A stretch of 64,000 nt of DNA from Escherichia phage vB_EcoM_ESCO50. The notes beneath the pieces were generated by a model, which did not search any database, was not told where the DNA came from, and saw only the letters and a list, made by a program, of their open reading frames with translations. Below, piece after piece: positions 1 through 64,000 of this stretch. Location: the sequence record OM386664.1. The stretch is one strand, 5' to 3'. Numbering within the stretch: position 1 is the first letter of the stretch; each line of letters starts with the position of its first letter. The position numbers were made by a program, and so were the translations under genes.

Positions 1-952
1 AACAGTTGATACATAGGCTTTACAGAATCTTAACAGATGATTAACAAGAGCTAACAAGTTAATTTTTAAGGGTTATTTTGTTAAGATAATTAACAAGTTC
101 CTAACAAGTGTTTAACCTTTTTAACAAACTATTAACATGGTCACTACTCTTTTCTTATCATTCCCTTTCCTTTCTTAGTGACACCTTAAAAATGCCTTTT
201 AAAAGCTCTCTATAGCTCTCTATAGGCTCTTTTTAGTCTCTCCCTAGTATTTACCCCTCAAATGTATGAATAGCTCTTTATAGTGCTTTACAGTGCTTTT
301 AAGGCTATGCCAAAGGCTCTTACAAGGCTTTTACATGGCTTTAACAGAGATTTAACAAGGTGCTAACAAGTTGCTAACAAGCATAACTATGTAGGGGTTG
401 TTAATGGATTGTTAAAAAGATGTTAAAGGGGCTAGCATTTACGTAACTTTTACGTAACTTCAAAGTAACTTTATAGCCCCTTTTACGTAACTTTATAGCC
501 CCTATAACATACTTTTTAGTGACTATCAAGCCCTTTTTAGTAGTTCACGAGATACTAGTCAGCCTATAAGCTTATACCCTTAAAAGTTTCTTTTAAGGCT
601 CTGTAAAGCCTTATAAAGGGCTTTTTAAGGTTAGTTAATGCAATCCCTTAAGTTATATTGATAATGCTGTTATAGAGCGTTATAGAGCGTTATAGAGCGT
701 TATAGAGCGTTTAAAGGTTTGCCCTTCCCTCTCGGGCTATGGGCTTGTATTTAAGTTGATTTGATAAAAGGCTATAGGGTAGACTATAGAGTTATTGCTT
801 TTTAAGGTATGAGATAAACTCTATCGAATCAGTGGGAGATTCTGGAAAGGTGAGGAAAGGGATTGCATAAGGATTTGATAGACGTAAAAAAGCCCCATTT
901 AAGGGGCTATATAAAGGTGTCTGGGGCTATTTAGCCCCGCTGCATTGACAAC
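1..952. repeat. Repeat-rich non-coding region with several families of short direct repeats (TAACAAG >=7 copies, TTACGTAACTT x4, GTTATAGAGC x4 in tandem near 669-708, CTCTATAG pairs); iteron-like, candidate origin, genome end or protein-binding array
   Basis: No ORF >=60 aa in any frame; repeats read directly from sequence. Confidence 0.6.
885..908 (-). terminator. Rho-independent terminator on minus strand (stem AGCCCC/GGGGCT, followed by U-run), 3' of gene 953-1483; a second hairpin GGGGCT-ATTT-AGCCCC lies at ~923-938
   Basis: Inverted repeat with adjacent A-run on plus strand (U-run on minus transcript). Confidence 0.5.
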
Positions 953-1483
953 TTACAGATTTTTGATTGTATCATCGATATCTTTTTCAATATCTTTTAA
1001 AGTTTTTTCTAAATTCTTGATATTGAAAGATAAGCCCTCTCCCAATGTCTTAGAATAACCTTCAGGGCGTAAATCGTACAGGTTAATTTTTTCCACTTCA
1101 AAGAGACTAACCAGCTCACCGCTTACATTGTAAGCCATTGAAACAGTATTTACAGGGGCTTTATAAAACTTGTTCAATGACTTGATTGAACGCTCATAAG
1201 TCATTTTATAACTGTTTAACAGGTTTTTAACGTGATTGTAAATGTTTTTACACTCATCTAAGTAAATCTCTAAGAATAACGGTAATAATTTTGCGACAGC
1301 TTGCATAAAATGAGAGACTACAACGGTTGCAACATTACGACGATGGACATAATAAGCCCCTTTTCCTGATTTAGTGATAGTTGCAAAATGTACACCATTG
1401 CAGCGAAATTCATATGTATCTTTTACAGGTTTAGACATTACAGCATTTGAACGAATATAGTTGATAGCTTGAAATTTGTTCAT
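953..1483 (-). CDS. Hypothetical early protein (176 aa)
   Basis: ORF with GGAGA RBS ~8 nt upstream of ATG; own promoter/hairpin cassette upstream; no recognisable motif. Confidence 0.5.
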   Translation of the reverse strand: MNKFQAINYIRSNAVMSKPVKDTYEFRCNGVHFATITKSGKGAYYVHRRNVATVVVSHFMQAVAKLLPLFLEIYLDECKNIYNHVKNLLNSYKMTYERSIKSLNKFYKAPVNTVSMAYNVSGELVSLFEVEKINLYDLRPEGYSKTLGEGLSFNIKNLEKTLKDIEKDIDDTIKNL

Positions 1484-1704
1484 TTTTAGAATCTCCAGTT
1501 TAGGACTTTATTTAGTGGGGAGGTCATCCCTCCCCGTTGGTTAGTAATTTACTTGGTTTGATATCTGATTGCAAGCATTTTTTTAAGTTTATCTATAAAG
1601 AAATCTTTTAAGTGAATCCCTTTTAGATAAGCCCCCTCGAACAATATTATCAATGTCAAGAGGGATTGTCAACACTTTTTTAAAAGTTTTTTGTAAGTTA
1701 TTGA
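1484..1704 (-). promoter_or_regulatory. Type A cassette: sigma70-like promoter (TTGCAA-N17-TAAATT, ~1546-1574) followed by GC-rich 5' hairpin GGGGAGG..CCTCCCC (~1517-1535) and GGAGA RBS
   Basis: Conserved repeated intergenic sequence; hexamers and 17-nt spacing read on minus strand. Confidence 0.55.
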
Positions 1705-2046
1705 TTAGCTTATAAATATTTTTTCAGGTTTTACATAGCTGATACGCTGATTTTTTAGCAAGTCATTCCAGATTAGCGCGGCAATATGAGAATAACCGGA
1801 TTCACGTAAAATTTTCATTGTTTTCCTTCTCGTTTCAAATCTGGTTGCATAGTACTCACTATTTAAAACCGTTTTATTGCCTTCACTGTCCACATGGATA
1901 ATCTGCATTACTTGGAAGGGGCTTACATCCTCGCCTTTATTCCATTGTTCAAAGTATTTTAGGCACTGCATAGGTGACATCTTGTCACTTACTTGAGTTG
2001 ACCAAGATGAATCCTCTTTATCAGTGACTACGGTTACATAAGCCAT
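1705..2046 (-). CDS. Hypothetical early protein (113 aa)
   Basis: ORF preceded by type A cassette and RBS. Confidence 0.5.
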   Translation of the reverse strand: MAYVTVVTDKEDSSWSTQVSDKMSPMQCLKYFEQWNKGEDVSPFQVMQIIHVDSEGNKTVLNSEYYATRFETRRKTMKILRESGYSHIAALIWNDLLKNQRISYVKPEKIFIS

Positions 2047-2138
2047 ATTTTGAATCTCCTAGTTTAAGGACTTTACTTAGTGGGGAAGGTCATTCCCTCC
2101 CCGTTGATTGATAATTTATAGATTTTTATCTGGCTTGT
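2047..2138 (-). promoter_or_regulatory. Type A cassette (hairpin GGGGAGGGAATGACCTTCCCC with one G-U pair, TAAATT -10-like element, weaker -35) plus RBS
   Basis: Near-identical copy of the 1484-1560 repeat. Confidence 0.5.
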
Positions 2139-2372
2139 CTAGTCTTTTTTAATGATGATTTCATCTTGCCCGTCAACACTGTCGAAATAGATTCCATCGT
2201 CATCTTCTGTTTTAAAGTAACATTTAATGTCATCACTGGCGGGGTAGTCTTGTCTTGCTATCTGGCAAACCTGAATAGCATTTTCTTTACTCCCTGTAAA
2301 CTCCTCAAGCCCTTTAAAATCGCATGAATACCCATTACAGGTGGAAAGGATGAGATAAACGGTTATAAGCAT
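2139..2372 (-). CDS. Hypothetical small acidic protein (77 aa), hydrophobic N-terminus
   Basis: ORF; acidic C-terminal half. Confidence 0.45.
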   Translation of the reverse strand: MLITVYLILSTCNGYSCDFKGLEEFTGSKENAIQVCQIARQDYPASDDIKCYFKTEDDDGIYFDSVDGQDEIIIKKD

Positions 2373-2438
2373 GATTAAAGCCCTCTAAAAGCCCCTACAA
2401 GGGGCTGAATAGTGTTTATAAGGTGATTGTATAGGTTA

Positions 2439-2981
2439 TTAGAAAAAGCTCTTCAAATCTCTTTCTACAATGTTTTCTGTCAGTGCGTCCATGATGTCAC
2501 AAAAAACCTGAATACTATCCACCTGTTGAACACTTTTAGCAAGAAATTCTAAAGGCTCCTCAATATAGTTTAAATTCGGATTATCCAACGAAGGGAGACA
2601 AAAAGGCGAGTACATCGCATTAAACTCGGTTACGTAAACCTTTTTAATCCAATTCAAATCGAAATATTCTGTAAAACTTGCCACGCTCGACATATTATCG
2701 CAAGAGAAATCATCGTTTAATTCATCCTCTGGAATATCAAGTTCTAAGATAACAATATTTTGAGTTTTCATTTGAAAGGCCGCTGATATAGTGGCATTTC
2801 CTAGCGCTTGTTGAATTCCTTCCGATGTTATCTCTTGCTCATCGTCGCCATAGATTTTATTTTCTGGGTACACGTAAAAATTGCCGTCCATGTCCGAACA
2901 ATTCCATGCACCTGATGGCTTGTCGCCGTTATTAATCAGGTTGAGGAAATTTTCTTGAGTAGTACCGTGAAAACATTTCAT
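2439..2981 (-). CDS. Hypothetical protein (180 aa), acidic
   Basis: ORF preceded by type B cassette. Confidence 0.5.
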   Translation of the reverse strand: MKCFHGTTQENFLNLINNGDKPSGAWNCSDMDGNFYVYPENKIYGDDEQEITSEGIQQALGNATISAAFQMKTQNIVILELDIPEDELNDDFSCDNMSSVASFTEYFDLNWIKKVYVTEFNAMYSPFCLPSLDNPNLNYIEEPLEFLAKSVQQVDSIQVFCDIMDALTENIVERDLKSFF

Positions 2982-3073
2982 TTTAGAATCTCCAGTTTAG
3001 GATTTAGCGGTAAAGCTCTTTATCTGGGGCTTACTATATCGAACTGTAAGCCCCTTGTAAAGTACTTTATCAA
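2982..3073 (-). promoter_or_regulatory. Type B cassette: promoter TTTACA-N17-TATAGT with the spacer and -10 embedded in hairpin GGGGCTTAC...GTAAGCCCC, then RBS
   Basis: Conserved repeat; one stem position changed with a compensating change relative to other copies. Confidence 0.55.
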
Positions 3074-3271
3074 TTATTTTTTGACAACTTTTAAAACGGC
3101 AAGATAACCTAAACAATATGAATCACCGAAGAGAGTCCGGCCCATAAATGAATCCTCTTTAATATCCTTTGCAGTGACGGTTTTTTCTACGCCGTGGGAG
3201 AGGACTACATCGCCAACTTTAATGTCTTTGATATGTGTAGTTTCAATGTTTAAACCGTTAATAATAGCCAT
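3074..3271 (-). CDS. Hypothetical small protein (65 aa)
   Basis: ORF between two cassettes. Confidence 0.4.
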   Translation of the reverse strand: MAIINGLNIETTHIKDIKVGDVVLSHGVEKTVTAKDIKEDSFMGRTLFGDSYCLGYLAVLKVVKK

Positions 3272-3377
3272 TTTTAGAATCTCCAGTTTAGGACTTTATT
3301 TAGTGTGGGAGGTCATTCCCTCCCCGTTGATGTGTAATTTAGTCTATCTAAAAACCAGTGTCAACAATTTTTTTTTT
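3272..3377 (-). promoter_or_regulatory. Type A cassette: TTGACA (~3359-3364) N17 TAAATT (~3336-3341), 5' hairpin ~3307-3325, RBS
   Basis: Read on minus strand; consensus -35 and 17-nt spacer. Confidence 0.6.
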
Positions 3378-3782
3378 TTAAAGTTCTGTATAAATTGCGT
3401 CGCAGATATCACGAAAGTCGTGATTTGACAAATTACGCTGCAACCAAGTAGCGAAAAAATCAGCGATTGCAAAATTCGCGCCATACTCGACGGATAACCA
3501 TACTTTCACGGCGAATCTGAATATTTTTAAATCAAGTTCTTTATTCATTACCTTAGATTTGCCCAACATGTCAGCCATTTCATATTGTGCGCCGTCTAGC
3601 GTGATACCCGCTGCAACGTCAATCAGTGAGGTTTTTACGCTTTCAACGTCTAAGATAACACTCTGAATCTTCCCAATAATATTATATAAGGTTTCATCTG
3701 GCGCTGCTGATGTCAGAGCATTAATCCGGTTAACGGTCAAACGTGCTTTTAAGATTAATAACTCACGGTTATTAATAGTCAT
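3378..3782 (-). CDS. Hypothetical protein (134 aa)
   Basis: ORF with cassette upstream. Confidence 0.5.
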   Translation of the reverse strand: MTINNRELLILKARLTVNRINALTSAAPDETLYNIIGKIQSVILDVESVKTSLIDVAAGITLDGAQYEMADMLGKSKVMNKELDLKIFRFAVKVWLSVEYGANFAIADFFATWLQRNLSNHDFRDICDAIYTEL

Positions 3783-3867
3783 TTTAGAATCTCCAATTTA
3801 GGATTTAGCGGTAAAGCTCTTTATCTGGGGCTTACTATATCGAACTATAAGCCCCTTGTAAAGTACT
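3783..3867 (-). promoter_or_regulatory. Type B cassette (TTTACA-N17-TATAGT overlapping hairpin GGGGCTTA...TAAGCCCC)
   Basis: Repeat copy. Confidence 0.55.
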
Positions 3868-4140
3868 TTATACTAAATGCAGCTTTTTGCCTTTTACCAT
3901 GATGTAACTTGATGCGCTATTGCTATATACATCCTGATAAATTCTGCGCAAACGTCCTTTATAGTGAACTTTCCAGCTCGTTGGTATCTTTTTCCCATAT
4001 CCGGTAGCAGTTTTTTGAAGTCCAGCAATTTGCCAATCCAAAATATGTTGTTCCGCTTGTAAATCCTCAAAATTCATCACGCCGTCTACATAGTGGCGTA
4101 GAGTGACATTTAGAGTACGGCCATTGTTAGTAGTATACAT
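3868..4140 (-). CDS. Hypothetical protein (90 aa)
   Basis: ORF with cassette upstream. Confidence 0.5.
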   Translation of the reverse strand: MYTTNNGRTLNVTLRHYVDGVMNFEDLQAEQHILDWQIAGLQKTATGYGKKIPTSWKVHYKGRLRRIYQDVYSNSASSYIMVKGKKLHLV

Positions 4141-4235
4141 TTTTTGAATCTCCTAGTTTAAGGACTTTACTTAGTGGGGAAGGTCATTCCCTCCCCGTTG
4201 ATGTGTAATTTAATATATCTAAAAATCAGTGTCAA
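4141..4235 (-). promoter_or_regulatory. Type A cassette: TTGACA (~4230-4235, overlapping stop of upstream gene) N17 TAAATT (~4207-4212), 5' hairpin, RBS
   Basis: Repeat copy with consensus -35. Confidence 0.6.
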
Positions 4236-4564
4236 CTGTTTTGTTTTCGTTTGCTCATTTCTTGAGCAATTACAGCGTAGTAGTCTTTTAAGTCACTGAT
4301 ATTCAAAGCATTTATCAGAGAGTTATAATCATCGACTAACTGAAAATCATCTTTAAAGATATCGCTGATTTGATAGGTTTTTGCTTTAAATCTAAAGCTC
4401 ATCTCTAGCCGTTTTATTTGCTCATCGCTTAAACGCTCTAAAAAGCTCTCTACGAGGTTATTGCTAACCTGTTGTGTGATTGCCTTATCTGCTAAATTAT
4501 AGGCGCTGTAAGCCTTATAAAGTGCTATAATGGCGATGATTGCAGTAATTCCCATCATTAACAT
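4232..4564 (-). CDS. Hypothetical membrane protein (110 aa; N-terminal hydrophobic helix)
   Basis: ORF; N-terminus MLMMGITAIIAIIALYKAY is hydrophobic. Confidence 0.5.
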   Translation of the reverse strand: MLMMGITAIIAIIALYKAYSAYNLADKAITQQVSNNLVESFLERLSDEQIKRLEMSFRFKAKTYQISDIFKDDFQLVDDYNSLINALNISDLKDYYAVIAQEMSKRKQNS

Positions 4565-4580
4565 GATGTTTCCTCTTAAT

Positions 4581-5093
4581 TTAATTTTTAAAGATATTCA
4601 GCACCGAATCTTTTAATGATTCCAAGCGTTCTAATACTTCAGATTCTGCGCCTGAATTGCTCACCTCCTCTTTTAGTCTATCCTCTAAATCAACGCCGTC
4701 GCTATAGCACCAATCGAAAGCGTAACCAATAGAAAAACTATCTAAAACCGTTTTTCCGTTTGCGTCTACAACTTTTGCAGATAGGTAATACTCTGAAGCC
4801 TCTAAATCCCTTTTTAGCTCTTCCTGTAAGCTTATGTAAGCCTCACGGGATGGATTTTTCCGGCCTTGTTTTGCATAGTCGCTTGAGAGCTGTTTAAGGC
4901 TGTAATGTAAAGGGATTGCATATTTAAATTCATTGCGTTGATAGTTAGGATTTTTAATAGTCGCACCGCCTTGATGGTCATCTGTAAACTCCCAATTTTC
5001 AAGGGCATGACTTGGTTCATACCAAGTAACAGCCTCATAAATGATTGAGAATTTTTCTTTTACAACTTCAAAGGTAGCGTCTATAGTTTTCAT
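4581..5093 (-). CDS. Hypothetical protein (170 aa)
   Basis: ORF closely following upstream gene. Confidence 0.5.
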   Translation of the reverse strand: MKTIDATFEVVKEKFSIIYEAVTWYEPSHALENWEFTDDHQGGATIKNPNYQRNEFKYAIPLHYSLKQLSSDYAKQGRKNPSREAYISLQEELKRDLEASEYYLSAKVVDANGKTVLDSFSIGYAFDWCYSDGVDLEDRLKEEVSNSGAESEVLERLESLKDSVLNIFKN

Positions 5094-5177
5094 TTTAGAA
5101 TCTCCAGTTTAGGTTTAGTGATAAAGCTCTTTATCTGGGGCTTACTATATCGAACTATAAGCCCCTTGTAAAGTACT
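5094..5177 (-). promoter_or_regulatory. Type B cassette
   Basis: Repeat copy. Confidence 0.55.
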
Positions 5178-5561
5178 TTATTTGTTAATTTTGAAGATAG
5201 TTACATAGCCATCGCTCCCGATGATTTGAGATACTCCAGCTTTTTCTACTGAATAGCCCATATTCTCAAGATGATAAACAGCGTCATCATAACCATATGC
5301 GCCGCCCTGATAGCGTCTCTTATTGCATTTTATCAGGTTTTTACCACGTCCAGCAAGTGCATTTAGTACGGCTTTTTCACTTGAAAGCGTACCGTCTAAC
5401 ATTGTTGCCGTGTAATGATTGATTTTATTCCCGTTGATATCATACTTGAAATTAAACGAGTGAACAACAATTATTTTATCGTTAAATTTTTCATCAAGCG
5501 CCTTCTCTAATACATTACGGAAATTTTCTTTATTGATGAATTTAGGTGCACGATATGTCAT
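5178..5561 (-). CDS. Hypothetical protein (127 aa)
   Basis: ORF with cassette upstream. Confidence 0.5.
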   Translation of the reverse strand: MTYRAPKFINKENFRNVLEKALDEKFNDKIIVVHSFNFKYDINGNKINHYTATMLDGTLSSEKAVLNALAGRGKNLIKCNKRRYQGGAYGYDDAVYHLENMGYSVEKAGVSQIIGSDGYVTIFKINK

Positions 5562-5649
5562 TTTTAAGTTCTCCAGTTTAGGTTTAGTGATAAAGCTCTT
5601 TATCTGGGGCTTACTATATCGAACTATAAGCCCCTTGTAAAGTACTTTA
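5562..5649 (-). promoter_or_regulatory. Type B cassette
   Basis: Repeat copy. Confidence 0.55.
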
Positions 5650-5856
5650 TTAGATTTCGTAGTAGTAAACTGCTGTCTGTCTTATGTGCTTTCTTGTTAC
5701 TCTTGTAAGATAGCAATTAGAGTCTATAGCCGTTTCTACATAATTGCAATAATCAGACTCTGAAATTCTGGACCATGCACCGCAAATTTGCATGTAAAAA
5801 CGCTTTACATTTGTGTTAACGTTAGTTGTGACCATCAATTCACGACCGTATAGCAT
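5650..5856 (-). CDS. Hypothetical small protein (68 aa)
   Basis: ORF with cassette upstream. Confidence 0.4.
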   Translation of the reverse strand: MLYGRELMVTTNVNTNVKRFYMQICGAWSRISESDYCNYVETAIDSNCYLTRVTRKHIRQTAVYYYEI

Positions 5857-6368
5857 TTTTAGATTCTCCTAGTTTAAGGCTATTGGGCTTGTTTGCCTGT
5901 CTGATGAAAATACTAAATGACCATATCCAGAGAGTCAATAAAAAATTTTAAAAATATTTTCAGGAATTGCCAGAGAGGAACGGGTGCGCGCGAATACCAC
6001 AAAACAGAACACAAATCAAGAATTATTTTTCAATCCGCTACAAATTTTTCTGTTGACTTTTCTTTTTGGATGTGGTAGCCTTGTGAGAAATGGCGACATC
6101 CCCGCCTAGACCCGCTTACCTGCACAATTCTAAAATGATTTTTCTTGCCCGACCTGATTTTTCTCTGCACGTTTTGAAAATGAAAAAGCTCTTTGGAGAT
6201 TACCTGCACAGTTTGAAAATGAATTTTCTCTTTGGAGTTCAAAATTTTCTCTACAGATTTCTCTATAGAAATATACCTGCACAATTCTGAAATGAAAAAG
6301 CCCTCCTTACCTGAAAAATTTACCAGATAAGAAAGGCTTAGTCTATTGTGAATATTCTACAGAGTTTC
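5857..6368. repeat. Non-coding island with ~4 direct copies of CTGCAC(A/G)(A/T)TT(C/T)TGAAAATGA (~6115-6295) plus CTTTGGAG(A/T)T repeats and a GC-rich patch; candidate regulatory array
   Basis: Repeats read from sequence; track ORFs here (6030-6284, 6090-6290) only translate the repeats. Confidence 0.5.
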
Positions 6369-7154
6369 TTAGCTCTTTGCGTCTAAGAAGGTAACTTCTG
6401 GTGAAGAGAAGATTGCCTCGATATCCTCATCAGTTCTTGCATAAATGTAAGCATCGGCATCACTACCAAATGTCACAGCAATTCTGTGATTGCTCTTCGA
6501 CAGGTGGGTAACTAGAGCGTTACTTAGAGACATCTTTTCAACCGGAGGGTTACTTTGATGTATCTTACCTTTTCTTCGTCTGAAGAGGGTAACTGCGTTA
6601 TCTGTGAACACAACTACACCTGCAAAGTATTCTGGTTCACAGTAGTTTTTCCAACCTGAGTGTAACTCGTTGTACATCTCTGTCTCGTAGACATACAGAT
6701 AAACATCTACACTCTTCATCACCTGATTGATGATAACTGTGACAGCTTGAGGGTCAAGTCCACCGATACCTGCACCAATCATAGGTAAACCAACTTTCTT
6801 CAACTGGTTAACTTCACAGTATCTGTTAAGTTGCTTCAAAGATGACTCTAAAGCACTGTATCGGGCGTCTTTACCAGTCTTAAGCTGAGTGTAAAGGTTA
6901 GCTATACGACCTTGTTTTAAACGTGCTACAGAGAAATTACCCAGTAAATTTTCACAGGGTTTGTGGCCTATACCACCTGCATAGAGGTAAACTTCTGTAT
7001 CGGTCTCATATGCTTTTGGGTAAAGTTTAGAAATCTTGTCAGCGATACCTGCACCCATTAAATTCATACAGTTGCAACCGTGACCAATGATGTCAAACTT
7101 ACCTTTATCAAAGGCGTCAAAGATATCACCATTGATGATTTTTACAATACCCAT
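6369..7154 (-). CDS. Macro-domain-like protein (ADP-ribose binding/processing) with ~100 aa C-terminal extension
   Basis: N-terminal GDIFDA...DIIGHGCNCMNLMGAGIA and later GLPMIGAGIGGLD resemble macro-domain glycine-rich loops; motif recognition only. Confidence 0.45.
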   Translation of the reverse strand: MGIVKIINGDIFDAFDKGKFDIIGHGCNCMNLMGAGIADKISKLYPKAYETDTEVYLYAGGIGHKPCENLLGNFSVARLKQGRIANLYTQLKTGKDARYSALESSLKQLNRYCEVNQLKKVGLPMIGAGIGGLDPQAVTVIINQVMKSVDVYLYVYETEMYNELHSGWKNYCEPEYFAGVVVFTDNAVTLFRRRKGKIHQSNPPVEKMSLSNALVTHLSKSNHRIAVTFGSDADAYIYARTDEDIEAIFSSPEVTFLDAKS

Positions 7155-7355
7155 TTAACATCTCTCCCAAGATTCTTTATCTTCTGAAGGCTTTACACGT
7201 TGCCCTTCGTGGTCTACCCAGATGCACCCACATCCTTCACAGATTACTGGCATTGCATAGCCAGCTTTGAAGTCATCTTCAGTGATAAGACCTTTTAAGT
7301 CACCTGTATCACGTCCAAACATTTCGATAGAACAGTCTTTGCAGAAGTCAGCCAT
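7155..7355 (-). CDS. Small zinc-ribbon protein (66 aa; CKDC...CEGCGC)
   Basis: Two Cys pairs; directly abuts the macro-domain gene. Confidence 0.45.
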   Translation of the reverse strand: MADFCKDCSIEMFGRDTGDLKGLITEDDFKAGYAMPVICEGCGCIWVDHEGQRVKPSEDKESWERC

Positions 7356-7367
7356 ATAATATACACC

Positions 7368-7595
7368 TTATAGTTCGGTTTCTCGTAACTCTTTACCTTC
7401 ATCATAGAAGCATTTATAGAATGTGTCTATAGAGATTCTGGCAAAGGTGAGGTCTTCAAAGTATTCCTCTGGAGTTGTCCCTGTAAAACTAAAACTATCG
7501 AGGCTGTAAAATGGTATCACTGTGTCGTGACTCACGAAAACACATGCTGACGTGACTTCTCCAGTATCTTTGTCAATTACCTCTAGAGCTTTCAT
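7368..7595 (-). CDS. Hypothetical acidic protein (75 aa)
   Basis: ORF. Confidence 0.4.
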   Translation of the reverse strand: MKALEVIDKDTGEVTSACVFVSHDTVIPFYSLDSFSFTGTTPEEYFEDLTFARISIDTFYKCFYDEGKELRETEL

Positions 7596-7896
7596 AGCTT
7601 ACCTTTTCGGTTAGTTCATATAAATCAACATGCTCAATGCTGTCAATGTTGATATCAATCTTTTTGAAACGTTCTATCACTTCGTTGGCAGTCATCCATA
7701 TCAGACACCAATGATTCTTGATGGATTCTTCAAGAAGGTCAACACAGTCTTTAAAGGTTTTTGTATCACTCCTTGTTCCGACTACTGCAATTGTCCCATA
7801 TAGCCACTTACCATTGTCATAAGATACTTGTGCTACACCAACCTCTTTATCTTTCTCGTAGTAAACGGCTACAAAGTCTCTTCCATTAATCTGCAT
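7573..7896 (-). CDS. Hypothetical protein (107 aa)
   Basis: ORF. Confidence 0.45.
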   Translation of the reverse strand: MQINGRDFVAVYYEKDKEVGVAQVSYDNGKWLYGTIAVVGTRSDTKTFKDCVDLLEESIKNHWCLIWMTANEVIERFKKIDINIDSIEHVDLYELTEKVSYESSRGN

Positions 7897-7898
7897 AG

Positions 7899-8168
7899 TT
7901 ACTTCCTCGTTTTAAGAACTGCTAAGATTTCTTTAGAGTCTGGTAAGAACCATGTGTAGTGATTTTCTTTGATTTCTGGATGAGTGTCAACCTTTATTTT
8001 GCACTCTTTACCAACATGCTTAAGCTGTGCTGTGACACCTTGCATAAAGATATGGCACATCACATTATCCATAATGGTTGGTGAGAAATCAATTCGCATA
8101 TAAGTTTCTTTTGGTCGTGGTAACAGTAAGTAACCCTCTACATAGAAAGTATCTTGATTCTCTGTCAT
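7899..8168 (-). CDS. Hypothetical protein (89 aa)
   Basis: ORF. Confidence 0.45.
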   Translation of the reverse strand: MTENQDTFYVEGYLLLPRPKETYMRIDFSPTIMDNVMCHIFMQGVTAQLKHVGKECKIKVDTHPEIKENHYTWFLPDSKEILAVLKTRK

Positions 8169-8434
8169 TGCTGCTTATTCCCTAATAAAATCATGTCAAT
8201 AAGGTTGTTAGCTTTGATTGTGCACTGGTAAAAGCCGTCACGATAGAACTCAAGTGCTGCTGCTACATCACTGCCTGTGTTACCTTTGATGATATACCGT
8301 GATTCTTCTTGAGTGTACTTATCACTCTCACTTACTTGGGAGTTTTTGAATGTACTGCTCACTTTGTTCGTTGAACACCCTGACATAGTTATCAGTAACA
8401 CAAACATTATAAAACTCTGGCTTAGTTTTTTCAT
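8165..8434 (-). CDS. Putative lipoprotein, possible outer-membrane spanin (Rz1-like), in a different frame overlapping the 3' end of the upstream gene
   Basis: Signal peptide with lipobox-like ITMSGC; ~107-nt out-of-frame overlap with 8328-8675. Confidence 0.4.
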   Translation of the reverse strand: MKKLSQSFIMFVLLITMSGCSTNKVSSTFKNSQVSESDKYTQEESRYIIKGNTGSDVAAALEFYRDGFYQCTIKANNLIDMILLGNKQQ

Positions 8435-8675
8435 ATGTTAGTACCTCTTTTGTATGCTTATTCTTAGCAAGCACATCTTTCAAATCATTTTTGTAATTGG
8501 TGCTCAGTGTGGCTAACCCTTCCTGATAAGCATCTTTAGCAACACTTATGAGCTTCTGATTGTTTAGCTCAGCTTCAGCAACTTGATAGTCTCTGTAAGA
8601 GTATCCTCCCCAGACACCTGCCCCAACTAAGAAAACAATTATGAAAGTGGCTTGACAGAACTCTTTAAATGTCAT
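8328..8675 (-). CDS. Putative inner-membrane spanin (Rz-like): N-terminal TM helix plus coiled-coil region
   Basis: TM segment FIIVFLVGAGVWGGY, charged helical remainder; overlapping lipoprotein ORF. Confidence 0.4.
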   Translation of the reverse strand: MTFKEFCQATFIIVFLVGAGVWGGYSYRDYQVAEAELNNQKLISVAKDAYQEGLATLSTNYKNDLKDVLAKNKHTKEVLTYEKTKPEFYNVCVTDNYVRVFNEQSEQYIQKLPSK

Positions 8676-8694
8676 TTAACAATCTCCTGAAATG

Positions 8695-8715
8695 AAAAAG
8701 GCTCCCGAAGGAGCC
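8695..8715 (-). terminator. Hairpin GGCUCC-UUCG-GGAGCC followed by U-run on minus transcript, immediately upstream of RBS of gene 8328-8675
   Basis: Inverted repeat with UUCG tetraloop and U-tract. Confidence 0.5.
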
Positions 8716-8727
8716 TGTATCTTAACC

Positions 8728-9192
8728 TTAACCGAGGACTTTAGCAAGGATATTCGCAGCCATCGAAGAGGCTTTTGCAGCAGCAACTACGCCAGCTTTG
8801 ATAGCACTATCCTTGATAGCAGATACCGTTGCAGCATCAGTAAAGAGATAAGTAGTTGTTTTAGAACCACTTGTAAAGGAAAGCATAAGAGCAGTTTCCA
8901 GATTGAAAGAGCGATACGGAGCACCTTCTTTAACGATACCTTCAGCACCTAACTCTGAAGCCATACCCATATCATAGATAGTCATCAGGTTTTCTTTGTG
9001 TGCAGTCGTTGAACCAGCACCTTTGACGTGTTTCTTAACATTCAGAAGAGCACGATACTCCCGGATGTTACCGTCTGCTTTTACATTGACAGCACGGAAG
9101 ATTTTACCTTCAAAGTTGCTCTTGATAATGTTACGAACTACTTCAGATTTGTTTGCTGTAACGTCCAGTGCTACCGTAATGATACTGTTCAT
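8728..9192 (-). CDS. Hypothetical protein (154 aa)
   Basis: ORF. Confidence 0.5.
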   Translation of the reverse strand: MNSIITVALDVTANKSEVVRNIIKSNFEGKIFRAVNVKADGNIREYRALLNVKKHVKGAGSTTAHKENLMTIYDMGMASELGAEGIVKEGAPYRSFNLETALMLSFTSGSKTTTYLFTDAATVSAIKDSAIKAGVVAAAKASSMAANILAKVLG

Positions 9193-9201
9193 AAGTTTCT
9201 C

Positions 9202-9897
9202 TCAATGTTTAACTAACATGGTTTTAATGTGTGGAAGGATTCTGTTTACCTTCTGCACATTCTTCTCTGTATCTTCTATAAAACATACTATATTAAAGTA
9301 AGGCAGAATGCAAGACTGAATCATCCTCACTTTCAAACTTTCTGCACTTATAGAGTTAGCCCCAAAACCACGCATAAAAAGCATGTAGTCATGCTCTATG
9401 TAATGCCTTAAAAACATCTCAGTAGGTATTCTCTGAGATTCACCCCTCGCTGTCAAGAGTCCAATGGCAGCATGGTTGGCAATTGCATCAATAATATTGA
9501 AAACATACGTTGGTTTTGCACTTACAGAGTCAAGCAAATTAGTGTACTGTGAAAATGAACCATCAATCAGTTCCGTTGAGCAATCTTCGTGATTAAAATT
9601 TGTAAGAACACCATCAATATCTGCTAAGATGAGGTTACCTTTTTCTACAAGGTCTTTATTGACTATGACTAAACTGTCACGTCTTACACCTATAGATTGC
9701 CCCGTCTCTTTATCCACAACGTTCACAATCGGTTCTGAAGTGTGGAACTCTTCAAGTGAACATACAACTTCTCTTGCAGTGTCTTCAAAATCCCTACACT
9801 GTTCTGGAGTCCATACACCGGAATCAAGACCTAACTCATGAGGGTGTAAGTCATAAGCATGACACAGTACTTCATCAGACTTTCTTAATTTTTTCAT
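9202..9897 (-). CDS. HAD-superfamily phosphatase-like protein
   Basis: Motif I ILADIDGVLT (DxDG), motif II LLTAR. Confidence 0.45.
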   Translation of the reverse strand: MKKLRKSDEVLCHAYDLHPHELGLDSGVWTPEQCRDFEDTAREVVCSLEEFHTSEPIVNVVDKETGQSIGVRRDSLVIVNKDLVEKGNLILADIDGVLTNFNHEDCSTELIDGSFSQYTNLLDSVSAKPTYVFNIIDAIANHAAIGLLTARGESQRIPTEMFLRHYIEHDYMLFMRGFGANSISAESLKVRMIQSCILPYFNIVCFIEDTEKNVQKVNRILPHIKTMLVKH

Positions 9898-10423
9898 GGT
9901 TTACCTTAGAAATGTTTGTTGCAAATTCACATTGAGCAATAACTTTCATGTTGTTATAGACATCTTGAGAATATTTCTTAGCTTTAGGGATTCTGTACGA
10001 ATACCCAGCATTATATGATGCTAAAACTTTTTGTAAAGTCTTCTTTGACTTTGGATGACCATGTACCTTTGTCCAAAACTCAAGCTCTTTGTGAGTTTCC
10101 TTCGCAGCATAATCAAAGTCTCTTAAGAGTTTCTTTTTAGCCACATTAGGACTAATTTTGTTACGCTTTACAACAGTCTTCAAGTGATTCTGGAAAATAC
10201 CATAATCGTGTGTCTTTTTATTCTCTACCTTCAGACCTAACTCTGACTCTTGTAAGGCTATAGCAGCTAGAGTGATACCCCAACCTTTACCCATGTTATT
10301 CTCACCATACTGGTAAGCTTTTAACATGTTTACTTTTTGACTAATTGATAGCTCTGGGCAGTCAACTGCATAAGATAAGTGTGCTATAAACATTAAGCAC
10401 AAACCTAGAATCAATTTCTTCAT
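9875..10423 (-). CDS. Secreted lytic transglycosylase (SLT domain) with N-terminal signal peptide
   Basis: Signal peptide MKKLILGLCLMFIAHLSYA; SLT motifs ALQESELG, YGIFQ, AYNAG. Confidence 0.65.
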   Translation of the reverse strand: MKKLILGLCLMFIAHLSYAVDCPELSISQKVNMLKAYQYGENNMGKGWGITLAAIALQESELGLKVENKKTHDYGIFQNHLKTVVKRNKISPNVAKKKLLRDFDYAAKETHKELEFWTKVHGHPKSKKTLQKVLASYNAGYSYRIPKAKKYSQDVYNNMKVIAQCEFATNISKVNHEKIKKV

Positions 10424-10483
10424 TGGTTCCCCTGTTTAGTTTATCGTAACAACAATTATACAGCACTCTGCACAAAATACAAA

Positions 10484-10510
10484 TAAAAAAGGCCGCCGAA
10501 GCAGCCTTTT
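10484..10510 (-). terminator. Rho-independent terminator (GGCUGC-UUCG-GCGGCC plus U-run) between lytic transglycosylase and rIIB-like gene
   Basis: Inverted repeat flanked by A-run and T-run. Confidence 0.5.
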
Positions 10511-10523
10511 AAGAAATTACTTA

Positions 10524-11633
10524 TTAGATTTCACGTTTACGTTGAGAGATAAGTTCACCAGCAGTGCCAACGATGACATGCAAAGCTTCAGTCTTACCAT
10601 CCCATGCTTTCAGCACTTTACGTTGATTATCAACGATTGCTGCAACTTCATAACGAGAGGAACGCATCTTCATATCGTTGTAATCAGTTGGAACAGATAC
10701 AACATCTCGTGGATGGACACGAACCTTCAGGATGGTATCACCTGAGAAGCAACGAACATAATCCCAAGCACCAACATGAAGACCTTGAGAGCAAGTTACG
10801 TTACGGTTGTTATCAACCATCCAACGTGGCATCTCTACAATGTTACCCAAATCATTAGGTACTCTGTAGGTGTGGGAGTCAACCAGCTTGCCTTCACGAG
10901 TAGATACTTTCTTCCAACCAATGATGTAGCCTTCTTCATCAATTTCAACATCAAGGTGAGATACAAAGCCCCAAAGTTGTTCTACAGAGTCTTTAGATGG
11001 GTTTTCCATCAGTTTTTCGAAGAACATCACAAGGCGTTCAAAACCTTTATCTCCAGTCTTCATCATGTGAAGAATACGGTCAACCAGAGTAGAACGCATC
11101 TCAACAGCACCGTAGAATAGCTTGTCGCCTTTGATTGTGATAGCACCCTGAGTGAAGTTTTCGATAGACTTACGAATGTTCATCAGTTCAAATGCTTTCT
11201 TGAACTCACCCTTCACAACATGAACTACAATCTCTTGATAGTTTGGATGAGTAGACTCAACAATTTCAGATTCTGAACCATAAGTCATAATTACAGAATC
11301 ACCAGTAATCATGTACTCAATATTGTCATCTTTCTGCATAGCTTCATGCAGTTTATTTACCGGAGCTTTCTGTACAGGCTCTTTAACAGCCTTTTTAACT
11401 GGCTTATCAGCTTTCTTTTTAAAGGTCTTAGCAACTTGCTTTAAAGTCTTCGTAGCTGGTGTAGAAGTTGCCTTTTTATTCCCTTTTAAGGTTGCTTCAT
11501 GACGCTCTACAGCACGACCGACTGAACGGGTTGATGTGTTAAATTTCTGTGCAATAGCTGTTTTAGTCAGCTCGCCCTCTTTAACCAGTTTGTAAATTTC
11601 TGCGTCAATCTGTGCTTTAGTTTTAGTAGTCAT
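10524..11633 (-). CDS. Possible rIIB-like protein (369 aa); N-terminal HTH-like segment, Lys/Ala/Pro-rich linker
   Basis: Sits immediately downstream of the rIIA-like gene; assignment rests on position, not on recognised motifs. Confidence 0.3.
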   Translation of the reverse strand: MTTKTKAQIDAEIYKLVKEGELTKTAIAQKFNTSTRSVGRAVERHEATLKGNKKATSTPATKTLKQVAKTFKKKADKPVKKAVKEPVQKAPVNKLHEAMQKDDNIEYMITGDSVIMTYGSESEIVESTHPNYQEIVVHVVKGEFKKAFELMNIRKSIENFTQGAITIKGDKLFYGAVEMRSTLVDRILHMMKTGDKGFERLVMFFEKLMENPSKDSVEQLWGFVSHLDVEIDEEGYIIGWKKVSTREGKLVDSHTYRVPNDLGNIVEMPRWMVDNNRNVTCSQGLHVGAWDYVRCFSGDTILKVRVHPRDVVSVPTDYNDMKMRSSRYEVAAIVDNQRKVLKAWDGKTEALHVIVGTAGELISQRKREI

Positions 11634-11678
11634 CTTATTACTCTCTCTTTTTTAATTAATAAATCATTTTGTGAGGCT

Positions 11679-11708
11679 ATTCTAAGGGGCTTCAAAGCCC
11701 CTTGTCAA
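11679..11708 (-). promoter_or_regulatory. Sigma70-like promoter TTGACA-N18-TAGAAT with hairpin AGGGGCT..AGCCCCT in the spacer
   Basis: Hexamers read on minus strand upstream of 10524-11633. Confidence 0.5.
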
Positions 11709-11713
11709 GAACC

Positions 11714-14080
11714 TTAATCGTAAACTGTTGTACCTTCTGGAACACATTTCACATTAAAGCCTAAAAACTTACTCACTTCAATAGGTGACACTTTATTCCA
11801 ATCTAAATGGGAAAGCAAGAAATTTTCTTGTTTTCTTTTTGAAAGGTAGTTTGTCACCTTAATAACCATACGGTCACCAGCTTTCCTGATTTTCTTGTAA
11901 AGCTTTGTGTTATTGTCAAGACACCCTTTCAGAGTTTGCAAGACACTAATAGTGTAAGTGTACGCAAACGGTGCAGCAACGTATTGGATTTTACCGAACA
12001 TTGCCTCTACAGCCTCTTCATTACCTTCTAGGAAGATAGTTTTGTTAGTATCTCGTGAATAGCAATAACCACGAGAAATCTTCCTGTTATTGAATGTAAA
12101 GTTTCTGGCAATAATCCAACTGCTTGTAAGGTCAAGAACACCATTCATGTAGATGCGTGTCATATACCTGTTATGATTAATCCAATGAACATCCGTTAAG
12201 CTGTCGTTCAAGAGCTTCTCATCTACTTCAATCCAGTCTTCTGGTATCTTTTTCCAATTTGCTTTTCGGAAAACATAGACTGTCTTACCTGTAACATTAG
12301 CAACTGACTTAGCTACATCCTCTGGAGATGAGCAAAAACATCTACCATCAACTGTGTCACCTACTGCCTTAATATAAAGCTGAGGCTCTTCAATTGTGTC
12401 TAAGTCTTCTGACACCTCTTTGTATGAAGCTTTAGTTTCTGCTGGAACAGCTTTCCAGAGTTTTACAACACCTCTTACAGCTTCTTTACGCTGATAGTGA
12501 TGTTCCTTATCAGACATCTTCACAATCTTTAACAAGCTTTTATCAAGTTTGTGCAGATTGATTAAGTCATCTAGCTCTTTCTCTGTAGAGAATACAAAGA
12601 CAATACCATTGTATCTGTGAAACAGATTTGACTCACTGGCGTAGTCTCGACATGCACCACGCAAAATTTGATTGCGTCCTACAGTCTTCTCAGTACCGTT
12701 TTTATTGCGACGGTCATTAATCACGAACAAAAACTGTTCAATTTGGCTTTTACGCATTGCACCAAAGATATTGAACATGCTTGCCTCTTGAGTGTAGGAA
12801 AGTGCTGTTACACGAATCTTACTCTCTAAAGAGTTGAACTTGACATAAGCAACTGGGTCATAAAGATAATCTACTTTAGGGATATTGTTCCCGTTCCTAT
12901 CAACCTTAATATTGCCTTTACCATCACGTTCATAAATGACTGAGCCGTCTTCTGCGTAGATAATTCCACGACGAATGTTTAACAATTCTTCTTCCAGAGA
13001 ATCAAGCTTAACGCCTCCCCACTCTAGCTTTGGACACACAGCATTAAACATCTCTCGTGAGTTCAAACGTAACTCTGCATAAGCCTGTGCAGCATCCATG
13101 AGTGTAGGTTGGCTATTAACTTTCTTGATAACATCCTTTGTAATTGCTTCAGTTATCTTTTTGGTAGCCTCGATGATAACATTTTTTGTCGTATCATTCA
13201 TCTGCAATGCTTCACGAGAAGCTGCTATAGCAACTGAACCAATAGGCATGTAGATGTTTACAAGGTCTACGCTCCTACGGAAAAACTCTGGCAAGACTTT
13301 GAAGAAATCATCACCAAGTAATGCTTCCATGTTCACTGGATAGGCAATATTACCCATCACCACATTAAACTCTAGCCTATTACCACTAGAACGCCAGCTT
13401 TGCTTATGAATCATGGCATCATAAACACCTTCTTCACGGGCAATGACGTTCATATCTGCTAATACATCGTCGTACTCAATATTACTTTCTGGTTTTACAG
13501 CAAAGTATGAGTACACATTTCCAGCTTCTTCAAAGAACTTTGAGATACGGTGGTCAGCAACTGCCACACGTACAGCTAAACCATTAGGTTCTTTTGTTGG
13601 GTTAGTGGTCAGCTTAGTTACTTGAGGGATACCATTCTCAAGATAAACAGAGTACTTATTAACAACACCATCAACATAGCTAGATACTGTGAATGACTGA
13701 GCAATTGCAAATGGAGATTTTGAGCCGATACCCATTGCACCAATGTAGTCATTAGAGTCATTCTTCGTAGAAGCCCCGTAGTTTAGGTACAAACTCATAA
13801 CTTTATCATGAGTCAATCCAGTTCCAAAATCACGAACTTCAAAGTAAGGCTCAAAACGAGTAGGTAAATGCACATGGAACGGGATATTCTCTTTTCCAGC
13901 TTCTTTCTGAGCATCTACTGCATTGCATGACAGTTCACGAATCACTGCCCTTTCTTTAAATGTGTATACACCAGAACTCAGAAGGCTGAACATTTCAGGT
14001 GTCATTGTAATCTGTGCTTGAGATGTCTCCAAAGAAGTTGAACTCTTAATCACTTCTGCGTGGTCATTTACCATGCGCAT
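11714..14080 (-). CDS. rIIA: rIIA-like protein with N-terminal GHKL (Bergerat-fold) ATPase domain
   Basis: N-box ELSCNAVDA, G1 DFGTG, G2 GAMGIGSKS; 788 aa, comparable to T4 rIIA. Confidence 0.55.
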   Translation of the reverse strand: MRMVNDHAEVIKSSTSLETSQAQITMTPEMFSLLSSGVYTFKERAVIRELSCNAVDAQKEAGKENIPFHVHLPTRFEPYFEVRDFGTGLTHDKVMSLYLNYGASTKNDSNDYIGAMGIGSKSPFAIAQSFTVSSYVDGVVNKYSVYLENGIPQVTKLTTNPTKEPNGLAVRVAVADHRISKFFEEAGNVYSYFAVKPESNIEYDDVLADMNVIAREEGVYDAMIHKQSWRSSGNRLEFNVVMGNIAYPVNMEALLGDDFFKVLPEFFRRSVDLVNIYMPIGSVAIAASREALQMNDTTKNVIIEATKKITEAITKDVIKKVNSQPTLMDAAQAYAELRLNSREMFNAVCPKLEWGGVKLDSLEEELLNIRRGIIYAEDGSVIYERDGKGNIKVDRNGNNIPKVDYLYDPVAYVKFNSLESKIRVTALSYTQEASMFNIFGAMRKSQIEQFLFVINDRRNKNGTEKTVGRNQILRGACRDYASESNLFHRYNGIVFVFSTEKELDDLINLHKLDKSLLKIVKMSDKEHHYQRKEAVRGVVKLWKAVPAETKASYKEVSEDLDTIEEPQLYIKAVGDTVDGRCFCSSPEDVAKSVANVTGKTVYVFRKANWKKIPEDWIEVDEKLLNDSLTDVHWINHNRYMTRIYMNGVLDLTSSWIIARNFTFNNRKISRGYCYSRDTNKTIFLEGNEEAVEAMFGKIQYVAAPFAYTYTISVLQTLKGCLDNNTKLYKKIRKAGDRMVIKVTNYLSKRKQENFLLSHLDWNKVSPIEVSKFLGFNVKCVPEGTTVYD

Positions 14081-14266
14081 AATACTTTCCTCTTAGTTTA
14101 CTGTTAAATTACTTATTAAACATTCTACCAGAACCACCACACATAGGGCAACAACCTGCTCTTGTATAACCTTCTCCATTACAGTAGTAACATCTCTTGT
14201 GCTCTGCATAGTACTTGCAAAGAAGGTAAACAAAAACTGCTACACTACCAAGTGACAGTAAAATTT

Positions 14267-14602
14267 CTATCCAATATGCTTGCATGACTCACCTCTCATA
14301 TTTTTGTAAAGGATAAAGCTTCTGTCATGGACGATACTTGTAGATACTGCAAAGTTACTTTCAAGCATCTGTTTGTTTGGATTGTAGAAGCTTTCTTTAA
14401 ACTCGTCAAGCGCAAATTGGTGATGTTGTGGAAGACCTTTTACACAGATTTTTATTGTGATTGCTGCTGCAATCTTGCCAGTCAGTTCTTCTTTAGCTGC
14501 TACTAAAATTTTGTTAAGAAACTTTTCACCATCTTCAGGTTTTTTAATGTTTTCCCAACGTTCTTCTAGGACAATGTTAATGTTCAACTCTTTGATTTTC
14601 AT
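14267..14602 (-). CDS. Hypothetical protein (111 aa)
   Basis: ORF with GGAG RBS. Confidence 0.5.
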   Translation of the reverse strand: MKIKELNINIVLEERWENIKKPEDGEKFLNKILVAAKEELTGKIAAAITIKICVKGLPQHHQFALDEFKESFYNPNKQMLESNFAVSTSIVHDRSFILYKNMRGESCKHIG

Positions 14603-14619
14603 AGTCTTCTCCAGAAATT

Positions 14620-14640
14620 AAAAAGGCTCCCGTAGGAGCC
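14620..14640 (-). terminator. Hairpin GGCUCC-UACG-GGAGCC plus U-run, between NAMPT-like gene and downstream ORF
   Basis: Inverted repeat with tetraloop and U-tract. Confidence 0.5.
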
Positions 14641-14655
14641 TCTTATCATATACTT

Positions 14656-16437
14656 TTAAAGCTGCTTGTCAATAATATTTCGAATATCACCAAGAGTTGT
14701 GTAACCGAACTGCTCAGAGTCGCTAAAGACTAAACGTAAAGCACAAGCTGGGTGGTCAAGTACGTCTGCAAAACTCTGGAATCCGTAGCCATCTACAGCT
14801 TTCAGCTTATCACCATCCCACATAGGTGCTACACCACCAAAGGCAGACTTCTTAACACCACTATCTGTTTTAGGGTCTTTTGCAAGCATAATCTCTTTAC
14901 CACCAATGCTTGCAAGAGTTGCTTTGACAGCAAATGCAAAGGTGTCACGAGTCATGTACTGGTAAGTGTAAGAGCCTACACCAAATACTACGTTAGAGCT
15001 TGCAAAACCCATTTCATACAGACGCTTCAGGATTTCGTTTGCACGTTCCAGCGTGATAGAGTCACCATAGATAAGGCCAATGTGCTCATCCAGTACCTTA
15101 AAACCTTTAGAGTTAATAGTTCCTCCAAAGATGTTATACAGAGTCTTAATAGCTCCGTCAATCTCAGCTACAGGACGTGTTACAACGTTTGCAGAACCAA
15201 CCATATAAGCATTTTTCAACATCACTGTGTCAGCAACTTCAAAGTCTTCTCTGTCAACAACCATTTCGTAGCCTTCTGACAGTAGCCATCCAGCAATACC
15301 ATAGTTGATGTTTTCAAGCTTCATGTTCAGAACAGCATTCAACATTGTGTCGCTGGCTTCCAGCTTGCTTAGGTGCTCGTAATAAGCCTTCTTAGCACAT
15401 TCTAAGTGGATTGCTTTATAACCTGTGACAATATGTACAGGGTCTCCAGAGTCAGGACGAATTACCAGTTTGCCATCACGTTCCATAATTTCTTTACGAA
15501 GTGCTGGTAAAATTTCTGACACAGTTCTCCAGAAGTTATAAGTGTCTGAAACAATACTTGCAATACCAGTTGGGTAAGTTTCTGTTAAGAAACGACGGAA
15601 GGTTTGCAACTCACCTTTAAATCGTCTTTCTTCTTCAACCAACTCGTTACCACCTTCCCAAGCAATGTTTGCACACATTACAGAGTGTTCAGTGGCTGGT
15701 ACAGAGCTTCCAATATCAGAGATTGGATAGGTCTGCCCATAGATACGTTTAGCCGTGTATACAGCAGGGAAGCTATCAGTCCCTTTAAAGCTGGTTAAGT
15801 GGCCTACAGCATTGAATGCGTCATCAGTAAAGCCTGACATACCACGCATAGCAAAGTCATGGCACTGATAAGGTAAATGCAAGTCATTGTCGCAAGTAAG
15901 GTCAGCCCACTTCTTACAGATACGTTTGTAGTGTAATGCAATAGTAGCAATGGTGCAAGCTTTCCAAATCTCAGCAGAGAAAGCGTCTTCCAGATAACCT
16001 GCTACCCAATGGAAACCTGAAACAGTGTTCTGGAAGACAATCATTGGGACACGCATAGGAACAACTGTACCTTCTTCTACAGCGTACACTTCAACTGGTA
16101 GATAGCCTAAGTCGTGAAGTGCTTCCCAATGCTCTCGACCGATAGCATCTTTACCCAGAACACCATTCATAACTTCTAAGATTTCGTCAATTGCTTCTTT
16201 TTTATCACGTTCAAAGAAAGTGGCGTTCCAGTGGTCTATCAAGTAATCTTTAACAAAACGTTGAATACCAAAAGCCACTACACCATCAATTGCTAAAGGA
16301 CTGTTAAACCATTTGTCGCTACGTGGTGTTAGGTTCAACATAAGATATTGCGTAGCATCTGGATACTGATATATATGTGATGCCTTGTAAGCATCTGCAT
16401 TAAGACCTGCTGGTACTGCGTAAAGTGACTTACTCAT
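14656..16437 (-). CDS. Nicotinamide phosphoribosyltransferase-family enzyme (NAMPT/NadV-like; candidate Namat of a NARP1-type pathway)
   Basis: HDFAMRGMSGFTDDAFNAVGHLTSFKGTDSF aligns with the NAMPT active-site region HDFGYRG...FKGTD; 593 aa. Confidence 0.8.
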   Translation of the reverse strand: MSKSLYAVPAGLNADAYKASHIYQYPDATQYLMLNLTPRSDKWFNSPLAIDGVVAFGIQRFVKDYLIDHWNATFFERDKKEAIDEILEVMNGVLGKDAIGREHWEALHDLGYLPVEVYAVEEGTVVPMRVPMIVFQNTVSGFHWVAGYLEDAFSAEIWKACTIATIALHYKRICKKWADLTCDNDLHLPYQCHDFAMRGMSGFTDDAFNAVGHLTSFKGTDSFPAVYTAKRIYGQTYPISDIGSSVPATEHSVMCANIAWEGGNELVEEERRFKGELQTFRRFLTETYPTGIASIVSDTYNFWRTVSEILPALRKEIMERDGKLVIRPDSGDPVHIVTGYKAIHLECAKKAYYEHLSKLEASDTMLNAVLNMKLENINYGIAGWLLSEGYEMVVDREDFEVADTVMLKNAYMVGSANVVTRPVAEIDGAIKTLYNIFGGTINSKGFKVLDEHIGLIYGDSITLERANEILKRLYEMGFASSNVVFGVGSYTYQYMTRDTFAFAVKATLASIGGKEIMLAKDPKTDSGVKKSAFGGVAPMWDGDKLKAVDGYGFQSFADVLDHPACALRLVFSDSEQFGYTTLGDIRNIIDKQL

Positions 16438-16451
16438 ATTTTATCTCTCTC

Positions 16452-16943
16452 TTAGTTATGTCTTGCAAACTCACCATGAAGTTCTATTCGCTTTTTAATT
16501 ACAGCTTCTTTTGCTTCTTCTACCGTTTTAAATCTTCCACAAAAGTATTCTTTATAGTAAAGCATGACTCTTGCTTTGTAAAGACCTGTTTGTTTACAAA
16601 AACTTACACCCTTCACACCAGTTTTATTATTCTTGTGTATACCCCTATTTCGCTGATTTTGTGACTTTGTGCTAAGTCTTAAATTCTCCAACTTATTATT
16701 AGCTTTATCAAGGTCTATGTGGTCTACCTCATATCCACTTGGTATCTCACCTCCAGACATAATCCATGCAATATTATGTGCATAGTACCTCTTCTTATTT
16801 ATCTGGACTTGGATATAACCCTTCTTAGACCTTGTGCCAGCCACATTACCAGCAATAGCGGTACTGCAAAGGGTTACTCTCCAAATTAATAAACCTGTAT
16901 CTGGTTCATATATTAGGTATTTTTCAAAATAACCCTTATTCAT
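16452..16943 (-). CDS. HNH homing endonuclease with C-terminal AP2-like DNA-binding domain
   Basis: HNH motif EVDHIDLDKANNKLENLRL; AP2-like TGVKGVSF...YKARV; paralog of 39707-40210. Confidence 0.75.
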   Translation of the reverse strand: MNKGYFEKYLIYEPDTGLLIWRVTLCSTAIAGNVAGTRSKKGYIQVQINKKRYYAHNIAWIMSGGEIPSGYEVDHIDLDKANNKLENLRLSTKSQNQRNRGIHKNNKTGVKGVSFCKQTGLYKARVMLYYKEYFCGRFKTVEEAKEAVIKKRIELHGEFARHN

Positions 16944-16951
16944 ACTGTTAC

Positions 16952-17857
16952 CTAATCAAGGTTTGCTACAGTAACTTTACCATAATGTGTTAAGCCACGG
17001 TCTTTAGCTTCCCCTAAAGAGTTTGTAGTGTAGATATGGTCAATGCCATTGTCAAGAAGGTTTTCAACATCTTTAGAGAAGATACCATGTGTTACATAAA
17101 GTTCCACACGTTTTGCACCTGCTTCACGAAGATGTTTCGCTGCTTCTATGAAGGTTCGACCACCATCACAAATATCATCAAGAATCATGACAGTTTTATC
17201 TGTCAAATCAACATCATCAAGGATTCGCATACCAGTTATTTCACCAGTCTTAAGGTTGCGTACTTTAGACATTGTGATATATGGTTTATCCACCTCTTTA
17301 GCAGTCTCTGCAATCTTCTTAGAAGCACCTGCATCTGGGGCTACTAAGTAATCAATCAGAGGGTCATTTGCATAGTGGACTGCAATCTCCTTTTGAGGAA
17401 TACTTTGGAAGCAGTTGAAAAGGTTATCTGGAACGTAACTATGAGGGTCAACTGCACAGACTGCATCAAAACCCATTGCATTAACCTGTTGTGCAAACAC
17501 TTTCAAAGCTGCTGCATCACCTTTAAACATGTGACGGTCGTAACGTGCATTTGGCAAATAGTAAAAGATAGCAGTCTTCATAGCAAACTTATGAGGTACT
17601 AAATCATCAATTGCTTCTTTAGCAAGTGCCACAGCAAACAATGTGTCCTTGTCATAGCCTTTTACAATAATAACCACATTGTTGATGGATGATGCTGCAT
17701 AAGCAGTAAAATCAACAAGCTCTTGTGAAAAGTGTCCACCAATCTCACCAGAAGGGAACTGGATGATGTTAAACTCTTCTTCATGAGACCCTTTTGTCGG
17801 TGAATGAATTATAACACGAATCGATGTCTTCATAGTTTTCCCTCTCTTTATTCCCAA
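16952..17857 (-). CDS. Ribose-phosphate pyrophosphokinase (Prs)-family enzyme (candidate Adps of a NARP1-type pathway)
   Basis: PRPP-binding loop ILDDICDGGRTF, NARYDR motif; 301 aa. Confidence 0.75.
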   Translation of the reverse strand: MGIKRGKTMKTSIRVIIHSPTKGSHEEEFNIIQFPSGEIGGHFSQELVDFTAYAASSINNVVIIVKGYDKDTLFAVALAKEAIDDLVPHKFAMKTAIFYYLPNARYDRHMFKGDAAALKVFAQQVNAMGFDAVCAVDPHSYVPDNLFNCFQSIPQKEIAVHYANDPLIDYLVAPDAGASKKIAETAKEVDKPYITMSKVRNLKTGEITGMRILDDVDLTDKTVMILDDICDGGRTFIEAAKHLREAGAKRVELYVTHGIFSKDVENLLDNGIDHIYTTNSLGEAKDRGLTHYGKVTVANLD

Positions 17858-18255
17858 ATAACCTTTCTACGCTTTATCTGGATAATGTTCTTTTTACAAT
17901 ATTCGATAGCTTCATCTATTGACCCAAAACTTTCCTTCTCCACAAAGAAGCGAACTTCACCATCTTGTATCTTTTGTTCTTCGGCTGTTGGCTCTTCAAG
18001 TATTTTACTTGATACTTCTCTGTTAATCTGCATTACATACTCGAAAGAGTTCTTCTTGTACCCAACTATTTTAATGTAACCCCTCTGGCGAAGACGATTG
18101 AACCGAGTTGACTTGTTTGTCTTGGATACATCTGGAAATTCCTTGTCATGGATACTACGTATCTGTGAGCAAGTAAATGTTTTATCATAACCAAACTCAT
18201 TATACAGGACTTTTAACAGTTCAATCATAACATCACTCCCAAATAACTTTTGCAT
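17848..18255 (-). CDS. Paralog-family protein A1 (ends ...RRKVIWE); start set at MQKLFGS by analogy with A2
   Basis: Shares N-terminal LLKVLY..FG.DKTF and C-terminal EAIE(H/Y)CKK..I..K..K(V/I)(I/V)WE with three neighbours; track ORF extends to 18300. Confidence 0.5.
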   Translation of the reverse strand: MQKLFGSDVMIELLKVLYNEFGYDKTFTCSQIRSIHDKEFPDVSKTNKSTRFNRLRQRGYIKIVGYKKNSFEYVMQINREVSSKILEEPTAEEQKIQDGEVRFFVEKESFGSIDEAIEYCKKNIIQIKRRKVIWE

Positions 18256-18697
18256 GTTTAACTTTAATAAGATGCTCTTTGCAGTGCTCAATAGCTTCAT
18301 CTAGTGTTTTAAACATAACATCCGCGATAAAGTATCTTACGTCAGGTTGTACATCAACATCTTTAACCTCAGATAAGTTTGATTTTTGTGAACTCCCCAA
18401 CTCTTCACGCGTGTTATCTAGCATCCTTGACAGTTGTATGTGCTTCTCCATAAAGGCTCGATTTAATTGATTAATACTTAGTCTACCTTTGCTTTTTACC
18501 TGCCCTACAGTCAGCAGTACACCAGACTGTCTTAACATTGTTAGATACCCACGGGTATTACTGATTGACTGGCCTCGTATAAAAAGGCTATTCTCTCTTA
18601 ATGCGTCAATTGCTTCGTTAGAGTCAAAAGTGTTTTCTGTCCCGAAGGTTTTGTATAAAATCTCTATTACGTGCTTCTGTAAATTGCAAAAAATCAT
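18233..18697 (-). CDS. Paralog-family protein B1 (154 aa)
   Basis: Conserved C-terminal ...DEAIEHCKEHLIKVKHAKVIWE; 23-nt overlap with A1. Confidence 0.55.
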   Translation of the reverse strand: MIFCNLQKHVIEILYKTFGTENTFDSNEAIDALRENSLFIRGQSISNTRGYLTMLRQSGVLLTVGQVKSKGRLSINQLNRAFMEKHIQLSRMLDNTREELGSSQKSNLSEVKDVDVQPDVRYFIADVMFKTLDEAIEHCKEHLIKVKHAKVIWE

Positions 18698-18718
18698 AGT
18701 GTATTCCTAATCAAATGT

Positions 18719-19141
18719 TTAAACTTCTTCCCAAACAATACGCTTTCTTTTTGTTTGGATAACCGTTCTCTTACAATGCTCAACTGCTGCCTCCATACTG
18801 GTAAAGTGTATGTCACCTATGAAGTATCCTACTTCACCTACACTAACCTCTTCATCCTTTTGTTGATGGCCATTACAATTTAGAAGCACATTTTTAGCTT
18901 TGCTTTCATTGATTCTCATAAGATACTCATTATTAAATCCTGTCGCTCCAACAACACTAATGTACCCACTTTTACGTAATCTGTGAGACCAATTAGCTTT
19001 ATCCCTGATTGAAGCATGTGGTAGATATTTATTAAAAACCTTAGTTAGTTGTGAGCCAGAAAATGTTTTATCATAGCCAAAATTTATATACAGAACCTTC
19101 AGAAGCTCAAACATGTTATTACTCCCAAATAATTTTTGCAC
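18719..19141 (-). CDS. Paralog-family protein A2 (140 aa)
   Basis: MQKLFGS N-terminus; conserved C-terminal motif. Confidence 0.55.
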   Translation of the reverse strand: MQKLFGSNNMFELLKVLYINFGYDKTFSGSQLTKVFNKYLPHASIRDKANWSHRLRKSGYISVVGATGFNNEYLMRINESKAKNVLLNCNGHQQKDEEVSVGEVGYFIGDIHFTSMEAAVEHCKRTVIQTKRKRIVWEEV

Positions 19142-19574
19142 GTTTTACTTTGATAATATACTTTTTGCAGTGTTCAACAGCATCTTGGAGTGTATCAAAC
19201 ATCAACTCACCAATAAAGAATTTTATGTCTGGAGACACACCTACACCACCACTTAAGTCTTTTTGCTGCTCTTCACGTTGGTTTCGTGGCTCTTTAAGTA
19301 AATAGTCTAGCTGAATGTGCTTCTCAATAAAACCTCTATTTAATTGGTTGATGAGCATCCTCCCTTGTTGCTTAATCTGTCCTACCACGATGAGCACACC
19401 CCACTTTCTCATCTGAGTCAAGTAGTACCTGATGTTTGCTATTGGCTGTTTTTTGATGTAATCACTTCCTTCTTGTAGGGCTTCAATAGCTTCATTTGAG
19501 TCAAATGTGTTATCTGTCCCAAACTTATTGTATAGAATCTCAATAATTCTTTTTTGGAAGCTGCAAAAAATCAT
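19119..19574 (-). CDS. Paralog-family protein B2 (151 aa)
   Basis: MIFCSFQK N-terminus like B1; 23-nt overlap with A2. Confidence 0.55.
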   Translation of the reverse strand: MIFCSFQKRIIEILYNKFGTDNTFDSNEAIEALQEGSDYIKKQPIANIRYYLTQMRKWGVLIVVGQIKQQGRMLINQLNRGFIEKHIQLDYLLKEPRNQREEQQKDLSGGVGVSPDIKFFIGELMFDTLQDAVEHCKKYIIKVKRAKIIWE

Positions 19575-19583
19575 AATTTTCTC

Positions 19584-19862
19584 TCAATCAAAAGTTACGT
19601 TTGTTACTGCCATTGCAGATTTGCATTTTACAGGGTCTACAACGTGATAAAGTACACTACAGTTACCTGTGCTGTCTGGTACAGGCTTTACCCATTGCTG
19701 CTTTATAGTTGGTTCTCCTAAGTCTTTGTAAGAGCCGTCTGTAAAATTGTTTACCATCTCAAGTGCAATTGGTTCTGGGACATGACCACGTATCATGTAC
19801 ATTTCACAACCATTACCACCATCGCTGACTAGTGGTAAAATCTCCCACTTTTCTTTAGCCAT
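19584..19862 (-). CDS. Hypothetical Cys-containing protein (92 aa)
   Basis: ORF. Confidence 0.45.
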   Translation of the reverse strand: MAKEKWEILPLVSDGGNGCEMYMIRGHVPEPIALEMVNNFTDGSYKDLGEPTIKQQWVKPVPDSTGNCSVLYHVVDPVKCKSAMAVTNVTFD

Positions 19863-20370
19863 TGTAAGTCGCCCTATAAACTGTCTCGAACTTCAACAGG
19901 AGAGATATTGCCAAATCTGTATAGTTGTTGTCAAGCACATCTGGCATATTATTTTTGATATATTTCTCTTGCTCTTCATAGGTCATCTTAGGAGTGCTTA
20001 GAAGGTTATCTCCTTGCTTCTGGTTATCAAGTTTAGTCTGGATAAACCAGTTTGCACAGTGATGCTCACCACCCTTTGTAACAGGTTTGTGGTGGCCTAA
20101 TGTGAAGGATTGACTACCTGTGTATCTGCAAAGTTTATTGAGTACTGTAATGGTGTTCTTCACAACAAAACATTCATACAGGTTGTCTATGGTGTAGTGT
20201 GGGTAGTAGCGGAATAGTGCTCTTTCACGAGTGCTATCACGATTCCAGAGAATCATGTGATTAGAGTTTGAAGGGTCATATTGGTGGGAGTCAATGAACT
20301 CTTGGCGTTCCTCAAAGCTGAGTCTTAACACTGACATTGCAGCAGAACGTTTCAGGTTTAACAGGTACAT
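19855..20370 (-). CDS. Possible HNH-like nuclease (171 aa)
   Basis: GHHKPVTKGGEHHCANWFIQTKLDNQKQ resembles an HNH core; weak. Confidence 0.35.
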   Translation of the reverse strand: MYLLNLKRSAAMSVLRLSFEERQEFIDSHQYDPSNSNHMILWNRDSTRERALFRYYPHYTIDNLYECFVVKNTITVLNKLCRYTGSQSFTLGHHKPVTKGGEHHCANWFIQTKLDNQKQGDNLLSTPKMTYEEQEKYIKNNMPDVLDNNYTDLAISLLLKFETVYRATYNG

Positions 20371-20382
20371 ATTATCTCCAAA

Positions 20383-20408
20383 ATAAAAAGGGAACCTTTA
20401 CAGTTCCC
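20383..20408 (-). terminator. Hairpin AGGGAAC...GTTCCCT followed by U-run on minus transcript
   Basis: Inverted repeat plus A-run on plus strand. Confidence 0.45.
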
Positions 20409-20421
20409 TTATAGTATTTGT

Positions 20422-20742
20422 TTACTGAGCTACTTTCAAGATGCTTGTGAACGAGATTTCACTCTCATCCATAAACTCTTTTGCTTCTCCAGTAACTTTT
20501 ACAAAGTTATCTAGGCAGATAATCTTCTTATCTTTCTTGCTGTAGGTTAGCTTAACCTTTTCAATATCTTTCTTAGAGCTTTCCTCTTCATTAAAGAGCT
20601 TTACAGCTTCTTTGAATGGGAGGTATGAGCCATCATCATCGCTAATAAAACCTGTACCACAATAGTAGAAGTTATATTCTTTAGCCATAAACTGGCACAG
20701 TACGAAAATCTGTAATTTGCGAGTGTTATAAACTTTACCCAT
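20422..20742 (-). CDS. Hypothetical protein (106 aa)
   Basis: ORF. Confidence 0.5.
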   Translation of the reverse strand: MGKVYNTRKLQIFVLCQFMAKEYNFYYCGTGFISDDDGSYLPFKEAVKLFNEEESSKKDIEKVKLTYSKKDKKIICLDNFVKVTGEAKEFMDESEISFTSILKVAQ

Positions 20743-20744
20743 GA

Positions 20745-21002
20745 TTATTTAGCCTTCTTATTACGTTTATGGTTACGAGCTTTCTTAGCTGCTCGTTTAA
20801 TAGCTGCTGCACCAGACGGACGGTGGGCTTGTTTCTTACCACCTTTATCACGGCCTACATAGATACTTTTCATAACCTCATTAGCCAGCTTCTCCTCCAT
20901 CTTAAAGTTCTGCATAAGATGAGTCACATCAACACCAGTGAGCATACCTAATGAAGCTAGTGCTGCTTTTACTTTTGATTTAAAACTATTCCAGAGTCCC
21001 AT
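20745..21002 (-). CDS. Hypothetical protein (85 aa) with strongly basic C-terminus
   Basis: ORF; C-terminal KRAAKKARNHKRNKKAK. Confidence 0.5.
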   Translation of the reverse strand: MGLWNSFKSKVKAALASLGMLTGVDVTHLMQNFKMEEKLANEVMKSIYVGRDKGGKKQAHRPSGAAAIKRAAKKARNHKRNKKAK

Positions 21003-21006
21003 TTCA

Positions 21007-21041
<35 letters not shown>

Positions 21042-21147
21042 CTTTTCACAAATGTTTTAAGTTCTCCTTCAGTGACACCAATGGTTAAGTTTGTTCTGTA
21101 GAACATTGTAAAGTGGTCTTTACCGATAACCTACTTTACAACGAGAT

Positions 21148-21633
21148 TTACTCTGCTCTCCACTGGCAATCACCTTGCCATCCATACTCTTTTCTCCAGA
21201 GGTTTTGGTTATCAGAACCACGATATGGTTTAGCTGTTGGTTTAGATAAATCATACTTGCCATCAATCACCACGTCAATGTATTTCATCACATCAAGGTG
21301 AATTTTTTCGTGTAGTTGAAAACCTGTCCAAAGCCATATAGACTTCTCTGGATAAACAGTTTTAATACGTTTACATATATTGGTAACCTCTTGAATATTT
21401 CTATCATCCAGAGGTTCTCCACCAAGTATTGACAAACCACTGACAGCATTATCACCCATTAGTTGGATGATTCCGTAGAGGTTTGCATAAGTAAACTCTT
21501 TACCAGCATTAAACTTCCAAGACTCCCTGTTAAAGCAGCCTTCGCAGTGATGCTTACAACCAGCTACGAAGAGGCTTACACGAACCCCTTCACCATTAGC
21601 TGTATCAAATGGTCTAATATCCATGTAATTCAT
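21148..21633 (-). CDS. nrdG: Anaerobic ribonucleotide reductase activating protein (radical SAM)
   Basis: N-terminal Cys cluster CKHHCEGC; directly downstream of nrdD-like gene. Confidence 0.75.
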   Translation of the reverse strand: MNYMDIRPFDTANGEGVRVSLFVAGCKHHCEGCFNRESWKFNAGKEFTYANLYGIIQLMGDNAVSGLSILGGEPLDDRNIQEVTNICKRIKTVYPEKSIWLWTGFQLHEKIHLDVMKYIDVVIDGKYDLSKPTAKPYRGSDNQNLWRKEYGWQGDCQWRAE

Positions 21634-21697
21634 CTAGTTACCTCACCAATAAAAAGGTGATGTAAGCCTATCAAAACCCACACCACCTTGTCAAGTT

Positions 21698-23842
21698 TTA
21701 CATAGAAACCCTATCCTTAATTTCTGCCATCTTAGCGTCATTCATTCGAGACTGACCTTTAATTTTTGTGAATGACAAGTACCCGCACACCCTGTTAATC
21801 ACAGAGATATCGTGTGAATGACAAACCTCACATTCTTCAACATCAGCCTTTGGTCTGTTACCACAATGTTCACAGATTGCTAAGTCAAAGTTAAGGCCCT
21901 GATAGAAACCTTTCAACATCCCTCTGGTAATACAACTTTTAAGTGCTGATAAGTTTTCTGGATTAGCTACCCTTACATACTGGATTCTGCCGCCTCTACA
22001 GATATGGAAGAATGGCTCTTCTAAGTCCTGCTTCTCAAATGGTGTAATATCTGCTGCAACATTCATATGAAAACTATTTGTAAAGTATTCCTTATCAGAA
22101 ACACCTTTGATAACGCCAAACATATCTCTGAACTGTTTTAGCTGAGTTCCACAAAGTGATTCTGCTGGAGTGCCATATACCGCATACAAGAAGCCATCTT
22201 CGTTCTTAAACTCTTCAGTTTTCATGTTAATGTATGCCAGAACATCATATGCAAAACTACAGCTTCCAACTTCATGGAGTCGTTTACCCTCAGCAAGAAC
22301 AGATAGCTCATCAAGCGCAGTAACCCCAAAAGAGGCTGTGAAAGATTTCATGATATCCCAACCAACCTTATCAGTAGGCTTCTTAGTCCCTTTGTACAGA
22401 CCACCTTGTGTAAATGCAAGAGGGTTAGAACTTGCTGGCATATTAGCAATCATTTCGTAACGTTTCTTGTGGAAGCTGCGAATCATCTCTAGGTACTTAT
22501 CAAGCTCTTTCCAGAAATCTAAACCATTCTCTTTAGAATACTGGTAAATCATTGGTAAGTTCAAAGATACAGCACCAATGTTAGCACGACCAACGTAGAA
22601 CTCTTCCCCATTCTCGTTAAAATATGGAGATAAGAAGGCTCTGCAACCCATCGGGGAAATTACCTTGCCAGAACGCTCAAAAGCCTCTGCTACAGCACCA
22701 TGACCAGATACACTTAAGAAATCTGGATACATTGCTTTAGAGCAACACTCGATGGCTTTACTGTACAGGTGTCCTTGACAGATATTCTCATCGTGTCTCT
22801 TCTGGTCATAAATATAAACCAGTTTAGGAAATACAACAGGCTTCTTACTCTTACCTTGTCCATTCATACGAACATCTAGGAGGGTACTTGCAATCATGTA
22901 TTGCAGTCGGTTATCTTCATTAGACATATCTGAGTCAAGTAACCCGAATGTCAAAGTTGTGAATGCAAAATCCCCACGGCTACAAGGTACAGTGTTTAGT
23001 TTCATTTCAAGTGACTGGAAACCTTGAGTCAGTTCAATCTGTAGCTGCTCCATGACATAATTGTGGTAATGTTCTTTAGGAATACCATAAGATGCTGCTT
23101 TCTCAGCATGATAGCGTAGAGACTTCTTAGCATACGGCACAAGTACCTTATCAATCTCTGCTAAAGTAAAACCACCAAATTGCTGTGCAGTTGCTGAAAG
23201 AACTACATCACCAATAACCTGTAAGGCTGACAGTACAGACTTCGGTTCACAGTATTCAATGCCAGACATTTCAAAGCCACCTTTCAGGACTTTACCAATG
23301 TCAAACAGACAACAGTTGATACCACCAAAAATTAGGTCTCTTAAATCATGGATATAGATAAACCCTTTTTCAATGGCTTCAAGTTCCTCTGGTGTTAAAT
23401 GGTACTGTTTAAAGATTTCTTTAGTCAGATAACCACGAATAATTGAGCCTTTTGTAGAAATTAAACTGCTGTCAAAGTTAGCATTCTCTCTGTCACCTAA
23501 GAAGAGTGTATCTTTGGTCTTCTGGTAAAGTTCATCCCAATTTTGAGCAACTTCTTTACGGTAATTTCTATATGTTGAGTAAGACTCATAAATCTCGTGG
23601 TTGACTTCTGCCAAAGCACCCTCAACAATACTGTGAATATCATTTACTGAAATGAGTAAATTATTCTGCTTAGTGGATTTTACCAGAACCCTCATAAATG
23701 CTGACTCAAGAGCTTGGGTAACATCTGGTGGAAGCTCTTTATAACCAACTCTGTTAGCTGACTTTGTGACTGCTGTTAAAACTTTTTTGATATCAGGTTC
23801 TTCGAGTGAGCCATTCTTTTTAATAATCTGTACTTTGTTCAT
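21698..23842 (-). CDS. nrdD: Anaerobic ribonucleoside-triphosphate reductase (class III)
   Basis: 714 aa; C-terminal glycyl-radical motif RVCGYL and Zn site CEHCG...CEVC. Confidence 0.85.
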   Translation of the reverse strand: MNKVQIIKKNGSLEEPDIKKVLTAVTKSANRVGYKELPPDVTQALESAFMRVLVKSTKQNNLLISVNDIHSIVEGALAEVNHEIYESYSTYRNYRKEVAQNWDELYQKTKDTLFLGDRENANFDSSLISTKGSIIRGYLTKEIFKQYHLTPEELEAIEKGFIYIHDLRDLIFGGINCCLFDIGKVLKGGFEMSGIEYCEPKSVLSALQVIGDVVLSATAQQFGGFTLAEIDKVLVPYAKKSLRYHAEKAASYGIPKEHYHNYVMEQLQIELTQGFQSLEMKLNTVPCSRGDFAFTTLTFGLLDSDMSNEDNRLQYMIASTLLDVRMNGQGKSKKPVVFPKLVYIYDQKRHDENICQGHLYSKAIECCSKAMYPDFLSVSGHGAVAEAFERSGKVISPMGCRAFLSPYFNENGEEFYVGRANIGAVSLNLPMIYQYSKENGLDFWKELDKYLEMIRSFHKKRYEMIANMPASSNPLAFTQGGLYKGTKKPTDKVGWDIMKSFTASFGVTALDELSVLAEGKRLHEVGSCSFAYDVLAYINMKTEEFKNEDGFLYAVYGTPAESLCGTQLKQFRDMFGVIKGVSDKEYFTNSFHMNVAADITPFEKQDLEEPFFHICRGGRIQYVRVANPENLSALKSCITRGMLKGFYQGLNFDLAICEHCGNRPKADVEECEVCHSHDISVINRVCGYLSFTKIKGQSRMNDAKMAEIKDRVSM

Positions 23843-23861
23843 TATTGCCCCTTTACATTCT

Positions 23862-23890
23862 AAAAAGGTCTCCGAAGAGACCCTTTCATT
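23862..23890 (-). terminator. Hairpin GGUCUC-UUCG-GAGACC with flanking U/A runs upstream of nrdD
   Basis: Inverted repeat with tetraloop. Confidence 0.5.
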
Positions 23891-24097
23891 TTAAATCTTT
23901 TTAGAAAACTTCGCAAAGAGTTCTCTTAGTTTTTCAGTGATACCTAACTGTATCTCTAATATTTCAAAGATAACCCATAGTAACATGGCTCCAAACAACG
24001 AACCTTGTTCAAAGTCAGTAAATAGGTTAACAATAAGCATACCAATCACAATAGCTGGTGCATCAACAACCAAACCTTCCCAAATGCGTTTAAGCAT
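23891..24097 (-). CDS. Small hydrophobic/membrane protein (68 aa)
   Basis: Two hydrophobic segments. Confidence 0.4.
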   Translation of the reverse strand: MLKRIWEGLVVDAPAIVIGMLIVNLFTDFEQGSLFGAMLLWVIFEILEIQLGITEKLRELFAKFSKKI

Positions 24098-24332
24098 TAT
24101 TCACCTCTGCCATAAAATTCTGTAGCGTCCCAACAGGTTTTAGGTTTTGTCCATCAGTTTTCATGATGAATGGCATCTGACGAACTGGCATCTGTGCAAT
24201 ATCCATTAGTTCTGATAGCTCATAATCCTGTCCTAACATTCTCACAACATGGTCAATACCACGAGCTTTTGCAAAATTCTTTGCAGTCTCACACTGAGGG
24301 CATCCAGTTTTGGAGTAAATTACATAAGTCAT
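24090..24332 (-). CDS. Glutaredoxin/NrdH-like redoxin (80 aa)
   Basis: CPQC redox motif near N-terminus; next to nrdB. Confidence 0.7.
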   Translation of the reverse strand: MTYVIYSKTGCPQCETAKNFAKARGIDHVVRMLGQDYELSELMDIAQMPVRQMPFIMKTDGQNLKPVGTLQNFMAEVNNA

Positions 24333-25408
24333 TAAGGAACCTCTAAAAATCCACTATTCAAATCGTCTACAACAGTATTCAATAGGTACGCACCGTTCTG
24401 TTGCTCCTGATTAGCATTCTGCTCTTTATCAATTTCCATCTTCTTAATCATGTACTTCAAAGGTGGTTCTTTAGGAGCTACAAAATCTCTTTGAATACCA
24501 AACATATCATATAGCGGGGCAGCATTATAGTAAACCCACTCATGAAGAAGCTTTGTATTTAAGCCAACTACAGCACGTCCTTCGGAGAAGATATAATACG
24601 ACCATTTCTCTTCACTTTCAACTACTTCATCTAAGATTACTTTAATCTCTGGAAGAATTTGTTGAAAAGCTTTCTGCCACTCATCGTCTCTTAAAGTTTC
24701 TTTTAAAACTTCAATATCAATTTTAGTGTGAAGGATTTCGTCAAGCATAATTTTCTGGACAGCTTGAGCAATACCCTGAAATTTATCTTGAGCATCAAGT
24801 GCAAAGGTACATGCAAAGGATGCCATAAAAGATATACCTTCCAGTGCAGTCACTGCAAATAGACCTTTCAGAATCACTTTATGGAAGTGTAAAGGGTCTT
24901 TGTCCAGAAGTGAGTCGCGCACATAACTCAGACGATAGTTTATACCTTCATCCAGTAATTCTTCAAGAACACGATTCACAGTTTTTAATCGGTCTTGCAC
25001 AGCAACATTCTGGTTAATTTCGTCTAAGATTGTTTCAGGGTTTTTAATACATTGTCTTACAATCTCTGAGTAAGTAAGAGCATGTAGGTTTTCAATCTCA
25101 GACTGCTTCATAATTGCAGTTGCATAGATGTCATCAGAGATAAATGGTGCAAAGGCAAATGCCAAGCTCTTAGCAACTTGAGTGTCTGCTTCCCATTGCC
25201 ACTTAAGAATCTCAAGCATTACACCTGACATTGATGCTGGGACACTCTCAAAATCAAGACGTGATTGTTCAAAAGGAAACTCATCTTCTGACCAGTCTTG
25301 TGCTTTTTGTTGTTTATAAAGTTCAAAGATTTTTGGGTAGTGCTTGTTAAGTGAGTCAAAAGTTTTTCTCTCACCACCTAAAAAGATTGGGTGCTGGTTA
25401 ATCATAGT
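24332..25408 (-). CDS. nrdB: Ribonucleotide reductase small subunit (class I); start likely the internal Met (MINQHPIFLGG)
   Basis: Ferritin-like diiron motif LDEILHT; track ORF runs to 25465 but overlaps the upstream gene. Confidence 0.8.
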   Translation of the reverse strand, partial: TMINQHPIFLGGERKTFDSLNKHYPKIFELYKQQKAQDWSEDEFPFEQSRLDFESVPASMSGVMLEILKWQWEADTQVAKSLAFAFAPFISDDIYATAIMKQSEIENLHALTYSEIVRQCIKNPETILDEINQNVAVQDRLKTVNRVLEELLDEGINYRLSYVRDSLLDKDPLHFHKVILKGLFAVTALEGISFMASFACTFALDAQDKFQGIAQAVQKIMLDEILHTKIDIEVLKETLRDDEWQKAFQQILPEIKVILDEVVESEEKWSYYIFSEGRAVVGLNTKLLHEWVYYNAAPLYDMFGIQRDFVAPKEPPLKYMIKKMEIDKEQNANQEQQNGAYLLNTVVDDLNSGFLEVP

Positions 25409-25659
25409 GTGATTTCTCCTTTCTTTATCATTTCTGAGGCTTGTTTTCTGTCTAAAACTTCCCAATTTTCTTTGTTAAACATCTCATAAGGTCTTGCGTA
25501 GATTTTACCATCTGCTGTAGAGATGTAAGAGATACCAGCAACCCATGAGTCATCTTTTTGTTTTATCATCATATCTGTGCTACTCACATAGTACATCGTT
25601 TTCCGAGGCTTATGGAGCAAGTATATAGGCCGCTCATGTTTTTCTATTAAATCTTTCAT
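25402..25659 (-). CDS. Hypothetical small protein between nrdA and nrdB (start probably MKDLIEK)
   Basis: ORF; track version 25402-25743 overlaps the nrdA 3' end. Confidence 0.4.
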   Translation of the reverse strand: MKDLIEKHERPIYLLHKPRKTMYYVSSTDMMIKQKDDSWVAGISYISTADGKIYARPYEMFNKENWEVLDRKQASEMIKKGEITL

Positions 25660-25714
25660 GGTCTCTCCAAAGTTATTTTTAGAGGGTCTTTTACGACCCT
25701 CATAGTTGTTAAAA

Positions 25715-27949
25715 CTAAACACCACAACCCTCGCAATAAGCATCTTGCAGTGCAGATTTACCTACACCAATGCGACTGTTAAGGTAGTACATGGTTTTCA
25801 TACCTACCGAGTTGGCATAAATCATGTACTTCAGAGCTTGAGCCAATGATACCTTTTTAGACTTTGCATAGTCAACATAGAAGTCTGAAGAAATAGCTTG
25901 ACCAGTGAACTTTTGAACAATTGCATAACAATCAATCATATCAAAGGTGTCAATATCCCAAGCAATTTCATAGACATACTTCAACTCTTCATAATCTGGA
26001 ACAATAAACAGCACGTTACCAGTTGCAGACTTTTTAGTTAAAATAAAGTCACGAATTGGGTACAAGCCATTTGTCGTATTAGTTGCTAGTGAAGAACTCT
26101 CATTAGGCATGTAAGCTTCTAATACAGAGTTTCGGATTCCACCATTTTCTTTGATACGTTGTGCTAAGTCATCCCAATCATATCGTAGTTTTGCATCATG
26201 CTTTTCATCAATCTTCTTGTTAGCTGTTTTTGGAGGAACCCAGCCTTCAGGATACTTAGTGAACTTCATGTACTCTGGAACGCCACGCTCTTTAGCAAGT
26301 CTCAGAGAGGCTTCATGCAGATAGTAAGAGTGCATCTCTGCCAGTTCATGAAGTTTCGTTTTACCTGCTCGTGAAGAGTAGTTCACGTAGTTCTTCGCAA
26401 GGTAATGAGCCACATTTGTAAGGCCAATCCCAACAGAACGACGCTTCTGTACATGGTTACGCATCGACGGATACGGATAATCCATAAGGTCAATAACGGA
26501 GTCAACCATTGCAAGAGCATAATAAGCAACGTCAGCGTATTCATCTTCTGAAATTCTCCCTGCAACCAAACTAGCTAGGAAGCAAAGAGCTACCTCACCA
26601 TCCTCTTTCACAGCATCGTCTCTGTAAAGGTCTGTCTCTTTCTCAAAACCATACACTGGCAACACAATTTCCATACAAAGATTTGACATCTTCAATGGTT
26701 CTTTAAATGGTGTATGTGTGTTCGCATTGTTAGTGAAGAATGGATACACACGACCTGTAGCATAACGCTGTTGAATAAACAGTTTAGCAATTTCACGAGC
26801 CTTTACTCGTCTGTGCTTAACTCCTGAATGTACTGCGTGACCAACTGCCATAGCAAACTCATCAGCAGATGCTGTGTAGAACATGTCATAGAGTTTTGGT
26901 GCATCTTTGTAAGAGAATAGCAACCAATCTGTATCATACTGAACACACTGCCAGAAGTAATCGTTTGTGCCGAATGAGTAGTCCATCTCATTAATACGTT
27001 TAGAAGGAACCGTTGTAGGGTGCTTCAAACGCAGTAAATCTTCAATCTGCGGGTCTAGAGCAGTGTAGAAGTTATTAGCTGAACCACCACGACTCTTCTG
27101 TTTGTTTGCCTCTACAGATGAACGTACAAGCTTGTAATAAGGTAGTTTACCCATGTGCTCAATCGTATTTTGACGGATACCATCACCGATGGTACGTGTC
27201 TCCATCAGCATACCAATACCAGCTTGCTTTGTGGTCATATCATAAGCAACCTTTGCAGCAATACCAAGTGATTCAGCAGTATCATTTGCCTTAATCAAAC
27301 AGCATGACGCATAGCCTGACTTGGTGGCTCTTAAACCGTTTAAATAAGGCGTAGGAGCGTTAATCTTCAGGTCAGATAGGTAAGTGTACAGCTTGATAAC
27401 ATCTTGTAACCTACGGTGCTTTGGTTGCTTCTCAAAGGCTTTCATAGCCATACCCATAAACATAAACTGTGGTGACTCAAAAAGTCTTCCAGTTTTAATA
27501 TCACGGATACCATACTTGTCTCTGAACTGTTTCAAGACTGCATAACCGTAAGAGATATCTTTTGAGTGTACGATGTAACCTTGCAGGTATTCAAGCTCTT
27601 CCTGTGAATAATCCATCTTCTCCCAAAGTCCTGCTCTCTCCATATTTTTAACGAAGGTAATCAGCGTAGGAACCTTAGTAAAGCCTCCAAAGGCTTCTTT
27701 GTAGATAATACCCAAAAGTAGCCGTCCAGCCATATCTGAGTATTCTTGAGTTTGTTTATCAACACAAACATCAATCATGGCTTGGTGCATCTCTTTTGTA
27801 GTGCAACCTTCATAGATACGTTTCATAGCTTCCATAGTGACTTCTGACCAGATAATTCCACGTTTATCTGCCCATGATGCCCACTTATTCAGTCTTTCTG
27901 GGTCAAAGCTTACTACTGTACCGTTTGATTTTTTAATTGTCTTAATCAT
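25715..27949 (-). CDS. nrdA: Ribonucleotide reductase large subunit (class I)
   Basis: 744 aa; N-terminal ATP-cone-like region; followed by nrdB. Confidence 0.85.
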   Translation of the reverse strand: MIKTIKKSNGTVVSFDPERLNKWASWADKRGIIWSEVTMEAMKRIYEGCTTKEMHQAMIDVCVDKQTQEYSDMAGRLLLGIIYKEAFGGFTKVPTLITFVKNMERAGLWEKMDYSQEELEYLQGYIVHSKDISYGYAVLKQFRDKYGIRDIKTGRLFESPQFMFMGMAMKAFEKQPKHRRLQDVIKLYTYLSDLKINAPTPYLNGLRATKSGYASCCLIKANDTAESLGIAAKVAYDMTTKQAGIGMLMETRTIGDGIRQNTIEHMGKLPYYKLVRSSVEANKQKSRGGSANNFYTALDPQIEDLLRLKHPTTVPSKRINEMDYSFGTNDYFWQCVQYDTDWLLFSYKDAPKLYDMFYTASADEFAMAVGHAVHSGVKHRRVKAREIAKLFIQQRYATGRVYPFFTNNANTHTPFKEPLKMSNLCMEIVLPVYGFEKETDLYRDDAVKEDGEVALCFLASLVAGRISEDEYADVAYYALAMVDSVIDLMDYPYPSMRNHVQKRRSVGIGLTNVAHYLAKNYVNYSSRAGKTKLHELAEMHSYYLHEASLRLAKERGVPEYMKFTKYPEGWVPPKTANKKIDEKHDAKLRYDWDDLAQRIKENGGIRNSVLEAYMPNESSSLATNTTNGLYPIRDFILTKKSATGNVLFIVPDYEELKYVYEIAWDIDTFDMIDCYAIVQKFTGQAISSDFYVDYAKSKKVSLAQALKYMIYANSVGMKTMYYLNSRIGVGKSALQDAYCEGCGV

Positions 27950-27967
27950 TTTCGAATCCTACAGATG

Positions 27968-27989
27968 AAAAGAGCCTCCGAAGAGGCTC
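27968..27989 (-). terminator. Hairpin GAGCCUC-UUCG-GAGGCUC plus U-run upstream of nrdA
   Basis: Inverted repeat with tetraloop. Confidence 0.5.
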
Positions 27990-27995
27990 CCTAGT

Positions 27996-28334
27996 TTAAA
28001 TCTTGAAAATTTGCTCATTCTGCCACATATCGTAAAACTTATCGCTTACTTTTGTGACTGAAGAGGTGTGCATACAATTCAGGGAGAACCATGATGATGT
28101 ATTATCATTCATAAGTGTTTCAAGTTTTTGTGTAGCGTTCACATCCATGTCTGCAACAACGTAATTACCTCGCATCTTGCAAACAATTCTTCCAAACAAG
28201 ATTGCACTTCTGCCTCTTCGGTCATCACAGTACATAACTGTGTCCCCGTGCTTAACATCTTGTCCGATACTATCAACACCTAACTTAGCACCTGAGATGA
28301 TGTCATCATAAGATAGCTTTTTTGTTTTAGACAC
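27996..28334 (-). CDS. Hypothetical protein (112 aa)
   Basis: ORF. Confidence 0.5.
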   Translation of the reverse strand: MSKTKKLSYDDIISGAKLGVDSIGQDVKHGDTVMYCDDRRGRSAILFGRIVCKMRGNYVVADMDVNATQKLETLMNDNTSSWFSLNCMHTSSVTKVSDKFYDMWQNEQIFKI

Positions 28335-28659
28335 GGTATTTCTCCAAGTTTCTTTTCAGATACAGCCAACCATAGTCAGTCCTTTCTACACCCATAAAGA
28401 GCGGAGCCATCACAACTTTACCAAAAGTGTTCCTGTGTTGGCAGATTTCAAAAGAATACTCTTTCTCAATGTCAATCCCGTATTTGTACAGGACTGCTTT
28501 TAAAACTTGTTCATTATCCAGAAGTGTATCTGGAGTCTCACCATACTTTTCAAGTAACGGGTCATTCATAAACACCGTCATAGAAATATTGTAGTTTGAG
28601 AAGTGGCTCTTCTGAGCCACACCCTCTTTATTAATGTTCTGTGAATCCATTATAACCAA
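28327..28659 (-). CDS. Hypothetical protein (110 aa)
   Basis: ORF. Confidence 0.5.
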   Translation of the reverse strand: MVIMDSQNINKEGVAQKSHFSNYNISMTVFMNDPLLEKYGETPDTLLDNEQVLKAVLYKYGIDIEKEYSFEICQHRNTFGKVVMAPLFMGVERTDYGWLYLKRNLEKYRV

Positions 28660-29386
28660 CCCCTTTTAACCAGCACTTCAGGTTATTAGCATCATAATTA
28701 AGTTTCGGGTATGAGGTTACATGGAACTGTTCACCATCATAGTAGACAATATCTGCAATCCATAGTCCATTCTCTTTACAGAAGTCTTTATCTGCTTTAG
28801 AGGTAATTGGATTAACTTCTACAAAACCATCTACACCCAAATCCTTTAAGCTACCTACAAGACCTTTGCAGATAACGCATGTCTCAGATACTACCACAAA
28901 AAGTTCTTGGCTTTCAAGTTCTACAATGTATTCACCAAGCTGTACTTTAGGGAGATTCGATTGCTTCATAATCTTCCCATCTGCTGCACGAACAATCGCA
29001 TACCACTCTTTACTATCAACTACTGACATTCTGATAGTACACTCTTGACCAGTACGCTTTTCAATGTCTGCAAGACGTTTTAAAGCTTCTTCATAGTCAT
29101 CTGTGTACTTCAGGTCGTTATTATGGCAAACAGCTTCCATAGCACCATTATGGTCATGTTGTGACAGGTAAATCAAACCGTCAAGAACATATTGCAAATC
29201 TGCCTGAGCATCCAGTGTCTCAATGGGGTCTTTCTCTTCAATTGCTTTTACAAGCTCTTTTGCTTCTTCAAGCATACACAGAGATTGAGATTTTAAAGAT
29301 TCCCAATACTCATCACTATAAGGTTGCTTTTGAGTGTTCCCACAACGAAGGTTCCAGTTTTTTACTGATTCTCTTGAGTTAAACAT
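28631..29386 (-). CDS. Hypothetical protein (251 aa)
   Basis: ORF; no confident motif. Confidence 0.5.
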   Translation of the reverse strand: MFNSRESVKNWNLRCGNTQKQPYSDEYWESLKSQSLCMLEEAKELVKAIEEKDPIETLDAQADLQYVLDGLIYLSQHDHNGAMEAVCHNNDLKYTDDYEEALKRLADIEKRTGQECTIRMSVVDSKEWYAIVRAADGKIMKQSNLPKVQLGEYIVELESQELFVVVSETCVICKGLVGSLKDLGVDGFVEVNPITSKADKDFCKENGLWIADIVYYDGEQFHVTSYPKLNYDANNLKCWLKGVGYNGFTEH

Positions 29387-29625
29387 TCGGACTCCTTAAA
29401 ATATTTGTTAACCTTTAGCTCTCGTGTTTCAATATATTCTAGATGCTCACGTAGCTCTTGACGTTTAAGCATTAGGTGCTGTATTTGAGATTCAACAGCT
29501 TCAACTTCTTTAATTATTGACTCTCTAGCATTTGCAAGGATGCGCTCAAGTTCTTCAATCTTGCTGTCAACTTTCGCTACATGACTCGCAGCTTTGCTTT
29601 TGTTAAACATTTTATTCTCTCTCAA
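29362..29625 (-). CDS. Hypothetical coiled-coil protein (87 aa)
   Basis: ORF; heptad-like charged sequence. Confidence 0.45.
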   Translation of the reverse strand: MRENKMFNKSKAASHVAKVDSKIEELERILANARESIIKEVEAVESQIQHLMLKRQELREHLEYIETRELKVNKYFKESECLTQENQ

Positions 29626-29631
29626 TAGTTA

Positions 29632-30129
29632 TCAAGCACAATTTGCTTTCATTACCTTGTGGATTCTTTTTTCAGCATCTTCATAAGTTTCTTTAGTAAT
29701 AAACTTAATTGCTGCAATGTTGGCATTGTAGAAGAGTCTGAGCTTAGAGTCAATCCTTTTTGTCATTACATCGAATTTATGTTGAAGGTTTGCTTCACCA
29801 TAGACTAGACCGCCTTTTGTGTAGTAGGTCTGAATAATGTAAAAGTCAAAAAATTCTTTCCCAAAGCTCTCAATATCTTTTTTAATATACTCAGAAGAAG
29901 TCTCGTAAGTCAGCCAATCACTTTCCTTAGTGACTACCTTCTTCCGAGTCTTCCCAGCAACTTTTCTTTTGGTCACACTGTTAAGCTGTTTCTTTCCTAT
30001 ATAATATTGTCCAGTCTTCTTACAGTGTACTAAATAGACAAAGCCAAAATGTTTAGTGGGGTCAACTTCCCCACATAAAGATACCCAATGACCATAGGTG
30101 GGGCAATTGCCAAATCCTTTAATCTTCAT
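29632..30129 (-). CDS. GIY-YIG-type endonuclease-like protein
   Basis: GFVYLV...GQYYIGKK motif. Confidence 0.5.
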   Translation of the reverse strand: MKIKGFGNCPTYGHWVSLCGEVDPTKHFGFVYLVHCKKTGQYYIGKKQLNSVTKRKVAGKTRKKVVTKESDWLTYETSSEYIKKDIESFGKEFFDFYIIQTYYTKGGLVYGEANLQHKFDVMTKRIDSKLRLFYNANIAAIKFITKETYEDAEKRIHKVMKANCA

Positions 30130-31159
30130 TCATACACGGCTCCCAATTATATTTCTTGAAAGAGAAATCGTCTTTCTTATTTCTTTCCTGATAAGCTAAG
30201 AAAAAGTGTTGCTGCATTAACTCTAAGGGTGTTCTGGTAATTGTTTGACCATCCCACGAGACATAAGTGTACGACTCTTTCTTAGCATAAAGCTCATAAA
30301 TTGCATCAAGACACTCTTTGTAAGTGGTTTTACCTTCAAGGGCTTTCATTACAGTAGCCTTACCAACGCCCTTTAAACCAAAATAATTATCCGCGTTATC
30401 ACCAGCCACAGCTTGATAACAAAGGAATTTGAAACCTACACCAACTGTCTTCTTAGCTTTTGGTGTTGATTTTATTGGGCAATCCCAAATTTCACCAACG
30501 TTGTTATCAGCAATGAAAATCAAAGGTGACTTTTCATAGGTCATATCAATGCAGTAAGTCCCTTCAGCTTGGCGAAGGTCTTTATCAATACTCATTAAGG
30601 CAGCCTTTTTACCCATCTTTTCAGCTTTAGCAATAACGATAGAGTCAGCTTCAAATCCATCAAGAATTAGTTTGAACTCTGGTCTTGACAGAAGATATTC
30701 ACGACAAGCAACTAAGTGTGTTGGTGTGACAGCATTTTTGCGGTTACCTTGATATTGGTGCTCAAGACCTTTAATGTCTTTATGCTTATGCACACCTTTC
30801 TCTGTTAAATAGCCTACCCAAGTTCTCTCTTTACCAACAACCTTAAGCCATTCCTGAAGCACCTGTTGAGTAGCCATGATAGCTTCTTTTTCACTCTTAG
30901 CTTCTTTCCAAGTCTGTCTTTCCCATTCATCTTCATCAAATGTCAGGCCAAGCTCTTCCACAAGGATTCTCTGGTCTGCTAACCATCTTGCAGCATCTTT
31001 CGCATTATCAAATGGCTCAGACTCTTCTGCTGTGAGTTTATTGACGTATTTATATTTTGCTTTCTCAACTACACAAGCACCTTTATAGGCAATACTGTCA
31101 GAGTCAATAAAGACGTGTGTAACTGAATCGGGAAGTTTTGTTAATGTGTACTTCTCCAT
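30119..31159 (-). CDS. 5'-3' exonuclease / flap endonuclease (FEN family)
   Basis: H3TH motif AGDNADNYFGLKGVGKAT; N-terminal acidic cluster VFIDSDSIAYKGA. Confidence 0.75.
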   Translation of the reverse strand: MEKYTLTKLPDSVTHVFIDSDSIAYKGACVVEKAKYKYVNKLTAEESEPFDNAKDAARWLADQRILVEELGLTFDEDEWERQTWKEAKSEKEAIMATQQVLQEWLKVVGKERTWVGYLTEKGVHKHKDIKGLEHQYQGNRKNAVTPTHLVACREYLLSRPEFKLILDGFEADSIVIAKAEKMGKKAALMSIDKDLRQAEGTYCIDMTYEKSPLIFIADNNVGEIWDCPIKSTPKAKKTVGVGFKFLCYQAVAGDNADNYFGLKGVGKATVMKALEGKTTYKECLDAIYELYAKKESYTYVSWDGQTITRTPLELMQQHFFLAYQERNKKDDFSFKKYNWEPCMNED

Positions 31160-31175
31160 TATGGCTCTCCATATG

Positions 31176-31210
31176 AAAAAGCCCCATACTGAGTACAGGG
31201 CTTTAAAGTA
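31176..31210 (-). terminator. Imperfect hairpin (AGCCC..GGGCU around a TACT/AGTA core) followed by U-run, between SSB and exonuclease genes
   Basis: Inverted repeat plus A-run; weaker than the others. Confidence 0.35.
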
Positions 31211-31221
31211 ACTTTTAGAGA

Positions 31222-32076
31222 TTAGTCTTCTGTATCGAAGTCTTCATCTTCTTCGTCATCTGGGTCTGGCAAATCTTCTTCATCATCATCAGAATCATTC
31301 GAAGGTTTGTGGTCTGTTGCGTCTTCTTCAGTGATTTCACCGTTATCTTCAACACCATCAAGACCAAGCATAGCCAGTTCATCTTCATCCAGTTCAGGTT
31401 CACCATTAGCACCGTTACCACCAGCGTAAGGTACAAGAGTATCAATGATAAACTGTTCCTGAATAGGTTTTGTCAGAACATTGTTCTCAAAAGTGTAGAA
31501 GTGAGTAGAAAGAATCACACTACCAAAAGAACCGTTACCAACTGCAATATCTGGATGAATTACATCATAGTTCTTGTCATCTTCATGTTTATCAGATGCT
31601 TGAGCTTTGATTTTCTTCATCGGCTGTTTAACAGCTACACGCTTACCATTTACTTCTTCAATCAGCATTACAGGGAATGACTGTTTAGCTGTCCATACAG
31701 CACCATCTTTATAAGCTGCTGCACGACTTACTTTCAAGATGTGGTAAGTGTCTGCTTCAAAAGGTGGTTTACAACCAAACTTCTCTTCGAAGTCATCTGC
31801 ATCAACTGCTTCAGTAGTGACTTTATCCCAACCTTCTGGGTTCTTCTTAGACTTAGTAAACTCTTTAAATAGTTTGTTACCGTCTTCTGCCAGAATTGAT
31901 ACGCTGTAGTTACAGTCTTTGCCTGGGAATTTCTTATCAATAGACTTACCTTTCCCCGGACGTGGTGAAGTGTTCAGGTAATAAAACCAGACATCTTTCA
32001 GCAGGTAACGCAGAGTTTGACGTTCAGTACCATTGTACTTCTCTACCGGAGCTTTCATTTTAACAACTTTAGACAT
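31222..32076 (-). CDS. Single-stranded DNA-binding protein (T7 gp2.5-like) with acidic C-terminal tail
   Basis: C-terminus ...DDEEDLPDPDDEEDEDFDTED; position in replication module; own promoter. Confidence 0.55.
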   Translation of the reverse strand: MSKVVKMKAPVEKYNGTERQTLRYLLKDVWFYYLNTSPRPGKGKSIDKKFPGKDCNYSVSILAEDGNKLFKEFTKSKKNPEGWDKVTTEAVDADDFEEKFGCKPPFEADTYHILKVSRAAAYKDGAVWTAKQSFPVMLIEEVNGKRVAVKQPMKKIKAQASDKHEDDKNYDVIHPDIAVGNGSFGSVILSTHFYTFENNVLTKPIQEQFIIDTLVPYAGGNGANGEPELDEDELAMLGLDGVEDNGEITEEDATDHKPSNDSDDDEEDLPDPDDEEDEDFDTED

Positions 32077-32113
32077 TATTTTAAACCTCTATCTCAATTT
32101 ATGAAGAGTACCA

Positions 32114-32142
32114 ATTCTAATTTGTTGACACTCTATTGTCAA
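32114..32142 (-). promoter_or_regulatory. Sigma70-like promoter TTGACA-N17-TAGAAT upstream of the SSB gene
   Basis: Consensus -35 and 17-nt spacer read on minus strand. Confidence 0.6.
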
Positions 32143-32149
32143 ATACTAA

Positions 32150-32299
32150 TTACTGGAAGTTGTGCTTATCTTTAGAAGCTGCTTTACGTGCAGTTTTTCC
32201 AGTTCTTACACGTTTTTCTTCATAGTATTTTGCTGGTTTTCCAGCAGTGGCTTTTAAGGAATCCCCAAAAACTTTTTCAAATGCTTTAGAGTGTTTCAT
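32150..32299 (-). CDS. Small Lys-rich protein (~49 aa; MKHSKAFEKVFGDSLKATAGKPAKYYEEKRVRTGKTARKAASKDKHNFQ), absent from the >=60 aa track
   Basis: Hand-translated; GGAG RBS ~7 nt upstream of ATG; coordinates approximate. Confidence 0.35.
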   Translation of the reverse strand: MKHSKAFEKVFGDSLKATAGKPAKYYEEKRVRTGKTARKAASKDKHNFQ

Positions 32300-32551
32300 G
32301 ATATTCTCCGATATACTTGATATTCAAACACGTTTTCTTTCATTATAAACAGCCAACTAATATTATGCTGAGGCAGCGAAATAATGACTGTAATCATGCT
32401 TTGGTGGAAATCCTCTTTTGCCTCAACTTCCCCATCGCATTTCATGAGGAGCATTCTATAGAACCTATCAAGCTTTGTCAAACACTCTTCCTGAAATTTA
32501 TTTAAACTTTTTTCTTCAAAGAAGGGTGTGAACCCCTCTCTTTTATAACTA

Positions 32552-34543
32552 TCACTCAGTTTCGAACGGGCAGTCATCTGCATCCTCACTTAATACAGGT
32601 GGAATCGTTGAGCTTTGACGCTGCTCTTCAGTATAGACTTCACCAGTATCACGGTCAAACACTTCATCCTCATAATGTGGCAAAGAGTCATCGTAATGGT
32701 CTTCAGCTTCACCAATGCCAAACTGTTGGCGAATATTTTCTGCTGCACCATCAATGTCAACTCCGCAACCAGATGCTTTGATAAGACGCCCTGTATCTGG
32801 ATTGTACCAAGTATGACCAGCAATACCCGTTGACTTACCATGACGACGACATTTAGTTAACTTGATTTTTGTCAAGTTTTTCTTAACAGGGTCTGGGTCA
32901 ACCTTGTTACGCATTAACAGAATGTTGTTCATAGAAATCTGGAAATACGCACCAGAACCTTTAATATCCTCTTCAGAGATATCCCCACCTTCAGAGTTAG
33001 CCTTCTGACCACCTGCACTCTTACGAACGTGACAGACGTTTACCTGTGCATACTGGTAGCGTTTGCAACGGCGCAATAGCTCAGACAAAACTTCCTCTTC
33101 ATCCGTATCTGAACGTGATAGAGCCAACGTAATAGGGTCAAGAATAATAATCTTACAATCTAAACTATTAACAAGATAGTCAACAAACTCCAGCAAGTTA
33201 TCTTGGTCAATTGCCCCTTGATGGTCTACGATGTGGATACGACGACCTTTAGATAGTTCTGCGTGTGCTTCCTTCAATTCATCCCAATCACGTTCGTCAT
33301 AAGGAATCTCAGAAATCTGCTTGCTCAGGTGGATTGCACAGAGCATCTCCATCAACTCTTCATAGGTATCTTCTACAGGAATTACACCAATGTTGTAATC
33401 GGTATCTTTCCAAGCAGTATAAATCATTTCACGAGTGTATGCAGATTTACCCACTGAAGATGGTGCTGCCAGAGTTGTAATCTCACCTAAACCATAACCA
33501 CCATAAGTCAGCCTGTTCAAATCTCCGAAAGACTCTGGGAAAGGAATCAATGGAATCTGACCACGATTCTTCATTGCCTCAAAACCATCTGCGAAGTTCT
33601 TGATACCAGCAGGACAGTAACGAGGTGCATTGTAGATACGCTGCTTAAACCCTTCCAGAACTGTATCTTTCTCTTTATAGAACTTTGTCCACCACTCGTT
33701 AAGGTCTTTTACACCCTCTGGATACTGGAATAAACGAACCTTCTCAATAGGTAGGATACCAGCAGCCTCTTTAGTGGCTTTAGCACCTGCTTCATCGTTA
33801 TCAAAGCACAGGTAAATTTCATCAAATGATGTAATGTACTGATAGTTATCTTTGATAGACTTAATGTTTGCACCTGATGGAACAGATACGTGACAGTAAT
33901 TCTTACGACGAGACTTATCCTTAATCGCCAAAGAAGTCATATAGATTGCTGTCGCACATTCCATCTCACCTTCCCAGATGAATAGACGGTTACCACCTTC
34001 TGGAGCAATCCATGAACCGAACATTGCCAGTTCACCTTTAATGTCTCCAACGCCACCAGAAAAGTCTTTTAACTTACCACGTAGGTGCTCTTTTGGATGG
34101 TCTTCTGGGTAACGGTGACGAACACGGTAGCCAACATGCTCTAGCTTGCCATCTTCATTACGTTTGTAAGTTGGATAGAAGTGCGCATCAATTTCACCGT
34201 CACTGTCAATGTCAACCTTGATACCTAAGCGTTCAAGGACTTTTGCAGGAATCTTCCTGTCCTTTAAGTCCATTGCTTCTAGGTTTTCTTTCACATCGTC
34301 TAAATCCATCCCACGGAAAGTACGGTTTTTATTGTCTGAACCAGTAGAATAAGTGCTCACGATTTGTCCTTTATCAAAATCCCACTCTGGGAAACCTTTG
34401 TTACAACTAAAGCAAGTCATCGAATAAGAATCATCGTCATGATGATAGATTGAACCAGCATCTGATGAACCACAACGTGGACATGCACAATGACCAATAA
34501 ACTGACCAGCCTCTTTCAATTTACGACCTTTAGACATTAGCAC
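32552..34543 (-). CDS. Bifunctional DNA primase-helicase (T7 gp4-like)
   Basis: N-terminal zinc ribbon CACPRCG...CFSCNKG, TOPRIM LCFDNDEAG, Walker A GKSAYTRE. Confidence 0.85.
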   Translation of the reverse strand: MLMSKGRKLKEAGQFIGHCACPRCGSSDAGSIYHHDDDSYSMTCFSCNKGFPEWDFDKGQIVSTYSTGSDNKNRTFRGMDLDDVKENLEAMDLKDRKIPAKVLERLGIKVDIDSDGEIDAHFYPTYKRNEDGKLEHVGYRVRHRYPEDHPKEHLRGKLKDFSGGVGDIKGELAMFGSWIAPEGGNRLFIWEGEMECATAIYMTSLAIKDKSRRKNYCHVSVPSGANIKSIKDNYQYITSFDEIYLCFDNDEAGAKATKEAAGILPIEKVRLFQYPEGVKDLNEWWTKFYKEKDTVLEGFKQRIYNAPRYCPAGIKNFADGFEAMKNRGQIPLIPFPESFGDLNRLTYGGYGLGEITTLAAPSSVGKSAYTREMIYTAWKDTDYNIGVIPVEDTYEELMEMLCAIHLSKQISEIPYDERDWDELKEAHAELSKGRRIHIVDHQGAIDQDNLLEFVDYLVNSLDCKIIILDPITLALSRSDTDEEEVLSELLRRCKRYQYAQVNVCHVRKSAGGQKANSEGGDISEEDIKGSGAYFQISMNNILLMRNKVDPDPVKKNLTKIKLTKCRRHGKSTGIAGHTWYNPDTGRLIKASGCGVDIDGAAENIRQQFGIGEAEDHYDDSLPHYEDEVFDRDTGEVYTEEQRQSSTIPPVLSEDADDCPFETE

Positions 34544-34730
34544 CTCTTCGTTGTAGTTCTGCTTTTAAGCCATTTTCAATCTTGTTCAGTTCATGAATTT
34601 CATCTGCAATCTCTTTCCTTCGTGATTCAACTCTCTTAAGACGTTCAATCATTACCTCATTGGAAAGAGATGAGAGTTCCACTAAACGGTGGTCAATAAC
34701 TTTAAAATTGTCTTTCACTCCCATCTTCAT
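34530..34730 (-). CDS. Hypothetical coiled-coil protein (66 aa)
   Basis: ORF. Confidence 0.45.
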   Translation of the reverse strand: MKMGVKDNFKVIDHRLVELSSLSNEVMIERLKRVESRRKEIADEIHELNKIENGLKAELQRRGANV

Positions 34731-34738
34731 TCTCTCTT

Positions 34739-35482
34739 TTAAATCTTCAGGATAGCTCTTAGCTTGCCCTCAAGGTCTTCAATAGTACCATTATTATGAA
34801 TAATGTCACGCTCATATTTTGTAGAAATGCCATTTTCTGAAACATGTGATGAAACTTTGTCCACATTGTCTCTTTTTACTTCAATAGTTTGGTGTGCAAA
34901 TCTGCTCAACCACTCAGCTTCAGAGTCAAATCTTAAATCACTGATTAAAACAACGCCTTCTTGATTTCTAAGTGAGCAAACGTCAAAGAAATTTACCATT
35001 CGTTTTTCAAGGTCTTTAGCCCAGAACTTGTCACCCATAACTTTACGGATAACTTCAGTGCCCCAAATCTGTTGAATTTGTCTTGATGAGAATTTATACT
35101 TTTTACTAAATCCCAGACGTGTTAATAGAGTCGGTTTAGCAACCTTCTTAAGCTCCATGATTAAGCGTCCTGTCAATTCCGACACAAGTTTAAAGTCCGT
35201 GTGATAACGTTCACCTTTGAAGGTGAACTCCGTAGCTTCGGTAACTTTTAACATTAGTTCAGGATATGATAAGTCAAAAACCTGTGGAGTCTCTTTAGTT
35301 TCACCATACAGGTCATTCCAAGTCAAGTCAAATATCTTTGATGCAGATAGTTTAAGGTTGTCTGCAAAGGCCATTACTTCAACATTGTAGCCATACTCAT
35401 CCTCTAAGATGTTCTTCACAATAGAACATGAGGTGTCTTTTCCAGAACGTGCCTTTCCAGTAAATGCAATGATTTTACTCAT
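34739..35482 (-). CDS. P-loop nucleotide kinase, likely dNMP kinase
   Basis: N-terminal P-loop IIAFTGKARSGKDT, reminiscent of T4 gp1. Confidence 0.55.
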   Translation of the reverse strand: MSKIIAFTGKARSGKDTSCSIVKNILEDEYGYNVEVMAFADNLKLSASKIFDLTWNDLYGETKETPQVFDLSYPELMLKVTEATEFTFKGERYHTDFKLVSELTGRLIMELKKVAKPTLLTRLGFSKKYKFSSRQIQQIWGTEVIRKVMGDKFWAKDLEKRMVNFFDVCSLRNQEGVVLISDLRFDSEAEWLSRFAHQTIEVKRDNVDKVSSHVSENGISTKYERDIIHNNGTIEDLEGKLRAILKI

Positions 35483-35543
35483 TTTATCTCCCTTAATTAC
35501 TAAAAAGCCCCCAACTAAGGAGGCTTGTAAAATTTATAAAGAC

Positions 35544-36344
35544 TTAGTGCAGTTGCTCAGCAGACTCTTTTTCAGCCATAGCTGAGAGTTGCTTCACAAA
35601 ATCATCACCGAAGTTAATGCGAAGTTTCTCTTCAATGATTGAAGCACCAATGTTCACCAAAACATCATTGATTGCTTGCATACTAACACCACCAGTCATC
35701 TCCTCAATGAACTCCATACTCACACCCATCACCTGTGAAAGTTGGATTAGTGCAACGATATTCATCATTGTAGAGATAGCTGGAATCATCAGTGCAACTT
35801 TCACCTGAAGTGGCTCTATATCAGCTACAGAGTCATTCTCAACAGCTTCTTCCAAAGACTCTTTGGTTTGCTGGATAATCTCTTTGATTCGTGGGTTTAA
35901 TTCCTCTACGCCCCAATCAAGCTTTTCATATCGTGACAGCTTTTCTTCCATACGCTTCTCAAGAACAGCCATAACAGCACTCGTTGATGAGATAAGCGTA
36001 TCAATAATGAAATCAGTGTCCTTAGTCAGCAGTAGTTCCTTATCTTCGTCTGACATCCTGATATAGTCATTCTTTTGCATTTCATAAAAAATGAACTCAG
36101 CAAGTGCATCAACACCAACCGCAATAGATGCCAGAGCAAGTGTAGTGTCTGTCAACATCATGTTAACCTGTTCTGCAAAAGCACCGTTATCAGACTTGTC
36201 TTTAGGCAGATTGTAGCTTGCAGGCATAAACTGTTCTGTGTAGTTGTTACCACGAAGAATCATAGCCATGCTTTCTACGGCATTGATTAAGAACGCTTCG
36301 TCAATACCCTTTTCTTCAAGCATCTTTTCTACATCGATATTCAT
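35544..36344 (-). CDS. Hypothetical protein (266 aa)
   Basis: ORF. Confidence 0.5.
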   Translation of the reverse strand: MNIDVEKMLEEKGIDEAFLINAVESMAMILRGNNYTEQFMPASYNLPKDKSDNGAFAEQVNMMLTDTTLALASIAVGVDALAEFIFYEMQKNDYIRMSDEDKELLLTKDTDFIIDTLISSTSAVMAVLEKRMEEKLSRYEKLDWGVEELNPRIKEIIQQTKESLEEAVENDSVADIEPLQVKVALMIPAISTMMNIVALIQLSQVMGVSMEFIEEMTGGVSMQAINDVLVNIGASIIEEKLRINFGDDFVKQLSAMAEKESAEQLH

Positions 36345-36345
36345 A

Positions 36346-36768
36346 TTATTTCTCTCTCAGTTGGTTAAGTTTCTTTCTAGAACATTTTAAGTTTTCTGAT
36401 GAAGAAAAGTCAAGTGTCTTTTCAGAACGTGGATAATAGTGCCTATCCCAAGAAGTTTCAACATCATTAATCAGTGACGCTAGATTACACAGGTCTGTAC
36501 CACTTTGCAACCTCTTTTTAAGAGAATCTAGTAAAGCAACTGTGTCTTTAGCTTTACGTCTCGCTGTAGCAACATCTTTCATATGCTCAAATACAGAGCA
36601 TTTTAAGTCATCTTCATAGTTTTCAGATAACTCTATTTCATGTTGTATATCAACCATTCTCCTGTGATGGTGAGCATATTCCCGTTGAGCAGCAATGTCA
36701 AGTTCTTCCAACTTCTGCAAAGCTCTAACAAAGTCAGCTATGTCTGGGTGAACAAACATTTTCTGCAT
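36346..36768 (-). CDS. Hypothetical protein (140 aa)
   Basis: ORF. Confidence 0.5.
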   Translation of the reverse strand: MQKMFVHPDIADFVRALQKLEELDIAAQREYAHHHRRMVDIQHEIELSENYEDDLKCSVFEHMKDVATARRKAKDTVALLDSLKKRLQSGTDLCNLASLINDVETSWDRHYYPRSEKTLDFSSSENLKCSRKKLNQLREK

Positions 36769-37025
36769 GTAAGCCTCTTTTAAGTAACTATTAAGTTTTA
36801 ATCTTTTATCTTAACGTATTCTATACGTTATACTTTAAAGCTTTTTAAAAACTATTAAATAGTCTTTTAAGAGTTTTAAAGTATCTGTATAGTTAAACTG
36901 TTAAGTAACCTTTTAAGTAAAAACCCACTTCGCAAAGATTAACACCTTGTCAAGTACATTGTCAACTTGCTTTTTATAATTTTTTACAGTAATGTATGAG
37001 ATTAATGATTTAAGAGGGAGTAAAA
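36769..37025. promoter_or_regulatory. AT-rich divergent intergenic region with TTAAGTAA(C) direct repeats and TTGTCAA elements between minus-strand genes and the DNA polymerase
   Basis: Strand switch here; repeats and promoter-like elements read from sequence. Confidence 0.45.
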
Positions 37026-39725
37026 ATGGAAAACGTAGATTTTAAAAACTTACATTTAGTTGGCGATACAGAAACTGATGGTTTGCTCCTTGAGTTCACT
37101 AAAGTGCACGTAATGGCTTTCGCAGACTATAAATCTGACGATGAAGAGCCACCTGTATGGGTCTTTACAGATGAGCCTATCCTCGGTCACAAGTACACTA
37201 AGTACCTTAAGGGTGGTTTACGTGAAGGTGTTGAGTTTGCGTTAAAGGCAAAACGTCTTTGCATCCATAATGGTCTCGGTTATGACTGGTGGGTTTTCAA
37301 TCACATTGCACCGGATTTATGGAACTTTGATAATCCAAAGTGTAAGCCGTGGAGTAATTTCTTTCAGGATTCTCTTATCCAGTCTCGTGTTCAGTGGATG
37401 GATAGGCCAACTCCAAAGGGTTATAAAGGTGCTCATGGTTTGGCTGCATGGGGTGCTCGTGTTGGTGTTCGTAAGCCAGAGATTGAGCATTGGGGTGTGT
37501 GGAATGCAGAAATCTTCACTCGTGTTGTAGATGATATCCGTATTAACGCCAAAACTAAACGGGCACTTGATAACGAGTATCTCAAGCTTAAGAAGTGTGG
37601 CATAGACACTTATGAAACCTACATGCGAGCTAAAGAAACATCTTTCTGGATGAGTCAACAAGCTATCAATGGTTGGAAAGCTGATAAAGAGCTTATGGAG
37701 TTCCATGTGAAGGAACTTGACAAGTTGACTAATGAGCTTGCTTCAGAGGTTGAACCACATCTTCCTCCAACTATTAAGACCAAAGGTAAAGTCACTGGAG
37801 AAGAGTTTGCAAAAGCTTGGAATGAGTATGTTGAAACATTTGGTCATGCAGATGGACTGAAAAGAATTACCAAGTACCCTAAGACAAAGTATCGTCAGCA
37901 GGTACGTAATGGTGAGATGCAGACATACGAAATCAAACCATTTGGTAAGCCAACTACAAAGATTTTTAACATTGAAAAGAGAAATTGCTATACACCAACC
38001 AACTCTGTAACTGGTGAAGAGTACAAGGAAGGTTTTGTAGCAATGAAGGATGCTCGTGCAATTTGCAATGAGTTGAATGCAAAGATTGGTAAGAAGTGCA
38101 AAGACTGGAAGCCAGTAAAAACAGTCAAAACTGTGAAGTATTATAACAGCCACGTTGTTAACCACTTTGAACTTGAGTCAAGTCGCTACACAGGTTTGAT
38201 TGATGCACCATATACACCAATTGAGTTTGAAGTTTCTCGTATGACTCAGGTAGCAGTTGTTAAAGACTACTTGAAATCAGTTGGTTGGATTCCAGATGAC
38301 TGGAACTACAAGAAAGACTCAGACGGTCGCCCTGTCAAAGTTTGTCGTTTCAAAGACAATAAAAAGATGATTACAAAACATCCTAAGTGGCAGGAGATGG
38401 TTGAACGGTGTGGTTTGAGTTATGTTGAACATGAAGGTGTACAGTACATTGAGCATAACTGGTCTGTGAAGAAATACACAGATTTGCTTGAACCTTGCTT
38501 AATCCGTACTTCACCAAAACTTACTGAATCATCTTATGACACGATTGAAGGTGAGCTTGGACAGAAGATTGCGAAATACTACACTTTGATGCACAGACGC
38601 AGAACTATTGAGAACTCAAAGGATGATGAAAAAGGTTGGTTAAACCAGATTCGTCCCGATGGTCGCCTTAGTGCTGGTGCAATGGTGTTTGGTACTTCAA
38701 CTGGACGTATGACACAATATGGTATTGTAAACGTACCATCTGGTGCTGCTGTCTATGGAGCACCTATGAGGGAGGTTTGGACTTGTGAAGATGGTACAGA
38801 TATCATTTCCGTAGACCAAAACTCAGCCCAGCTAGTTCTCCTTTGTAACTTTATGGGTGATGAAGACTTCACTAAAGCGGTAACTGAGGGTAAAGAGTCA
38901 GTAGAGTTCACTAAGCAAGATGATGGTAGATACTACTGTAAGCATCTTGACAAGTATCTTAACCCAGAAACTGACAAGTATCTGCGTTATGATGCTGAAA
39001 ATGACCTCTATGAAGTCTACACAGGGACTGATGCGCATACACTGAACAGTATTTACTTTGGTCTGAACAAAGAAGAAGATATTGTTCGTTGTAGGGAGAC
39101 ACAGGATGAGGAGCTTCTTCACGAGATTACAAAAGGTCGTAAGAAGAGCAAAAATGGCATCTACGCCCTGTTATTTGGAGCCGGAGACGAGAAGTTTGCA
39201 AAAACTATCAAGGCATCATCTACGGAAGAAGGTGCATTGACTAAACAAACTTACTTTGTGCGTCTACCTAAGATTAAAAAGCTGCTTGATAGACTAGAGG
39301 AAGACTTCAAAGCAACTAAGAAAGCACTTGAAGAGGTTTTTGGAAAAACTTCTGCAATTGCGAAAGGTGGGTACATCAAAGTTGCTGGAGCGTGGTTATG
39401 GTGTAAATCTCCACATAAGTTATTGAATTACACACTTATGGGCAGTGAGGCGCAGGTGCAGAATGAGGGTATTAACTTGGCTAACAGAGAGTTAACAGAG
39501 CGTAAGCTTACAGTCCTAAATGGTAGGAAACCAGCTATTGGTGCTAGATGGGTCTGTAGTTACCACGACGAAGTTTCTTTAGAGGTTCCAACAAAAGATG
39601 TACCAGATGTTAAGGAGATTATTGATAGGATGTATGGTCAAGCATCAAAAAATCTTGGATTAAAAAGTAAGACGCTTGTTACAGGCACTGGTAAGGTAGG
39701 TAAGACATGGTACGCCGTACACTAA
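37026..39725 (+). CDS. DNA polymerase, family A, with 3'-5' exonuclease domain
   Basis: Exo I VGDTETDGL; motif A DQNSAQL; motif B KKSKNGIYALLFGAGDEKF (T7 gene 5-like); motif C YHDE. Confidence 0.9.
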   Translation: MENVDFKNLHLVGDTETDGLLLEFTKVHVMAFADYKSDDEEPPVWVFTDEPILGHKYTKYLKGGLREGVEFALKAKRLCIHNGLGYDWWVFNHIAPDLWNFDNPKCKPWSNFFQDSLIQSRVQWMDRPTPKGYKGAHGLAAWGARVGVRKPEIEHWGVWNAEIFTRVVDDIRINAKTKRALDNEYLKLKKCGIDTYETYMRAKETSFWMSQQAINGWKADKELMEFHVKELDKLTNELASEVEPHLPPTIKTKGKVTGEEFAKAWNEYVETFGHADGLKRITKYPKTKYRQQVRNGEMQTYEIKPFGKPTTKIFNIEKRNCYTPTNSVTGEEYKEGFVAMKDARAICNELNAKIGKKCKDWKPVKTVKTVKYYNSHVVNHFELESSRYTGLIDAPYTPIEFEVSRMTQVAVVKDYLKSVGWIPDDWNYKKDSDGRPVKVCRFKDNKKMITKHPKWQEMVERCGLSYVEHEGVQYIEHNWSVKKYTDLLEPCLIRTSPKLTESSYDTIEGELGQKIAKYYTLMHRRRTIENSKDDEKGWLNQIRPDGRLSAGAMVFGTSTGRMTQYGIVNVPSGAAVYGAPMREVWTCEDGTDIISVDQNSAQLVLLCNFMGDEDFTKAVTEGKESVEFTKQDDGRYYCKHLDKYLNPETDKYLRYDAENDLYEVYTGTDAHTLNSIYFGLNKEEDIVRCRETQDEELLHEITKGRKKSKNGIYALLFGAGDEKFAKTIKASSTEEGALTKQTYFVRLPKIKKLLDRLEEDFKATKKALEEVFGKTSAIAKGGYIKVAGAWLWCKSPHKLLNYTLMGSEAQVQNEGINLANRELTERKLTVLNGRKPAIGARWVCSYHDEVSLEVPTKDVPDVKEIIDRMYGQASKNLGLKSKTLVTGTGKVGKTWYAVH

Positions 39726-40210
39726 CACTTCAAGATTACAAGGACAATTTTATTTACGACCCCGACAAAGGGGTCTTCTACAACAAGTATGACAGGAATA
39801 GGCAAGCTAAAGCTGGTCAGGTTGCCGGAGGAAGTGATGCTTATGGTTACAGGGTACTTAAATTCAAAGGTGTTGTAATAAAAGTACATCACCTTGTTTG
39901 GTGGTTTGAGCATGGTTACAAACCTACTAAGATGATAGACCACATTGATGGTAATAGGAGCAATAACCACATTTCTAATCTTAGAGAGGCCGATAAATAT
40001 GGAAACGCTCAAAACAGAGTAAAGCAGACAACTAACAAATCAGGTTACAAGGGTGTATATTACTTTAAAGACTGCAATAAGTGGAGGGCAGCTATAACAT
40101 GCAGAGGTAAAAGGACATCACTTGGTTTATTTGACACACCTGAAGAAGCCCATAAAGCTTACTGTGAAGCTGCTATAAAACTCCACGGAGAGTTTGCAAA
40201 ACTAAGTTGA
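39707..40210 (+). CDS. HNH homing endonuclease with AP2-like domain; overlaps polymerase 3' end by 19 nt
   Basis: HNH motif MIDHIDGNRSNNHISNL; AP2-like GYKGVYYF; paralog of 16452-16943. Confidence 0.75.
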   Translation: MVRRTLTLQDYKDNFIYDPDKGVFYNKYDRNRQAKAGQVAGGSDAYGYRVLKFKGVVIKVHHLVWWFEHGYKPTKMIDHIDGNRSNNHISNLREADKYGNAQNRVKQTTNKSGYKGVYYFKDCNKWRAAITCRGKRTSLGLFDTPEEAHKAYCEAAIKLHGEFAKLS

Positions 40211-40261
40211 CAAGGTGCTCAGGGAAGAGTACCTTATACTATATCTTGTATAGGAGGGCTT

Positions 40262-40480
40262 ATGACACTTTCAGAGATTGAAGTTCAGTTGCAATGTGCT
40301 GGTTATTCTCAAAAAGAGATTGAAGGGATGTTTATTGTTCTTTGCAGTGGTTCTAGAAATTTGAAGGTAAGTCCTGAATTTCTTCGTAGAGTAGATATCT
40401 TTATTGCTGGAGGCAAAATTGCAAAAGACAAGACAGGGTACTTAAAAGGTGAACGTATTGATATTCTGGAGTTGATATGA
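40262..40480 (+). CDS. Hypothetical protein (72 aa)
   Basis: ORF with GGAGGG RBS. Confidence 0.45.
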   Translation: MTLSEIEVQLQCAGYSQKEIEGMFIVLCSGSRNLKVSPEFLRRVDIFIAGGKIAKDKTGYLKGERIDILELI

Positions 40481-40746
40481 ATAGTTTGTATAGTCTCTGG
40501 AGAAGGGTTATGTGGAAAGCAGTAATTGCACTTGGTGTTATTTTTCTATCTGGCTGCAATCCTTCTTATGAAGATAAAAATGCTTCTTACAGTCTCCCAC
40601 CAGAGATGCAAGATTGCATAGTCTATGAGTTATATGGTGATACTACAAGTAGAGATATTGTTGTTGTAAGATGTCCAAACTCTCAAACAACAACATCTTA
40701 TAGCTATGGCAAAAATGGCCAATCACATACTACGGTTATTGAGTGA
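40477..40746 (+). CDS. Putative lipoprotein (89 aa)
   Basis: Signal peptide with lipobox FLSGC. Confidence 0.45.
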   Translation: MNSLYSLWRRVMWKAVIALGVIFLSGCNPSYEDKNASYSLPPEMQDCIVYELYGDTTSRDIVVVRCPNSQTTTSYSYGKNGQSHTTVIE

Positions 40747-40756
40747 GGTTTTCACG

Positions 40757-40963
40757 ATGGAAGTCCTAGTAAACTATATCTATCGTTATGATGTTGTTCA
40801 CTCCACTACAACCATAGCTCAACGTAATCCAATCGTCCCACGAGAAGGTGAGTTTGTTCGCATTGAGGGTTGGACTTACACTGTGGAAAGCATCATTCAT
40901 AAGTTTGATGTTGCTGGCGATGTTCAAGTTATCGACGTAGAAATTGGTAGTAAGAGAAAATGA
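40757..40963 (+). CDS. Hypothetical protein (start placed at MEVLVNY; track ORF begins at 40706)
   Basis: ORF; GAGG RBS before the internal ATG. Confidence 0.4.
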   Translation: MEVLVNYIYRYDVVHSTTTIAQRNPIVPREGEFVRIEGWTYTVESIIHKFDVAGDVQVIDVEIGSKRK

Positions 40964-42060
40964 CAACACTGTACAAACAAAATAAAGATGGCTCTTTCAA
41001 CGTCTGGTCATGTACTGCTGTAGGTGATAAAGTTATTACAACCTACGGTAAAGAAAATGGCAAGATGATGTTTGAAGAGTATACAGCAGAACCTAAAAAC
41101 ATCGGTAAAAAGAATGAGCGTAATGCTGAACAGCAAGCCCTCTTTGAAGTTGCTGCTAAGTATAAAAAGCAAGTTGACCGTAAAGGGTATGCTTACACAA
41201 AAGAGTCTGCACAGAATACTGAGAAGGTAGGTGTACAGCTTGCTCATGATGCTGCAAAGGTTAGCCATGCAAAGTATCTGAAGTTCCCTGCTGATGCTCA
41301 ACCAAAGCTTGATGGTGTCCGTTGTAGAATTTCAAGAGATGCTGATTCAGTTAGTTTCACAGCTTATTCTCGTGAGAATACTGTTTACAACGTTCCAGCA
41401 GAACTAATCCCAGATTTGCTTTTGTTGCTTAAATTACATCCACAAGTTGAAGACTTTGACGGAGAGATTTATGCTCATGGTTGGGACTTAGAAGATATTG
41501 TGTCTATGATTAAGAATGCTGACAATCCAGACCGTCACCTTCTTAAATTCTACTGGTATGATACCTGTGACAATTCAAAATCTTGGCCTGAGCGTCGTGA
41601 AGTTATTGATAACTCACCCATTGTTGAACTTGGGGATACCTGTAGAGTGGTTCCTGTACAGACTATCCGTGTAAATTCTTGGGAAGAGTTTGACGAAGCT
41701 CATGATAAGTGGGTTGAAGCTAAGTTTGAAGGTGCAATGTACCGTTCAATCTCTGAAGACTCCTTCTATGAGTGTTGTCACCGTTCATACTTCTTGATTA
41801 AGCACAAGAAGATGCACACTGAAGAGTTTAAAGTGACTGGTGTCAAGACCGATAAGCGTGGTCATGGTAAGTTCGTTGTAGAGACTCTTCCTAACGTCTT
41901 TGTAGATGTCTCATGGAAGACTACTCATGAGAAGAAACAGTATCTTGCTGAACATCCTGAAGAGTTTATCGGGAAACCTTTAACAGTTCAGTTCCAGAAG
42001 ATGACTCGTAAGGGTTCTTTACAGTTCCCTGTTGGGCTAGTTATTCGAGATTACGAATAA
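40960..42060 (+). CDS. lig: ATP-dependent DNA ligase
   Basis: Adenylation motif KLDGVR (KxDG); 366 aa. Confidence 0.8.
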   Translation: MTTLYKQNKDGSFNVWSCTAVGDKVITTYGKENGKMMFEEYTAEPKNIGKKNERNAEQQALFEVAAKYKKQVDRKGYAYTKESAQNTEKVGVQLAHDAAKVSHAKYLKFPADAQPKLDGVRCRISRDADSVSFTAYSRENTVYNVPAELIPDLLLLLKLHPQVEDFDGEIYAHGWDLEDIVSMIKNADNPDRHLLKFYWYDTCDNSKSWPERREVIDNSPIVELGDTCRVVPVQTIRVNSWEEFDEAHDKWVEAKFEGAMYRSISEDSFYECCHRSYFLIKHKKMHTEEFKVTGVKTDKRGHGKFVVETLPNVFVDVSWKTTHEKKQYLAEHPEEFIGKPLTVQFQKMTRKGSLQFPVGLVIRDYE

Positions 42061-42067
42061 AAAGTTG

Positions 42068-42095
42068 TTGACATAGAAAATTTGGTGAGTATACT
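42068..42095 (+). promoter_or_regulatory. Sigma70-like promoter TTGACA-N16-TATACT just after the ligase stop, driving transcription into G-rich element A
   Basis: Consensus hexamers read from sequence. Confidence 0.6.
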
Positions 42096-42149
42096 GAGCA
42101 GCATAAACCGACGGGTACTCACCAGCATCACTTAAGAGTCTTATAAGAG

Positions 42150-42266
42150 GGTTTTTAAGTGATGTAATGTAAGGCAAGGCAAGGCAAGGTGGGGTGTGGT
42201 CTGGCCAGGTTAGGTTCGGTGATGTCAGGTATGGGTAGTTAGTCTCAGCTACATTAAAATGAGACT
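42150..42266 (+). other. G-rich 5-nt-periodic element A ((CAAGG)4 then NNNGG pentamers) ending in hairpin AGTCTCA-GCTACATTAAAA-TGAGACT plus T-run; candidate structured ncRNA or DNA element
   Basis: Pentamer periodicity and terminal hairpin read from sequence; no ORF. Confidence 0.5.
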
Positions 42267-42289
42267 TACCTTTTTAAAAGGTCTTTAAG

Positions 42290-42412
42290 AGGGTTTTTTA
42301 ATGAGGTAGGGTAAAGTAATGCTTGGTCTGGTTTGGTAAGGCGCGGTCTGGTTTGGTAAGGTAAGGTTCGGTATGGTGTGGGTGGATGGTAGTAGCCACA
42401 TTAAAAATCTAC
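42290..42412 (+). other. G-rich 5-nt-periodic element B (GGTNN pentamers) ending in hairpin GGTAG-TAGCCACATTAAAAATC-TACC
   Basis: Second copy; same leader AAAAGGTCTTTAAGAGGGTTTTTTA, same loop, different stem. Confidence 0.5.
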
Positions 42413-42471
42413 CAAGTTTCTAAAGAGTCTTCTGTTGAGGGTTCTTTACAAACAACTTAACAATAAACTAA

Positions 42472-43520
<1,049 letters not shown>

Positions 43521-43531
43521 GTTGACTAGGT

Positions 43532-43555
43532 AGCCTCTTCGGAGGCTCCTTTTTA
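43532..43555 (+). terminator. Rho-independent terminator AGCCUC-UUCG-GAGGCU followed by UUUUU
   Basis: Tetraloop hairpin plus U-tract after stop of gene 43074-43520. Confidence 0.6.
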
Positions 43556-43574
43556 AAAGGTCTTTAAACAGGGT

Positions 43575-43679
43575 CTTTTAGTAAGGCATGGCTAGGTGAG
43601 GTCTGGTAGGGTAGGGTGAGGTGGGGTTGGGTTGGGTTTGGTATGGAAGGATGGCAGTAGCCTTATAAAAAATCTGCCA
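43575..43679 (+). other. G-rich 5-nt-periodic element C (includes GGGGTTGGGTTGGGTTTGG) ending in hairpin GGCAG-TAGCCTTATAAAAAATC-TGCC
   Basis: Third copy; conserved leader and loop, compensatory stem. Confidence 0.5.
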
Positions 43680-43770
43680 AATAAGCTATAAAATCTGTTG
43701 ACAAGTCAGGTGTTATAGCTTATTTTTATACTCAACGTAATACAAAATTTAATATAACTTTGAGGTCATT

Positions 43771-44154
43771 ATGAAAAAGATTTTATTAGCTACTGCAATG
43801 GTTATGGCAATGAATTTACCAGTCAATGCAACAGAACTTCCAAATGTGAACTTATCAGGTGTTCCAGAAGACACTTGCCAGATTGTTAAAGGTGTTGCTC
43901 TATATAGAGGTGAGCTGCTTAAACCAATCTCTGAAGAGTCTTTAACAGAGATGACTGATAAGGTAACTGACTACCAGTATCGTGTTCTTGCAGAGTATTT
44001 CCTGCAATCTGCAAACATTAAAGAGAAACACCATGACGATATTGATGTACAGGCGATGCTCAATCACCGTATCCAGTTTAAAGAAGATTTGATGCAAAAA
44101 GCTATGTATGGTGTTGAGTATTTCTTAGAAAACAGAAGCTGCACAGGTATTTGA
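43771..44154 (+). CDS. Hypothetical secreted protein (127 aa) with N-terminal signal peptide
   Basis: MKKILLATAMVMAMNLPVNA signal-like N-terminus; GAGG RBS. Confidence 0.5.
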   Translation: MKKILLATAMVMAMNLPVNATELPNVNLSGVPEDTCQIVKGVALYRGELLKPISEESLTEMTDKVTDYQYRVLAEYFLQSANIKEKHHDDIDVQAMLNHRIQFKEDLMQKAMYGVEYFLENRSCTGI

Positions 44155-44155
44155 T

Positions 44156-44368
44156 ATGGCTCTTAAAAAGTTACATCCCAGAAGCGGTTATGGTAAGATA
44201 ATTGACGATACAGACGGCTTTACAGTCTTTACAGTCATCTGTCAAGATGATTCACAGATTGAAAAGGTTCTTGACGATTATCTTAATGATGAACGTGAAA
44301 AGGTTAGGGCTACAAACATAGATTCATTAATTGACACTTCACGCAAACGGAAGAAGAAAGATGAATGA
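44156..44368 (+). CDS. Hypothetical protein (70 aa)
   Basis: ORF. Confidence 0.45.
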   Translation: MALKKLHPRSGYGKIIDDTDGFTVFTVICQDDSQIEKVLDDYLNDEREKVRATNIDSLIDTSRKRKKKDE

Positions 44369-44660
44369 GGTTTTTGACCCTTATGCCCCACAAGATGATT
44401 GGGAGGCTGATAGAGAGGCTGAAATGGAGAGTTATATTTGTCCAATGGATGTAGACGAAATGAGAGACTTCGTTGCACATCGTTTTAAGAGAGAGATTAA
44501 ATCCAGAGGTCTTTCTCAAGAGCAAGTTGCTAAAATTTGTGGTATCTCTCAGGCTCGTGTGTCCAACATAATCCATCTCACTGGTAACGTCTCCCTTGAG
44601 TATATGTTGGAAGTATGTGAAAAATTTGGTGTTAATTTTAATTTAAGGTTGGCAGATTAA
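44361..44660 (+). CDS. Helix-turn-helix DNA-binding protein (start at ATGA overlap; track ORF starts at 44331)
   Basis: C-terminal HTH-like LSQEQVAKICGISQARVSNI. Confidence 0.45.
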   Translation: MNEVFDPYAPQDDWEADREAEMESYICPMDVDEMRDFVAHRFKREIKSRGLSQEQVAKICGISQARVSNIIHLTGNVSLEYMLEVCEKFGVNFNLRLAD

Positions 44661-44661
44661 T

Positions 44662-45021
44662 ATGAAACGTGAAAACATTATCTACTCTGAAAACTTCGCA
44701 TTAGGCTTTTACGGTGTACCTACTCACCTTGAAAAGTATTATGGTGTAAAGATTCTTTCCAATCTTATTATGGCTTACAAAGATGGTAAGATTAAGCATA
44801 CTGAGAAGAAACGTGTCATGGGTTATATGGCTGTAGGTTCAGCAATCTCGAACATTAAGTTGGAAACAACTAGCAGTCAGATTGTGAAAGACCACTTCAT
44901 CAAAGAGCTTTACCAGAATCTTGATGGTGTAGATGTTCAGGCTGTTTGGCTGGATGTTGATGGTCACAACTACACAAGTTTTGTTTTCAAAAACGATGAC
45001 ATTAAGTGCTTGTTCCCATAA
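44662..45021 (+). CDS. Hypothetical protein (119 aa)
   Basis: ORF. Confidence 0.5.
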   Translation: MKRENIIYSENFALGFYGVPTHLEKYYGVKILSNLIMAYKDGKIKHTEKKRVMGYMAVGSAISNIKLETTSSQIVKDHFIKELYQNLDGVDVQAVWLDVDGHNYTSFVFKNDDIKCLFP

Positions 45022-45034
45022 TAGGTGATTAACT

Positions 45035-45550
45035 ATGATTGATATCTTCTTACAAGATGCTCATGCAGATTTCCTTAAAGAGATGCTTAAAAAGTTTATG
45101 GCTTCACAGTATGAGAATGAAGCATCTTTTAAAATAGTTACATGTGGCGATGAAGCTGGTTTTGTTGAGATTGAACATGAAGGTACTGGAAAGACTGTTT
45201 GTAAACTACCTGATAGTATGTTCTCTAACACATTCTTAACAAAGACTAGTATAAATGTTAAGCTTGTACCGCAGATTGAAACATACTCTGGTACAGATTA
45301 CCCTAAAGGTTTCAAGTCACTGATGAAGTATTTCTTAGATGACTTTGTGGGTAATCTTCTGAGGGAGGTAAAAGAAAGTCGTACAGTGTTAACTGTAGAG
45401 AATATAGGAGACACTATAAGGGTCACTTCTGACTGTTTTGTTATGAGCCTCTTCGACTTCGTTCCTAAGAACTTTGATGGTATTCTGGATGAAGAAGATG
45501 ACTGTGTAGACTTTATATTGGTTCTTGAACCAGTTTTTGAGGTTAAATAG
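45035..45550 (+). CDS. Hypothetical protein (171 aa)
   Basis: ORF. Confidence 0.5.
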   Translation: MIDIFLQDAHADFLKEMLKKFMASQYENEASFKIVTCGDEAGFVEIEHEGTGKTVCKLPDSMFSNTFLTKTSINVKLVPQIETYSGTDYPKGFKSLMKYFLDDFVGNLLREVKESRTVLTVENIGDTIRVTSDCFVMSLFDFVPKNFDGILDEEDDCVDFILVLEPVFEVK

Positions 45551-45811
45551 ATGAAAATTGAACACTGCTATGGGTCTGACGGAACACCTATCCGATGTCC
45601 ACATTGTGGGTGTACAGACTTACAAGGTGAGGTAAGTGAAATAGTCAACGGTCATATTGCTGAAGAGAGTACAAGGTGTACAGGATGTAATGAAATCATT
45701 GCTTTCTGGGCTTATGGTTCATACCAACCTACACCACACTTAATCTACCATAGCAATAAAGCTGTGAAGAATGTTATCAACTGGTTTATTAAGAAAGGAT
45801 TTACAAAATGA
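45551..45811 (+). CDS. Small zinc-ribbon protein (CPHCGC...CTGC)
   Basis: Two Cys pairs. Confidence 0.45.
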   Translation: MKIEHCYGSDGTPIRCPHCGCTDLQGEVSEIVNGHIAEESTRCTGCNEIIAFWAYGSYQPTPHLIYHSNKAVKNVINWFIKKGFTK

Positions 45812-46353
45812 TTAAATTAATCTTTGCAAGTGGTGAAAATGGAGAGTTTGGTACTCCAACTGGTATGCCGTGGCCTCGACATAAGCAAGATATGCAAGAG
45901 TTTAAGAGACTCACTAAAGACAACTTAGTAGTTATGGGTAATGAGACTTTTAAGACTCTAGGTAGTAAGCCTTTACCAGAACGTGAAAATCTTATCTTAA
46001 CAAACTCTGTTCCATATTTGGGTATAGACTTTGACAAAGACGATGTAATGTATGCTAAGGCTAGTAAAGAGTCCTTTGGAGCATTTTTGAAGTATCTTGA
46101 TAGCTCTATTGATGAAGATGTCTTTGTAATTGGTGGTGCAGGTGTTCTTGTCGATGCTTTGCCGTATGCTGGTGTAGTTTTCCATACAGTTTTCCATAAA
46201 GTTACTGAAGAGGCCACTGTGTATTTACCTTTTGAAAACTTCTTCGATAAACTGTATGATAGCCGTGTATTTGCAAAGGTGCAGTCAAGACCTTCAGATG
46301 ATGGTAAAGCAACCTTTGAGATTTATGTTCCACAAGTAAAAGGACACTTTTGA
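45808..46353 (+). CDS. folA: Dihydrofolate reductase
   Basis: N-terminal IFASGENGEFG...MPW pattern typical of DHFR; directly upstream of thymidylate synthase. Confidence 0.7.
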   Translation: MIKLIFASGENGEFGTPTGMPWPRHKQDMQEFKRLTKDNLVVMGNETFKTLGSKPLPERENLILTNSVPYLGIDFDKDDVMYAKASKESFGAFLKYLDSSIDEDVFVIGGAGVLVDALPYAGVVFHTVFHKVTEEATVYLPFENFFDKLYDSRVFAKVQSRPSDDGKATFEIYVPQVKGHF

Positions 46354-46354
46354 T

Positions 46355-47254
46355 ATGTCACAAGCTGATTTGAGTTACAAAAATATCCTGAACCATGTTT
46401 TATCCGTTGGCGAACTGCGTACTACACGAACTGGAGATGTTATCTCTGCATTTGCTCCACCACAATTTCGTTTTGATATGAGAACTGGTTTCCCACTCTT
46501 AACATCTAAACAGGTTTTTACACGGCAAGTTATTGGGGAAGCTTTATGGTTCCTGAATGGTGAGAATAAACTTGGTGAACTCCGTTATCGTACTTGGGGT
46601 GAAAATGATGGGGAACGCTGGACTATCTGGTCAGATGATTTTAAACGCTGGTTAAGTTCTAATTATTCTTCTGAACAAGATTGGTTAGAAGATGCAGGTG
46701 GGAGAATCTATGGGGTCCAGTGGAGAAACTTTGAAGGTCATAATGGTTGTGTTGTAGACCAGTTAGAGACCTTAGTAACGAAGATGAAAGGTGATATCAC
46801 AGACCGTTACATGCTTGTTAATGCTTGGAATGCAGCAGATATTGCAGCCAACTCGATGGCTTTAGCGCCTTGTCATGTTCTGTTTCAGATTTATATCACT
46901 AACGAAGGTGAAGTTGACTTACAATGGTATCAACGTTCTGTAGACACCTTTTTAGGACTTCCGTTTAACATTGCATCTTATGGTTTTATTCTGGAAGTTC
47001 TTTGCAAGATGACTGGATACACTCCACGGTACTTGATAGGCGTCTTTGGAGATACTCAGATTTATCAGAACCATATGAAGCAGGTTTATGAACTGATGAA
47101 CAATGAAGAGTTTCATGCACCTACTTTTGAGATTGGTGTGCAGCTTAATACTCTAAGTGATTTAAAACATCTTACTGCAAGTGATTTTATTGGTGGCATT
47201 AACAACTACCAACATGCAGGGAAGATTGAAGCACCCCTGTCAGTAGGTAAGTAA
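46355..47254 (+). CDS. thyA: Thymidylate synthase
   Basis: Active-site ALAPCHVLFQ (PCH); 299 aa. Confidence 0.9.
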   Translation: MSQADLSYKNILNHVLSVGELRTTRTGDVISAFAPPQFRFDMRTGFPLLTSKQVFTRQVIGEALWFLNGENKLGELRYRTWGENDGERWTIWSDDFKRWLSSNYSSEQDWLEDAGGRIYGVQWRNFEGHNGCVVDQLETLVTKMKGDITDRYMLVNAWNAADIAANSMALAPCHVLFQIYITNEGEVDLQWYQRSVDTFLGLPFNIASYGFILEVLCKMTGYTPRYLIGVFGDTQIYQNHMKQVYELMNNEEFHAPTFEIGVQLNTLSDLKHLTASDFIGGINNYQHAGKIEAPLSVGK

Positions 47255-47295
47255 AACAAAAAAGGCTCCCGTAAAAAGGAGCCTTAAAATTTTAT
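47255..47295. terminator. Bidirectional rho-independent terminator (GGCUCC...GGAGCC flanked by A-run and U-run) between converging thyA and minus-strand genes
   Basis: Inverted repeat with A/T runs on both sides at the strand switch. Confidence 0.6.
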
Positions 47296-47297
47296 TT

Positions 47298-47663
47298 TCA
47301 GTGTTCTTCTGTATTCTTCTCAGTAATAGCTTGGAGGGCTGATACTGATTGAGCCAGATTATTCACACTGTCAGAGAATTTATCAAGAGTTTTGGTAAGT
47401 TTTGCGTTTTCACCCTTAACATTCTCTAACTGAACTTTCTGGTTCTCCATCCCTAACTGAAGCAATCTCATGTCAGACTGTAAATCACGAATAGCTGAAT
47501 AGTTACTACTTGTGTAATTATCCAACTGTTGTAACTTTGTTTTGACAGACACCTCTTGTTTACCACTTGACACTTGCATGGTGGTATACATTCCGATAAC
47601 ACTAAAAATACCAACTACAATTGCACCAATATTATTTTTAAAAGCTTCCTCTAGCCACTTCAT
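47298..47663 (-). CDS. Membrane-anchored coiled-coil protein (121 aa); possible lysis-associated protein
   Basis: N-terminal TM IGAIVVGIFSVIGMY then heptad-like region; follows tail fibre genes. Confidence 0.4.
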   Translation of the reverse strand: MKWLEEAFKNNIGAIVVGIFSVIGMYTTMQVSSGKQEVSVKTKLQQLDNYTSSNYSAIRDLQSDMRLLQLGMENQKVQLENVKGENAKLTKTLDKFSDSVNNLAQSVSALQAITEKNTEEH

Positions 47664-47858
47664 TTATTTCTCCCCCTTAAAAGCTTTTTCTAAGTTATCT
47701 ACGAACTCATCATCAATAGGTGTGTCTGTTTTACTCGCAAGATATCTTGCAAGCTTAAAGAACACTTTCTCAATCATGTATTCACTTAGAAGGGATAAAA
47801 TGAGCTTCCAGAAGAAGCTACCTAGATTTTTTAGAAGAATTGCTAGGATTGTAGGCAT
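47664..47858 (-). CDS. Small membrane protein (64 aa); holin-like candidate
   Basis: Hydrophobic N-terminal helix, charged C-terminus. Confidence 0.35.
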   Translation of the reverse strand: MPTILAILLKNLGSFFWKLILSLLSEYMIEKVFFKLARYLASKTDTPIDDEFVDNLEKAFKGEK

Positions 47859-47937
47859 TTAATCACCTCATCAGCCAAGATGGTGAGAATACCCATAAAG
47901 AATATTAACACCATCTTAACAATCAGTCAACAAGGGA

Positions 47938-50283
47938 TTAAGCAGTTCTTACCCAAGCCATCAGCTTATAGAACTGGTTAGTAACACTAAATGCTGAACC
48001 AGAGCCTGTACCGCCAGTGTTACCGCTTACTGTATGGGTGTGAGCACCAATACCAACACTGTGAGCATGGTTACCATTTGATGCAGCAGTACCAGAGATT
48101 GTGTGGGTGTGAGCACCAGCAGAATCAGTGTAACCCGGTCCTGTACCGATTCTACCACCACCACCGCCAGAATAGTGTGTAGAGTTCTGACCAATCCATG
48201 AGATAGCGTGGTTGTGGTTACCAGCAGATGAAGTAGAACCACTTACAGAGTGTGTGTGAGCACCAGTCGTGTTAGTGTTTTTTGTTCCGTAGTCAAACGA
48301 TGAGGTAGTCGCAGAAAAACTGTGCGTGTGTGAAGGTAAGTTTCCAACTGCTAACGTAACAGAATCTGAACCACCTGTTGTAGCAACATCTGAACCGTTT
48401 GCTGCTGCAATTCTGATAGTTCTACCAACACCATTGTTCAGATACGTCCAAGTTAGACCAGGCAGTGCTGTATTAGGGTCAACATTACTGTTAAACCACG
48501 TTACAATACCTACTGGATAGATTTTATTCAGGTCTGTAGAGTCACTTACTGCCTGCGCAATCTTCTGGTCAGTTTCTGCTTTAGTGTATGCGCCAATATC
48601 TGAAGGGGTTGGTTTAAATGCCGTTGAATACAACTGTGCCTCTCCAACATATTCTCCATCTGACCCATAAGCATATGTGAAGACATCAAGACCTCTAGAC
48701 CCATATGTAAAAGCAATGCCTCTGGCATGAGCAATACCAGCAGAGTGTGCTACATGGATGGCTAAATCTTTCAGACCCTGCTCAATATCGTTATTTCTTA
48801 CAAACCCTGAATAATCTTTATTGAATGACGCTGTGTCCTCCAACCTATTAGTTGTCCTTACCATTAAAGATTGGTTTAGCAGTTTTGTTTTTAAGAAATA
48901 CCTAGCATCTAAGTTAGACCAATCAGAAGGCTGTACTTGTCCAGTGATTTTGACAGTTTTATTCAACAAGAAATCATCTTGCATATAAATCGTAGTTAAA
49001 GTTCTGTCGTTGTGGATAATAAGCCTTGTTGGGTTGTCTCTTTCCCCGCTACCAATGTACCATCTTCTCGCATTATCAGCATTATAACCACCAATATATA
49101 GCTCATTGTCTTGTGTGGTGTTCTTTAGCCGTAACAGTGAGCCATTCTGGTTGATAACTTGCGCAGACCTGAAAGTGTTTACATCACTTAGCTTAGCAAG
49201 ATTACTCAAAGTCCCTGCCGGAATATATCTAGAGTCAATGTTAGTCCAGTCAGAAGGTTGTACTTGACCAGTTACAGTTAGTGTTTTATTGATATCAACA
49301 CTTGTCCCTACAGTAATTTTGCCACTAGTTTTGTAGTTTTCTAGAGCTACGTTATCACCTCCATTATTATTACCAATGTACCATCTGTTGGCACCTGTGC
49401 TATCAATCGCTTTAATGTACAATGGTTGTGCAGCATTGGCATTCTGTAGCCTAATTACTTCACCATCTTTTTTGAAAACATTTAGTTGGTTGAAAGTGTT
49501 AGAGCCACTAAAAGTATTATCAGCAGTTAACTGTGCAAATCTCTGATTAGCTACTGTCTGAGTGAAGTATCTAGCATCTAAGTTAGAGAAGTCCGAAGGT
49601 TGAACTTGGCCAGTGATTTGAATTGATTTATTCACAGAGATTAGGTTAGCTAAAATCGCTACGTATGCACCAGATTTAACGTTTTTTAAAACAAGGTTGT
49701 CTGTGTTTCTATTATCATTACCTAGATACCATCTGTTAGTGCCATCTGCATCTTGACCACGAATATAGAGTGGCATCCCTTGTGTGATATTCTTAAAAAT
49801 AAGGGCTTCATTGTCAGAGAGAATATTTTGAGTCCCAGAGAATGTGTTTGTTACAGCAAGCCTTGCATATCTTGCATCATTTTCTTCATTAGTTCTCATC
49901 CCAAGTTCATTAGGACTTGGTTTATTCAAAGTATGATAAACAGTTGCCGACCTTGAAGCATCTGCAATAGTTAGTTTAAGACCATTTGCGTTAATTTTAA
50001 AAGTCTTTAAAACATCCCCAATAGTAATCTCAGAAGAGCCTGTTGGGTCAAATACTGCCTTACCACCATAAAGTAACTTAACAATCCCTAAGTCACCCGT
50101 CATAGTGCTACCAGCAATCTGAACAAATCTTTCAAGTTTAAAAGATGCTAAGAAGTCTTGATAGGTCATTCGACGGTCTTCATCACCCAGCATTTCAGGT
50201 CTCTTTTTAACTCTGACATGAAGAAGGTCGTCTGAACGAATTGTATCAATTGAGTTTAATTCACTCAACTTGTAATCTGCCAT
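47938..50283 (-). CDS. Tail fibre protein (781 aa) with internal repeats and C-terminal His-x-His-rich module
   Basis: Repeated TGQVQPSD(W/F)(S/T)N(L/I)D(A/S)RY units; RWY(I/L)G motifs like T7 gp17; C-terminus HTHSF...HNHAI...HTHTI...HAHSV ending WVRTA. Confidence 0.7.
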
Positions 50284-50329
50284 TATAAATTTTCCTCTTA
50301 AAAGGGGCTATACAGCCCCTGTAAAGAAA

Positions 50330-51478
50330 TTAAGCTGTTCTCTGCCATACATACAATACGAAGGATGGCTGTTCAACGCTAAATGCTTGACCAGAACCAG
50401 TTGTGCCAGTTGTGCCAGAGTGCGAATGCTCACCTGCTCCGGTTACTGTTACTGTTGCTGAGTGGTTGTGGGAGCCAATTGCAACAGAATGACTGTGAGC
50501 ACCAATCTCAACTGTGTGATTATGCGCACCAATTGCTACAGAGTGAGTGTGGTTGTTAGCTGTTGTCAGTGTAGCTCTCGGGTCATAGCTTGCCCCCTCA
50601 ACTGATAAACCTCTCCAACCACCATCAGCATAACCACGATTAATGAATGTTGTTTGTGTTAAACCAGCAGCACTGGTTGTTCTGTTACCATAGTCATAAG
50701 TAGATACAGTCTTTGTTCCATAGTCAAACGTTGTAGTCCCTTTAGTACCGTAGTCAAAAGCACTGATAGAGGCCGTTGCACCGTGTGTGTGACCACCACC
50801 AGTGACGTATACTGAGTGAGTATGTGCAGGAATGTTGTTAACTGTCAGTGCAGTAGTCTGCGAACCAAACGTTGAACCAACTGGCCTAGAAGCACTATCA
50901 TAACCTACAAGTGCTCTTCCTTTTGAAACTAACTCCCAAGTACCTCCACAAATTAAATATGTAGAAGGGTTTGCAGGATTCATAGAGAGATGGATAGTGC
51001 CTACTGGATAAGAAGCCTGAACAGCCTTGTACAAGTTATTTACTGCTCTTGCTGTAGCATACTTATCTGCATCCTCATTATAAAGGTTAGATGTCACCCA
51101 GTTCTGGACATTACTTAACCCAACCTGTGCCTTAGTGGTGTTGTGTGGGTTACTCTTATCATCAATATGCTGTTGAATAAGATTATTAACCTCTTCTGAA
51201 GACATAATCTGTAGATTTGCTCTTGCCTCAGCTACATTAACAATGTCTGATAAGTTATTTTCAGCAACTAACTGGAGAGCATTAATAACGTTATCTAAAC
51301 CAATTTGTGTCTTAGTAACACCATGAGGGTTATTTCTTAGGCTTGAGTGTGGAGCAAGTAATTGCTCAAGAGTACATCTCTTATCCTCGATACCCTGTTT
51401 AAGATGGAAGATATCACTAAGGTCAATTGGTAAGGCTGCTTGAGGCAAGGCACTAATTTGAATTTCACCTACTGCCAT
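50330..51478 (-). CDS. Second tail fibre protein (382 aa) sharing the C-terminal His-x-His module
   Basis: HTHSV...HTHGA...HNHTV...HSHSV ending ...QAFSV..P.F.L..W.RTA as in the 781 aa fibre. Confidence 0.65.
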   Translation of the reverse strand: MAVGEIQISALPQAALPIDLSDIFHLKQGIEDKRCTLEQLLAPHSSLRNNPHGVTKTQIGLDNVINALQLVAENNLSDIVNVAEARANLQIMSSEEVNNLIQQHIDDKSNPHNTTKAQVGLSNVQNWVTSNLYNEDADKYATARAVNNLYKAVQASYPVGTIHLSMNPANPSTYLICGGTWELVSKGRALVGYDSASRPVGSTFGSQTTALTVNNIPAHTHSVYVTGGGHTHGATASISAFDYGTKGTTTFDYGTKTVSTYDYGNRTTSAAGLTQTTFINRGYADGGWRGLSVEGASYDPRATLTTANNHTHSVAIGAHNHTVEIGAHSHSVAIGSHNHSATVTVTGAGEHSHSGTTGTTGSGQAFSVEQPSFVLYVWQRTA

Positions 51479-51480
51479 TA

Positions 51481-59511
<8,031 letters not shown>

Positions 59512-59512
<1 letters not shown>

Positions 59513-59751
59513 TACATTTTTCCTGCTCTTCTAAGTTCGTTGTAAGCAATTTCCTCTTTATACGACCTCTGAATCTCAAGAAATTGTCTCAATGATAATA
59601 AATCAGAGAATGTCATAGCAAAGAGTTGGTCAAGTGTTTCTTTACACCCTTCCATACCATAAATAGCAAGCACAAATTTCATCTCGTCTGCTTCTTCATA
59701 GGTTGCCTCTACAGCAGCATCAGTTAGTGGTGTCTGTAGAGTGTTACCCAT
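59512..59751 (-). CDS. Tail assembly chaperone, downstream frame (T part of a G/GT pair)
   Basis: ORF in -1 frame relative to 59754-60152; reachable by frameshift at the UUUUUUC site. Confidence 0.55.
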
Positions 59752-59753
59752 GT

Positions 59754-60152
59754 TTACTGAGAAGTTAGGCTTTTGAAAATGCTTGCTTCGAAAAAACTTC
59801 CGAAGTTTGCCTCCAGCGCAAATGCTAAGTAATCAATAAATTCACCATAGTTTGCTTGGAAGTATGTATCAATATTAAGTGGGAAGTCATCAACAGTTGC
59901 CCCTTGAAATAACAGGGTAGCCATTTCTTCAAGGTTAATTTCTTCAATTCTGTCAAAACAAGCTTCAACAAGTTCTTTAAATGGAACCGTCGGAGCTTCT
60001 TTCTTACCCTTGTCAGTCAGACTTGATAGCATCTGTGCAAAGGTTGGAACAACAATTTTACCCAACTTCATAGACATCTTGATACCATCTCTTGCCCCAA
60101 GCAGAATGATATTTACTTTCTTACCATTAATTACTCTAGATTCTGTTTTCAT
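59754..60152 (-). CDS. Tail assembly chaperone (G-like, 132 aa)
   Basis: Between tube and tape measure; slippery site near 3' end. Confidence 0.6.
   Translation of the reverse strand: MKTESRVINGKKVNIILLGARDGIKMSMKLGKIVVPTFAQMLSSLTDKGKKEAPTVPFKELVEACFDRIEEINLEEMATLLFQGATVDDFPLNIDTYFQANYGEFIDYLAFALEANFGSFFEASIFKSLTSQ
59790..59796 (-). other. Candidate -1 programmed ribosomal frameshift slippery heptamer U UUU UUC near the 3' end of the chaperone gene
   Basis: Heptamer read on minus strand; -1 frame stays open into the ATG of ORF 59512-59751. Confidence 0.55.
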
Positions 60153-60225
60153 TGTGATTCCTTAATACTTTTAAAAGAAACAAAAAAGGGGAAGACCTTT
60201 TAAAGTCTCCCCCTTATAGGATTTA

Positions 60226-60672
60226 TTAAACACTTGACGCTGGAATTGTAGAAGTGTAGTCTAGCTTCTCACAACCAAAAACCCAAGTTTTAGAGTTCTG
60301 GTCACGACCAAGTTCAATCTGTGGTAATTCCTGCAACCAAGCGTTAATACCAGTTGCCAGAACAGAGCCTGATGGGTCGTAGATTACGAAGTTAGAAGAG
60401 ATATCTTCTTCAAGTTCCATATTGTCTTGTTTAGCTTGAATTGCAGAAAGCATCTGGTTAGAGAGAGAAGTCTGCATTAACTCAATCTCAATAGTACCTG
60501 TCTTGTCTGCATTTCTTGTCAGAGCAACCTGACCACCTGCACCAACAACTGGTGTCACAAGTGGTGATGTTCTCTGTAGACGTAAGAATGAGTCTGGGGC
60601 AAAGCCTTCAATGGCAATACCATTCCAGCTACATACAACGTCTTTAGGGGAATATTGCTGATACATAGCCAT
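60226..60672 (-). CDS. Tail tube protein (148 aa)
   Basis: Size and position between sheath-sized gene and chaperones. Confidence 0.55.
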   Translation of the reverse strand: MAMYQQYSPKDVVCSWNGIAIEGFAPDSFLRLQRTSPLVTPVVGAGGQVALTRNADKTGTIEIELMQTSLSNQMLSAIQAKQDNMELEEDISSNFVIYDPSGSVLATGINAWLQELPQIELGRDQNSKTWVFGCEKLDYTSTIPASSV

Positions 60673-60687
60673 TCCAATTTACCTCTA

Positions 60688-62067
60688 TTATTCGTAAGCC
60701 ACTGTACCTTTCAAGTCAACATCCAAGATAGCCCCTGCTAAGATACCTGCGAAGGTAATGTCTTTCAGGATACGTGCTTTCTTGTCTGCTAAAGCAACTT
60801 GAGAGGCTTTAGGAACATTAACTGTGTAAGATGACAGGAAGTGTCTGTTGACTGCTCTTTGCAGAGAGGTTTCAATGACTTGACGAATGCGGGTAATACC
60901 AGTATCATCATAAGTAATCTTACCACCCTTCTGGTTAATTAGCAAGTCTCTCAGAGAAGTTTTCAGGTCTGATTCTAACCAGTCAACACCACGGATGATA
61001 TCAATCCATTCCCCACCAGAAGTAATCCCTCTACGAACCACTGGAACACCACCATCAAGGTCAATAAAGTTACAGTGACGTGCATCTAAAGCAGACTTCT
61101 GAATACTTGTCAGAGGTCTCTGATTAGATGGTTGTAGAGAAGCTGCTACACCAGTTAACTGAGCATTACCCCAAGCAATTGACCCTGCGTCATATGGAGC
61201 ACCATAAGCAATGTATGCCATTTCTGGATAGTCTTCTGCCGCTGCGTGATGCCACAAGCAAACTGTACGAGTGTACATATTCTTAGCAAGCTGTGCTGGA
61301 ACATCATTTGCACTGGCTAATTCTGTCCCTTGCAGTGCTGCTACATCAGAGTTAGCTGTAAAGAAGATTTTCTTGCGAGCCTGAATCTCAGAAGCCATTG
61401 CTAAGACAAACTGTTGAGTTCTGTCTTCTGCTGCAATGAAATACCAGTCAGTAGAATAAGCTTCAATGGCTGCCAGAGCAGTTGATGCTGTATCAGCAGT
61501 TGTACTTGCAATATATACAGTCTGTGCTGTGGTTGTTACTTTCACAAAGTCATTATCACCAGCTTTGGTAATAATCATTGTGGCAGAAGCACCACTACCA
61601 GTTACGTTCACAGAAACCTTATCTTTGATTGTTGGGTCAGCTTCAATCTGTGTTTTAAACTGTTGCAACACTACTTCAGCAGTATCTTCATCAGTATCTT
61701 CATCAGTTTCTTCTGTAATCTGTGAGGTGTACTGGAATGACTGAGAGATTCCACCGCTCACAGCTACAGTCAAAGAATAATCGGTGCCCTCAGTAACTTC
61801 ATCAGGAATTGATACAGTGTACTGCATAGCACGTCTACCAATATAAAGCTGAGTTACTTTAGGAGTCTGACTCCAAAGTTGTTTAGCAGCCTTATATGCA
61901 GCAGACCTCTCATCGAAATCTTCAGCAACTTCAGTTAAGGAAGTGTAGCCACGAACTCTTTCTTCAAAGTTATCTGTTGAAGCTAAGAATAGTGGCAAAC
62001 CAAAACCTTCTCTTGTAGTTCCTGCGGTGTTCAATGTAATATCTACATTAACAATTGGATTCCACAT
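60688..62067 (-). CDS. Contractile tail sheath protein (459 aa)
   Basis: Size and position directly upstream of the tube gene. Confidence 0.55.
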   Translation of the reverse strand: MWNPIVNVDITLNTAGTTREGFGLPLFLASTDNFEERVRGYTSLTEVAEDFDERSAAYKAAKQLWSQTPKVTQLYIGRRAMQYTVSIPDEVTEGTDYSLTVAVSGGISQSFQYTSQITEETDEDTDEDTAEVVLQQFKTQIEADPTIKDKVSVNVTGSGASATMIITKAGDNDFVKVTTTAQTVYIASTTADTASTALAAIEAYSTDWYFIAAEDRTQQFVLAMASEIQARKKIFFTANSDVAALQGTELASANDVPAQLAKNMYTRTVCLWHHAAAEDYPEMAYIAYGAPYDAGSIAWGNAQLTGVAASLQPSNQRPLTSIQKSALDARHCNFIDLDGGVPVVRRGITSGGEWIDIIRGVDWLESDLKTSLRDLLINQKGGKITYDDTGITRIRQVIETSLQRAVNRHFLSSYTVNVPKASQVALADKKARILKDITFAGILAGAILDVDLKGTVAYE

Positions 62068-62667
62068 TTATTTTACCCCTTTGGAGTCTACATCTAGATG
62101 GATAGTATATTCTGGTGGCTCTTGTCCTTCTTCATAAACCAACTCACCATCAGCAATGACACGCTCAATAATACTTCCACGTTCATCTTTCAGGACTGAG
62201 TTTTTTACAAGAGTTACAACAAGAGGTGCAGAATTTTCGAAATCTGTATTGAGATAAGTATAGTCATTCGGGATAGCTCCAGTGTCTAATACTGTAGCCC
62301 CTGTTTCTTCAAGGATTAAATCTCTGACTGAACTCATCTCTAATCGTTGTTTAAGCTCAAGCATAATACTGTGAGCACCTTTACCATTCACCGTAATTAA
62401 CACTGGAATCTGAAAAGCAATTCTGTAGTAAACTACATCATCCTCAACAAACTTATCAAGAACCCAACCATAAGGTGTTGCAGCATCTTGACAATATACG
62501 GTAATAAATGGCTGGTCAGGTTTTAAACCTTTGTCATTTGAGTTATCAGAAGGGTAAGCTCTAATTACATTCGGTCTATTATTTTTATCACGAGCTAGTC
62601 TGTGACCAATAACATCCACTAAGGTTCTAACTAGACCTTTTTCAAGTTCTGCTGTTTCTAACTGCAT
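62068..62667 (-). CDS. Neck / tail-completion protein (199 aa)
   Basis: Synteny upstream of sheath. Confidence 0.4.
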   Translation of the reverse strand: MQLETAELEKGLVRTLVDVIGHRLARDKNNRPNVIRAYPSDNSNDKGLKPDQPFITVYCQDAATPYGWVLDKFVEDDVVYYRIAFQIPVLITVNGKGAHSIMLELKQRLEMSSVRDLILEETGATVLDTGAIPNDYTYLNTDFENSAPLVVTLVKNSVLKDERGSIIERVIADGELVYEEGQEPPEYTIHLDVDSKGVK

Positions 62668-63043
62668 TCATTTTATCCCTTCTAATAATGATATATTCAT
62701 AATGGGATGTATGGGCTAATTGCTGTGACCAATCCATAATCATAAATACTTCATACTCATGACCATCAATCATAACAATGTCAGACTCGTTCCACTCTAC
62801 ATCATCTGAAGTTCTAAGTTTATATGTAGTATACAGGATTCTTGTATCGGTAAGCCTAATACCTTCCGGTAAAGCAATCTGTGTACCATTCTTTACAGAG
62901 CCTTTGATATATGGCTGGATATTACCTTTACAGTTAACCTCTACAATATCTTGTGAAGCTACCCAATCACCATCATCATTGTAATAACCATCTTCAGAGA
63001 CTTTACGCTTTACTACAAAGCTGTGTCTGTTTAAGAGTCTCAT
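62642..63043 (-). CDS. Head-tail joining protein (133 aa)
   Basis: Synteny. Confidence 0.4.
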   Translation of the reverse strand: MRLLNRHSFVVKRKVSEDGYYNDDGDWVASQDIVEVNCKGNIQPYIKGSVKNGTQIALPEGIRLTDTRILYTTYKLRTSDDVEWNESDIVMIDGHEYEVFMIMDWSQQLAHTSHYEYIIIRRDKMNAVRNSRT

Positions 63044-63522
63044 TTCTTAATACCCTTCTTAGTAGAAATTTTATAAGCAAGGTTATCTCTTAAGTCACCT
63101 GTCTCAACAAGAGGTGCGTTAAAGCCTTTTTTCTTGACTGTGGAAGGTGCGTTAGGAGGGAGGATAGCAGAATTACCAAAACCCCTTTTAATTGCCTTTT
63201 GAGCATTCTTTGCAAATGCTTCTAAGGTATTTGAAGGGTCTGTGTTGAGACTGCTAAGTTGCTTATATAGATTCTTCTTAGTCTGCTCTAACAAGGTCTG
63301 TTTGTTTAGCATCATAGTGATTTCAAACAACCTACGATATACTTTACCAGAAGCTGAAGGAACCCCAATAACTTCTTGTAAATACATTAAAGCAGGATAA
63401 GAAAAACCAGAGCTATGTTGACCTTGTTCTTGAAAATACCCAACTTGAGCATTAGCCGTTTGCAAGTTCTTCATAGCCCCGACTAATTTTGCTCTAGCGG
63501 GGTGAATAACCCTTTTAACCAT
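63040..63522 (-). CDS. Virion morphogenesis / head-tail joining protein (160 aa)
   Basis: Synteny. Confidence 0.4.
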   Translation of the reverse strand: MVKRVIHPARAKLVGAMKNLQTANAQVGYFQEQGQHSSGFSYPALMYLQEVIGVPSASGKVYRRLFEITMMLNKQTLLEQTKKNLYKQLSSLNTDPSNTLEAFAKNAQKAIKRGFGNSAILPPNAPSTVKKKGFNAPLVETGDLRDNLAYKISTKKGIKK

Positions 63523-63971
63523 TATTCATCTCGCTCGATAATAAATACGCCATTAACACGGTTGCAGTAATCTCTGCCTTCGTATCTGGCAGCATCACCA
63601 TATTCTGTGTATTTCTTGACAGAGCAAGGATTATGACGACGCATGTCAATATCACACTGATTAATACCACCTGCATAGGGTAGTCCTGAAACAGAGCTTT
63701 TAACAAGGTCGTCATAAACAGCTTTCAGAGATTTGAATCTGGAAGAGTTACGTAAATAAACACCACCAACCTTCTCATCTCCCATCTTGGCTACTTGAAA
63801 GAGTAAGTATTTAAGAGCTTTGATGGCTGCTTTCTTTTCATCCTTTCCAGACTCTAGATAGAACCACTCTAGCACAGACTGCTCGATAAGAATTTCATCA
63901 TTATTAGTGTCTGTGCAGAGGATTCTTACTCTATCAAGAGGGTTATTGGCTGGGTCGCCTGTATAACACAT
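63522..63971 (-). CDS. Head-tail connector-region protein (149 aa)
   Basis: Synteny; ORF start near window edge. Confidence 0.4.
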   Translation of the reverse strand: MCYTGDPANNPLDRVRILCTDTNNDEILIEQSVLEWFYLESGKDEKKAAIKALKYLLFQVAKMGDEKVGGVYLRNSSRFKSLKAVYDDLVKSSVSGLPYAGGINQCDIDMRRHNPCSVKKYTEYGDAARYEGRDYCNRVNGVFIIERDE

Positions 63972-64000
63972 TCATAACCCTCCTTAAGAATATTATGCGT

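Follow-up and report, generated by a model that had tools for sequence, protein, structure and literature searches.

A gene-free region dense in short repeats

The DNA analysed here (the window; 64,000 nt of sequence record OM386664.1) comes from Escherichia phage vB_EcoM_ESCO50, a Felix O1-like myophage (Felixounavirus, Ounavirinae) whose closest relative is ESCO56, at 91% identity. At its left edge, before a minus-strand gene at 953-1483, lies a region in which the initial annotation, made from the letters alone, saw no open reading frame of 60 aa or more. This is correct, and the longest frames in 1-952 are 35 and 42 aa. The region is matched in 227 phage records by megablast and in 255 by blastn (~250 overall). 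In annotated relatives, convergent gene blocks lie on both sides of it and 1-952 corresponds to the right half, or part, of a gene-free stretch of ~1.7 kb. Thus, the gene-free character of 1-952 holds, but its left limit does not, as position 1 is a mere window edge. In ESCO56, the equivalent of position 1 is preceded by ~795 nt more of repeat-rich non-coding DNA, which carries an array of CTTCTAACAAGC (five to six units) and a TTAACA array of ~15 units, each of 10-11 bp. An array of this type runs into the window at 30-58, and the TAACA copies at 31, 42 and 52 are its tail. The genes adjoining the region have no recognisable function, and the cumulative GC skew tracks gene orientation. The DNA is locally very AT-rich, with tracts of 90% AT upstream in ESCO56 and a 40-mer of 83% AT at 53-92 of the window.

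The features of the region are as follows (a slash marks a cut).

1-432, unstranded: right ~3/4 of a direct terminal repeat (DTR); aligns to 434-1 of the D4 record, inside the exact 581-bp DTR of D4
30-138, plus strand: TTAACA/TAACAAG arrays, units spaced 10-11 bp apart; TAACA at 31, 42, 52, 91, 102, 122 and 133
204-223, plus strand: AGCTCTCTAT twice (TRF); TATAG/TACAG motif family, DTR centre
276-299, plus strand: CTTTATAGTG/CTTTACAGTG (TRF); TATAG/TACAG motif family, DTR centre
313-381, plus strand: 11-bp units, six or seven in an unbroken array (period 11 at 313-346 and 353-381), grading from CTTACAAG and TTTACATG to TTAACAGA, TTAACAAG and twice CTAACAAG
398-432, minus strand: three inverted TGTTAA (399, 410, 421; 11-bp spacing), then AAGGGGC; abuts the right DTR boundary
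427-438, unstranded: right DTR boundary with the inferred cleavage site AAGGGGC/TAGCAT, cut between 432 and 433
438-503, plus strand: array of TTTACGTAACT with the palindromic core TTACGTAA, copies at 438, 449, ~460 (degenerate) and 482; interleaved with two CTTTATAGCCCCT, immediately outside the DTR
576-631, unstranded: imperfect palindrome/repeat block CCCTTAAAAG...CTTTTAAGGCTCTGTAAAGCCTTATAAAGGGCTTTTTAAGG; inverted repeat, largely conserved in the alignment
669-711, plus strand: GTTATAGAGC four times in perfect tandem (4.3 copies, 100% match)
712-800, unstranded: highly conserved unique block GCCCTTCCCTYTCGGGYTATGGGCTT...TTAAGTTGATTTGATAA...CTATAG..ACTATAGAGTTATTGC, with many columns at or above 95% across three genera; weak hairpin at 733-747, weak terminator-like score, no convincing conserved RNA fold
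885-940, minus strand: two hairpins downstream of gene 953-1483, one of them an intrinsic terminator
923-938, minus strand: hairpin GGGGC-TATTTA-GCCCC, read first after gene 953-1483
891-908, minus strand: intrinsic terminator AGCCCC-ATTTAA-GGGGCT, with its T-run on the minus strand at 885-890

The repeats listed in the initial annotation were recovered almost in full. TAACAAG, given there as at least seven copies, occurs exactly seven times, always on the plus strand (42, 52, 91, 102, 353, 364 and 375), a density of 7.4 per kb, while the 63 kb outside the region has 0.24 per kb. The reported interleaving of TTACGTAACTT is real, the partner being CTTTATAGCCCCT (469 and 491), as are the perfect fourfold tandem of GTTATAGAGC at 669-708 and the pairs CTCTATAG (208 and 218) and CTTTATAG/CTTTACAG (276 and 286). 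Both 3'-end hairpins could also be located, including the one described as a terminator for the minus-strand gene. Only the count of four for TTACGTAACTT needs adjustment, to three exact copies (439, 450 and 483) and a degenerate fourth (~461, AAAGTAACTT). This 11-mer is absent from the rest of the window, and the longer repeat units are likewise confined to the region, as are, within the 64 kb, the motifs and the boundary word described below.

The repeat pattern in 1-952 far exceeds chance. Measured against the 66 other 952-nt windows, the self-match of the region has z = 5.7, 8.1, 6.7 and ~4.5 at lags of 10, 11, 22 and 31-32 nt, respectively, whereas the 3-nt signal of coding DNA is depleted (z = -3.7). 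Given that the peaks fall at 10-11, 20-22 and 31-32 nt, the repeats recur once per helical turn. The motifs were also considered as general promoter or terminator words of the phage. This was rejected, because across the rest of the 64 kb TATATAG, CTTTACAG, TTACGTAAC and the boundary words do not associate with gene starts. DnaA, IHF, GATC and Chi words are essentially absent, apart from a single IHF-like match (868, minus strand).

Terminal repeats and their boundaries in related phages

The deposited records of five relatives, sequenced independently, have DTRs in which the two copies are 100% identical: D4 (581 bp), Citrobacter phage HP1 (Mooglevirus; 570 bp), ECP2307 (592 bp), NBSal004 (694 bp) and Ro111lw (613 bp). 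These are short exact repeats of the T7 type, with the same sequence at both ends of the molecule. For Ro111lw, the published PhageTerm analysis gave a DTR of 613 bp, equal to the repeat in the record (PMC6454146), and the D4 genome was likewise ordered by PhageTerm (PMC11737134). Direct repeats were reported at both termini of HP1 (PMC9120918). For the Felix O1-like phage UAB_Phi87, Bal31 digestion and run-off sequencing mapped a DTR of 608 bp (PMC4837284); the boundary motifs in its genome are 614 bp apart, 6 nt more than the run-off value. For Felix O1 itself, "short terminal repeats" had only been deduced from PFGE (PMC3185647).

The boundaries of these repeats are the same in all five records and read, in the orientation of the window, ...TGTATATCTGCTT/GGTAGCCCTTAACA...TGTTAAGGGGGC/TAGCATTTACGTAAC... 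The boundary words CTGCTT/GGTAGCCC and GGGGGC/TAGC are shared without change by the five records with a DTR and by 11 further genomes, and the records of H12, NBEco004, NBEco005, E9, I14.1 and EcSzw_1 begin or end exactly at these positions. The ends in relatives are therefore fixed and defined by sequence, and the window carries the homologous right boundary, TGTTAAAGGGGC/TAGCATTTACG, with the predicted cut at 432/433. The longer string TGTTAAAGGGGC/TAGCATTTACGTAAC occurs once in the window, at 421-447, one base off the consensus, and the right boundary word GGGGCTAGC is also unique in the 64 kb. A 77-bp terminal overlap in the REP10 record was considered as a DTR and rejected, as it looks like an assembler k-mer artefact. 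The BPS15Q2 record has no DTR and starts 14 nt outside the boundary.

With the right boundary at 432/433, positions 1-432 fall inside the DTR, and 433-952 are unique DNA that separates the DTR from the first gene read leftward; this spacer carries more repeat arrays and the leftward-gene terminators. The left boundary lies ~147 nt before the window, which holds one copy of the DTR. In ESCO56, the predicted DTR spans 5854-6443 of sequence L001, in which 6001 corresponds to position 1 of the window. By homology, the DTR of the phage studied here is expected to be ~580 bp long, and we infer that the right physical end of its virion DNA would lie between 432 and 433. Terminal-repeat or packaging function was one of three options proposed in the initial annotation, together with a replication origin and a regulatory platform for protein binding, and it now has strong support, as 1-432 is homologous to DTRs that have been mapped in relatives (PMC4837284, PMC6454146).

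Orientation and conservation of the TAACA motifs

The comparison covered 21 junctions, drawn from Felixounavirus, Suspvirus and Mooglevirus. Each DTR (570-694 bp) has 19-23 plus-strand TAACA motifs, ~20 times the background of 1.65 per kb per strand, with 3-11 more in the left flank and 0-2 in the right flank. In all 21 junctions, a phased minus-strand block of at least three TGTTAA (three to five copies) closes the DTR at its right boundary; elsewhere in the DTR, the minus strand has one to three further TAACA, each isolated. Because the motif is inverted at the right boundary, both ends of the DTR read inward, as (TA)GCCC(CC)TTAACA-N5-KTAACA, and together form an imperfect inverted repeat. 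The symmetry is imperfect in that, measured from the common TAGCCC word, the two cut positions differ by 4 nt. Directly outside the right cut begins a second motif family, first TTTACGTAACT units and then TATAG-type units that include the GTTATAGAGC tandem. The cut is thus flanked on one side by three phased TGTTAA that end at it and on the other by phased TTACGTAA palindromes that begin 6 nt past it.

The motifs are better conserved than the DNA between them. Column identity is 97.0% for TAACA, 89.2% for the array spacers and 91.5% for other non-coding positions (Mann-Whitney p ~1e-10 for TAACA versus spacers). Across 20 relatives, the motif columns are nearly invariant and the spacers vary. 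The initial annotation would have been contradicted by a region that is absent or unconserved in close relatives. Instead, the region is found in ~250 records and is conserved like the neighbouring genes: the DTR part of the window equals 2.8 kb of adjacent coding DNA in conservation, also in other genera (78-85% compared with 76-79%).

Array lengths differ among relatives, with three to five copies of TGTTAAG, one to at least six of TTACGTAAC, one to six of CTTCTAACAAGC and one to at least six of TTTACGTAACT. GTTATAGAGC has four copies here, whereas each of the 13 other junctions shown in the printed alignment has two. Despite this variation, the repeat copy adjoining each cut is invariant, as exemplified by the cut-proximal first copy of TTTACGTAACT.

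A divergent relative from Erwinia

Erwinia phage vEam_PM_27 (Kolesnikvirus) gave no blastn match when the region was used as the query. It has a 418-bp terminal repeat with 14 plus-strand and seven minus-strand TAACA at a periodicity of 11 or 22 nt, and its boundary words, TGTATATCTACTT... and ...GTGGC/TAAC, are recognisably homologous. Its record has the remnant of an Illumina adapter joined immediately to the end of ...GTGGC, and this remnant marks the physical DNA end. On the left, the repeat falls 21 nt short of the boundary predicted by homology. The right flank, and only the right flank, carries a different motif, TTAGAA, 11 times in phased pairs. The family of flank motifs is genus-specific, with TTACGTAA/TATAG in Felixounavirus and TTAGAAG in Kolesnikvirus. 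Another Erwinia phage, Fifi106, was unusable for end mapping since its database version is circularised at a coding position; vEam_PM_27 was used instead. Judged from the sequences, the same plan of DTR and motifs is conserved across four genera of Ounavirinae.

Discussion

The region is best explained as a genome-end or concatemer junction of the T7 style, in which the phased arrays would serve as putative recruitment sites for the machinery that cuts the ends and packages the DNA. We place the probability of this reading at roughly 70%. By analogy with the packaging sites of other phages, the probable role of these repeats is to direct the enzymes that cut and package the DNA. In this scenario, the phased TAACA motifs would form a binding lattice on one face of the helix for the part of the machinery that recognises the terminus. 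Candidate binders are TerL, the large terminase subunit, together with a partner resembling a small subunit (TerS), or a DNA-binding partner of some other kind. Placed in opposite orientations at the two boundaries, the machinery could make sequence-specific cuts or nicks, and the single DTR copy of the concatemer might then be duplicated by strand-displacement synthesis, as in T7. For T7-like phages, packaging was proposed to include duplication of the lone repeat copy that the concatemer contains (PMC10438801). The right-flank family, comprising the TTACGTAA palindromes and the GTTATAGAGC/TATAG units, may be an accessory site comparable to SRL/SRR of T7, cosB of lambda or pacR of SPP1.

The annotation of D4 includes no small terminase subunit (TerS), the ORFs upstream of its TerL match only PHROGs of unknown function, and no TerS-like gene is recognisable next to the region either. 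Likewise, only TerL was found in Felix O1 (PMC3185647). The TerL of UAB_Phi87 is reported to group by packaging type (PMC4837284). In the phage studied here, TerL is estimated from D4 coordinates to lie outside the window.

A more specific and tentative version, which we consider possible without expecting it, is that the phased TAACA lattice at both virion ends acts as a telomere-like platform for an unannotated Ounavirinae protein, either of the TerS type or an end-binding protein. If so, there could be a new type of small terminase that wraps ~150 bp of DNA with one motif per subunit. Alternatively, an end-binding protein could mark both nick sites and protect or prime the linear ends. The flank family (TTACGTAA/TATAG in Felixounavirus, TTAGAAG in Kolesnikvirus) would then be expected to co-evolve with the specificity subunit.

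It is also conceivable, but rather unlikely in our view, that the arrays serve the DNA ends in a way that has nothing to do with packaging, for instance through an end-binding protein that protects against RecBCD, assists ejection or promotes DTR-DTR recombination into concatemers. Since the arrays lie inside the DTR, they are present at both ends of every virion DNA molecule, and the symmetric DTR ends carry the same inward-reading GCCC(CC)TTAACA-N5-TTAACA lattice. Two terminase cuts in opposite orientation would predict that symmetry equally well. Frequent recombination or slippage would fit the variation in copy number, and the Felixounavirus Bas63 reportedly lacks a known RecBCD inhibitor (bioRxiv 10.1101/2024.10.10.617714), but this explanation comes without a candidate protein and leaves unexplained the motif families outside the DTR, which occur at one virion end only.

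A replication origin, in which the phased repeats would be iterons bound by an initiator of the phage or the host and the AT-rich tracts would be the unwinding element, is less likely than a concatemer junction, and we give it little credence. Its appeal comes from the dense direct repeats with AT-rich 40-mers nearby (83% AT at 53-92, 90% AT upstream in ESCO56), from the conservation and locus-specificity of the region, and from the fact that some phages place origin-related elements near their genome ends. However, transcription of the gene blocks on either side converges on the region, a geometry expected of a terminus rather than an origin, and the GC skew follows gene orientation. The part of the region in the window has no DnaA box (at most one mismatch) and no GATC at all, and no recognisable initiator-like gene adjoins it. 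The repeat unit is a motif of 5-7 bp that recurs once per helical turn, whereas typical iterons of initiator-binding origins are 17-22 bp long. The orientation flip of the motifs coincides exactly with a mapped DNA end. Furthermore, the AT-rich divergent intergenic sequence at 36769-37025, which precedes an 899-aa ORF roughly at the position of the DNA polymerase of a relative, is at least as good a candidate for an origin.

It is very improbable that the region has no sequence-specific function and is simply a gene-free terminator zone in which short repeats drift by replication slippage. Every array does vary in copy number (two to four for GTTATAGAGC, three to five for TGTTAAG, one to at least six for TTACGTAAC and one to six for CTTCTAACAAGC), but the motifs are more conserved than the spacers (97% versus 89%), conservation equals that of the neighbouring genes across three genera, and the pattern of motif, phasing and orientation persists in Kolesnikvirus, where the DNA can no longer be aligned.

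A transcriptional regulatory platform or a non-coding RNA locus is barely credible: TTAACA resembles the -35 hexamer TTGACA and a few promoter-like matches use it (e.g., 132-161, 10/12), but such sites are no more frequent than in shuffled sequences (2 versus 3.4 +/- 2.0 in the window, 10 versus 6.9 +/- 2.8 in ESCO56), the flanking genes end rather than start at the region, and neither a match in Rfam nor a conserved or covarying RNA fold besides the terminators was obtained. The Rfam scan covered the homologous 1.7-kb region of ESCO56 at E <= 1, and RNAalifold was run on both strands of the three most conserved blocks, where it returned terminator hairpins only. The regulatory option of the initial annotation is thus unsupported, given the convergent genes, the lack of enrichment of sigma-70-like sites and the lack of an Rfam or conserved RNA signal.

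A terminal-repeat or concatemer-junction region is a known kind of feature, and the DTR lengths of relatives have already been published. In the searchable literature, we found no account of boundaries defined at the sequence level or of an inverted motif at the boundary, no mention of a TAACA lattice in phase with the helix or of flank motifs that differ between genera, and nothing on the conservation of this plan across four genera of Ounavirinae. Most of the ~250 deposited relatives were opened arbitrarily and lack a DTR; the boundary words GGTAGCCCTTAACA and TGTTAAGGGGGC would make it possible to re-orient and complete these records. Felix O1-like phages, which are widely used in typing of Salmonella and E. 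coli, in biocontrol and in therapy, gain a definition of their genome ends at the sequence level. The recognition of the packaging site also becomes testable in a group of phages without an identifiable small terminase, the candidates for recognition being the lattice of ~20 phased motifs and the three-copy inverted block at the cut. For phage engineering, the ~1.7 kb should be avoided as a neutral insertion site.

Comparison with known systems

The closest counterparts are the DTRs of other Felix O1-like phages (UAB_Phi87, Ro111lw). These are homologous, in that 1-432 aligns inside them and the boundary words are identical or one base off. The reports on these and on Felix O1 (PMC4837284, PMC6454146, PMC3185647) give repeat lengths only; the passages searched mention neither the arrays of repeats and how they are phased, nor the inverted motif at the boundary, nor the flank families. 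Pattern scans of IMG/VR were of little use in looking further afield. TTAACA-N5-TTAACA-N5-TTAACA proved unspecific, with unrelated AT-rich contigs among the matches listed, and TTTACGTAACTTTTACGTAAC matched one locus and hence was too strict.

Iteron-type origins, such as lambda ori and those of plasmids, have tandem direct repeats beside AT-rich DNA, and the region described here shares this arrangement. It differs in having a much shorter unit, one per helical turn, with no DnaA box and no adjacent initiator gene, and in its convergent transcription and the tie between its arrays and a mapped DNA end.

The likeness to cos and pac sites is of another sort. In the R-sites of lambda cosB, pacL and pacR of SPP1 and the pac hexamers of P1, repeated motifs flank a specific cut and are bound by the small terminase. 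Repeated motifs, often helically phased, thus lie on both sides of the cleavage site, and the same is seen here. In contrast, those sites give cohesive ends or start headful packaging, whereas here two fixed cuts ~580 bp apart would yield an exact DTR. In addition, TerS binds there, and none is recognisable here.

A system similar in layout is T7, with which the phages considered here share an exact, non-permuted, short DTR and a motif of 5-7 bp repeated many times on one strand inside it and next to it. In the T7 genome, which we checked directly, the DTR is 160 bp long and has CCTAAAG three times inside (17, 41 and 60). An array of at least eight more copies lies just internal to the DTR, at 175-340, and there are more before the right copy. 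These short repeat arrays are reportedly the SRL and SRR of Dunn and Studier (1983), and we know of no established function for them. There are also clear differences. The left end of T7 has early promoters, whereas here the repeats lie in a myovirus, between gene blocks that converge. The small terminase of T7, gp18, is known, whereas none is recognisable in the phages of this group. The Felix O1-like DTR is 3.5-4 times longer, and its arrays are mostly inside it and flip orientation at one boundary. The T7 motif is CCTAAAG with a spacing of 13 bp, compared with TAACA at 10-11 bp here. Given that motif and spacing both differ, we consider the likeness to T7 to be one of architecture and not of descent, which makes the T7 ends an analogue, rather than a homologue, of the junction described here.

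A candidate origin and avoided palindromes

The strand switch in GC skew coincides with the following feature:

36769-37025, AT-rich divergent intergenic region, 257 bp, between a leftward gene and a rightward ORF of 899 aa.

Placed by its coordinates in the relative D4, the DNA polymerase of that phage lies at approximately the position of the 899-aa ORF. This intergenic stretch is a candidate for early promoters or for an origin, and it resembles an origin no less than the gene-free repeat region at 1-952 does.

GATC is absent from the whole window (1-64000), against about 222 occurrences expected under a trinucleotide Markov model. Also absent from 1-64000 are CTGCAG (20.5 expected), CAGCTG (13.2), ATGCAT (12.7), CCATGG (8.4) and GGTACC (8.3). 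That these six words are missing shows that sites of the restriction, Dam or MutH type are strongly avoided.

Terminal repeats and deposited records

The tandem GTTATAGAGC at 669-708 has four copies here versus two in the 13 other junctions printed from the 21-junction alignment, and this comparison suggests a recent slippage event. The direct terminal repeat (DTR) of phage NBSal004 (MN994503.1) reaches 694 bp because of internal duplications of about 49 bp (GGGATTGGTAACAATACCAATTAG... units). Although annotated as circular, the record contains both terminal copies.

Positions 1-8 of the record of Erwinia phage vEam_PM_27 (PP079184.1) read TCCGATCT, which, when reverse-complemented, equals the first bases of the Illumina adapter AGATCGGA. 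The 8 nt are an assembly artefact and, as an adapter remnant, mark a true physical DNA end. An 88% identical copy of the Felix O1-type DTR segment seen in the window lies at 135884-136305 of GU169904.1, a record that is 147 kb long and carries the name Staphylococcus phage SA1; the presence of the segment there suggests a chimeric or contaminated assembly.

The terminase locus was considered in D4:

12969-14570 and upstream (D4), large terminase subunit (TerL), with nothing upstream of it but small ORFs and a cluster of tRNA genes.

These small ORFs match only PHROG families of unknown function, and no small terminase subunit was recognisable upstream of TerL in D4 by annotation or PHROG matches. 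Judged from this locus, the phage group may be one without a recognisable small terminase subunit.

Intergenic cassettes

Repeated cassettes occur between small leftward genes:

1481-1520, 2046-2153, 2978-3070, 3269-3376, 3779-3871, 4140-4247, 5089-5181 and 5558-5650, repeated intergenic cassettes.

They form families with units of 40-93 nt and 80-98% identity among copies, and consist of a ribosome-binding site, a hairpin and a CTTTACA-type word. The Felix O1 genome paper notes direct repeats of 57 bp and 39 bp (PMC3185647); these are the counterparts of the intergenic cassettes in the window.

Follow-up and report, generated by a model that had tools for sequence, protein, structure and literature searches.

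The spacers between the small genes of this Ounavirinae phage are probably PeSL-like (promoter-early-stem-loop) cassettes, composite elements that would serve both expression and recombination. Elements of this kind are known from T4-type phages and have not previously been interpreted as PeSL-like cassettes in Ounavirinae. Computational comparison revealed repeat families, conservation of promoter elements, structures with covariation and strand bias, and patterns of indels and rearrangements among relatives. The window, the 64-kb stretch of DNA analysed here, comes from a Felixounavirus (a Felix O1-type phage), and its positions 953-5856 correspond to Felix O1 genes 14-23.

This region holds 11 ORFs of 65-180 aa (g1-g11; Table 1) where ten had originally been counted, and these are not paralogues of one another. 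As predicted, they lack recognisable domains: a Pfam domain was found in none, matches in PHROGs were only to families of unknown function, and relatives were not found in the PDB. Homologues of g3 and g7 occur in unrelated phage families. The accompanying remark that anti-defence genes concentrate in such regions is a generality. The description of the region as early holds for part of it; in Felix O1, RT-PCR placed the maximum for ORFs 16, 20, 21 and 22 at 5 min and that for ORFs 14, 17, 19 and 23 at 25 min.

Eight near-identical spacers of 85-105 bp separate these unrelated genes. They fall into the two minus-strand families of the original prediction, four type A and four type B, located where it had placed them. 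All eight copies occupy the entire spacer, with the stop codon of the preceding gene inside the cassette or no more than 7 nt from its first bases; in A4, TTGACA contains the TGA stop of g4. Every copy is closed by a shared Shine-Dalgarno (SD) module, CCTAAACTGGAGA...ATG, in which GGAGA lies 7-9 nt upstream of the ATG. Identity among the 93-nt type B copies is 80-98%. The type B hairpin core matches four times where 0.00 matches are expected, and the type A −10 plus hairpin start four times where 0.02 are expected. No extra copies were found, either elsewhere in the 64 kb of the window or in those parts of Felix O1 that lie outside its coverage. The promoter upstream of g1 has only the 3′ SD module in common with the cassettes, and the same site carries a type-A-like hairpin in many relatives. 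The g8-g9 spacer is one of two junctions that have no cassette, and no promoter is present there.

Table 1. Features of the cassette array and its flanks, in window coordinates
Feature	Position	Strand	Remarks
Intrinsic terminator, Felix O1 t13	6298..6339	−	Ends upstream unit ahead of cassette array
Unique promoter TTGACT-17-TAGTAT	5857..5938	−	Upstream of g1
Small ORFs g1-g11	953..5856	−	n = 11; no one similar to another
g1	5650-5856	−	
Cassette B4 (type B)	5562..5649	−	g1/g2; stop codon, TTTACA-17-TATAGT, three-helix hairpin, SD GGAGA, ATG; hairpin core 5606-5634
g2	5178-5561	−	
Cassette B3 (type B)	5094..5177	−	g2/g3; hairpin core 5137-5165
g3	4581-5093	−	
g4	4232-4564	−	
Cassette A4 (type A)	4141..4235	−	g4/g5; TTGACA-17-TAAATT, hairpin, SD, ATG; −10 and hairpin start 4189-4212
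g5	3868-4140	−	
Cassette B2 (type B)	3783..3867	−	g5/g6; hairpin core 3827-3855
g6	3378-3782	−	
Cassette A3 (type A)	3272..3377	−	g6/g7; A-tract upstream of TTGACA; −10 and hairpin start 3318-3341
g7	3074-3271	−	
Cassette B1 (type B)	2982..3073	−	g7/g8; ninth stem pair C-G, not U·G; hairpin core 3026-3054
g8	2439-2981	−	
Hairpin AGCCCC-TTGTA-GGGGCT, then TTT	2390..2406	−	g8-g9 spacer; read from sequence
g9	2139-2372	−	
Cassette A2 (type A)	2047..2141	−	g9/g10; −35 TAGACA, TAG being the g9 stop codon; −10 and hairpin start 2095-2118
g10	1705-2046	−	
Cassette A1 (type A)	1484..1574	−	Upstream of g11; TTGCAA-17-TAAATT, hairpin GGGGAGG/CCTCCCC; −10 and hairpin start 1528-1551
g11	953-1483	−	
Intrinsic terminator, Felix O1 t23 equivalent	891..908	−	Ends array past g11

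A promoter scan of the window returned TTTACA-17-TATAGT four times and TTGACA-17-TAAATT twice, each with 10 of 12 consensus positions. About 270 cassette copies were gathered from 30 relatives, and promoter elements were tallied on 125 unique type B and 123 type A copies. In type B the −35 element is TTTACA in all copies but one (124/125), the −10 element takes twelve different forms, every one TAnnnT, and 118 copies have a 17-bp spacer, the other 7 one of 18 bp. The type A −10 element is TAnnnT throughout (123/123), with TTGnnn or TAGACA exactly 17 bp upstream in 121. Within the window, the predicted type A −35 of TTGACA or TTGCAA is present in three copies; the copy predicted at 2047-2138 has TAGACA, which begins with the upstream gene's stop codon. 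In some 250 unique copies, then, what is conserved is the −35 element, the 17-18 bp spacing and the outer T, A and T of the −10, whose middle varies. We infer that the cassette spacers carry active promoters with predicted start sites. From stop codon to ATG, each spacer would form a complete portable expression signal, consisting of a host sigma70 promoter, a structured leader and a strong SD, so that each unrelated small gene could be transcribed alone by unmodified host RNA polymerase.

The two families differ in where the hairpin lies. The GC-rich type A hairpin begins a fixed 10-11 nt after the −10 in the 123 copies (10 nt in A4, with stem GGGGAGGG/CCTTCCCC), which would place it about 2-3 nt past the predicted start site and within 2-4 nt of the transcript's 5′ end. 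A stem-loop within 2-4 nt of the 5′ end has the geometry that protects mRNA against 5′-end-dependent decay, and the leader of E. coli ompA, reportedly described by Emory, Bouvet and Belasco in 1992, is such a 5′-terminal mRNA-stabilising stem-loop. The likeliest role of the type A hairpin may be similar; unlike the ompA structure, it would also be present in read-through RNA. Type A folding z-scores are −2.4 to −2.8, and 32 of 37 unique stems fold better on the sense strand. In A3 the stem is reduced to 6 bp (CCTCCCAC), and in a distant genus unrelated GC stems occupy the type A position.

The type B hairpin had been described as enclosing the −10. The stem-loop does overlap the spacer and the −10, but the true fold is much larger, a 21-bp structure of three helices that spans the whole promoter. 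It folds with an energy of −23.4 to −23.7 kcal/mol (z −4.5 to −6.3), and RNAalifold independently recovers the three helices. In the type B alignment 92.6% of cells are paired, and the covariation score is 0.098, compared with 0.062 in shuffles (0/500 reach the observed value) and at most 0.039 with slid partners. The original prediction took stem changes between window copies to be compensatory. They are not: the four type B stems are identical save for one C/U opposite a G, and what varies among the type A copies is the length of the loop, the presence of G·U pairs and, in CCCAC, a mismatch by which one stem becomes shorter. Two-sided changes appear only once relatives are added, in type B at pairs 6-59, 22-44 and 27-40. 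Pair 6-59 is GC in 75 cells and UA in 12 (Fisher p = 6e-11, not corrected for relatedness, the counts being cells from related sequences and not independent events). In an Erwinia phage, GGTG...CACC replaces GGGG...CCCC. Over the 17 core pairs, G·U cells outnumber A·C cells by 143 to 4, a strong bias towards the sense strand.

No U-tract follows either hairpin, type A stems being followed by ACTAAGTAAAG and type B stems by AGATAAAGAG, so neither is a canonical intrinsic terminator; a terminator scan of the window likewise flags no cassette stem. The predicted start site of a type B cassette lies within the 3′ arm of its own hairpin, so that only RNA transcribed through from the upstream gene would be able to form the hairpin. 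On such RNA it would most likely act as an insulator, whether as attenuator, processing site or 3′-end protector.

Early mRNA of phage T7 is processed at RNase III sites between early genes, and REP-type intergenic hairpins protect upstream mRNA. A possible, if rather doubtful, reading is that the type B hairpin is a T7-like RNase III site, at which a polycistronic read-through RNA is cut into units with protective end stems. Like those elements it is intergenic, on the sense strand, long and irregular (two or three helices totalling about 21 bp, with interruptions at a 3x3 internal loop and at a 1x1 mismatch) and has no U-tract. Unlike them it also contains a promoter, and no homology connects them: no known element was matched by sequence or in Rfam 15, whose covariance models gave chance-level matches only (E 0.4-0.8, about half the gathering score). 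Moreover, with a promoter in front of each gene the messages are separate from the outset and would not have to be cut apart.

The recombination half of our reading depends on the relatives. We mapped genes and cassettes in 30 of these, with the region fully covered in 27; of the eleven genes, only g4, g5, g6 and g10 occur in all 27. The others have mostly been gained or lost as gene-plus-cassette units, in agreement with the original prediction, and relatives differ mainly by whole units of this kind. In Felix O1, two type A cassettes have no g7-g8-g9 between them; f34 precedes g7 in one relative (L011) and follows it in another (L017); in L025, x19+[B] is duplicated in tandem and two cassettes meet head to tail; and an empty cassette is present in L030. 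The junction in L025 is compatible with a mini-circle intermediate and is no proof of one. All four combinations of the A and B types with SD variants v1 and v2 are common, and one downstream gene can sit behind different cassette types in different relatives. The cassettes are direct repeats of 85-105 bp, 0.3-0.6 kb apart and with a shared 3′ module, and are thus ready substrates for homologous or short-homology recombination. Such recombination would delete, duplicate, insert and reorder gene-plus-cassette units while leaving neighbouring expression intact, and we infer that the cassettes cause rearrangements rather than merely mark them.

The cassettes might instead be no more than conserved regulatory spacers. 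Illegitimate recombination would then occur anywhere, events that cut genes would be purged by selection, and boundaries would be marked and not caused by the cassettes; selection for intact genes would give the same bias of indels towards them. Some coincidence is expected by position alone, since cassettes occupy eight of the ten internal junctions (80%). The loss of [B]+x20 from the window went through a 4-nt microhomology, TAAA, and not through two cassettes, and the L025 and L030 junctions also resemble short-homology events. Mean distances of 0.089 for positional orthologues in different genomes and the larger 0.157 for paralogues sharing a genome indicate that homogenisation is occasional and not pervasive. 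Against these points, this window and its closest relative are alone in having the TATAGT allele at every one of the four type B sites, a Felix O1-specific allele occurs at two non-adjacent sites, the hairpin and SD modules have been reassorted at one and the same orthologous junction, and what deletions typically leave is exactly one intact cassette. We consider the cassettes unlikely to be spacers only.

It is distinctly improbable that the type B palindrome serves chiefly as an operator on the DNA, at which a dimeric phage or host regulator would shut off the promoters after the early phase; an RNA role could coexist with this. The operator would consist of two copies of a 12-bp palindrome, TAAAG-NN-CTTTA, one over the −35 and one at about +5. 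Its palindromy in TAAAGTACTTTA is perfect, the motif occurs nine times where 0.21 are expected, eight of the nine in cassettes, and the 3′ copy with its adjoining unpaired AGA is nearly invariant in 96 unique copies, beyond the needs of base pairing. However, position 5 of the 5′ motif covaries with position 8 of the 3′ motif, which points to pairing between arms and not to symmetry within a motif. Departures are strand-specific, G·U and not A·C (143 versus 4), the inner stem shifts in sequence and register with complementarity kept, and the motif was not found at other predicted early promoters.

A further reading, which we regard as very improbable, makes type B a strand-specifically folded, attC-like site recognised by a phage enzyme (a homing-type HNH nuclease or a structure-specific nuclease being candidates) that excises and inserts circular gene-plus-cassette units. 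If true, it would mean a dedicated gene-capture system in Ounavirinae. As in integrons, the unit is one gene plus one imperfect palindrome with a strand-specific fold, here with a conserved internal loop and mismatches, and unrelated small genes form arrays in one orientation; in contrast to attC, the palindrome bears a promoter and SD, and homology suffices as an explanation of the rearrangements. Neither an integrase nor attI was seen in the array or in the annotated flanking DNA, and the annotations of the relatives examined likewise list no integrase there.

Part of the array has been noticed before. The Felix O1 paper lists a 57-bp direct repeat between genes 15/16 and 19/20 and a 39-bp direct repeat between genes 18/19 and 20/21 (Whichard et al. 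2010, PMC3185647), which correspond to type B and to the promoter half of type A, respectively. There they are given as repeats only, absent from the predicted promoters and terminators, and the organisation and timing of transcription are called unknown (PMC3185647). A BLAST comparison with 50,697 phage records found type B in 288 and type A in 245, essentially all of them Ounavirinae or Felix O1-like enterobacterial phages; no T4-type phage was among the matches listed for either cassette.

PeSL cassettes have been described in the T4-type phages RB49/phi1, T4/PST and KVP40/nt-1 (Arbiol et al. 2010, PMC2839356; Comeau et al. 2014, PMC4122927). Located among small ORFans, they run from stop codon through an AT-rich tract, near-consensus and properly spaced sigma70 −35/−10 elements, a stem-loop of G-tract and C-tract and an SD to the ATG, and the stem-loop lies between the promoter boxes, overlaps the −10 or sits just downstream (PMC2839356). 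The likeness proposed in the original prediction is borne out by the anatomy, which fits this published definition. Both kinds of cassette occupy all of the DNA between one gene's stop codon and the next gene's ATG, and both have sigma70-type promoter elements preceded by AT-rich sequence, a GGGG...CCCC-type stem-loop over the −10 (type B here) or just past it (type A), and then the SD. Both are repeated between small ORFans of a plastic region, here one 5-kb array only, and in both cassette-bounded indels separate close relatives, with the [B]+x20 deletion as at least one counter-example in the window. They differ in lineage (Ounavirinae, with genomes of about 86 kb, and no sequence homology detected), in having here only two families, each tightly conserved and both sharing a 3′ module, in a single array, and in the type B stem-loop, a 21-bp three-helix structure that encloses the whole promoter. 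For RB49, promoter and terminator activity was shown experimentally, as were mini-circles, circular gene-plus-cassette DNAs detected by inverse PCR as joined inside cassettes; promoter activity in the present cassettes is a prediction from sequence. As the PeSL family is defined by architecture, the missing homology to T4-type elements does not exclude these cassettes from it and suggests an analogue in a new lineage.

Two families of intergenic repeats, each combining a putative promoter, a hairpin and a Shine-Dalgarno (SD) sequence, had been predicted in the minus-strand array of small genes (g1 to g11), and both were borne out far beyond chance. The 29-nt core of type B occurs 4 times against 0.00 expected, and the type A -10 element with the start of its hairpin occurs 4 times against 0.02. 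Whole copies of type B span 93 nt at 80-98% identity. No further copies turned up when profiles were run against the 64-kb window and the 24.7 kb of Felix O1 beyond the window's coverage. The relatives compared were 29 loci retrieved from a collection of viral contigs by a scan with the macro-domain protein encoded upstream of the array, supplemented with three relatives from GenBank, with Felix O1 and with an Erwinia phage. With window-derived profiles, each relative showed 8-16 cassettes; every one lay downstream of the macro gene, and the 10 kb upstream of it had none. In BLAST searches of 50,697 phage records, type B was found at 1,447 places in 288 records, including Erwinia, Citrobacter and Shigella members of the Ounavirinae, and type A at 1,249 places in 245 records, none of them Erwinia phages; no T4-type phage was among the matches listed for either cassette. 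A type B cassette with ~87% identity is carried by MG065664.1 (Campylobacter phage A132) and by one record named as a Staphylococcus phage, which suggests that these entries are mislabelled or contaminated by Felix O1-like sequence.

Region 700-6300 has matches in 247 phage records, almost all of them from Felix O1-like myoviruses, the closest being Escherichia phage ESCO56 (95% identity over the full length). The array lies downstream of the macro-domain gene and is bracketed by two terminators that are those of Felix O1, t13 and t23; it is therefore the equivalent of Felix O1 genes 14-23. We counted 11 ORFs, not ten as originally predicted, and the absence of recognisable domains held up in an empty Pfam search. 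Comparison of the ORFs with PHROGs returned only families of unknown function, and a sequence search of the PDB returned no relative. The ORFs are all dissimilar to one another, and an origin of the array by tandem gene duplication was rejected on that ground. Homologues of g3 and g7, 30-57% identical, are present in unrelated phage families, among them rV5-like myoviruses (~145 kb), T1-like siphoviruses and phages of Pectobacterium, Pseudomonas and Ruegeria. The macro-domain protein is kept across the subfamily at 63-97% identity and could plausibly counter host ADP-ribosylation.

Coordinates of the array, its surroundings and related features (window positions unless a relative's locus is named)
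Feature	Coordinates	Strand	Remarks
Small-gene array	953-5856	minus	all genes on this strand
g3	4581-5093	minus	
g7	3074-3271	minus	named 'prohead assembly scaffold protein' in some records; label probably wrong
g11	953-1483	minus	
Terminator, Felix O1 t13	6339-6298	minus	brackets array upstream
Terminator, Felix O1 t23	908-891	minus	brackets array at other end
Macro-domain gene	6369-7154	minus	annotated O-acetyl-ADP-ribose deacetylase in relatives
Four ~30-nt repeats	6116-6310	minus	TTTTTCATTTTCAnAAyTGTGCAGGTA-like
Similar four-copy array, Erwinia phage Panisse	L035:4553-5013		equivalent place
Four tandem copies of GTTATAGAGC	669-718		
Second promoter near cassette A1	1644-1672	minus	TTGACA-17-TAATAT, TG extended -10
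Small GC hairpin then TTT	2390-2406	minus	terminator-like, mid-array
Adjoining cassettes, L025	L025:7349-7523		
Adjoining cassettes, L030	L030:12713-12894		
Further cassette families, Panisse	L035:6651-6721, 9138-9217, 9543-9620, 11139-11508		
Unique promoter-plus-hairpin composites	11669-11715, ~14672, ~21694	minus	beyond the array

The four ~30-nt repeats lie in 510 bp of non-coding sequence that separates the macro-gene terminator from the array's first promoter, and look like iterons or a protein-binding array. After g11, window 1-950 is a long non-coding stretch in which, besides the tandem copies of GTTATAGAGC, there are several further short direct repeats as well as inverted repeats of 34 nt separated by 290-380 nt. 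Its Felix O1 counterpart is the 1.6-kb gap, free of genes, that divides convergent units, and the stretch might contain origin or packaging signals. Within the array, the g10-g11 spacer is unusually long (221 nt) and houses the second promoter, which lies ~90 nt upstream of cassette A1 and looks stronger; the g8-g9 spacer has no cassette.

The promoter elements of both families are conserved. Type B carries TTTACA as its -35 in 124 of 125 unique copies, followed by a spacer of 17 bp in 118 and 18 bp in 7. Its -10 takes 12 forms, all TAnnnT: the T, A and final T, the most important positions for sigma70, are constant, and the middle bases vary, as does the rest of the loop. Type A is laid out as TTGACA, TTGCAA or TAGACA, 17 bp, TAAATT, 10 nt, a GC stem of 6-8 bp, ACTAAnTAAAG, the SD and ATG. 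All 123 copies have a TAnnnT -10 and a hairpin that starts 10-11 nt after it, and in 121 of them TTGnnn or TAGACA lies exactly 17 bp upstream. The expectation that the type A -35 would be TTGACA or TTGCAA failed for the copy at 2047-2138, where it is TAGACA and its TAG is the upstream stop codon. We infer from these elements that the cassettes are likely to act as promoters. RT-PCR in Felix O1 placed the peak of ORFs 13, 16, 20, 21 and 22 at 5 min and that of ORFs 14, 17, 19 and 23 at 25 min.

A hairpin had been proposed for type B and is present, but the fold is far larger than described. The sense strand forms three helices, an outer AUAAAGU/GCUUUAU, a second CUUUA/UAAAG and an inner GGGGCUUAY/GUAAGCCCC, with a 3x3 internal loop between the second and the inner helix; the -35 lies within the 5′ arm, and the -10 within the loop and 3′ arm. 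Folding energies are -23.4 to -23.7 kcal/mol (z -4.5 to -6.3 relative to shuffles). Stem changes between the window copies of the two families had been described as compensatory; they proved to be one-sided (C-G versus U·G), a change in loop length or a mismatch. We aligned 96 unique type B copies. RNAalifold independently predicted the same three helices, 92.6% of cells pair in the 21-pair structure, and the covariation score is 0.098, compared with 0.062 for shuffles (0/500 reach the observed value) and at most 0.039 for slid partners. Two-sided changes, counted as cells and not as independent events, occur at pairs 6-59 (GC 75, UA 12; p = 6e-11, uncorrected for relatedness), 22-44 (CG 55, UG 39, UA 1) and 27-40 (AU 30, UG 23, UA 16, CG 1). 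The Erwinia phage version, GGTGTTTA/TAAGCACC, provides another G-C to U-A change and keeps the outer helices and TAnnnT. Across 17 core pairs, G·U fills 143 cells and A·C only 4 (again cells, not independent events), and 89 of the 96 copies have U·G at one and the same pair. This bias points to pairing that acts on the sense strand, as RNA or as the non-template DNA strand.

Because the outer arms are palindromic in themselves, it is possible that type B is instead a DNA operator bound via these arms. The covariation between arms and the G·U bias, however, favor pairing, and the TAAAG-NN-CTTTA motif is not used at other promoters; with only one site found outside the cassettes, a general early-promoter operator can be dismissed. 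The sense orientation gives a better fold than the antisense in 32 of the 37 unique stems of type A, and in a more distant genus unrelated GC stems (GGGGC/GCCCC, GGGC/GCCC) occupy the same position. An Rfam search of 1-8000 gave chance-level miRNA-like matches only.

The predicted type B start, ~7 nt past the -10, is the foot of the inner stem, and the transcript of a type B cassette therefore cannot contain its own hairpin, which only read-through RNA from upstream can carry. The type A hairpin lies 2-3 nt from the predicted 5′ end of its transcript. Both stems lack a following U-tract and hence are not canonical terminators. Tentatively, and with at best an even chance of being right, we regard the type A hairpin as a 5′-terminal stabilizer and the type B hairpin as an insulator, processing site or 3′ protector of read-through RNA.

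We consider it quite probable that the cassettes are portable expression units. Host RNA polymerase would transcribe each small gene separately from its cassette, and the repetition of cassettes would supply homology for gain, loss and reordering of genes, unit by unit. Comparison with relatives had been suggested as a check, and genes were indeed seen to come, go and reorder, mostly as cassette-linked units. The window order is MACRO g1 [B] g2 [B] g3 g4 [A] g5 [B] g6 [A] g7 [B] g8 g9 [A] g10 [A] g11, where MACRO is the macro-domain gene. Only g4, g5, g6 and g10 are always present in the 27 relatives with full region coverage. Missing from the window are [B] plus the relatives' gene x19, which 21 loci carry between g2 and g3, and [A] f29 [A] f26, which follows g11 in many. 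Several loci have no g3, some relatives have no g7 or have the gene f34 instead, and f34 precedes g7 in L011 (79% protein identity) and follows it in L017 (98%). In some loci additional genes separate g9 from g10, and Felix O1 is without g2 and the block g7-g8-g9. The same gene can stand behind different cassette types among relatives, and all four combinations of hairpin type and SD-module variant are common (A/v1 70, A/v2 74, B/v1 97, B/v2 41). Locus L025 has a tandem duplication of x19 plus [B], with a cassette ATG joined head-to-tail to the CTTTACA of the next cassette, and in L030 a cassette ATG runs directly into a second cassette with no gene between. One of these adjoining pairs is head-to-tail and the other a partial duplicate without a -35; they look like scars of duplication, deletion or a circular intermediate.

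The TATAGT allele is at all four type B sites in the window and ESCO56 and nowhere else, and in Felix O1 two sites that are not adjacent share an allele peculiar to that phage, a pattern that indicates gene conversion. General concerted evolution is unsupported: paralogous cassettes within a genome are farther apart on average (0.157) than positional orthologues between genomes (0.089), and homogenization is lineage-specific only. Cassettes occupy 8 of 10 junctions, and indels at cassettes are thus partly expected. Not all indels are cassette-to-cassette events, as the window's own loss of [B] plus the gene x20 has its junction at a TAAA microhomology, which links the stop region of g3 with the 3′ end of x20. 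An f33-family gene in different slots in L002 and L025 had been considered as evidence of translocation; the two proteins are only 39% identical across 41 residues, and the case was dropped.

Panisse carries further cassette families of its own, with hairpins such as GGGGTTAYGGTTATGAGACTATAACCCC and GAGGGGTTAAAATCCCCTC, all sharing a different 3′ module, AACAACCCTTAyAAAGGAATCA...ATG. In the window, the unique composites beyond the array include TTGACA-AGGGGCTTTGAAGCCCCT-TAGAAT, in which a hairpin fills the spacer; the promoter/stem-loop design is therefore not confined to the two repeat families.

In the Felix O1 genome paper, the cassette elements appear only as direct repeats of 57 bp and 39 bp, and both promoter usage and temporal control are described as unknown (Whichard et al. 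2010, PMC3185647). A gene-essentiality study of the relative Bas63 found mixed essentiality in regions of small hypothetical genes and did not discuss the spacers. In the literature searched, we found no paper interpreting the Felix O1 repeats, and neither transcript maps nor a prior PeSL-type description for Felixounavirus or the Ounavirinae. Our analysis offers an explanation for these repeats and, from their sequence, proposes the cassettes as candidates for the missing early promoters of Felix O1. Some 1,400 copies of type B and 1,250 of type A, spread over ~290 genomes, form a large natural data set for following cassette-mediated gene flux and for picking accessory genes for anti-defence or host-takeover screens, and the cassettes are obvious landing sites for payload genes in Ounavirinae phages.

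The observation was confirmed with corrections, and its interpretation as promoter-early stem-loop (PeSL) cassettes is supported by architecture and comparative features. For the PeSLs of T4-type phages, promoter and terminator activity and mini-circles have been shown experimentally (Arbiol 2010, PMC2839356). The Ounavirinae cassettes have the same architecture, including stem-loops over the -10 or just downstream, and display all of the architectural and comparative features of PeSLs, but show no detected sequence homology to them and belong to a different host lineage. This carries the PeSL idea beyond T4-type phages into a myovirus subfamily that is unrelated to them and widely used in Salmonella and E. 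coli biocontrol, and portable promoter-hairpin-RBS linkers, with which accessory genes can be exchanged while their neighbors stay undisturbed, may be a general solution in lytic phages.

Follow-up and report, generated by a model that had tools for sequence, protein, structure and literature searches.

What is a gene-free stretch of about 0.5 kb for, at the junction of two gene blocks of a phage genome? We addressed this question for the intergenic gap at 5857-6368 of a Felixounavirus (Felix-O1-type) genome, hereafter the island, within a window of 64,000 nucleotides, the whole stretch of DNA that was analyzed. Felix O1-like phages serve in Salmonella typing, diagnostics, biocontrol and therapy and are emerging as engineering chassis, Bas63 being one. 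The Felix O1 genome paper describes only a terminator in the island (PMC3185647), and the PhageMaP paper on Bas63 gives data at the gene level only. A transcriptome of a Felix O1-like phage was not found in the literature searched. In published records the island is either unannotated or carries hypothetical ORFs called inconsistently on both strands.

A repeat array confined to the island

The island lies where the macro-domain operon ends and a series of about a dozen promoter-terminator cassettes begins. Along the direction of the flanking genes, its parts follow each other as terminator, repeat array, G/C-rich patch, 85-bp core, and AT-rich tract with early promoter (Table 1). The array comprises four direct copies of TACCTGCACAnTTnTGAAAATGA(W5)GC in the same orientation, starting on the plus strand at 6119, 6164, 6203 and 6276, with spacings of 45, 39 and 73 nt. 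With up to three mismatches allowed, no further matches were found across the 64 kb beyond these four copies, and none of 100 shuffled controls reached four matches. A motif matrix was also derived from 52 variants of the repeat, among them the four copies of the window itself. Against this matrix the four copies reached 36-40 bits, and no other site in the window exceeded 15.6 bits. A preliminary description had reported about four direct copies in this gap and asked for a genome-wide search; the copies were confirmed, and the search of the window placed them in the island only. Its 21-nt consensus captured a real motif but was slightly too narrow, the conserved unit being about 28 nt long (TACCTGCAC R nWT nnn RAAATGA W5 GC). 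Every unit includes an A5/T5 tract, and every unit carries AAAUGA as RNA. The interleaved short repeats and the GC-rich patch listed in the same description were also recovered, the former as two occurrences of CTTTGGAG in the 3' flanks of R3 and R2. A second short motif, GAAANNTNTGTAGMGRA, occurs twice on the minus strand and only in the island.

Table 1. Features of the island and the genes that bound it (positions in the window).
Feature	Position	Strand	Details
68-aa gene	5650-5856	minus	Its start bounds the gap 5857-6368
5' untranslated leader	5857-5904	minus	Holds the AGGAG ribosome-binding site of the gene starting at 5856 and a small hairpin
AT-rich UP-like tract and first early sigma-70 promoter	5905-5974	minus	TTGACT 5938-5933, 17 nt, TAGTAT 5915-5910
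85-bp near-invariant core	5975-6059		Identity 0.94; includes invariant AAAAGTCAA and second-motif copy 6034-6050 (minus)
Candidate antisense sigma-70 promoter	6053-6081	plus	TTGACT-17 nt-TAGCCT, TG at -15/-14; read from sequence
Variable G/C-rich patch, A-type	6060-6118		GGCGACATCCCCGCCTAGACCCGC at 6092-6115; 51% GC vs 39% for the window
Repeat copy R4	6117-6144	plus	TACCTGCACAATTCTAAAATGATTTTTC; 35.8 bits, core identity 0.979; flank CTTGCCCGACCTGA
Repeat copy R3	6162-6189	plus	TCTCTGCACGTTTTGAAAATGAAAAAGC; 38.6 bits, core identity 0.987; 3' flank CTTTGGAG 6191-6198
Repeat copy R2	6201-6228	plus	TACCTGCACAGTTTGAAAATGAATTTTC; 38.2 bits; 3' flank CTTTGGAG 6230-6237
Spacer element TATAGAGAAATCTGTAGAGAAAATTTTGA	6238-6269	minus	Two 12-nt tandem units; second-motif copy at 6247-6263
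Repeat copy R1	6274-6301	plus	TACCTGCACAATTCTGAAATGAAAAAGC; 40.4 bits, identity 0.91; abuts terminator; corresponds to Kolesnikvirus copy U4
Intrinsic terminator of macro-domain operon	6298-6339	minus	17-bp stem, 8-nt loop, tail TTTCATTTCA
Macro-domain gene	6369-7154	minus	Its stop bounds the gap 5857-6368

The T-tail of the terminator leads directly into repeat copy R1. The terminator sequence is identical to Felix O1 t13, the most stable in that genome's list at -21.8 kcal/mol (PMC3185647, Table 2), and is annotated as a terminator in phage Tribble as well. Its mean pairwise identity was 0.91 across 23 phages; in the plus direction it is weak, without a T-run. The spacer element also occurs beside the array in the distant phage LPML1. 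The G/C-rich patch had an identity of 0.69, the minimum of the island, and many relatives carry at the same place a "B-type" patch with a canonical G-quadruplex motif, GGGGAGAGGGGGAGTAAGAGGGGGAGAGGGG, on the plus strand (G4 scan); the G-rich strand is not the same in A-type and B-type phages. On the sense strand, B-type, Susp-like and Moogle-like phages read CCCCTCTCCCCCTCTTACTCCCCCTCTCCCC at the patch, and Kolesnikvirus is C-rich there; the sense strand of the window's A-type patch is not C-rich. The hexamers of the candidate antisense promoter are kept and its spacer is variable among A-type phages, and it fell below the promoter-scan threshold; B-type phages have TAAGAG at its -10 position. 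A transcript from this promoter would start at about 6088-6090 and run through the array up to the terminator hairpin. The first strong early promoter drives the 68-aa gene and is preceded by very AT-rich DNA (5939-5965, 99.8th percentile for A+T in 40-nt windows).

Conservation and position in the genome

Of the 295 phage records having the macro-domain gene, 289 carry the island after it. Three to four copies each are found in Felixounavirus, Suspvirus, Moogle-like phages, Kolesnikvirus and a deeper branch. The island is retained where identity of the macro protein drops to 41-43% (Kolesnikvirus) or 36.5% (LPML1), and is absent from two more distant macro-domain loci, L031 and L032. R2 is missing in Si3, BPS17L1 and phiWec172, which have three copies each. 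Among 23 felixounaviruses the repeat cores were about 98% identical (0.98-0.99), compared with 0.75 at third codon positions of the neighboring macro gene, and the 85-bp core (0.94) exceeded codon positions 1+2 of that gene (0.89). Unit variants include CCTGCAC, TATGCAC and GTGCTTATAA. The copy spacings of 45/39/73 nt in the window compare with 45/41/75 (Moogle-like phages), 39/37/37 (Kolesnikvirus) and 55/43/53 (LPML1). Individual copies retain flanks of their own from one genus to another: in Kolesnikvirus, R4 has its counterpart in U2, also as to the flank, R3 in U3, with TGCACG in both, and R1 in U4. Such copy-specific flanks would be expected of an ordered complex rather than of interchangeable sites. 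Judged from these comparisons of sequence, the island is a composite cis-acting DNA element common to the whole subfamily Ounavirinae. It represents the most strongly conserved non-coding DNA beside a highly mosaic region and is found in essentially every member of the subfamily. The boundary between two gene blocks that had been pointed out earlier is indeed occupied by a selected, non-coding element.

In Ro111lw the distance from the array to the right physical end is about 7.1 kb (8.2%), and overall the array is about 6-7 kb (~8%) away from one genome end. The ends of Ro111lw, with a 613-bp terminal repeat, were set by PhageTerm (PMC6454146), and a 608-bp terminal repeat was experimentally shown for UAB_Phi87 (PMC4837284). 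The exact 613-bp repeat of Ro111lw maps to window positions 13-432 and beyond, some 5.7 kb from the array; the island as a genome end, terminal repeat or pac site was rejected on this basis. The terminal repeat (~610 bp) has 10-11-nt repeats of its own, unrelated to the island motif. Terminase recognition arrays (lambda cosB R sites, P1 pac, SPP1 pacL/pacR) and direct-terminal-repeat regions likewise place arrays of short repeats in the non-coding DNA of phages with defined ends, but the island is 6-7 kb away from the cut sites. GC skew tracks gene orientation and is uninformative for the island.

Tests for genes, structured RNA and promoters

The ORFs over the array, 84 aa on the minus and 66 aa on the plus strand, translate the repeats, as had been noted before, and they are not conserved genes: no conserved ORF spans the repeats; starts, stops and spacings vary among lineages. 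That the 66-aa plus-strand frame (6090-6290, MATSPP...YLHNSKMIFLARP...) encodes a small repeat-containing protein, possibly from a leaderless mRNA, is scarcely credible. A plus frame across R4-R3-R2 does run without a stop for 46-102 codons in nearly every phage examined, a marginal PHROG match was obtained (E 0.0014), and such ORFs are annotated in some records. However, start and stop are not conserved (the ATG occurs in A-type phages only, and stops lie at differing places), there is no ribosome-binding site, and in Moogle-like phages, Kolesnikvirus, LPML1 and wV8 the units are not spaced by multiples of three. Moreover, the patch and spacer differences would amount to blocks of non-synonymous change, and annotators picked different ORFs on both strands.

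No Rfam family, ToxI included, matched the island even at E up to 10, and no tRNA was found in it. Predicted folding of the plus strand was no better than that of shuffles (z -0.6), and the minus-strand value (z -2.5) came from the terminator hairpin alone. Conservation resides in sequence rather than in structure. A known structured RNA was rejected on the same grounds, with no Rfam or tRNA match and no fold signal past the terminator; the small-RNA locus proposed in the preliminary description finds no backing in this phage, where the promoter into the array is a weak candidate only, and its probability is low though not nil. A blastn search of 5,426 E. coli genomes and 72,556 plasmids returned no similar array, and host mimicry was rejected accordingly.

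The proposal of a cluster of phage-specific promoters did not hold up either. The motif is confined to the island and does not stand upstream of other genes, and its copies are poor sigma-70 matches, with only one 9/12 match overlapping a copy per strand. Promoter-like matches in the region numbered 14, compared with 7.6 in shuffles (sd 2.6, ~2.5 sd). Phage-specific and sigma-70 promoter clusters are both unsupported, given the restriction of the motif to the island and too few overlaps with -35/-10 hexamers 16-18 bp apart. In a more specific version, which we regard as highly improbable, the units would be tandem weak promoters on the coding strand, each with a TTTTCA-like -35 and a TAnnnT -10, and the core would be the site of a phage factor redirecting RNA polymerase. 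Candidate -10 hexamers are indeed present in R1 (TATATT), R2 (TAATCT) and R4 (TAAGCG), a 9/12 match (TTTTCA-17-TATATT) lies over R1, and LPML1 units terminate in TATAAT-like hexamers (TATAAT/TATAAG/TATAAA). On the other hand, R3 has no -10-like hexamer, hexamer spacing varies by lineage, and promoter-like matches exceed shuffles to a modest degree only. As the motif is found nowhere else, it does not define a class of phage promoters.

In sum, the array is unique in the window, strong purifying selection acts on it, its copies have individual identities, and it is not a coding sequence or a structured RNA.

An array of protein-binding sites as the preferred reading

Because its four copies stay almost unchanged in about 290 related phages, the island is a real control site acting as DNA. 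It is most likely an array to which protein binds, rather than a group of promoters, a gene or a small RNA with a fold. The "regulatory switch region" of the preliminary description is too vague a term, and the data favor a putative protein-binding array at the DNA level. We infer that the repeats bind protein. Within this frame, our preferred reading, to which we assign a probability of roughly 30%, is an iteron-like protein-binding array that is possibly origin-like. Each 28-bp unit would be the site for one sequence-specific DNA-binding protein, of early phage or host origin, and the bound proteins would assemble into an ordered nucleoprotein complex. In the role we rate most likely, an origin-type site would start phage DNA replication, aided by transcription from adjacent promoters; a replication-origin function of the island is nonetheless speculative.

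Several features are in line with an origin-like context. Iterons are expected to be three or more direct repeats of about 17-25 bp that share one orientation and are unique in the replicon; the island has four copies, all on one strand and found nowhere else in the window. Iteron origins (lambda ori, P1 oriR, plasmid iteron origins, T4 oriE) also have 3-5 direct repeats of ~20 bp, in one orientation and with A-tracts. As in these origins and the T7 primary origin, the repeats are genome-unique and intergenic and adjoin active promoters and an AT-rich tract, here a candidate for the easily melted region of an origin. The T7 primary origin likewise sits just past the early region. It is of the promoter-plus-AT-rich kind, which the island resembles, and a T7-type primase-helicase is common to both systems, being encoded by Felix O1 (PMC3185647). 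The candidate A-tract iterons beside an AT-rich tract and strong promoters, together with a G-run patch of the kind that may stabilize R-loops, would suit such a context. In Kolesnikvirus a conserved antisense promoter (TTGACC-18-TATACT, 10/12 to sigma-70) reads into the array, and the unit core, (C/T)TATGCACA, differs at a single position from the DnaA-box consensus given in 10.1101/866236. Compared with that consensus (TTWTNCACA), Kolesnikvirus CTATGCACA or TTATGCACG matches at 8/9 positions and the window's ACCTGCACA at only 6/9.

Other observations speak against an origin. The ten neighboring proteins had no Pfam match and hit only PHROGs of unknown function, and no initiator gene was recognizable among them; considered as candidate binders they were set aside, no domains being found. 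The lack of a recognizable cognate initiator gene nearby distinguishes the island from iteron origins, as do its longer and less regular spacing of 37-75 bp, compared with classical iterons, and the fact that it is not the AT-richest site. The AT-richest 80-200-bp stretches lie near 36.8 kb, where cumulative GC skew turns as well, and that site is an origin candidate at least as good as the island. The antisense promoter is strong in Kolesnikvirus only, being absent in LPML1 and poor in B-type felixounaviruses, and a single R-loop model does not fit, as the G-rich strand differs between A-type and B-type phages. Binding or replication data for these phages were not found in the literature searched. 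Identification of whatever binds the 28-bp units would give a direct handle on a replication origin, temporal control or DNA entry.

Alternative roles

A transcriptional boundary, or insulator, would keep transcription of the long upstream operon out of the terminal early-gene cassettes, by means of a very strong terminator, untranslated and unstructured RNA, a patch that most lineages have C-rich in the sense RNA (rut-like, or a G4 on the template strand) and possibly protein roadblocks on the repeats. We consider this unlikely, although the well-conserved terminator is the most stable in Felix O1, the island sits exactly at the border of operon end and first cassette, and the sense-strand patch has a suitable composition in B-type, Susp-like and Moogle-like phages and Kolesnikvirus. 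The window's A-type patch lacks that composition, and a boundary function leaves unexplained the 98% identity of a 28-bp sequence in three to four copies with copy-specific flanks, the invariant 85-bp core and the Kolesnikvirus antisense promoter; nor does the RT-PCR timing in Felix O1 separate the genes on either side (PMC3185647). A further alternative is an antisense non-coding repeat RNA, transcribed from a plus-strand promoter through the patch and four units to the terminator hairpin. Such an RNA would sequester an RNA-binding protein or a nuclease, as a decoy or sponge, in the manner of the phage pseudo-ToxI repeats that neutralize a type III toxin. The conserved Kolesnikvirus promoter that points into the array has a spacer variable between lineages, one hairpin there shows a compensatory change (GCCGG..TCGGC to ACCGG..TCGGT), and the units are nearly tandem (39/37/37 nt). 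Units of 37-39 nt fall in the size range of type III antitoxin repeats. Like ToxI-like antitoxins and pseudo-ToxI, the Kolesnikvirus array places A/U-rich units of ~37-45 nt with AAAU between a predicted promoter and a terminator in a lytic phage; A-type phages, including the window, have TTGACT-17-(TGn)TAGCCT at 6053-6081, and the AAAUGA of every unit fits too. We nevertheless regard the repeat RNA as rather improbable. A good plus-strand promoter is missing from B-type felixounaviruses, Moogle-like phages and LPML1, the terminator would act poorly on that strand, and there is neither a structure signal nor an Rfam match to ToxI or another family. The exact head-to-tail tandem repeats of ~34-45 nt typical of type III antitoxins do not occur in Felixounavirus, where the 45/39/73 spacing is irregular and the spacers are unlike one another; no toxin gene lies nearby and no host counterpart was found in the E. 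coli genomes and plasmids searched.

A DNA-entry checkpoint analogous to the T5 injection stop signal (iss) is likewise quite doubtful. By this analogy, the terminal 6-7 kb, whose small early genes host RNA polymerase transcribes, would go in first; entry would pause at the island, its repeats bound by host or early phage proteins, and the remaining genome would follow later. Like the island, the T5 iss (annotated at 9140-10149 of 121,750 bp, 7.5-8.3%) is an untranslated, repeat-rich region about 8% from one end. Both the T5 iss/untranslated Repeat Region 3 (Heusterspreute 1987; 10.1101/866236) and the island are large untranslated regions at the inner edge of a terminal block of small early genes, with several short direct-repeat families in conserved order and conservation above that of nearby ORFs. 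G-run patches occur in T5 (GGGAGGGTG) and Kolesnikvirus (GGGGAGGGTGGG), and Kolesnikvirus U3, TTATGCACG, is one base off TTATGCACA, a DnaA-box variant of T5-like iss regions (10.1101/866236). However, the repeat matrix had no match in the T5 iss (best score on T5 1-12,000, 7.1 bits, outside the iss and within shuffle range), and tblastn for homologues of T5 A1, A2 and dmp in the window gave nothing below E 0.5; homology to the iss repeats and to A1/A2 was therefore rejected. The terminal repeat of T5 is 10 kb long and encloses the iss; that of the phages studied here is ~0.6 kb (608-613 bp) and lies ~6 kb away from the array. The DnaA-box-like units of Kolesnikvirus are direct and unpaired, unlike the paired inverted-repeat architecture of T5, and those of the window match the box less well still. 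Two-step entry was never reported for Felix O1-like myoviruses in the literature searched, and the T5 mechanism is itself still a hypothesis. In its fullest form the analogy is more doubtful again: a T5-kind entry stop in a contractile-tailed subfamily, with the cassettes of the terminal ~7 kb as the first-step transfer segment, and with the array (to which a DnaA-like host protein or early phage proteins would bind) and the G4-prone patch holding the genome at the envelope until early proteins act. If true, two-step genome delivery would be a convergent and more general strategy, not a T5 peculiarity.

Observations on records and assemblies

Knowing what binds the units would also show genome engineers which 0.5 kb to leave undisturbed and would clear spurious ORFs from about 290 records. 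Several contigs and one GenBank record terminate within the island, and the array is a recurrent break point of metagenome assemblies. In BoyaciRG1 the island lies inside a 1232-bp terminal duplication, which looks like an assembly overlap because it begins inside the macro gene. Scans of viral and genome collections with the pattern TGCACAANTNNAAAATGA gave mostly single chance matches, and one tandem array in an Ignavibacteria MAG.

A repeat array in a true intergenic island

The region around the island, the gene-free gap holding the repeats, is 99.4% identical to that of Escherichia phage vB_EcoM_ESCO56 (ESCO56) and 88–93% identical to that of many Felix O1-like phages (Ounavirinae, Felixounavirus). 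Every gene around it lies on the minus strand, and the 68-aa gene is followed downstream by a run of small genes that all have a TTTACA-17-TATAGT-type promoter of their own. Given this gene layout, 5857–6368 (512 nt) represents a genuine intergenic island in a genome that is otherwise tightly packed.

The preliminary description had reported about four direct copies of a motif in this gap, and this observation is correct, far beyond chance. The motif copies start at 6119, 6164, 6203 and 6276 on the plus strand, with a spacing of 45, 39 and 73 nt. No further match at ≤3 mismatches was detected elsewhere in the 64 kb, and in 100 shuffles the count never reached four. With a weight matrix based on 52 distinct unit versions from the window and related phages, the four copies scored 36–40 bits, against 15.6 bits for the next best site in the window; the scores of the four are partly by construction, since the matrix includes them. 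The conserved unit spans ~28 nt and reads TACCTGCAC-R-nWT-nnn-RAAATGA-(A/T)5-GC. The interleaved boxes also described for the gap were recovered as CTTTGGAG at 6191–6198 and 6230–6237, where they form the 3' flanks of copies R3 and R2, and the GC-rich string was located at 6092–6115. A second motif, GAAANNTNTGTAGMGRA, has two occurrences, both within the island only. The terminator in the island has exactly the sequence of t13 of Felix O1, which ranks first for stability in the published terminator list for that genome (PMC3185647).

Features of the island and its flanks, listed in gene direction (minus strand), with mean pairwise identity in an alignment of 23 felixounaviruses
Feature	Window position	Strand	Identity	Remarks
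Macro-domain / O-acetyl-ADP-ribose deacetylase gene (macro gene)	6369–7154	-	0.75 (third codon positions); 0.89 (positions 1+2)	
Terminator	6339–6298	-	0.91	17-bp stem; 30 nt past macro stop codon; T-tail is start of R1
Repeat R1	6274–6301	+	0.91	followed by spacer with two 12-nt tandem units
Repeat R2	6201–6228	+		
Repeat R3	6162–6189	+	0.987 (core)	
Repeat R4	6117–6144	+	0.979 (core)	
G/C-rich patch	6118–6060		0.69	59 nt
Candidate antisense promoter	6053–6058, 6076–6081	+		TTGACT, 17 nt, TAGCCT; TG at -15/-14
85-nt segment	6059–5975		0.94	
Promoter TTGACT-17-TAGTAT	5938–5910			preceded by AT-rich tract, followed by leader with ribosome-binding site
68-aa gene	5650–5856	-		

Distribution and conservation of the array

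The island was found in 289 phage records (blastn) and the macro gene in 295 (tblastn), and the two are linked across the whole subfamily; in two unrelated phages carrying the macro gene, the island was not found. In Felixounavirus and SUSP2 the array has four copies, spaced 45/39/73, and Moogle-like Citrobacter and Shigella phages show a spacing of 45/41/75. Si3, BPS17L1, phiWec172 and ECML-1 have three copies, lacking R2, and a different terminator stem. Kolesnikvirus (Erwinia, Hafnia) carries four nearly tandem copies of ATGCACAAATTSAAAATGA (39/37/37; U2, U3 and U4 are three of these), and LPML1 ("Listeria phage", Ounavirinae) four 48-nt units with GTGCTTATAA ends, next to a macro protein that is only 36.5% identical. 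Both the LPML1 record (OK283618.1) and "Campylobacter phage A132" (MG065664.1, 89% identity to the window) are Felix O1-like Ounavirinae with the island, and their stated hosts look doubtful.

Single copies stay recognizable between genera. R4 and Kolesnikvirus U2 have even a flank in common (AAAATGATTTTTCTTGCC[C/A]GACCT), TGCACG is common to R3 and U3, and R1 and U4 both adjoin the terminator. Because the copies keep their own identity across genera, this suggests an ordered assembly of sites, and not interchangeable copies or decaying duplications.

Two haplotypes of the G/C-rich patch and promoters facing the array

The GC-rich patch noted earlier is present, as one of two haplotypes. The A-type occurs in the window and in about half of the felixounaviruses examined, and has its G-runs on the minus strand. 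In the remaining felixounaviruses (B-type), as well as in SUSP2 and Moogle-like phages, the same place holds a canonical plus-strand G-quadruplex motif (GGGGAGAGGGGGAGTAAGAGGGGGAGAGGGG or GGGAGGAAGGGGAGTAAGAGGGGATGGTGGGG), and Kolesnikvirus shows GGTAGAGGGGAGGGTGGGCG. The recurrence of G-quadruplex motifs at this site is not attributable to chance, because the whole 64-kb window contains just one canonical motif (GGGTAGGGTGAGGTGGGGTTGGGTTGGG, 43609–43636, plus strand). Kolesnikvirus also has a 10/12 promoter, TTGACC/G-18-TATACT, in antisense orientation and aimed into the patch and array, with hexamers that are conserved and a spacer that varies by lineage. Among A-type phages, the candidate promoter of the window likewise keeps its hexamers and varies in its spacer. 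Antisense transcription is not universal to the island, since no credible equivalent of this promoter was found in B-type, Moogle-like and LPML1 phages.

Genome position and readings ruled out

A terminal repeat was plausible at first because the sequences of several metagenomic contigs and of the KhF1 record break off within the island and BoyaciRG1 has it at both record ends. The island as genome end was ruled out by Ro111lw, in which an exact 613-bp repeat at both ends, assigned by its authors with PhageTerm (PMC6454146), maps to window 13–432 and past the left edge; in UAB_Phi87, a 608-bp repeat was shown experimentally (PMC4837284). A better explanation of the breaks is that mixed populations contain two alternative patch haplotypes; the island with these haplotypes is a recurrent assembly break point. 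The Erwinia phage BoyaciRG1 (OR125561.1) has an exact 1232-bp duplication at both ends, which starts inside the macro gene and includes the whole island; an overlap left unresolved in a circular assembly is a likelier explanation for it than a true terminal repeat. KhF1 (KT184313.1) was opened within the island, and the 377-nt overlap between its ends reaches only 89.7% identity. Four IMG/VR contigs (L005, L006, L012, L024) terminate in the island; of these, L012 is fused to unrelated GC-rich DNA, and L006 continues into a Nextera adapter (CTGTCTCTTATACACATC).

The macro gene of Ro111lw ends at 79,693, the island spans 79,694–80,213, and 13 small genes follow to 85,873, before the terminal repeat at 86,338–86,950. 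The distance from the array to the right physical end, toward which the early cassettes are transcribed, is thus ~7.1 kb, or 8.2% of genome length. The corresponding end would lie ~180 nt left of window position 1, ~6.3 kb from the array, as the Ro111lw repeat aligns to 432..13 and past the left edge. Window 1–930, the "first" non-coding island of the preliminary description, is this terminal-repeat region. It is rich in 10–11-nt periodic repeats (GTTATAGAGC four times at 669–718, TTAACAAG-type and GCTTTACA-type units) that are unrelated to the island motif. Window 432–5856 and Ro111lw 80,214–85,873 form a terminal block whose small genes, about a dozen, have no known function and all carry a near-identical promoter/leader cassette (TTTACA-17-TATAGT ... 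AAACTGGAGA). The terminal region is strongly mosaic, since the gene following the island differs from phage to phage.

A folded RNA was ruled out by fold z-scores of -0.6 for the plus strand of the island and -0.77 for the putative Kolesnikvirus transcript; the minus-strand value of -2.5 is owed to the terminator, and the island had no Rfam or tRNA match. A plus-strand frame across R4–R2 is open in most phages. A conserved gene was rejected on the grounds that its start (ATG in A-type only) and stop move, that it has no ribosome-binding site, that the units in three other lineages and wV8 are not spaced by multiples of three, and that annotators chose differing ORFs on both strands. A copy of host DNA was also rejected, as blastn gave no match in 5,426 E. 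coli genomes or 72,556 plasmids.

Possible roles of the array

We give a probability of about 0.7 to the general reading, which the data support, that the island is a composite boundary element whose repeats form a DNA-level array of binding sites for sequence-specific proteins. No description of the array was found in the literature searched, and the Felix O1 paper lists only other direct repeats and the terminator (PMC3185647). The array represents a new, subfamily-wide version of a familiar type, the "iteron-like repeat island", and is open to direct functional testing. Published RT-PCR timing in Felix O1 does not separate the two flanks of the island (PMC3185647), and knockout data for Bas63 are at gene level only.

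Among specific roles, an origin-type site for replication initiation ranks first, as a tentative possibility. The iterons with their A-tracts, the adjoining AT-rich tract and promoters, the DnaA-box-like cores and inward-facing promoter of Kolesnikvirus, the R-loop-prone G patch and the T7-type replication proteins would fit such a site. Against it, no initiator was found among the neighboring proteins, and a more AT-rich candidate lies at the GC-skew turn near 36.8 kb. A transcriptional insulator is unlikely: the strong terminator and rut-like C-rich sense strand speak for it, but it leaves the repeats unexplained. The promoter cluster proposed in the preliminary description did not hold up, as the motif was found nowhere else in the window, and tandem promoters, a small protein and neutral debris are jointly very improbable.

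Less likely than an insulator, and on a par with each other, are an antisense repeat RNA, which the promoters facing the array might produce in some lineages, and an entry checkpoint like that of T5. The T5 injection stop signal (iss) is annotated at 7.5–8.3% of its genome, compared with 8.2% for the array in Ro111lw, and is likewise large, untranslated, repeat-rich and more conserved than its neighbors, with DnaA boxes and a G-run patch (10.1101/866236). Unlike the island, the T5 signal lies within a 10-kb terminal repeat; the repeat matrix gave no match to it, and no homologues of T5 A1/A2 were found in the window. The apparent likeness is one of architecture only.

Further sites were recorded outside the island. 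At up to 82% A+T, ~36,790–37,000 is the AT-richest 80–200-bp stretch in the window, coincides with the cumulative GC skew minimum and a switch in gene orientation, and is at least as good a candidate replication origin or divergent promoter hub as the island. In an uncultured Ignavibacteria MAG (CAVVVP010000010.1; locus L267, 1290–1439), the 32-nt unit AGCCGATTGACCCCTTGCACAAATGGAAAATG is repeated 4.7 times in tandem, and the prophage-like cluster downstream of this array includes a Mu Gam-like gene; the unit core is close to that of Ounavirinae, a likeness partly by construction as it was found by pattern scan. At 10459–10510 (minus strand), a partial repeat unit, TTTTTTATTTGTATTTTGTGCAGAG (12 bits), comes after the counterpart of Felix O1 terminator t2, and a promoter with a perfect TATAAT has GTGCAG in its spacer. 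The terminators at 10459–10510, 8699–8716 and 6298–6339 have the T-tail CTTTTTCATTT in common.

Follow-up and report, generated by a model that had tools for sequence, protein, structure and literature searches.

Macro domain enzymes have only just been shown to serve phages as counter-defence factors, namely AdfM and Adpp. In phage T4 the Tk.4 protein, a single domain of 155 aa encoded between vs and tk.3, was named AdfM (anti-DarT factor, macrodomain), and a tk.4 knockout is sensitive to DarTG2 (10.1101/2025.11.20.689424). Within the Tk.4 subfamily this anti-DarTG2 phenotype is known for T4 alone. A chimallivirus AdfM, PhiKZ gp104, removes the ADP-ribose that DarT2 attaches to DNA and keeps the DarG-like residues N23 and K78 (PMC13309987).

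Adpp of Vibrio phage Gary dephosphorylates ADP-ribose (ADPR)-1''-phosphate, the product of the NAD+ phosphorylase aRES, which lets NARP1 rebuild NAD+; the phosphatase activity was demonstrated and mutations in Adpp abolish the phenotype (10.64898/2026.01.28.702374). NARP1, a NAD+-rebuilding pathway formed by Adps and Namat, was discovered in phage Bas63. In the survey of the same study 15% of the NARP1 phages have such a macro domain gene beside the operon, and the Adpp proteins that were characterised or listed consist of a single domain of ~150-165 aa (10.64898/2026.01.28.702374). That survey was confined to genes no more than two positions away from NARP1. Therefore Felixounaviruses were not scored, with no Escherichia or Salmonella phage and no Felixounavirus in Table S1, and a distal Adpp role for the gene described here was not proposed. 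The cADPR hydrolase published as NARP1-associated, the RyR-domain protein RyDEP, has a different fold.

Genomic organization of the locus

The window, i.e., the whole stretch of 64,000 nt from Escherichia phage vB_EcoM_ESCO50 (OM386664.1) that was analysed, can be assigned by its sequence to a Felixounavirus. A 4-kb query around the locus matched 257 phage records, mostly with 90-95% identity and including FelixO1. The features referred to below are the following.

6369..7154, minus strand, macro-CTD gene (261-aa ORF)
6684..7154, minus strand, macro domain, aa 1-157 of the 261-aa protein (Pfam, PHROG, AlphaFold2 and Foldseek, invariant residues, dN/dS)
6369..6683, minus strand, C-terminal domain (CTD), aa 158-261 plus stop codon, orphan beta-rich domain
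7155..7355, minus strand, 66-aa Cys-rich ORF (PHROG 2210, function unknown)
6298..6339, minus strand, terminator-like hairpin with T-run directly past the macro-CTD stop (consensus scan only)
6490..6595, minus strand, synonymous-invariant stretch inside the CTD coding region with three AGTWACCCWC motifs
14656..16437, minus strand, Namat of NARP1, 98% identical to Bas63 g80
16452..16943, HNH endonuclease gene between Adps and Namat
16952..17857, minus strand, Adps of NARP1, 79% identical to Bas63 g79

Both ORFs of the initial annotation are present on the minus strand, and the Gly-rich motifs quoted there (NGDIF...HGCNCMNLMGAGIA; GLPMIGAGIGGL) were found in the translation. The 66-aa ORF directly adjoins the 261-aa ORF, its TAA stop abutting the ATG of the macro domain gene; it was described as following this gene, but in transcription order it precedes it. 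Two terminator-like hairpins (8716-8699 and 6339-6298, consensus scan only) enclose a unit of ~2.4 kb with the order spanins, three small ORFs, Cys-rich ORF and macro-CTD. By its position the second hairpin would make macro-CTD the last gene of this unit.

The 261-aa protein shares 97% of its residues with bas63_0095 of phage Bas63/JohannRWettstein. Orthologues are named "(putative) phosphatase", "macro domain(-containing) protein" or "O-acetyl-ADP-ribose deacetylase" in GenBank, and the original annotation of FelixO1 already recorded a likeness to the T4 "tk-vs" protein. In a comparison of nine close alleles the macro domain has a dN/dS of 0.075 and the CTD one of 0.165, i.e., both halves are under purifying selection, and therefore the gene is real.

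The genome also encodes an ADPR-consuming NAD+ pathway as had been suspected, and this pathway is the NARP1 of Bas63, judged by the identities of Namat and Adps given above. An operon-level linkage of the macro domain gene with NARP1 did not hold up. The gene is on the same strand, ~7.5 kb away, and in Bas63, where macro-CTD is gene 95 and NARP1 comprises genes 79-80, 15 genes apart, with rIIA/rIIB, a PNK-like gene and the spanins in between. It thus falls outside the range of two genes from NARP1 that is used to recognise NARP1-AP and within which all characterised Adpp genes are found.

Fold and active site of the macro domain

The macro fold proposed for the N-terminal half is borne out by several comparisons. 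Pfam PF01661 matches aa 25-141 with E=1e-7 and 32.3 bits (gathering cut-off 22 bits), and PHROG 335 ("phosphatase") matches aa 1-260 with E=1e-113. An AlphaFold2 model of the 261-aa protein, computed with 19 homologues as input, reached a pLDDT of 87.8 and a pTM of 0.87 and predicts a three-layer alpha/beta/alpha macro fold for aa 1-157. When this model was compared to the PDB with Foldseek, human TARG1 and the DarG macrodomain were the top matches (TM 0.78-0.82 on target), followed by viral macrodomains and Poa1p; in total 207 macro chains were matched at E<=1e-3. The family profile gave the same picture, with matches to TARG1 (4e-11), DarG of M. tuberculosis (7.5e-9) and DarG of T. aquaticus (3e-7), and a weak one to Poa1p over the first 60 residues (6e-5).

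Among the 19 homologues H25, G26, N28, C29, N31, MGAG33-36, NLYTQ86-90, GAGI127-130, G132 and D134 are invariant. This set includes the Gly-rich loops 1 and 2, which bind ADPR, and an Asn near the distal ribose. The reading of the Gly-rich motifs as ADP-ribose-binding loops is therefore well founded: the predicted binding site is intact and the residues lining it do not vary. The catalytic Lys of TARG1 (K84) and of T. aquaticus DarG (K80) aligns to the invariant Q90, however, and D125 of TARG1 aligns to G131. Therefore the protein is not strictly a DarG/TARG1-type enzyme, and any de-ADP-ribosylation of DNA would need a different chemistry. The same Gln is found at the Lys position of T4 Tk.4.

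The relation to DarG deserves attention, as the two-domain layout with an N-terminal macro domain is that of DarG2 and the macro half matches both PDB 5m3e/5m3i and the DarG antitoxin model NF048014, the sole NCBIfam match (E=8e-13). However, this match scores 48.3 bits against a cut-off of 250 and aligns profile positions 3-152 of 338 only. The CTD bears no likeness to the DarT-binding C-terminal domain of DarG, and no DarT toxin gene adjoins the macro domain gene, whose neighbours are small phage ORFs without a Pfam match to DarT. Together with Q90 in place of the Lys these findings speak against an identity as DarG antitoxin. PhiKZ gp104 is likewise a phage macrodomain, and by analogy the function proposed below would be the same; but the window protein has Gln where gp104 has its Lys, and the residues reported for gp104 set the two apart, which suggests a different macro subfamily.

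The likeness to TARG1 (OARD1, C6orf130) raises the question of the substrate. This eukaryotic protein de-ADP-ribosylase, which is also an O-acetyl-ADP-ribose deacetylase, is the best match by profile as well as by structure (TM 0.82 on target), some GenBank records carry the deacetylase name, and macro domains in general act on many 1''- and 2''-linked ADPR derivatives (review PMC9503650). The phage protein might thus reverse the ADP-ribosylation of RNA or protein by other host ADP-ribosyltransferases, or act on O-acetyl-ADPR or on immune signals such as the cADPR isomers of Thoeris. We regard this as quite unlikely. The TARG1 dyad K84/D125 is replaced by Q90/G131 and TARG1 has no CTD, no homologue of the subfamily has been shown to have any such activity, the GenBank names are automatic transfers, and the NARP1-associated cADPR hydrolase RyDEP is built on another fold.

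The missing Lys could also mean that the macro domain merely binds or sequesters ADPR-type molecules, as some macro domains are readers only (PMC9503650), and that the actual activity resides in the CTD. This is highly improbable: Tk.4 and Adpp share the Gln, and Adpp is a demonstrated phosphatase. Moreover the substrate-binding and ribose-proximal residues are all invariant, and selection on the macro domain, as seen from its dN/dS, is very strong.

Relationship to Tk.4/AdfM and Adpp proteins

In a tblastn search the macro part was found in ~2,800 phage records, among them the tk.4 genes of T4-like phages at ~34% identity, whereas full-length coverage was obtained in only 257 records. The window protein shares 35% identity with Tk.4 (blastp, E=2e-23), 27% with Gary Adpp (blastp, E=2e-13), 35% with another Adpp (E=6e-19) and 34-36% with other NARP1-adjacent macro domains, while Tk.4 and Gary Adpp are 35% identical to each other (E=2e-23). 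All belong to the PHROG 335/Poa1p-like subfamily, and an alignment of 13, later 19 macro domains showed the family motifs H-G/Q-C-N-C, N-L-Y-T/G-Q and I-G-A/C-G.

Within this family the protein resembles Tk.4 in detail. HGCNC, NLYTQ and IGAGIG are present in both, and NLYTQ with a short loop behind it is common to the Ounavirinae and T4-like proteins, whereas the Adpp sequences compared have a longer loop past this position, mostly with YGQY. In a neighbour-joining tree the Ounavirinae macro domains are monophyletic (84% bootstrap) and form a clade with the T4-like Tk.4/AdfM proteins (71% bootstrap), apart from Gary and phi3 Adpp, which sit on the other main branch. From the alignment and the tree the sequence evidence therefore leans to the AdfM side, though no more than moderately. 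The clade also holds the NARP1-adjacent macro domain of Acinetobacter phage phiAbaA1, and several Adpp proteins are overall as distant from the window protein as Tk.4 is. With all identities between 27 and 36% and the key split at 71% bootstrap, the nearest characterised homologue is at most moderately informative about function. Unlike Tk.4, a single domain, the window protein has an additional CTD of 104 aa.

The presence of NARP1 in the same genome offers an obvious use for an Adpp-like enzyme. In such a role the macro domain would dephosphorylate ADPR-1''-phosphate, made by RES-type NAD+ phosphorylases such as aRES, to ADPR, from which the phage's own Adps and Namat would form NAD+; the locus would then be a distal NARP1-AP, in which the CTD might anchor the enzyme on Adps/Namat or on the RES protein. 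The protein family is that of Gary Adpp, NARP1 lies on the same strand, and 15% of the surveyed NARP1 phages have a macro domain next to the operon in a survey whose two-gene range left Felixounaviruses unscored (10.64898/2026.01.28.702374). The bacteria in which aRES systems are known, E. coli, Klebsiella and Enterobacter, also serve these phages as hosts, and ADPR-1''-phosphate phosphatase activity is discussed as generic to many macro domains (10.64898/2026.01.28.702374). Nevertheless we consider this role possible rather than probable. Between the gene and NARP1 lie rIIA/rIIB and the spanins, and terminator-like sites flank the unit to which the gene belongs. Tree and loop length set the protein apart from the tested Gary Adpp, and known Adpp proteins have a single domain. 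In addition, the hypervariability of the CTD would be unexpected for a purely metabolic enzyme.

The C-terminal domain is an orphan and evolves rapidly

The extension of ~100 aa of unknown function turned out to be a 104-aa domain that is confidently folded in the model, with about seven beta-strands and a C-terminal helix and at best a PH-like topology. Its pLDDT is ~80-92 in the full model and 79 when modelled alone, and it is predicted to pack against the macro domain. Close relatives were all that phmmer (1.84 billion representatives) and a profile search (5.8 billion proteins) returned, and Foldseek on BFVD found only the family's own member from phage SUSP2. In the databases searched the CTD has no relative in sequence or structure outside Ounavirinae-like phages.

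The CTD changes at about twice the rate of the macro domain; across the family the mean pairwise identities are 30% and 58%, respectively. Since the CTD is under purifying selection, it is nevertheless functional. Felix-type CTDs and those of a distant metagenomic type share only 13-20% identity, but their profiles match (hhalign probability 96.9%, E=1e-10), indicating that the CTD is old within the lineage. At the distant metagenomic loci the synteny rIIA-rIIB...macro is kept, in one case with Namat upstream. The Kolesnikvirus orthologue carries a tail of equal length without detectable similarity to the CTD. A basic hairpin (RRRKGK), considered as a site for nucleic-acid binding, was discarded, as the patch is not conserved among homologues; with neither this patch nor a similarity to the CTD of DarG, there is no positive support for binding of DNA or DarT by the CTD.

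The gene is also exchanged as a unit. In the metagenomic Felixounavirus contig L006 the flanks are ~94-96% identical to the window and the Cys-rich protein is 100% identical, whereas exactly within the macro-CTD ORF the nucleotide identity falls to 58% (macro domain) and 48% (CTD). Sequence comparison thus points to a gene-precise allelic replacement: in at least one genome that is ~95% identical elsewhere, the entire gene has been exchanged as a cassette. Exchange of this kind is typically seen in genes whose products contact variable factors of the host. A targeting or partner-binding role of the CTD would fit both its hypervariability and the fixed way in which it packs on the macro domain (pTM 0.87).

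A candidate counter-defence enzyme

A role in counter-defence, as suggested in the initial annotation, is plausible because two homologues, Tk.4/AdfM against DarTG2 and Adpp against aRES, now have such roles. We estimate a probability of about 80% that the protein is an ADP-ribose-1''-bond hydrolase used for counter-defence. As such it would belong to the Tk.4/Poa1p-like macrodomain hydrolases of phages and be competent in catalysis. For its target we slightly favour an AdfM-like reversal of the ADP-ribosylation of phage DNA by DarT2 over the Adpp-like role, at somewhat less than even odds, because of the phylogenetic position, the shared loop, the site outside NARP1 and the signs of an arms race in the CTD. 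The latter appear, on comparison of the alleles, in a CTD only half as conserved as the macro domain, in the swapped allele of L006 and in the unrelated or unrecognisable tail of the Kolesnikvirus protein.

We infer the substrate, the catalysis and any binding by the CTD as follows. A DarT2-type toxin of the host would attach ADP-ribose to thymidine in single-stranded DNA of the phage. The macro domain would bind the ADP-ribose moiety on the thymidine, in the manner of T4 Tk.4/AdfM, and hydrolyse the bond between ribose C1'' and the base, so that replicable DNA is restored. The lineage-specific CTD, packed on the macro domain, is probably a rapidly evolving specificity or partner-binding module and may guide the enzyme towards its substrate or a defence protein of the host. 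Against this AdfM-like reversal stand Q90 at the position of the DarG/TARG1 Lys, the genome's own NARP1, the phiAbaA1 protein in the same clade and the equal distances to Adpp proteins mentioned above. The AdfM-like and Adpp-like roles are compatible and do not exclude each other.

A more elaborate reading takes the CTD as a hypervariable inhibitor or adaptor with direct binding to a defence protein of the host, for example DarT2 or an aRES-type NADase. The protein would then mimic DarG with an unrelated fold and combine enzymatic reversal and stoichiometric neutralisation in one polypeptide; in a variant it would be the missing Adpp of Bas63, with the CTD docked on Adps/Namat. The allele exchange and the unrelated Kolesnikvirus tail would in this case reflect an arms race over the CTD interface. 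In our judgement this is unlikely.

The accessible text of the PhageMaP gene-essentiality study makes no mention of a phenotype of Bas63 gene 95, and no Felixounavirus is among the phages used in the HIDEN-SEQ preprint.

The macro domain itself is of a known and already annotated kind with freshly characterised homologues. The new element is its fusion to an orphan, rapidly evolving CTD that is exchanged as a cassette, and to our knowledge this fusion has been studied by nobody so far. The gene is present in Bas63, the model phage of NARP1, and in ~250 sequenced FelixO1-like phages, several of which are in use for the biocontrol of Salmonella and E. coli. Should the protein be an AdfM, a second major group of phages would have a defence against DarTG2. 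As an Adpp it would mean that the type phage of NARP1 carries an unrecognised NARP1-AP and that surveys based on operon proximity undercount such systems. In addition, the fast-evolving fusion partner could illustrate how a generic ADP-ribose hydrolase acquires target specificity in phages. The finding is an incremental and testable extension that does not overturn current ideas.

A synonymous-invariant stretch in the CTD coding region

In codons 186-224 (window ~6490-6595) the synonymous sites are almost invariant. Variable third positions number 5 of 39 here and 102 of 222 outside the stretch (Fisher p=7e-5), with dS values of 0.066 and 0.35, respectively. The stretch contains three AGTWACCCWC motifs that are spaced by 40-41 nt and differ in reading frame; in the whole window the motif occurs five times where 0.38 occurrences are expected. 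Every Felixouna-, Susp- and Mooglevirus allele, even the 41%-identical one of L006, retains the motif pair, whereas Kolesnikvirus and the distant type do not.

A conserved RNA structure found no support, as the single-sequence fold gave z=-3.6 but the consensus reached only -6.4 kcal/mol without covariation; an Rfam search of the stretch returned only a sub-threshold chance match. An overlapping ORF was dismissed, since the only candidates are non-ATG ORFs of 22-36 aa. Possible explanations are protein-binding sites, a recombination anchor for the cassette exchange or localised gene conversion.

The upstream Cys-rich gene

The 66-aa protein shows the pattern CxxC...CxxCxC (C5, C8, C39, C42, C44 and C66) that had prompted its description as a zinc ribbon. 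The Cys pattern is there, while the zinc ribbon was deduced from it alone, and the protein has no match in Pfam, NCBIfam or the PDB.

A functional link between this gene and the macro domain gene finds no support in its distribution. Relatives with 55-76% identity occur in 835 phage records from unrelated groups, including T5 ORF059 (T5-like), Vequintavirus and Pseudomonas phage PaMx35, and have no macro domain gene as neighbour; therefore the gene does not qualify as a conserved partner. In Felixouna-, Susp- and Mooglevirus an ORF of 201 nt, matched by length and place alone, lies upstream of the macro domain gene, whereas in Kolesnikvirus the Cys-rich gene is absent from this position. Its place is taken in the metagenomic relative L007 by another CxxC...CxxC protein and in L008 by a protein of non-Cys type. 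An obligate partnership was thus rejected, and from its occurrence across genomes the Cys-rich gene appears to be a mobile small gene.

Replacement of the macro gene and its tail

The gene encoding the macro domain and its C-terminal domain (CTD) has been exchanged as a unit in a close relative. When the gene in the window (6369-7154) was compared with a metagenomic Felixounavirus contig (L006, 7001-7780), a gene-precise allelic replacement was found, as the background of the contig is approximately 95% identical to the window and the flanks are 94-96% identical, whereas the nucleotide identity of the macro-CTD gene itself is 48-58%. An orthologue was present in another genus:

L020 2498-3280, 260-aa macro-CTD orthologue annotated as 'phosphatase', Erwinia phage vEam_PM_6 (Kolesnikvirus)

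In the C-terminal approximately 100 aa of this orthologue no similarity to the Felix-type CTD, the tail form of the window, was detectable (hhalign probability 0.3%), and therefore the macro domain bears different tails in different Ounavirinae genera.

Conserved nucleotide elements in and behind the gene

Over positions 6490-6595 of the window (minus strand), which lie in the part of the gene that encodes the CTD, hardly any synonymous site varies: a dS of 0.066 was obtained for nine alleles, compared to 0.35 elsewhere in the gene (Fisher p=7e-5). This stretch contains a repeated motif, which is kept even in a 41%-identical allele:

6490-6595, minus strand, three AGTWACCCWC motifs, spacing 40-41 nt, in differing reading frames

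Neither a conserved RNA fold nor an overlapping ORF was found in 6490-6595.

Behind the gene, a non-coding gap of approximately 500 bp houses a second set of repeats:

~6100-6310, intergenic, 3' of the macro gene, direct repeat of 25-34 nt in three to four copies

Read on the minus strand the repeat is TTTTCATTTyArAAyTGTGCAGGTA. The sequence TTTTCATTTCAG, which is common to the copies, also occurs after a terminator-like hairpin at 8699-8716. In the comparison of L006 with the window the copies are conserved and the spacers between them divergent. The repeats may represent phage promoters or operator sites.

The small Cys-rich neighbor

The 66-aa Cys-rich protein (window 7155-7355, PHROG 2210) is unusually conserved between unrelated phage families (loci L003, L004 and L005), with 55-76% identity in T5-like phages, Vequintavirus and Pseudomonas/Stenotrophomonas siphophages and a total of 835 records. 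The T5 copy lies in the tRNA region with HNH endonucleases adjoining. In a distant relative (L007) the same position is occupied by a second small Cys-rich ORF, which appears to be unrelated:

L007 7810-8001, different CxxC...CxxC protein of 63 aa, overlapping the macro start codon

Felixounavirus sequence is also present in the public records GU169904.1 (assigned to Staphylococcus phage SA1) and MG065664.1 (assigned to Campylobacter phage A132), where the Cys-rich protein is 100% identical and the macro gene shows 92% nucleotide identity; this is probably database contamination or misassignment.

An interrupted NARP1 operon

In phage Bas63 the operon of the NAD+-rebuilding pathway NARP1 (Adps and Namat) is contiguous, whereas in the window it is split, as both genes are separated by an HNH endonuclease gene:

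16452-16943, minus strand, HNH endonuclease gene, HNH_3 match and weak sub-threshold AP2 match

The Namat of the window is 98% identical to its Bas63 counterpart; between Adps and Bas63 g79 the identity drops to 79%, and the differences lie in the N-terminal two-thirds of Adps.
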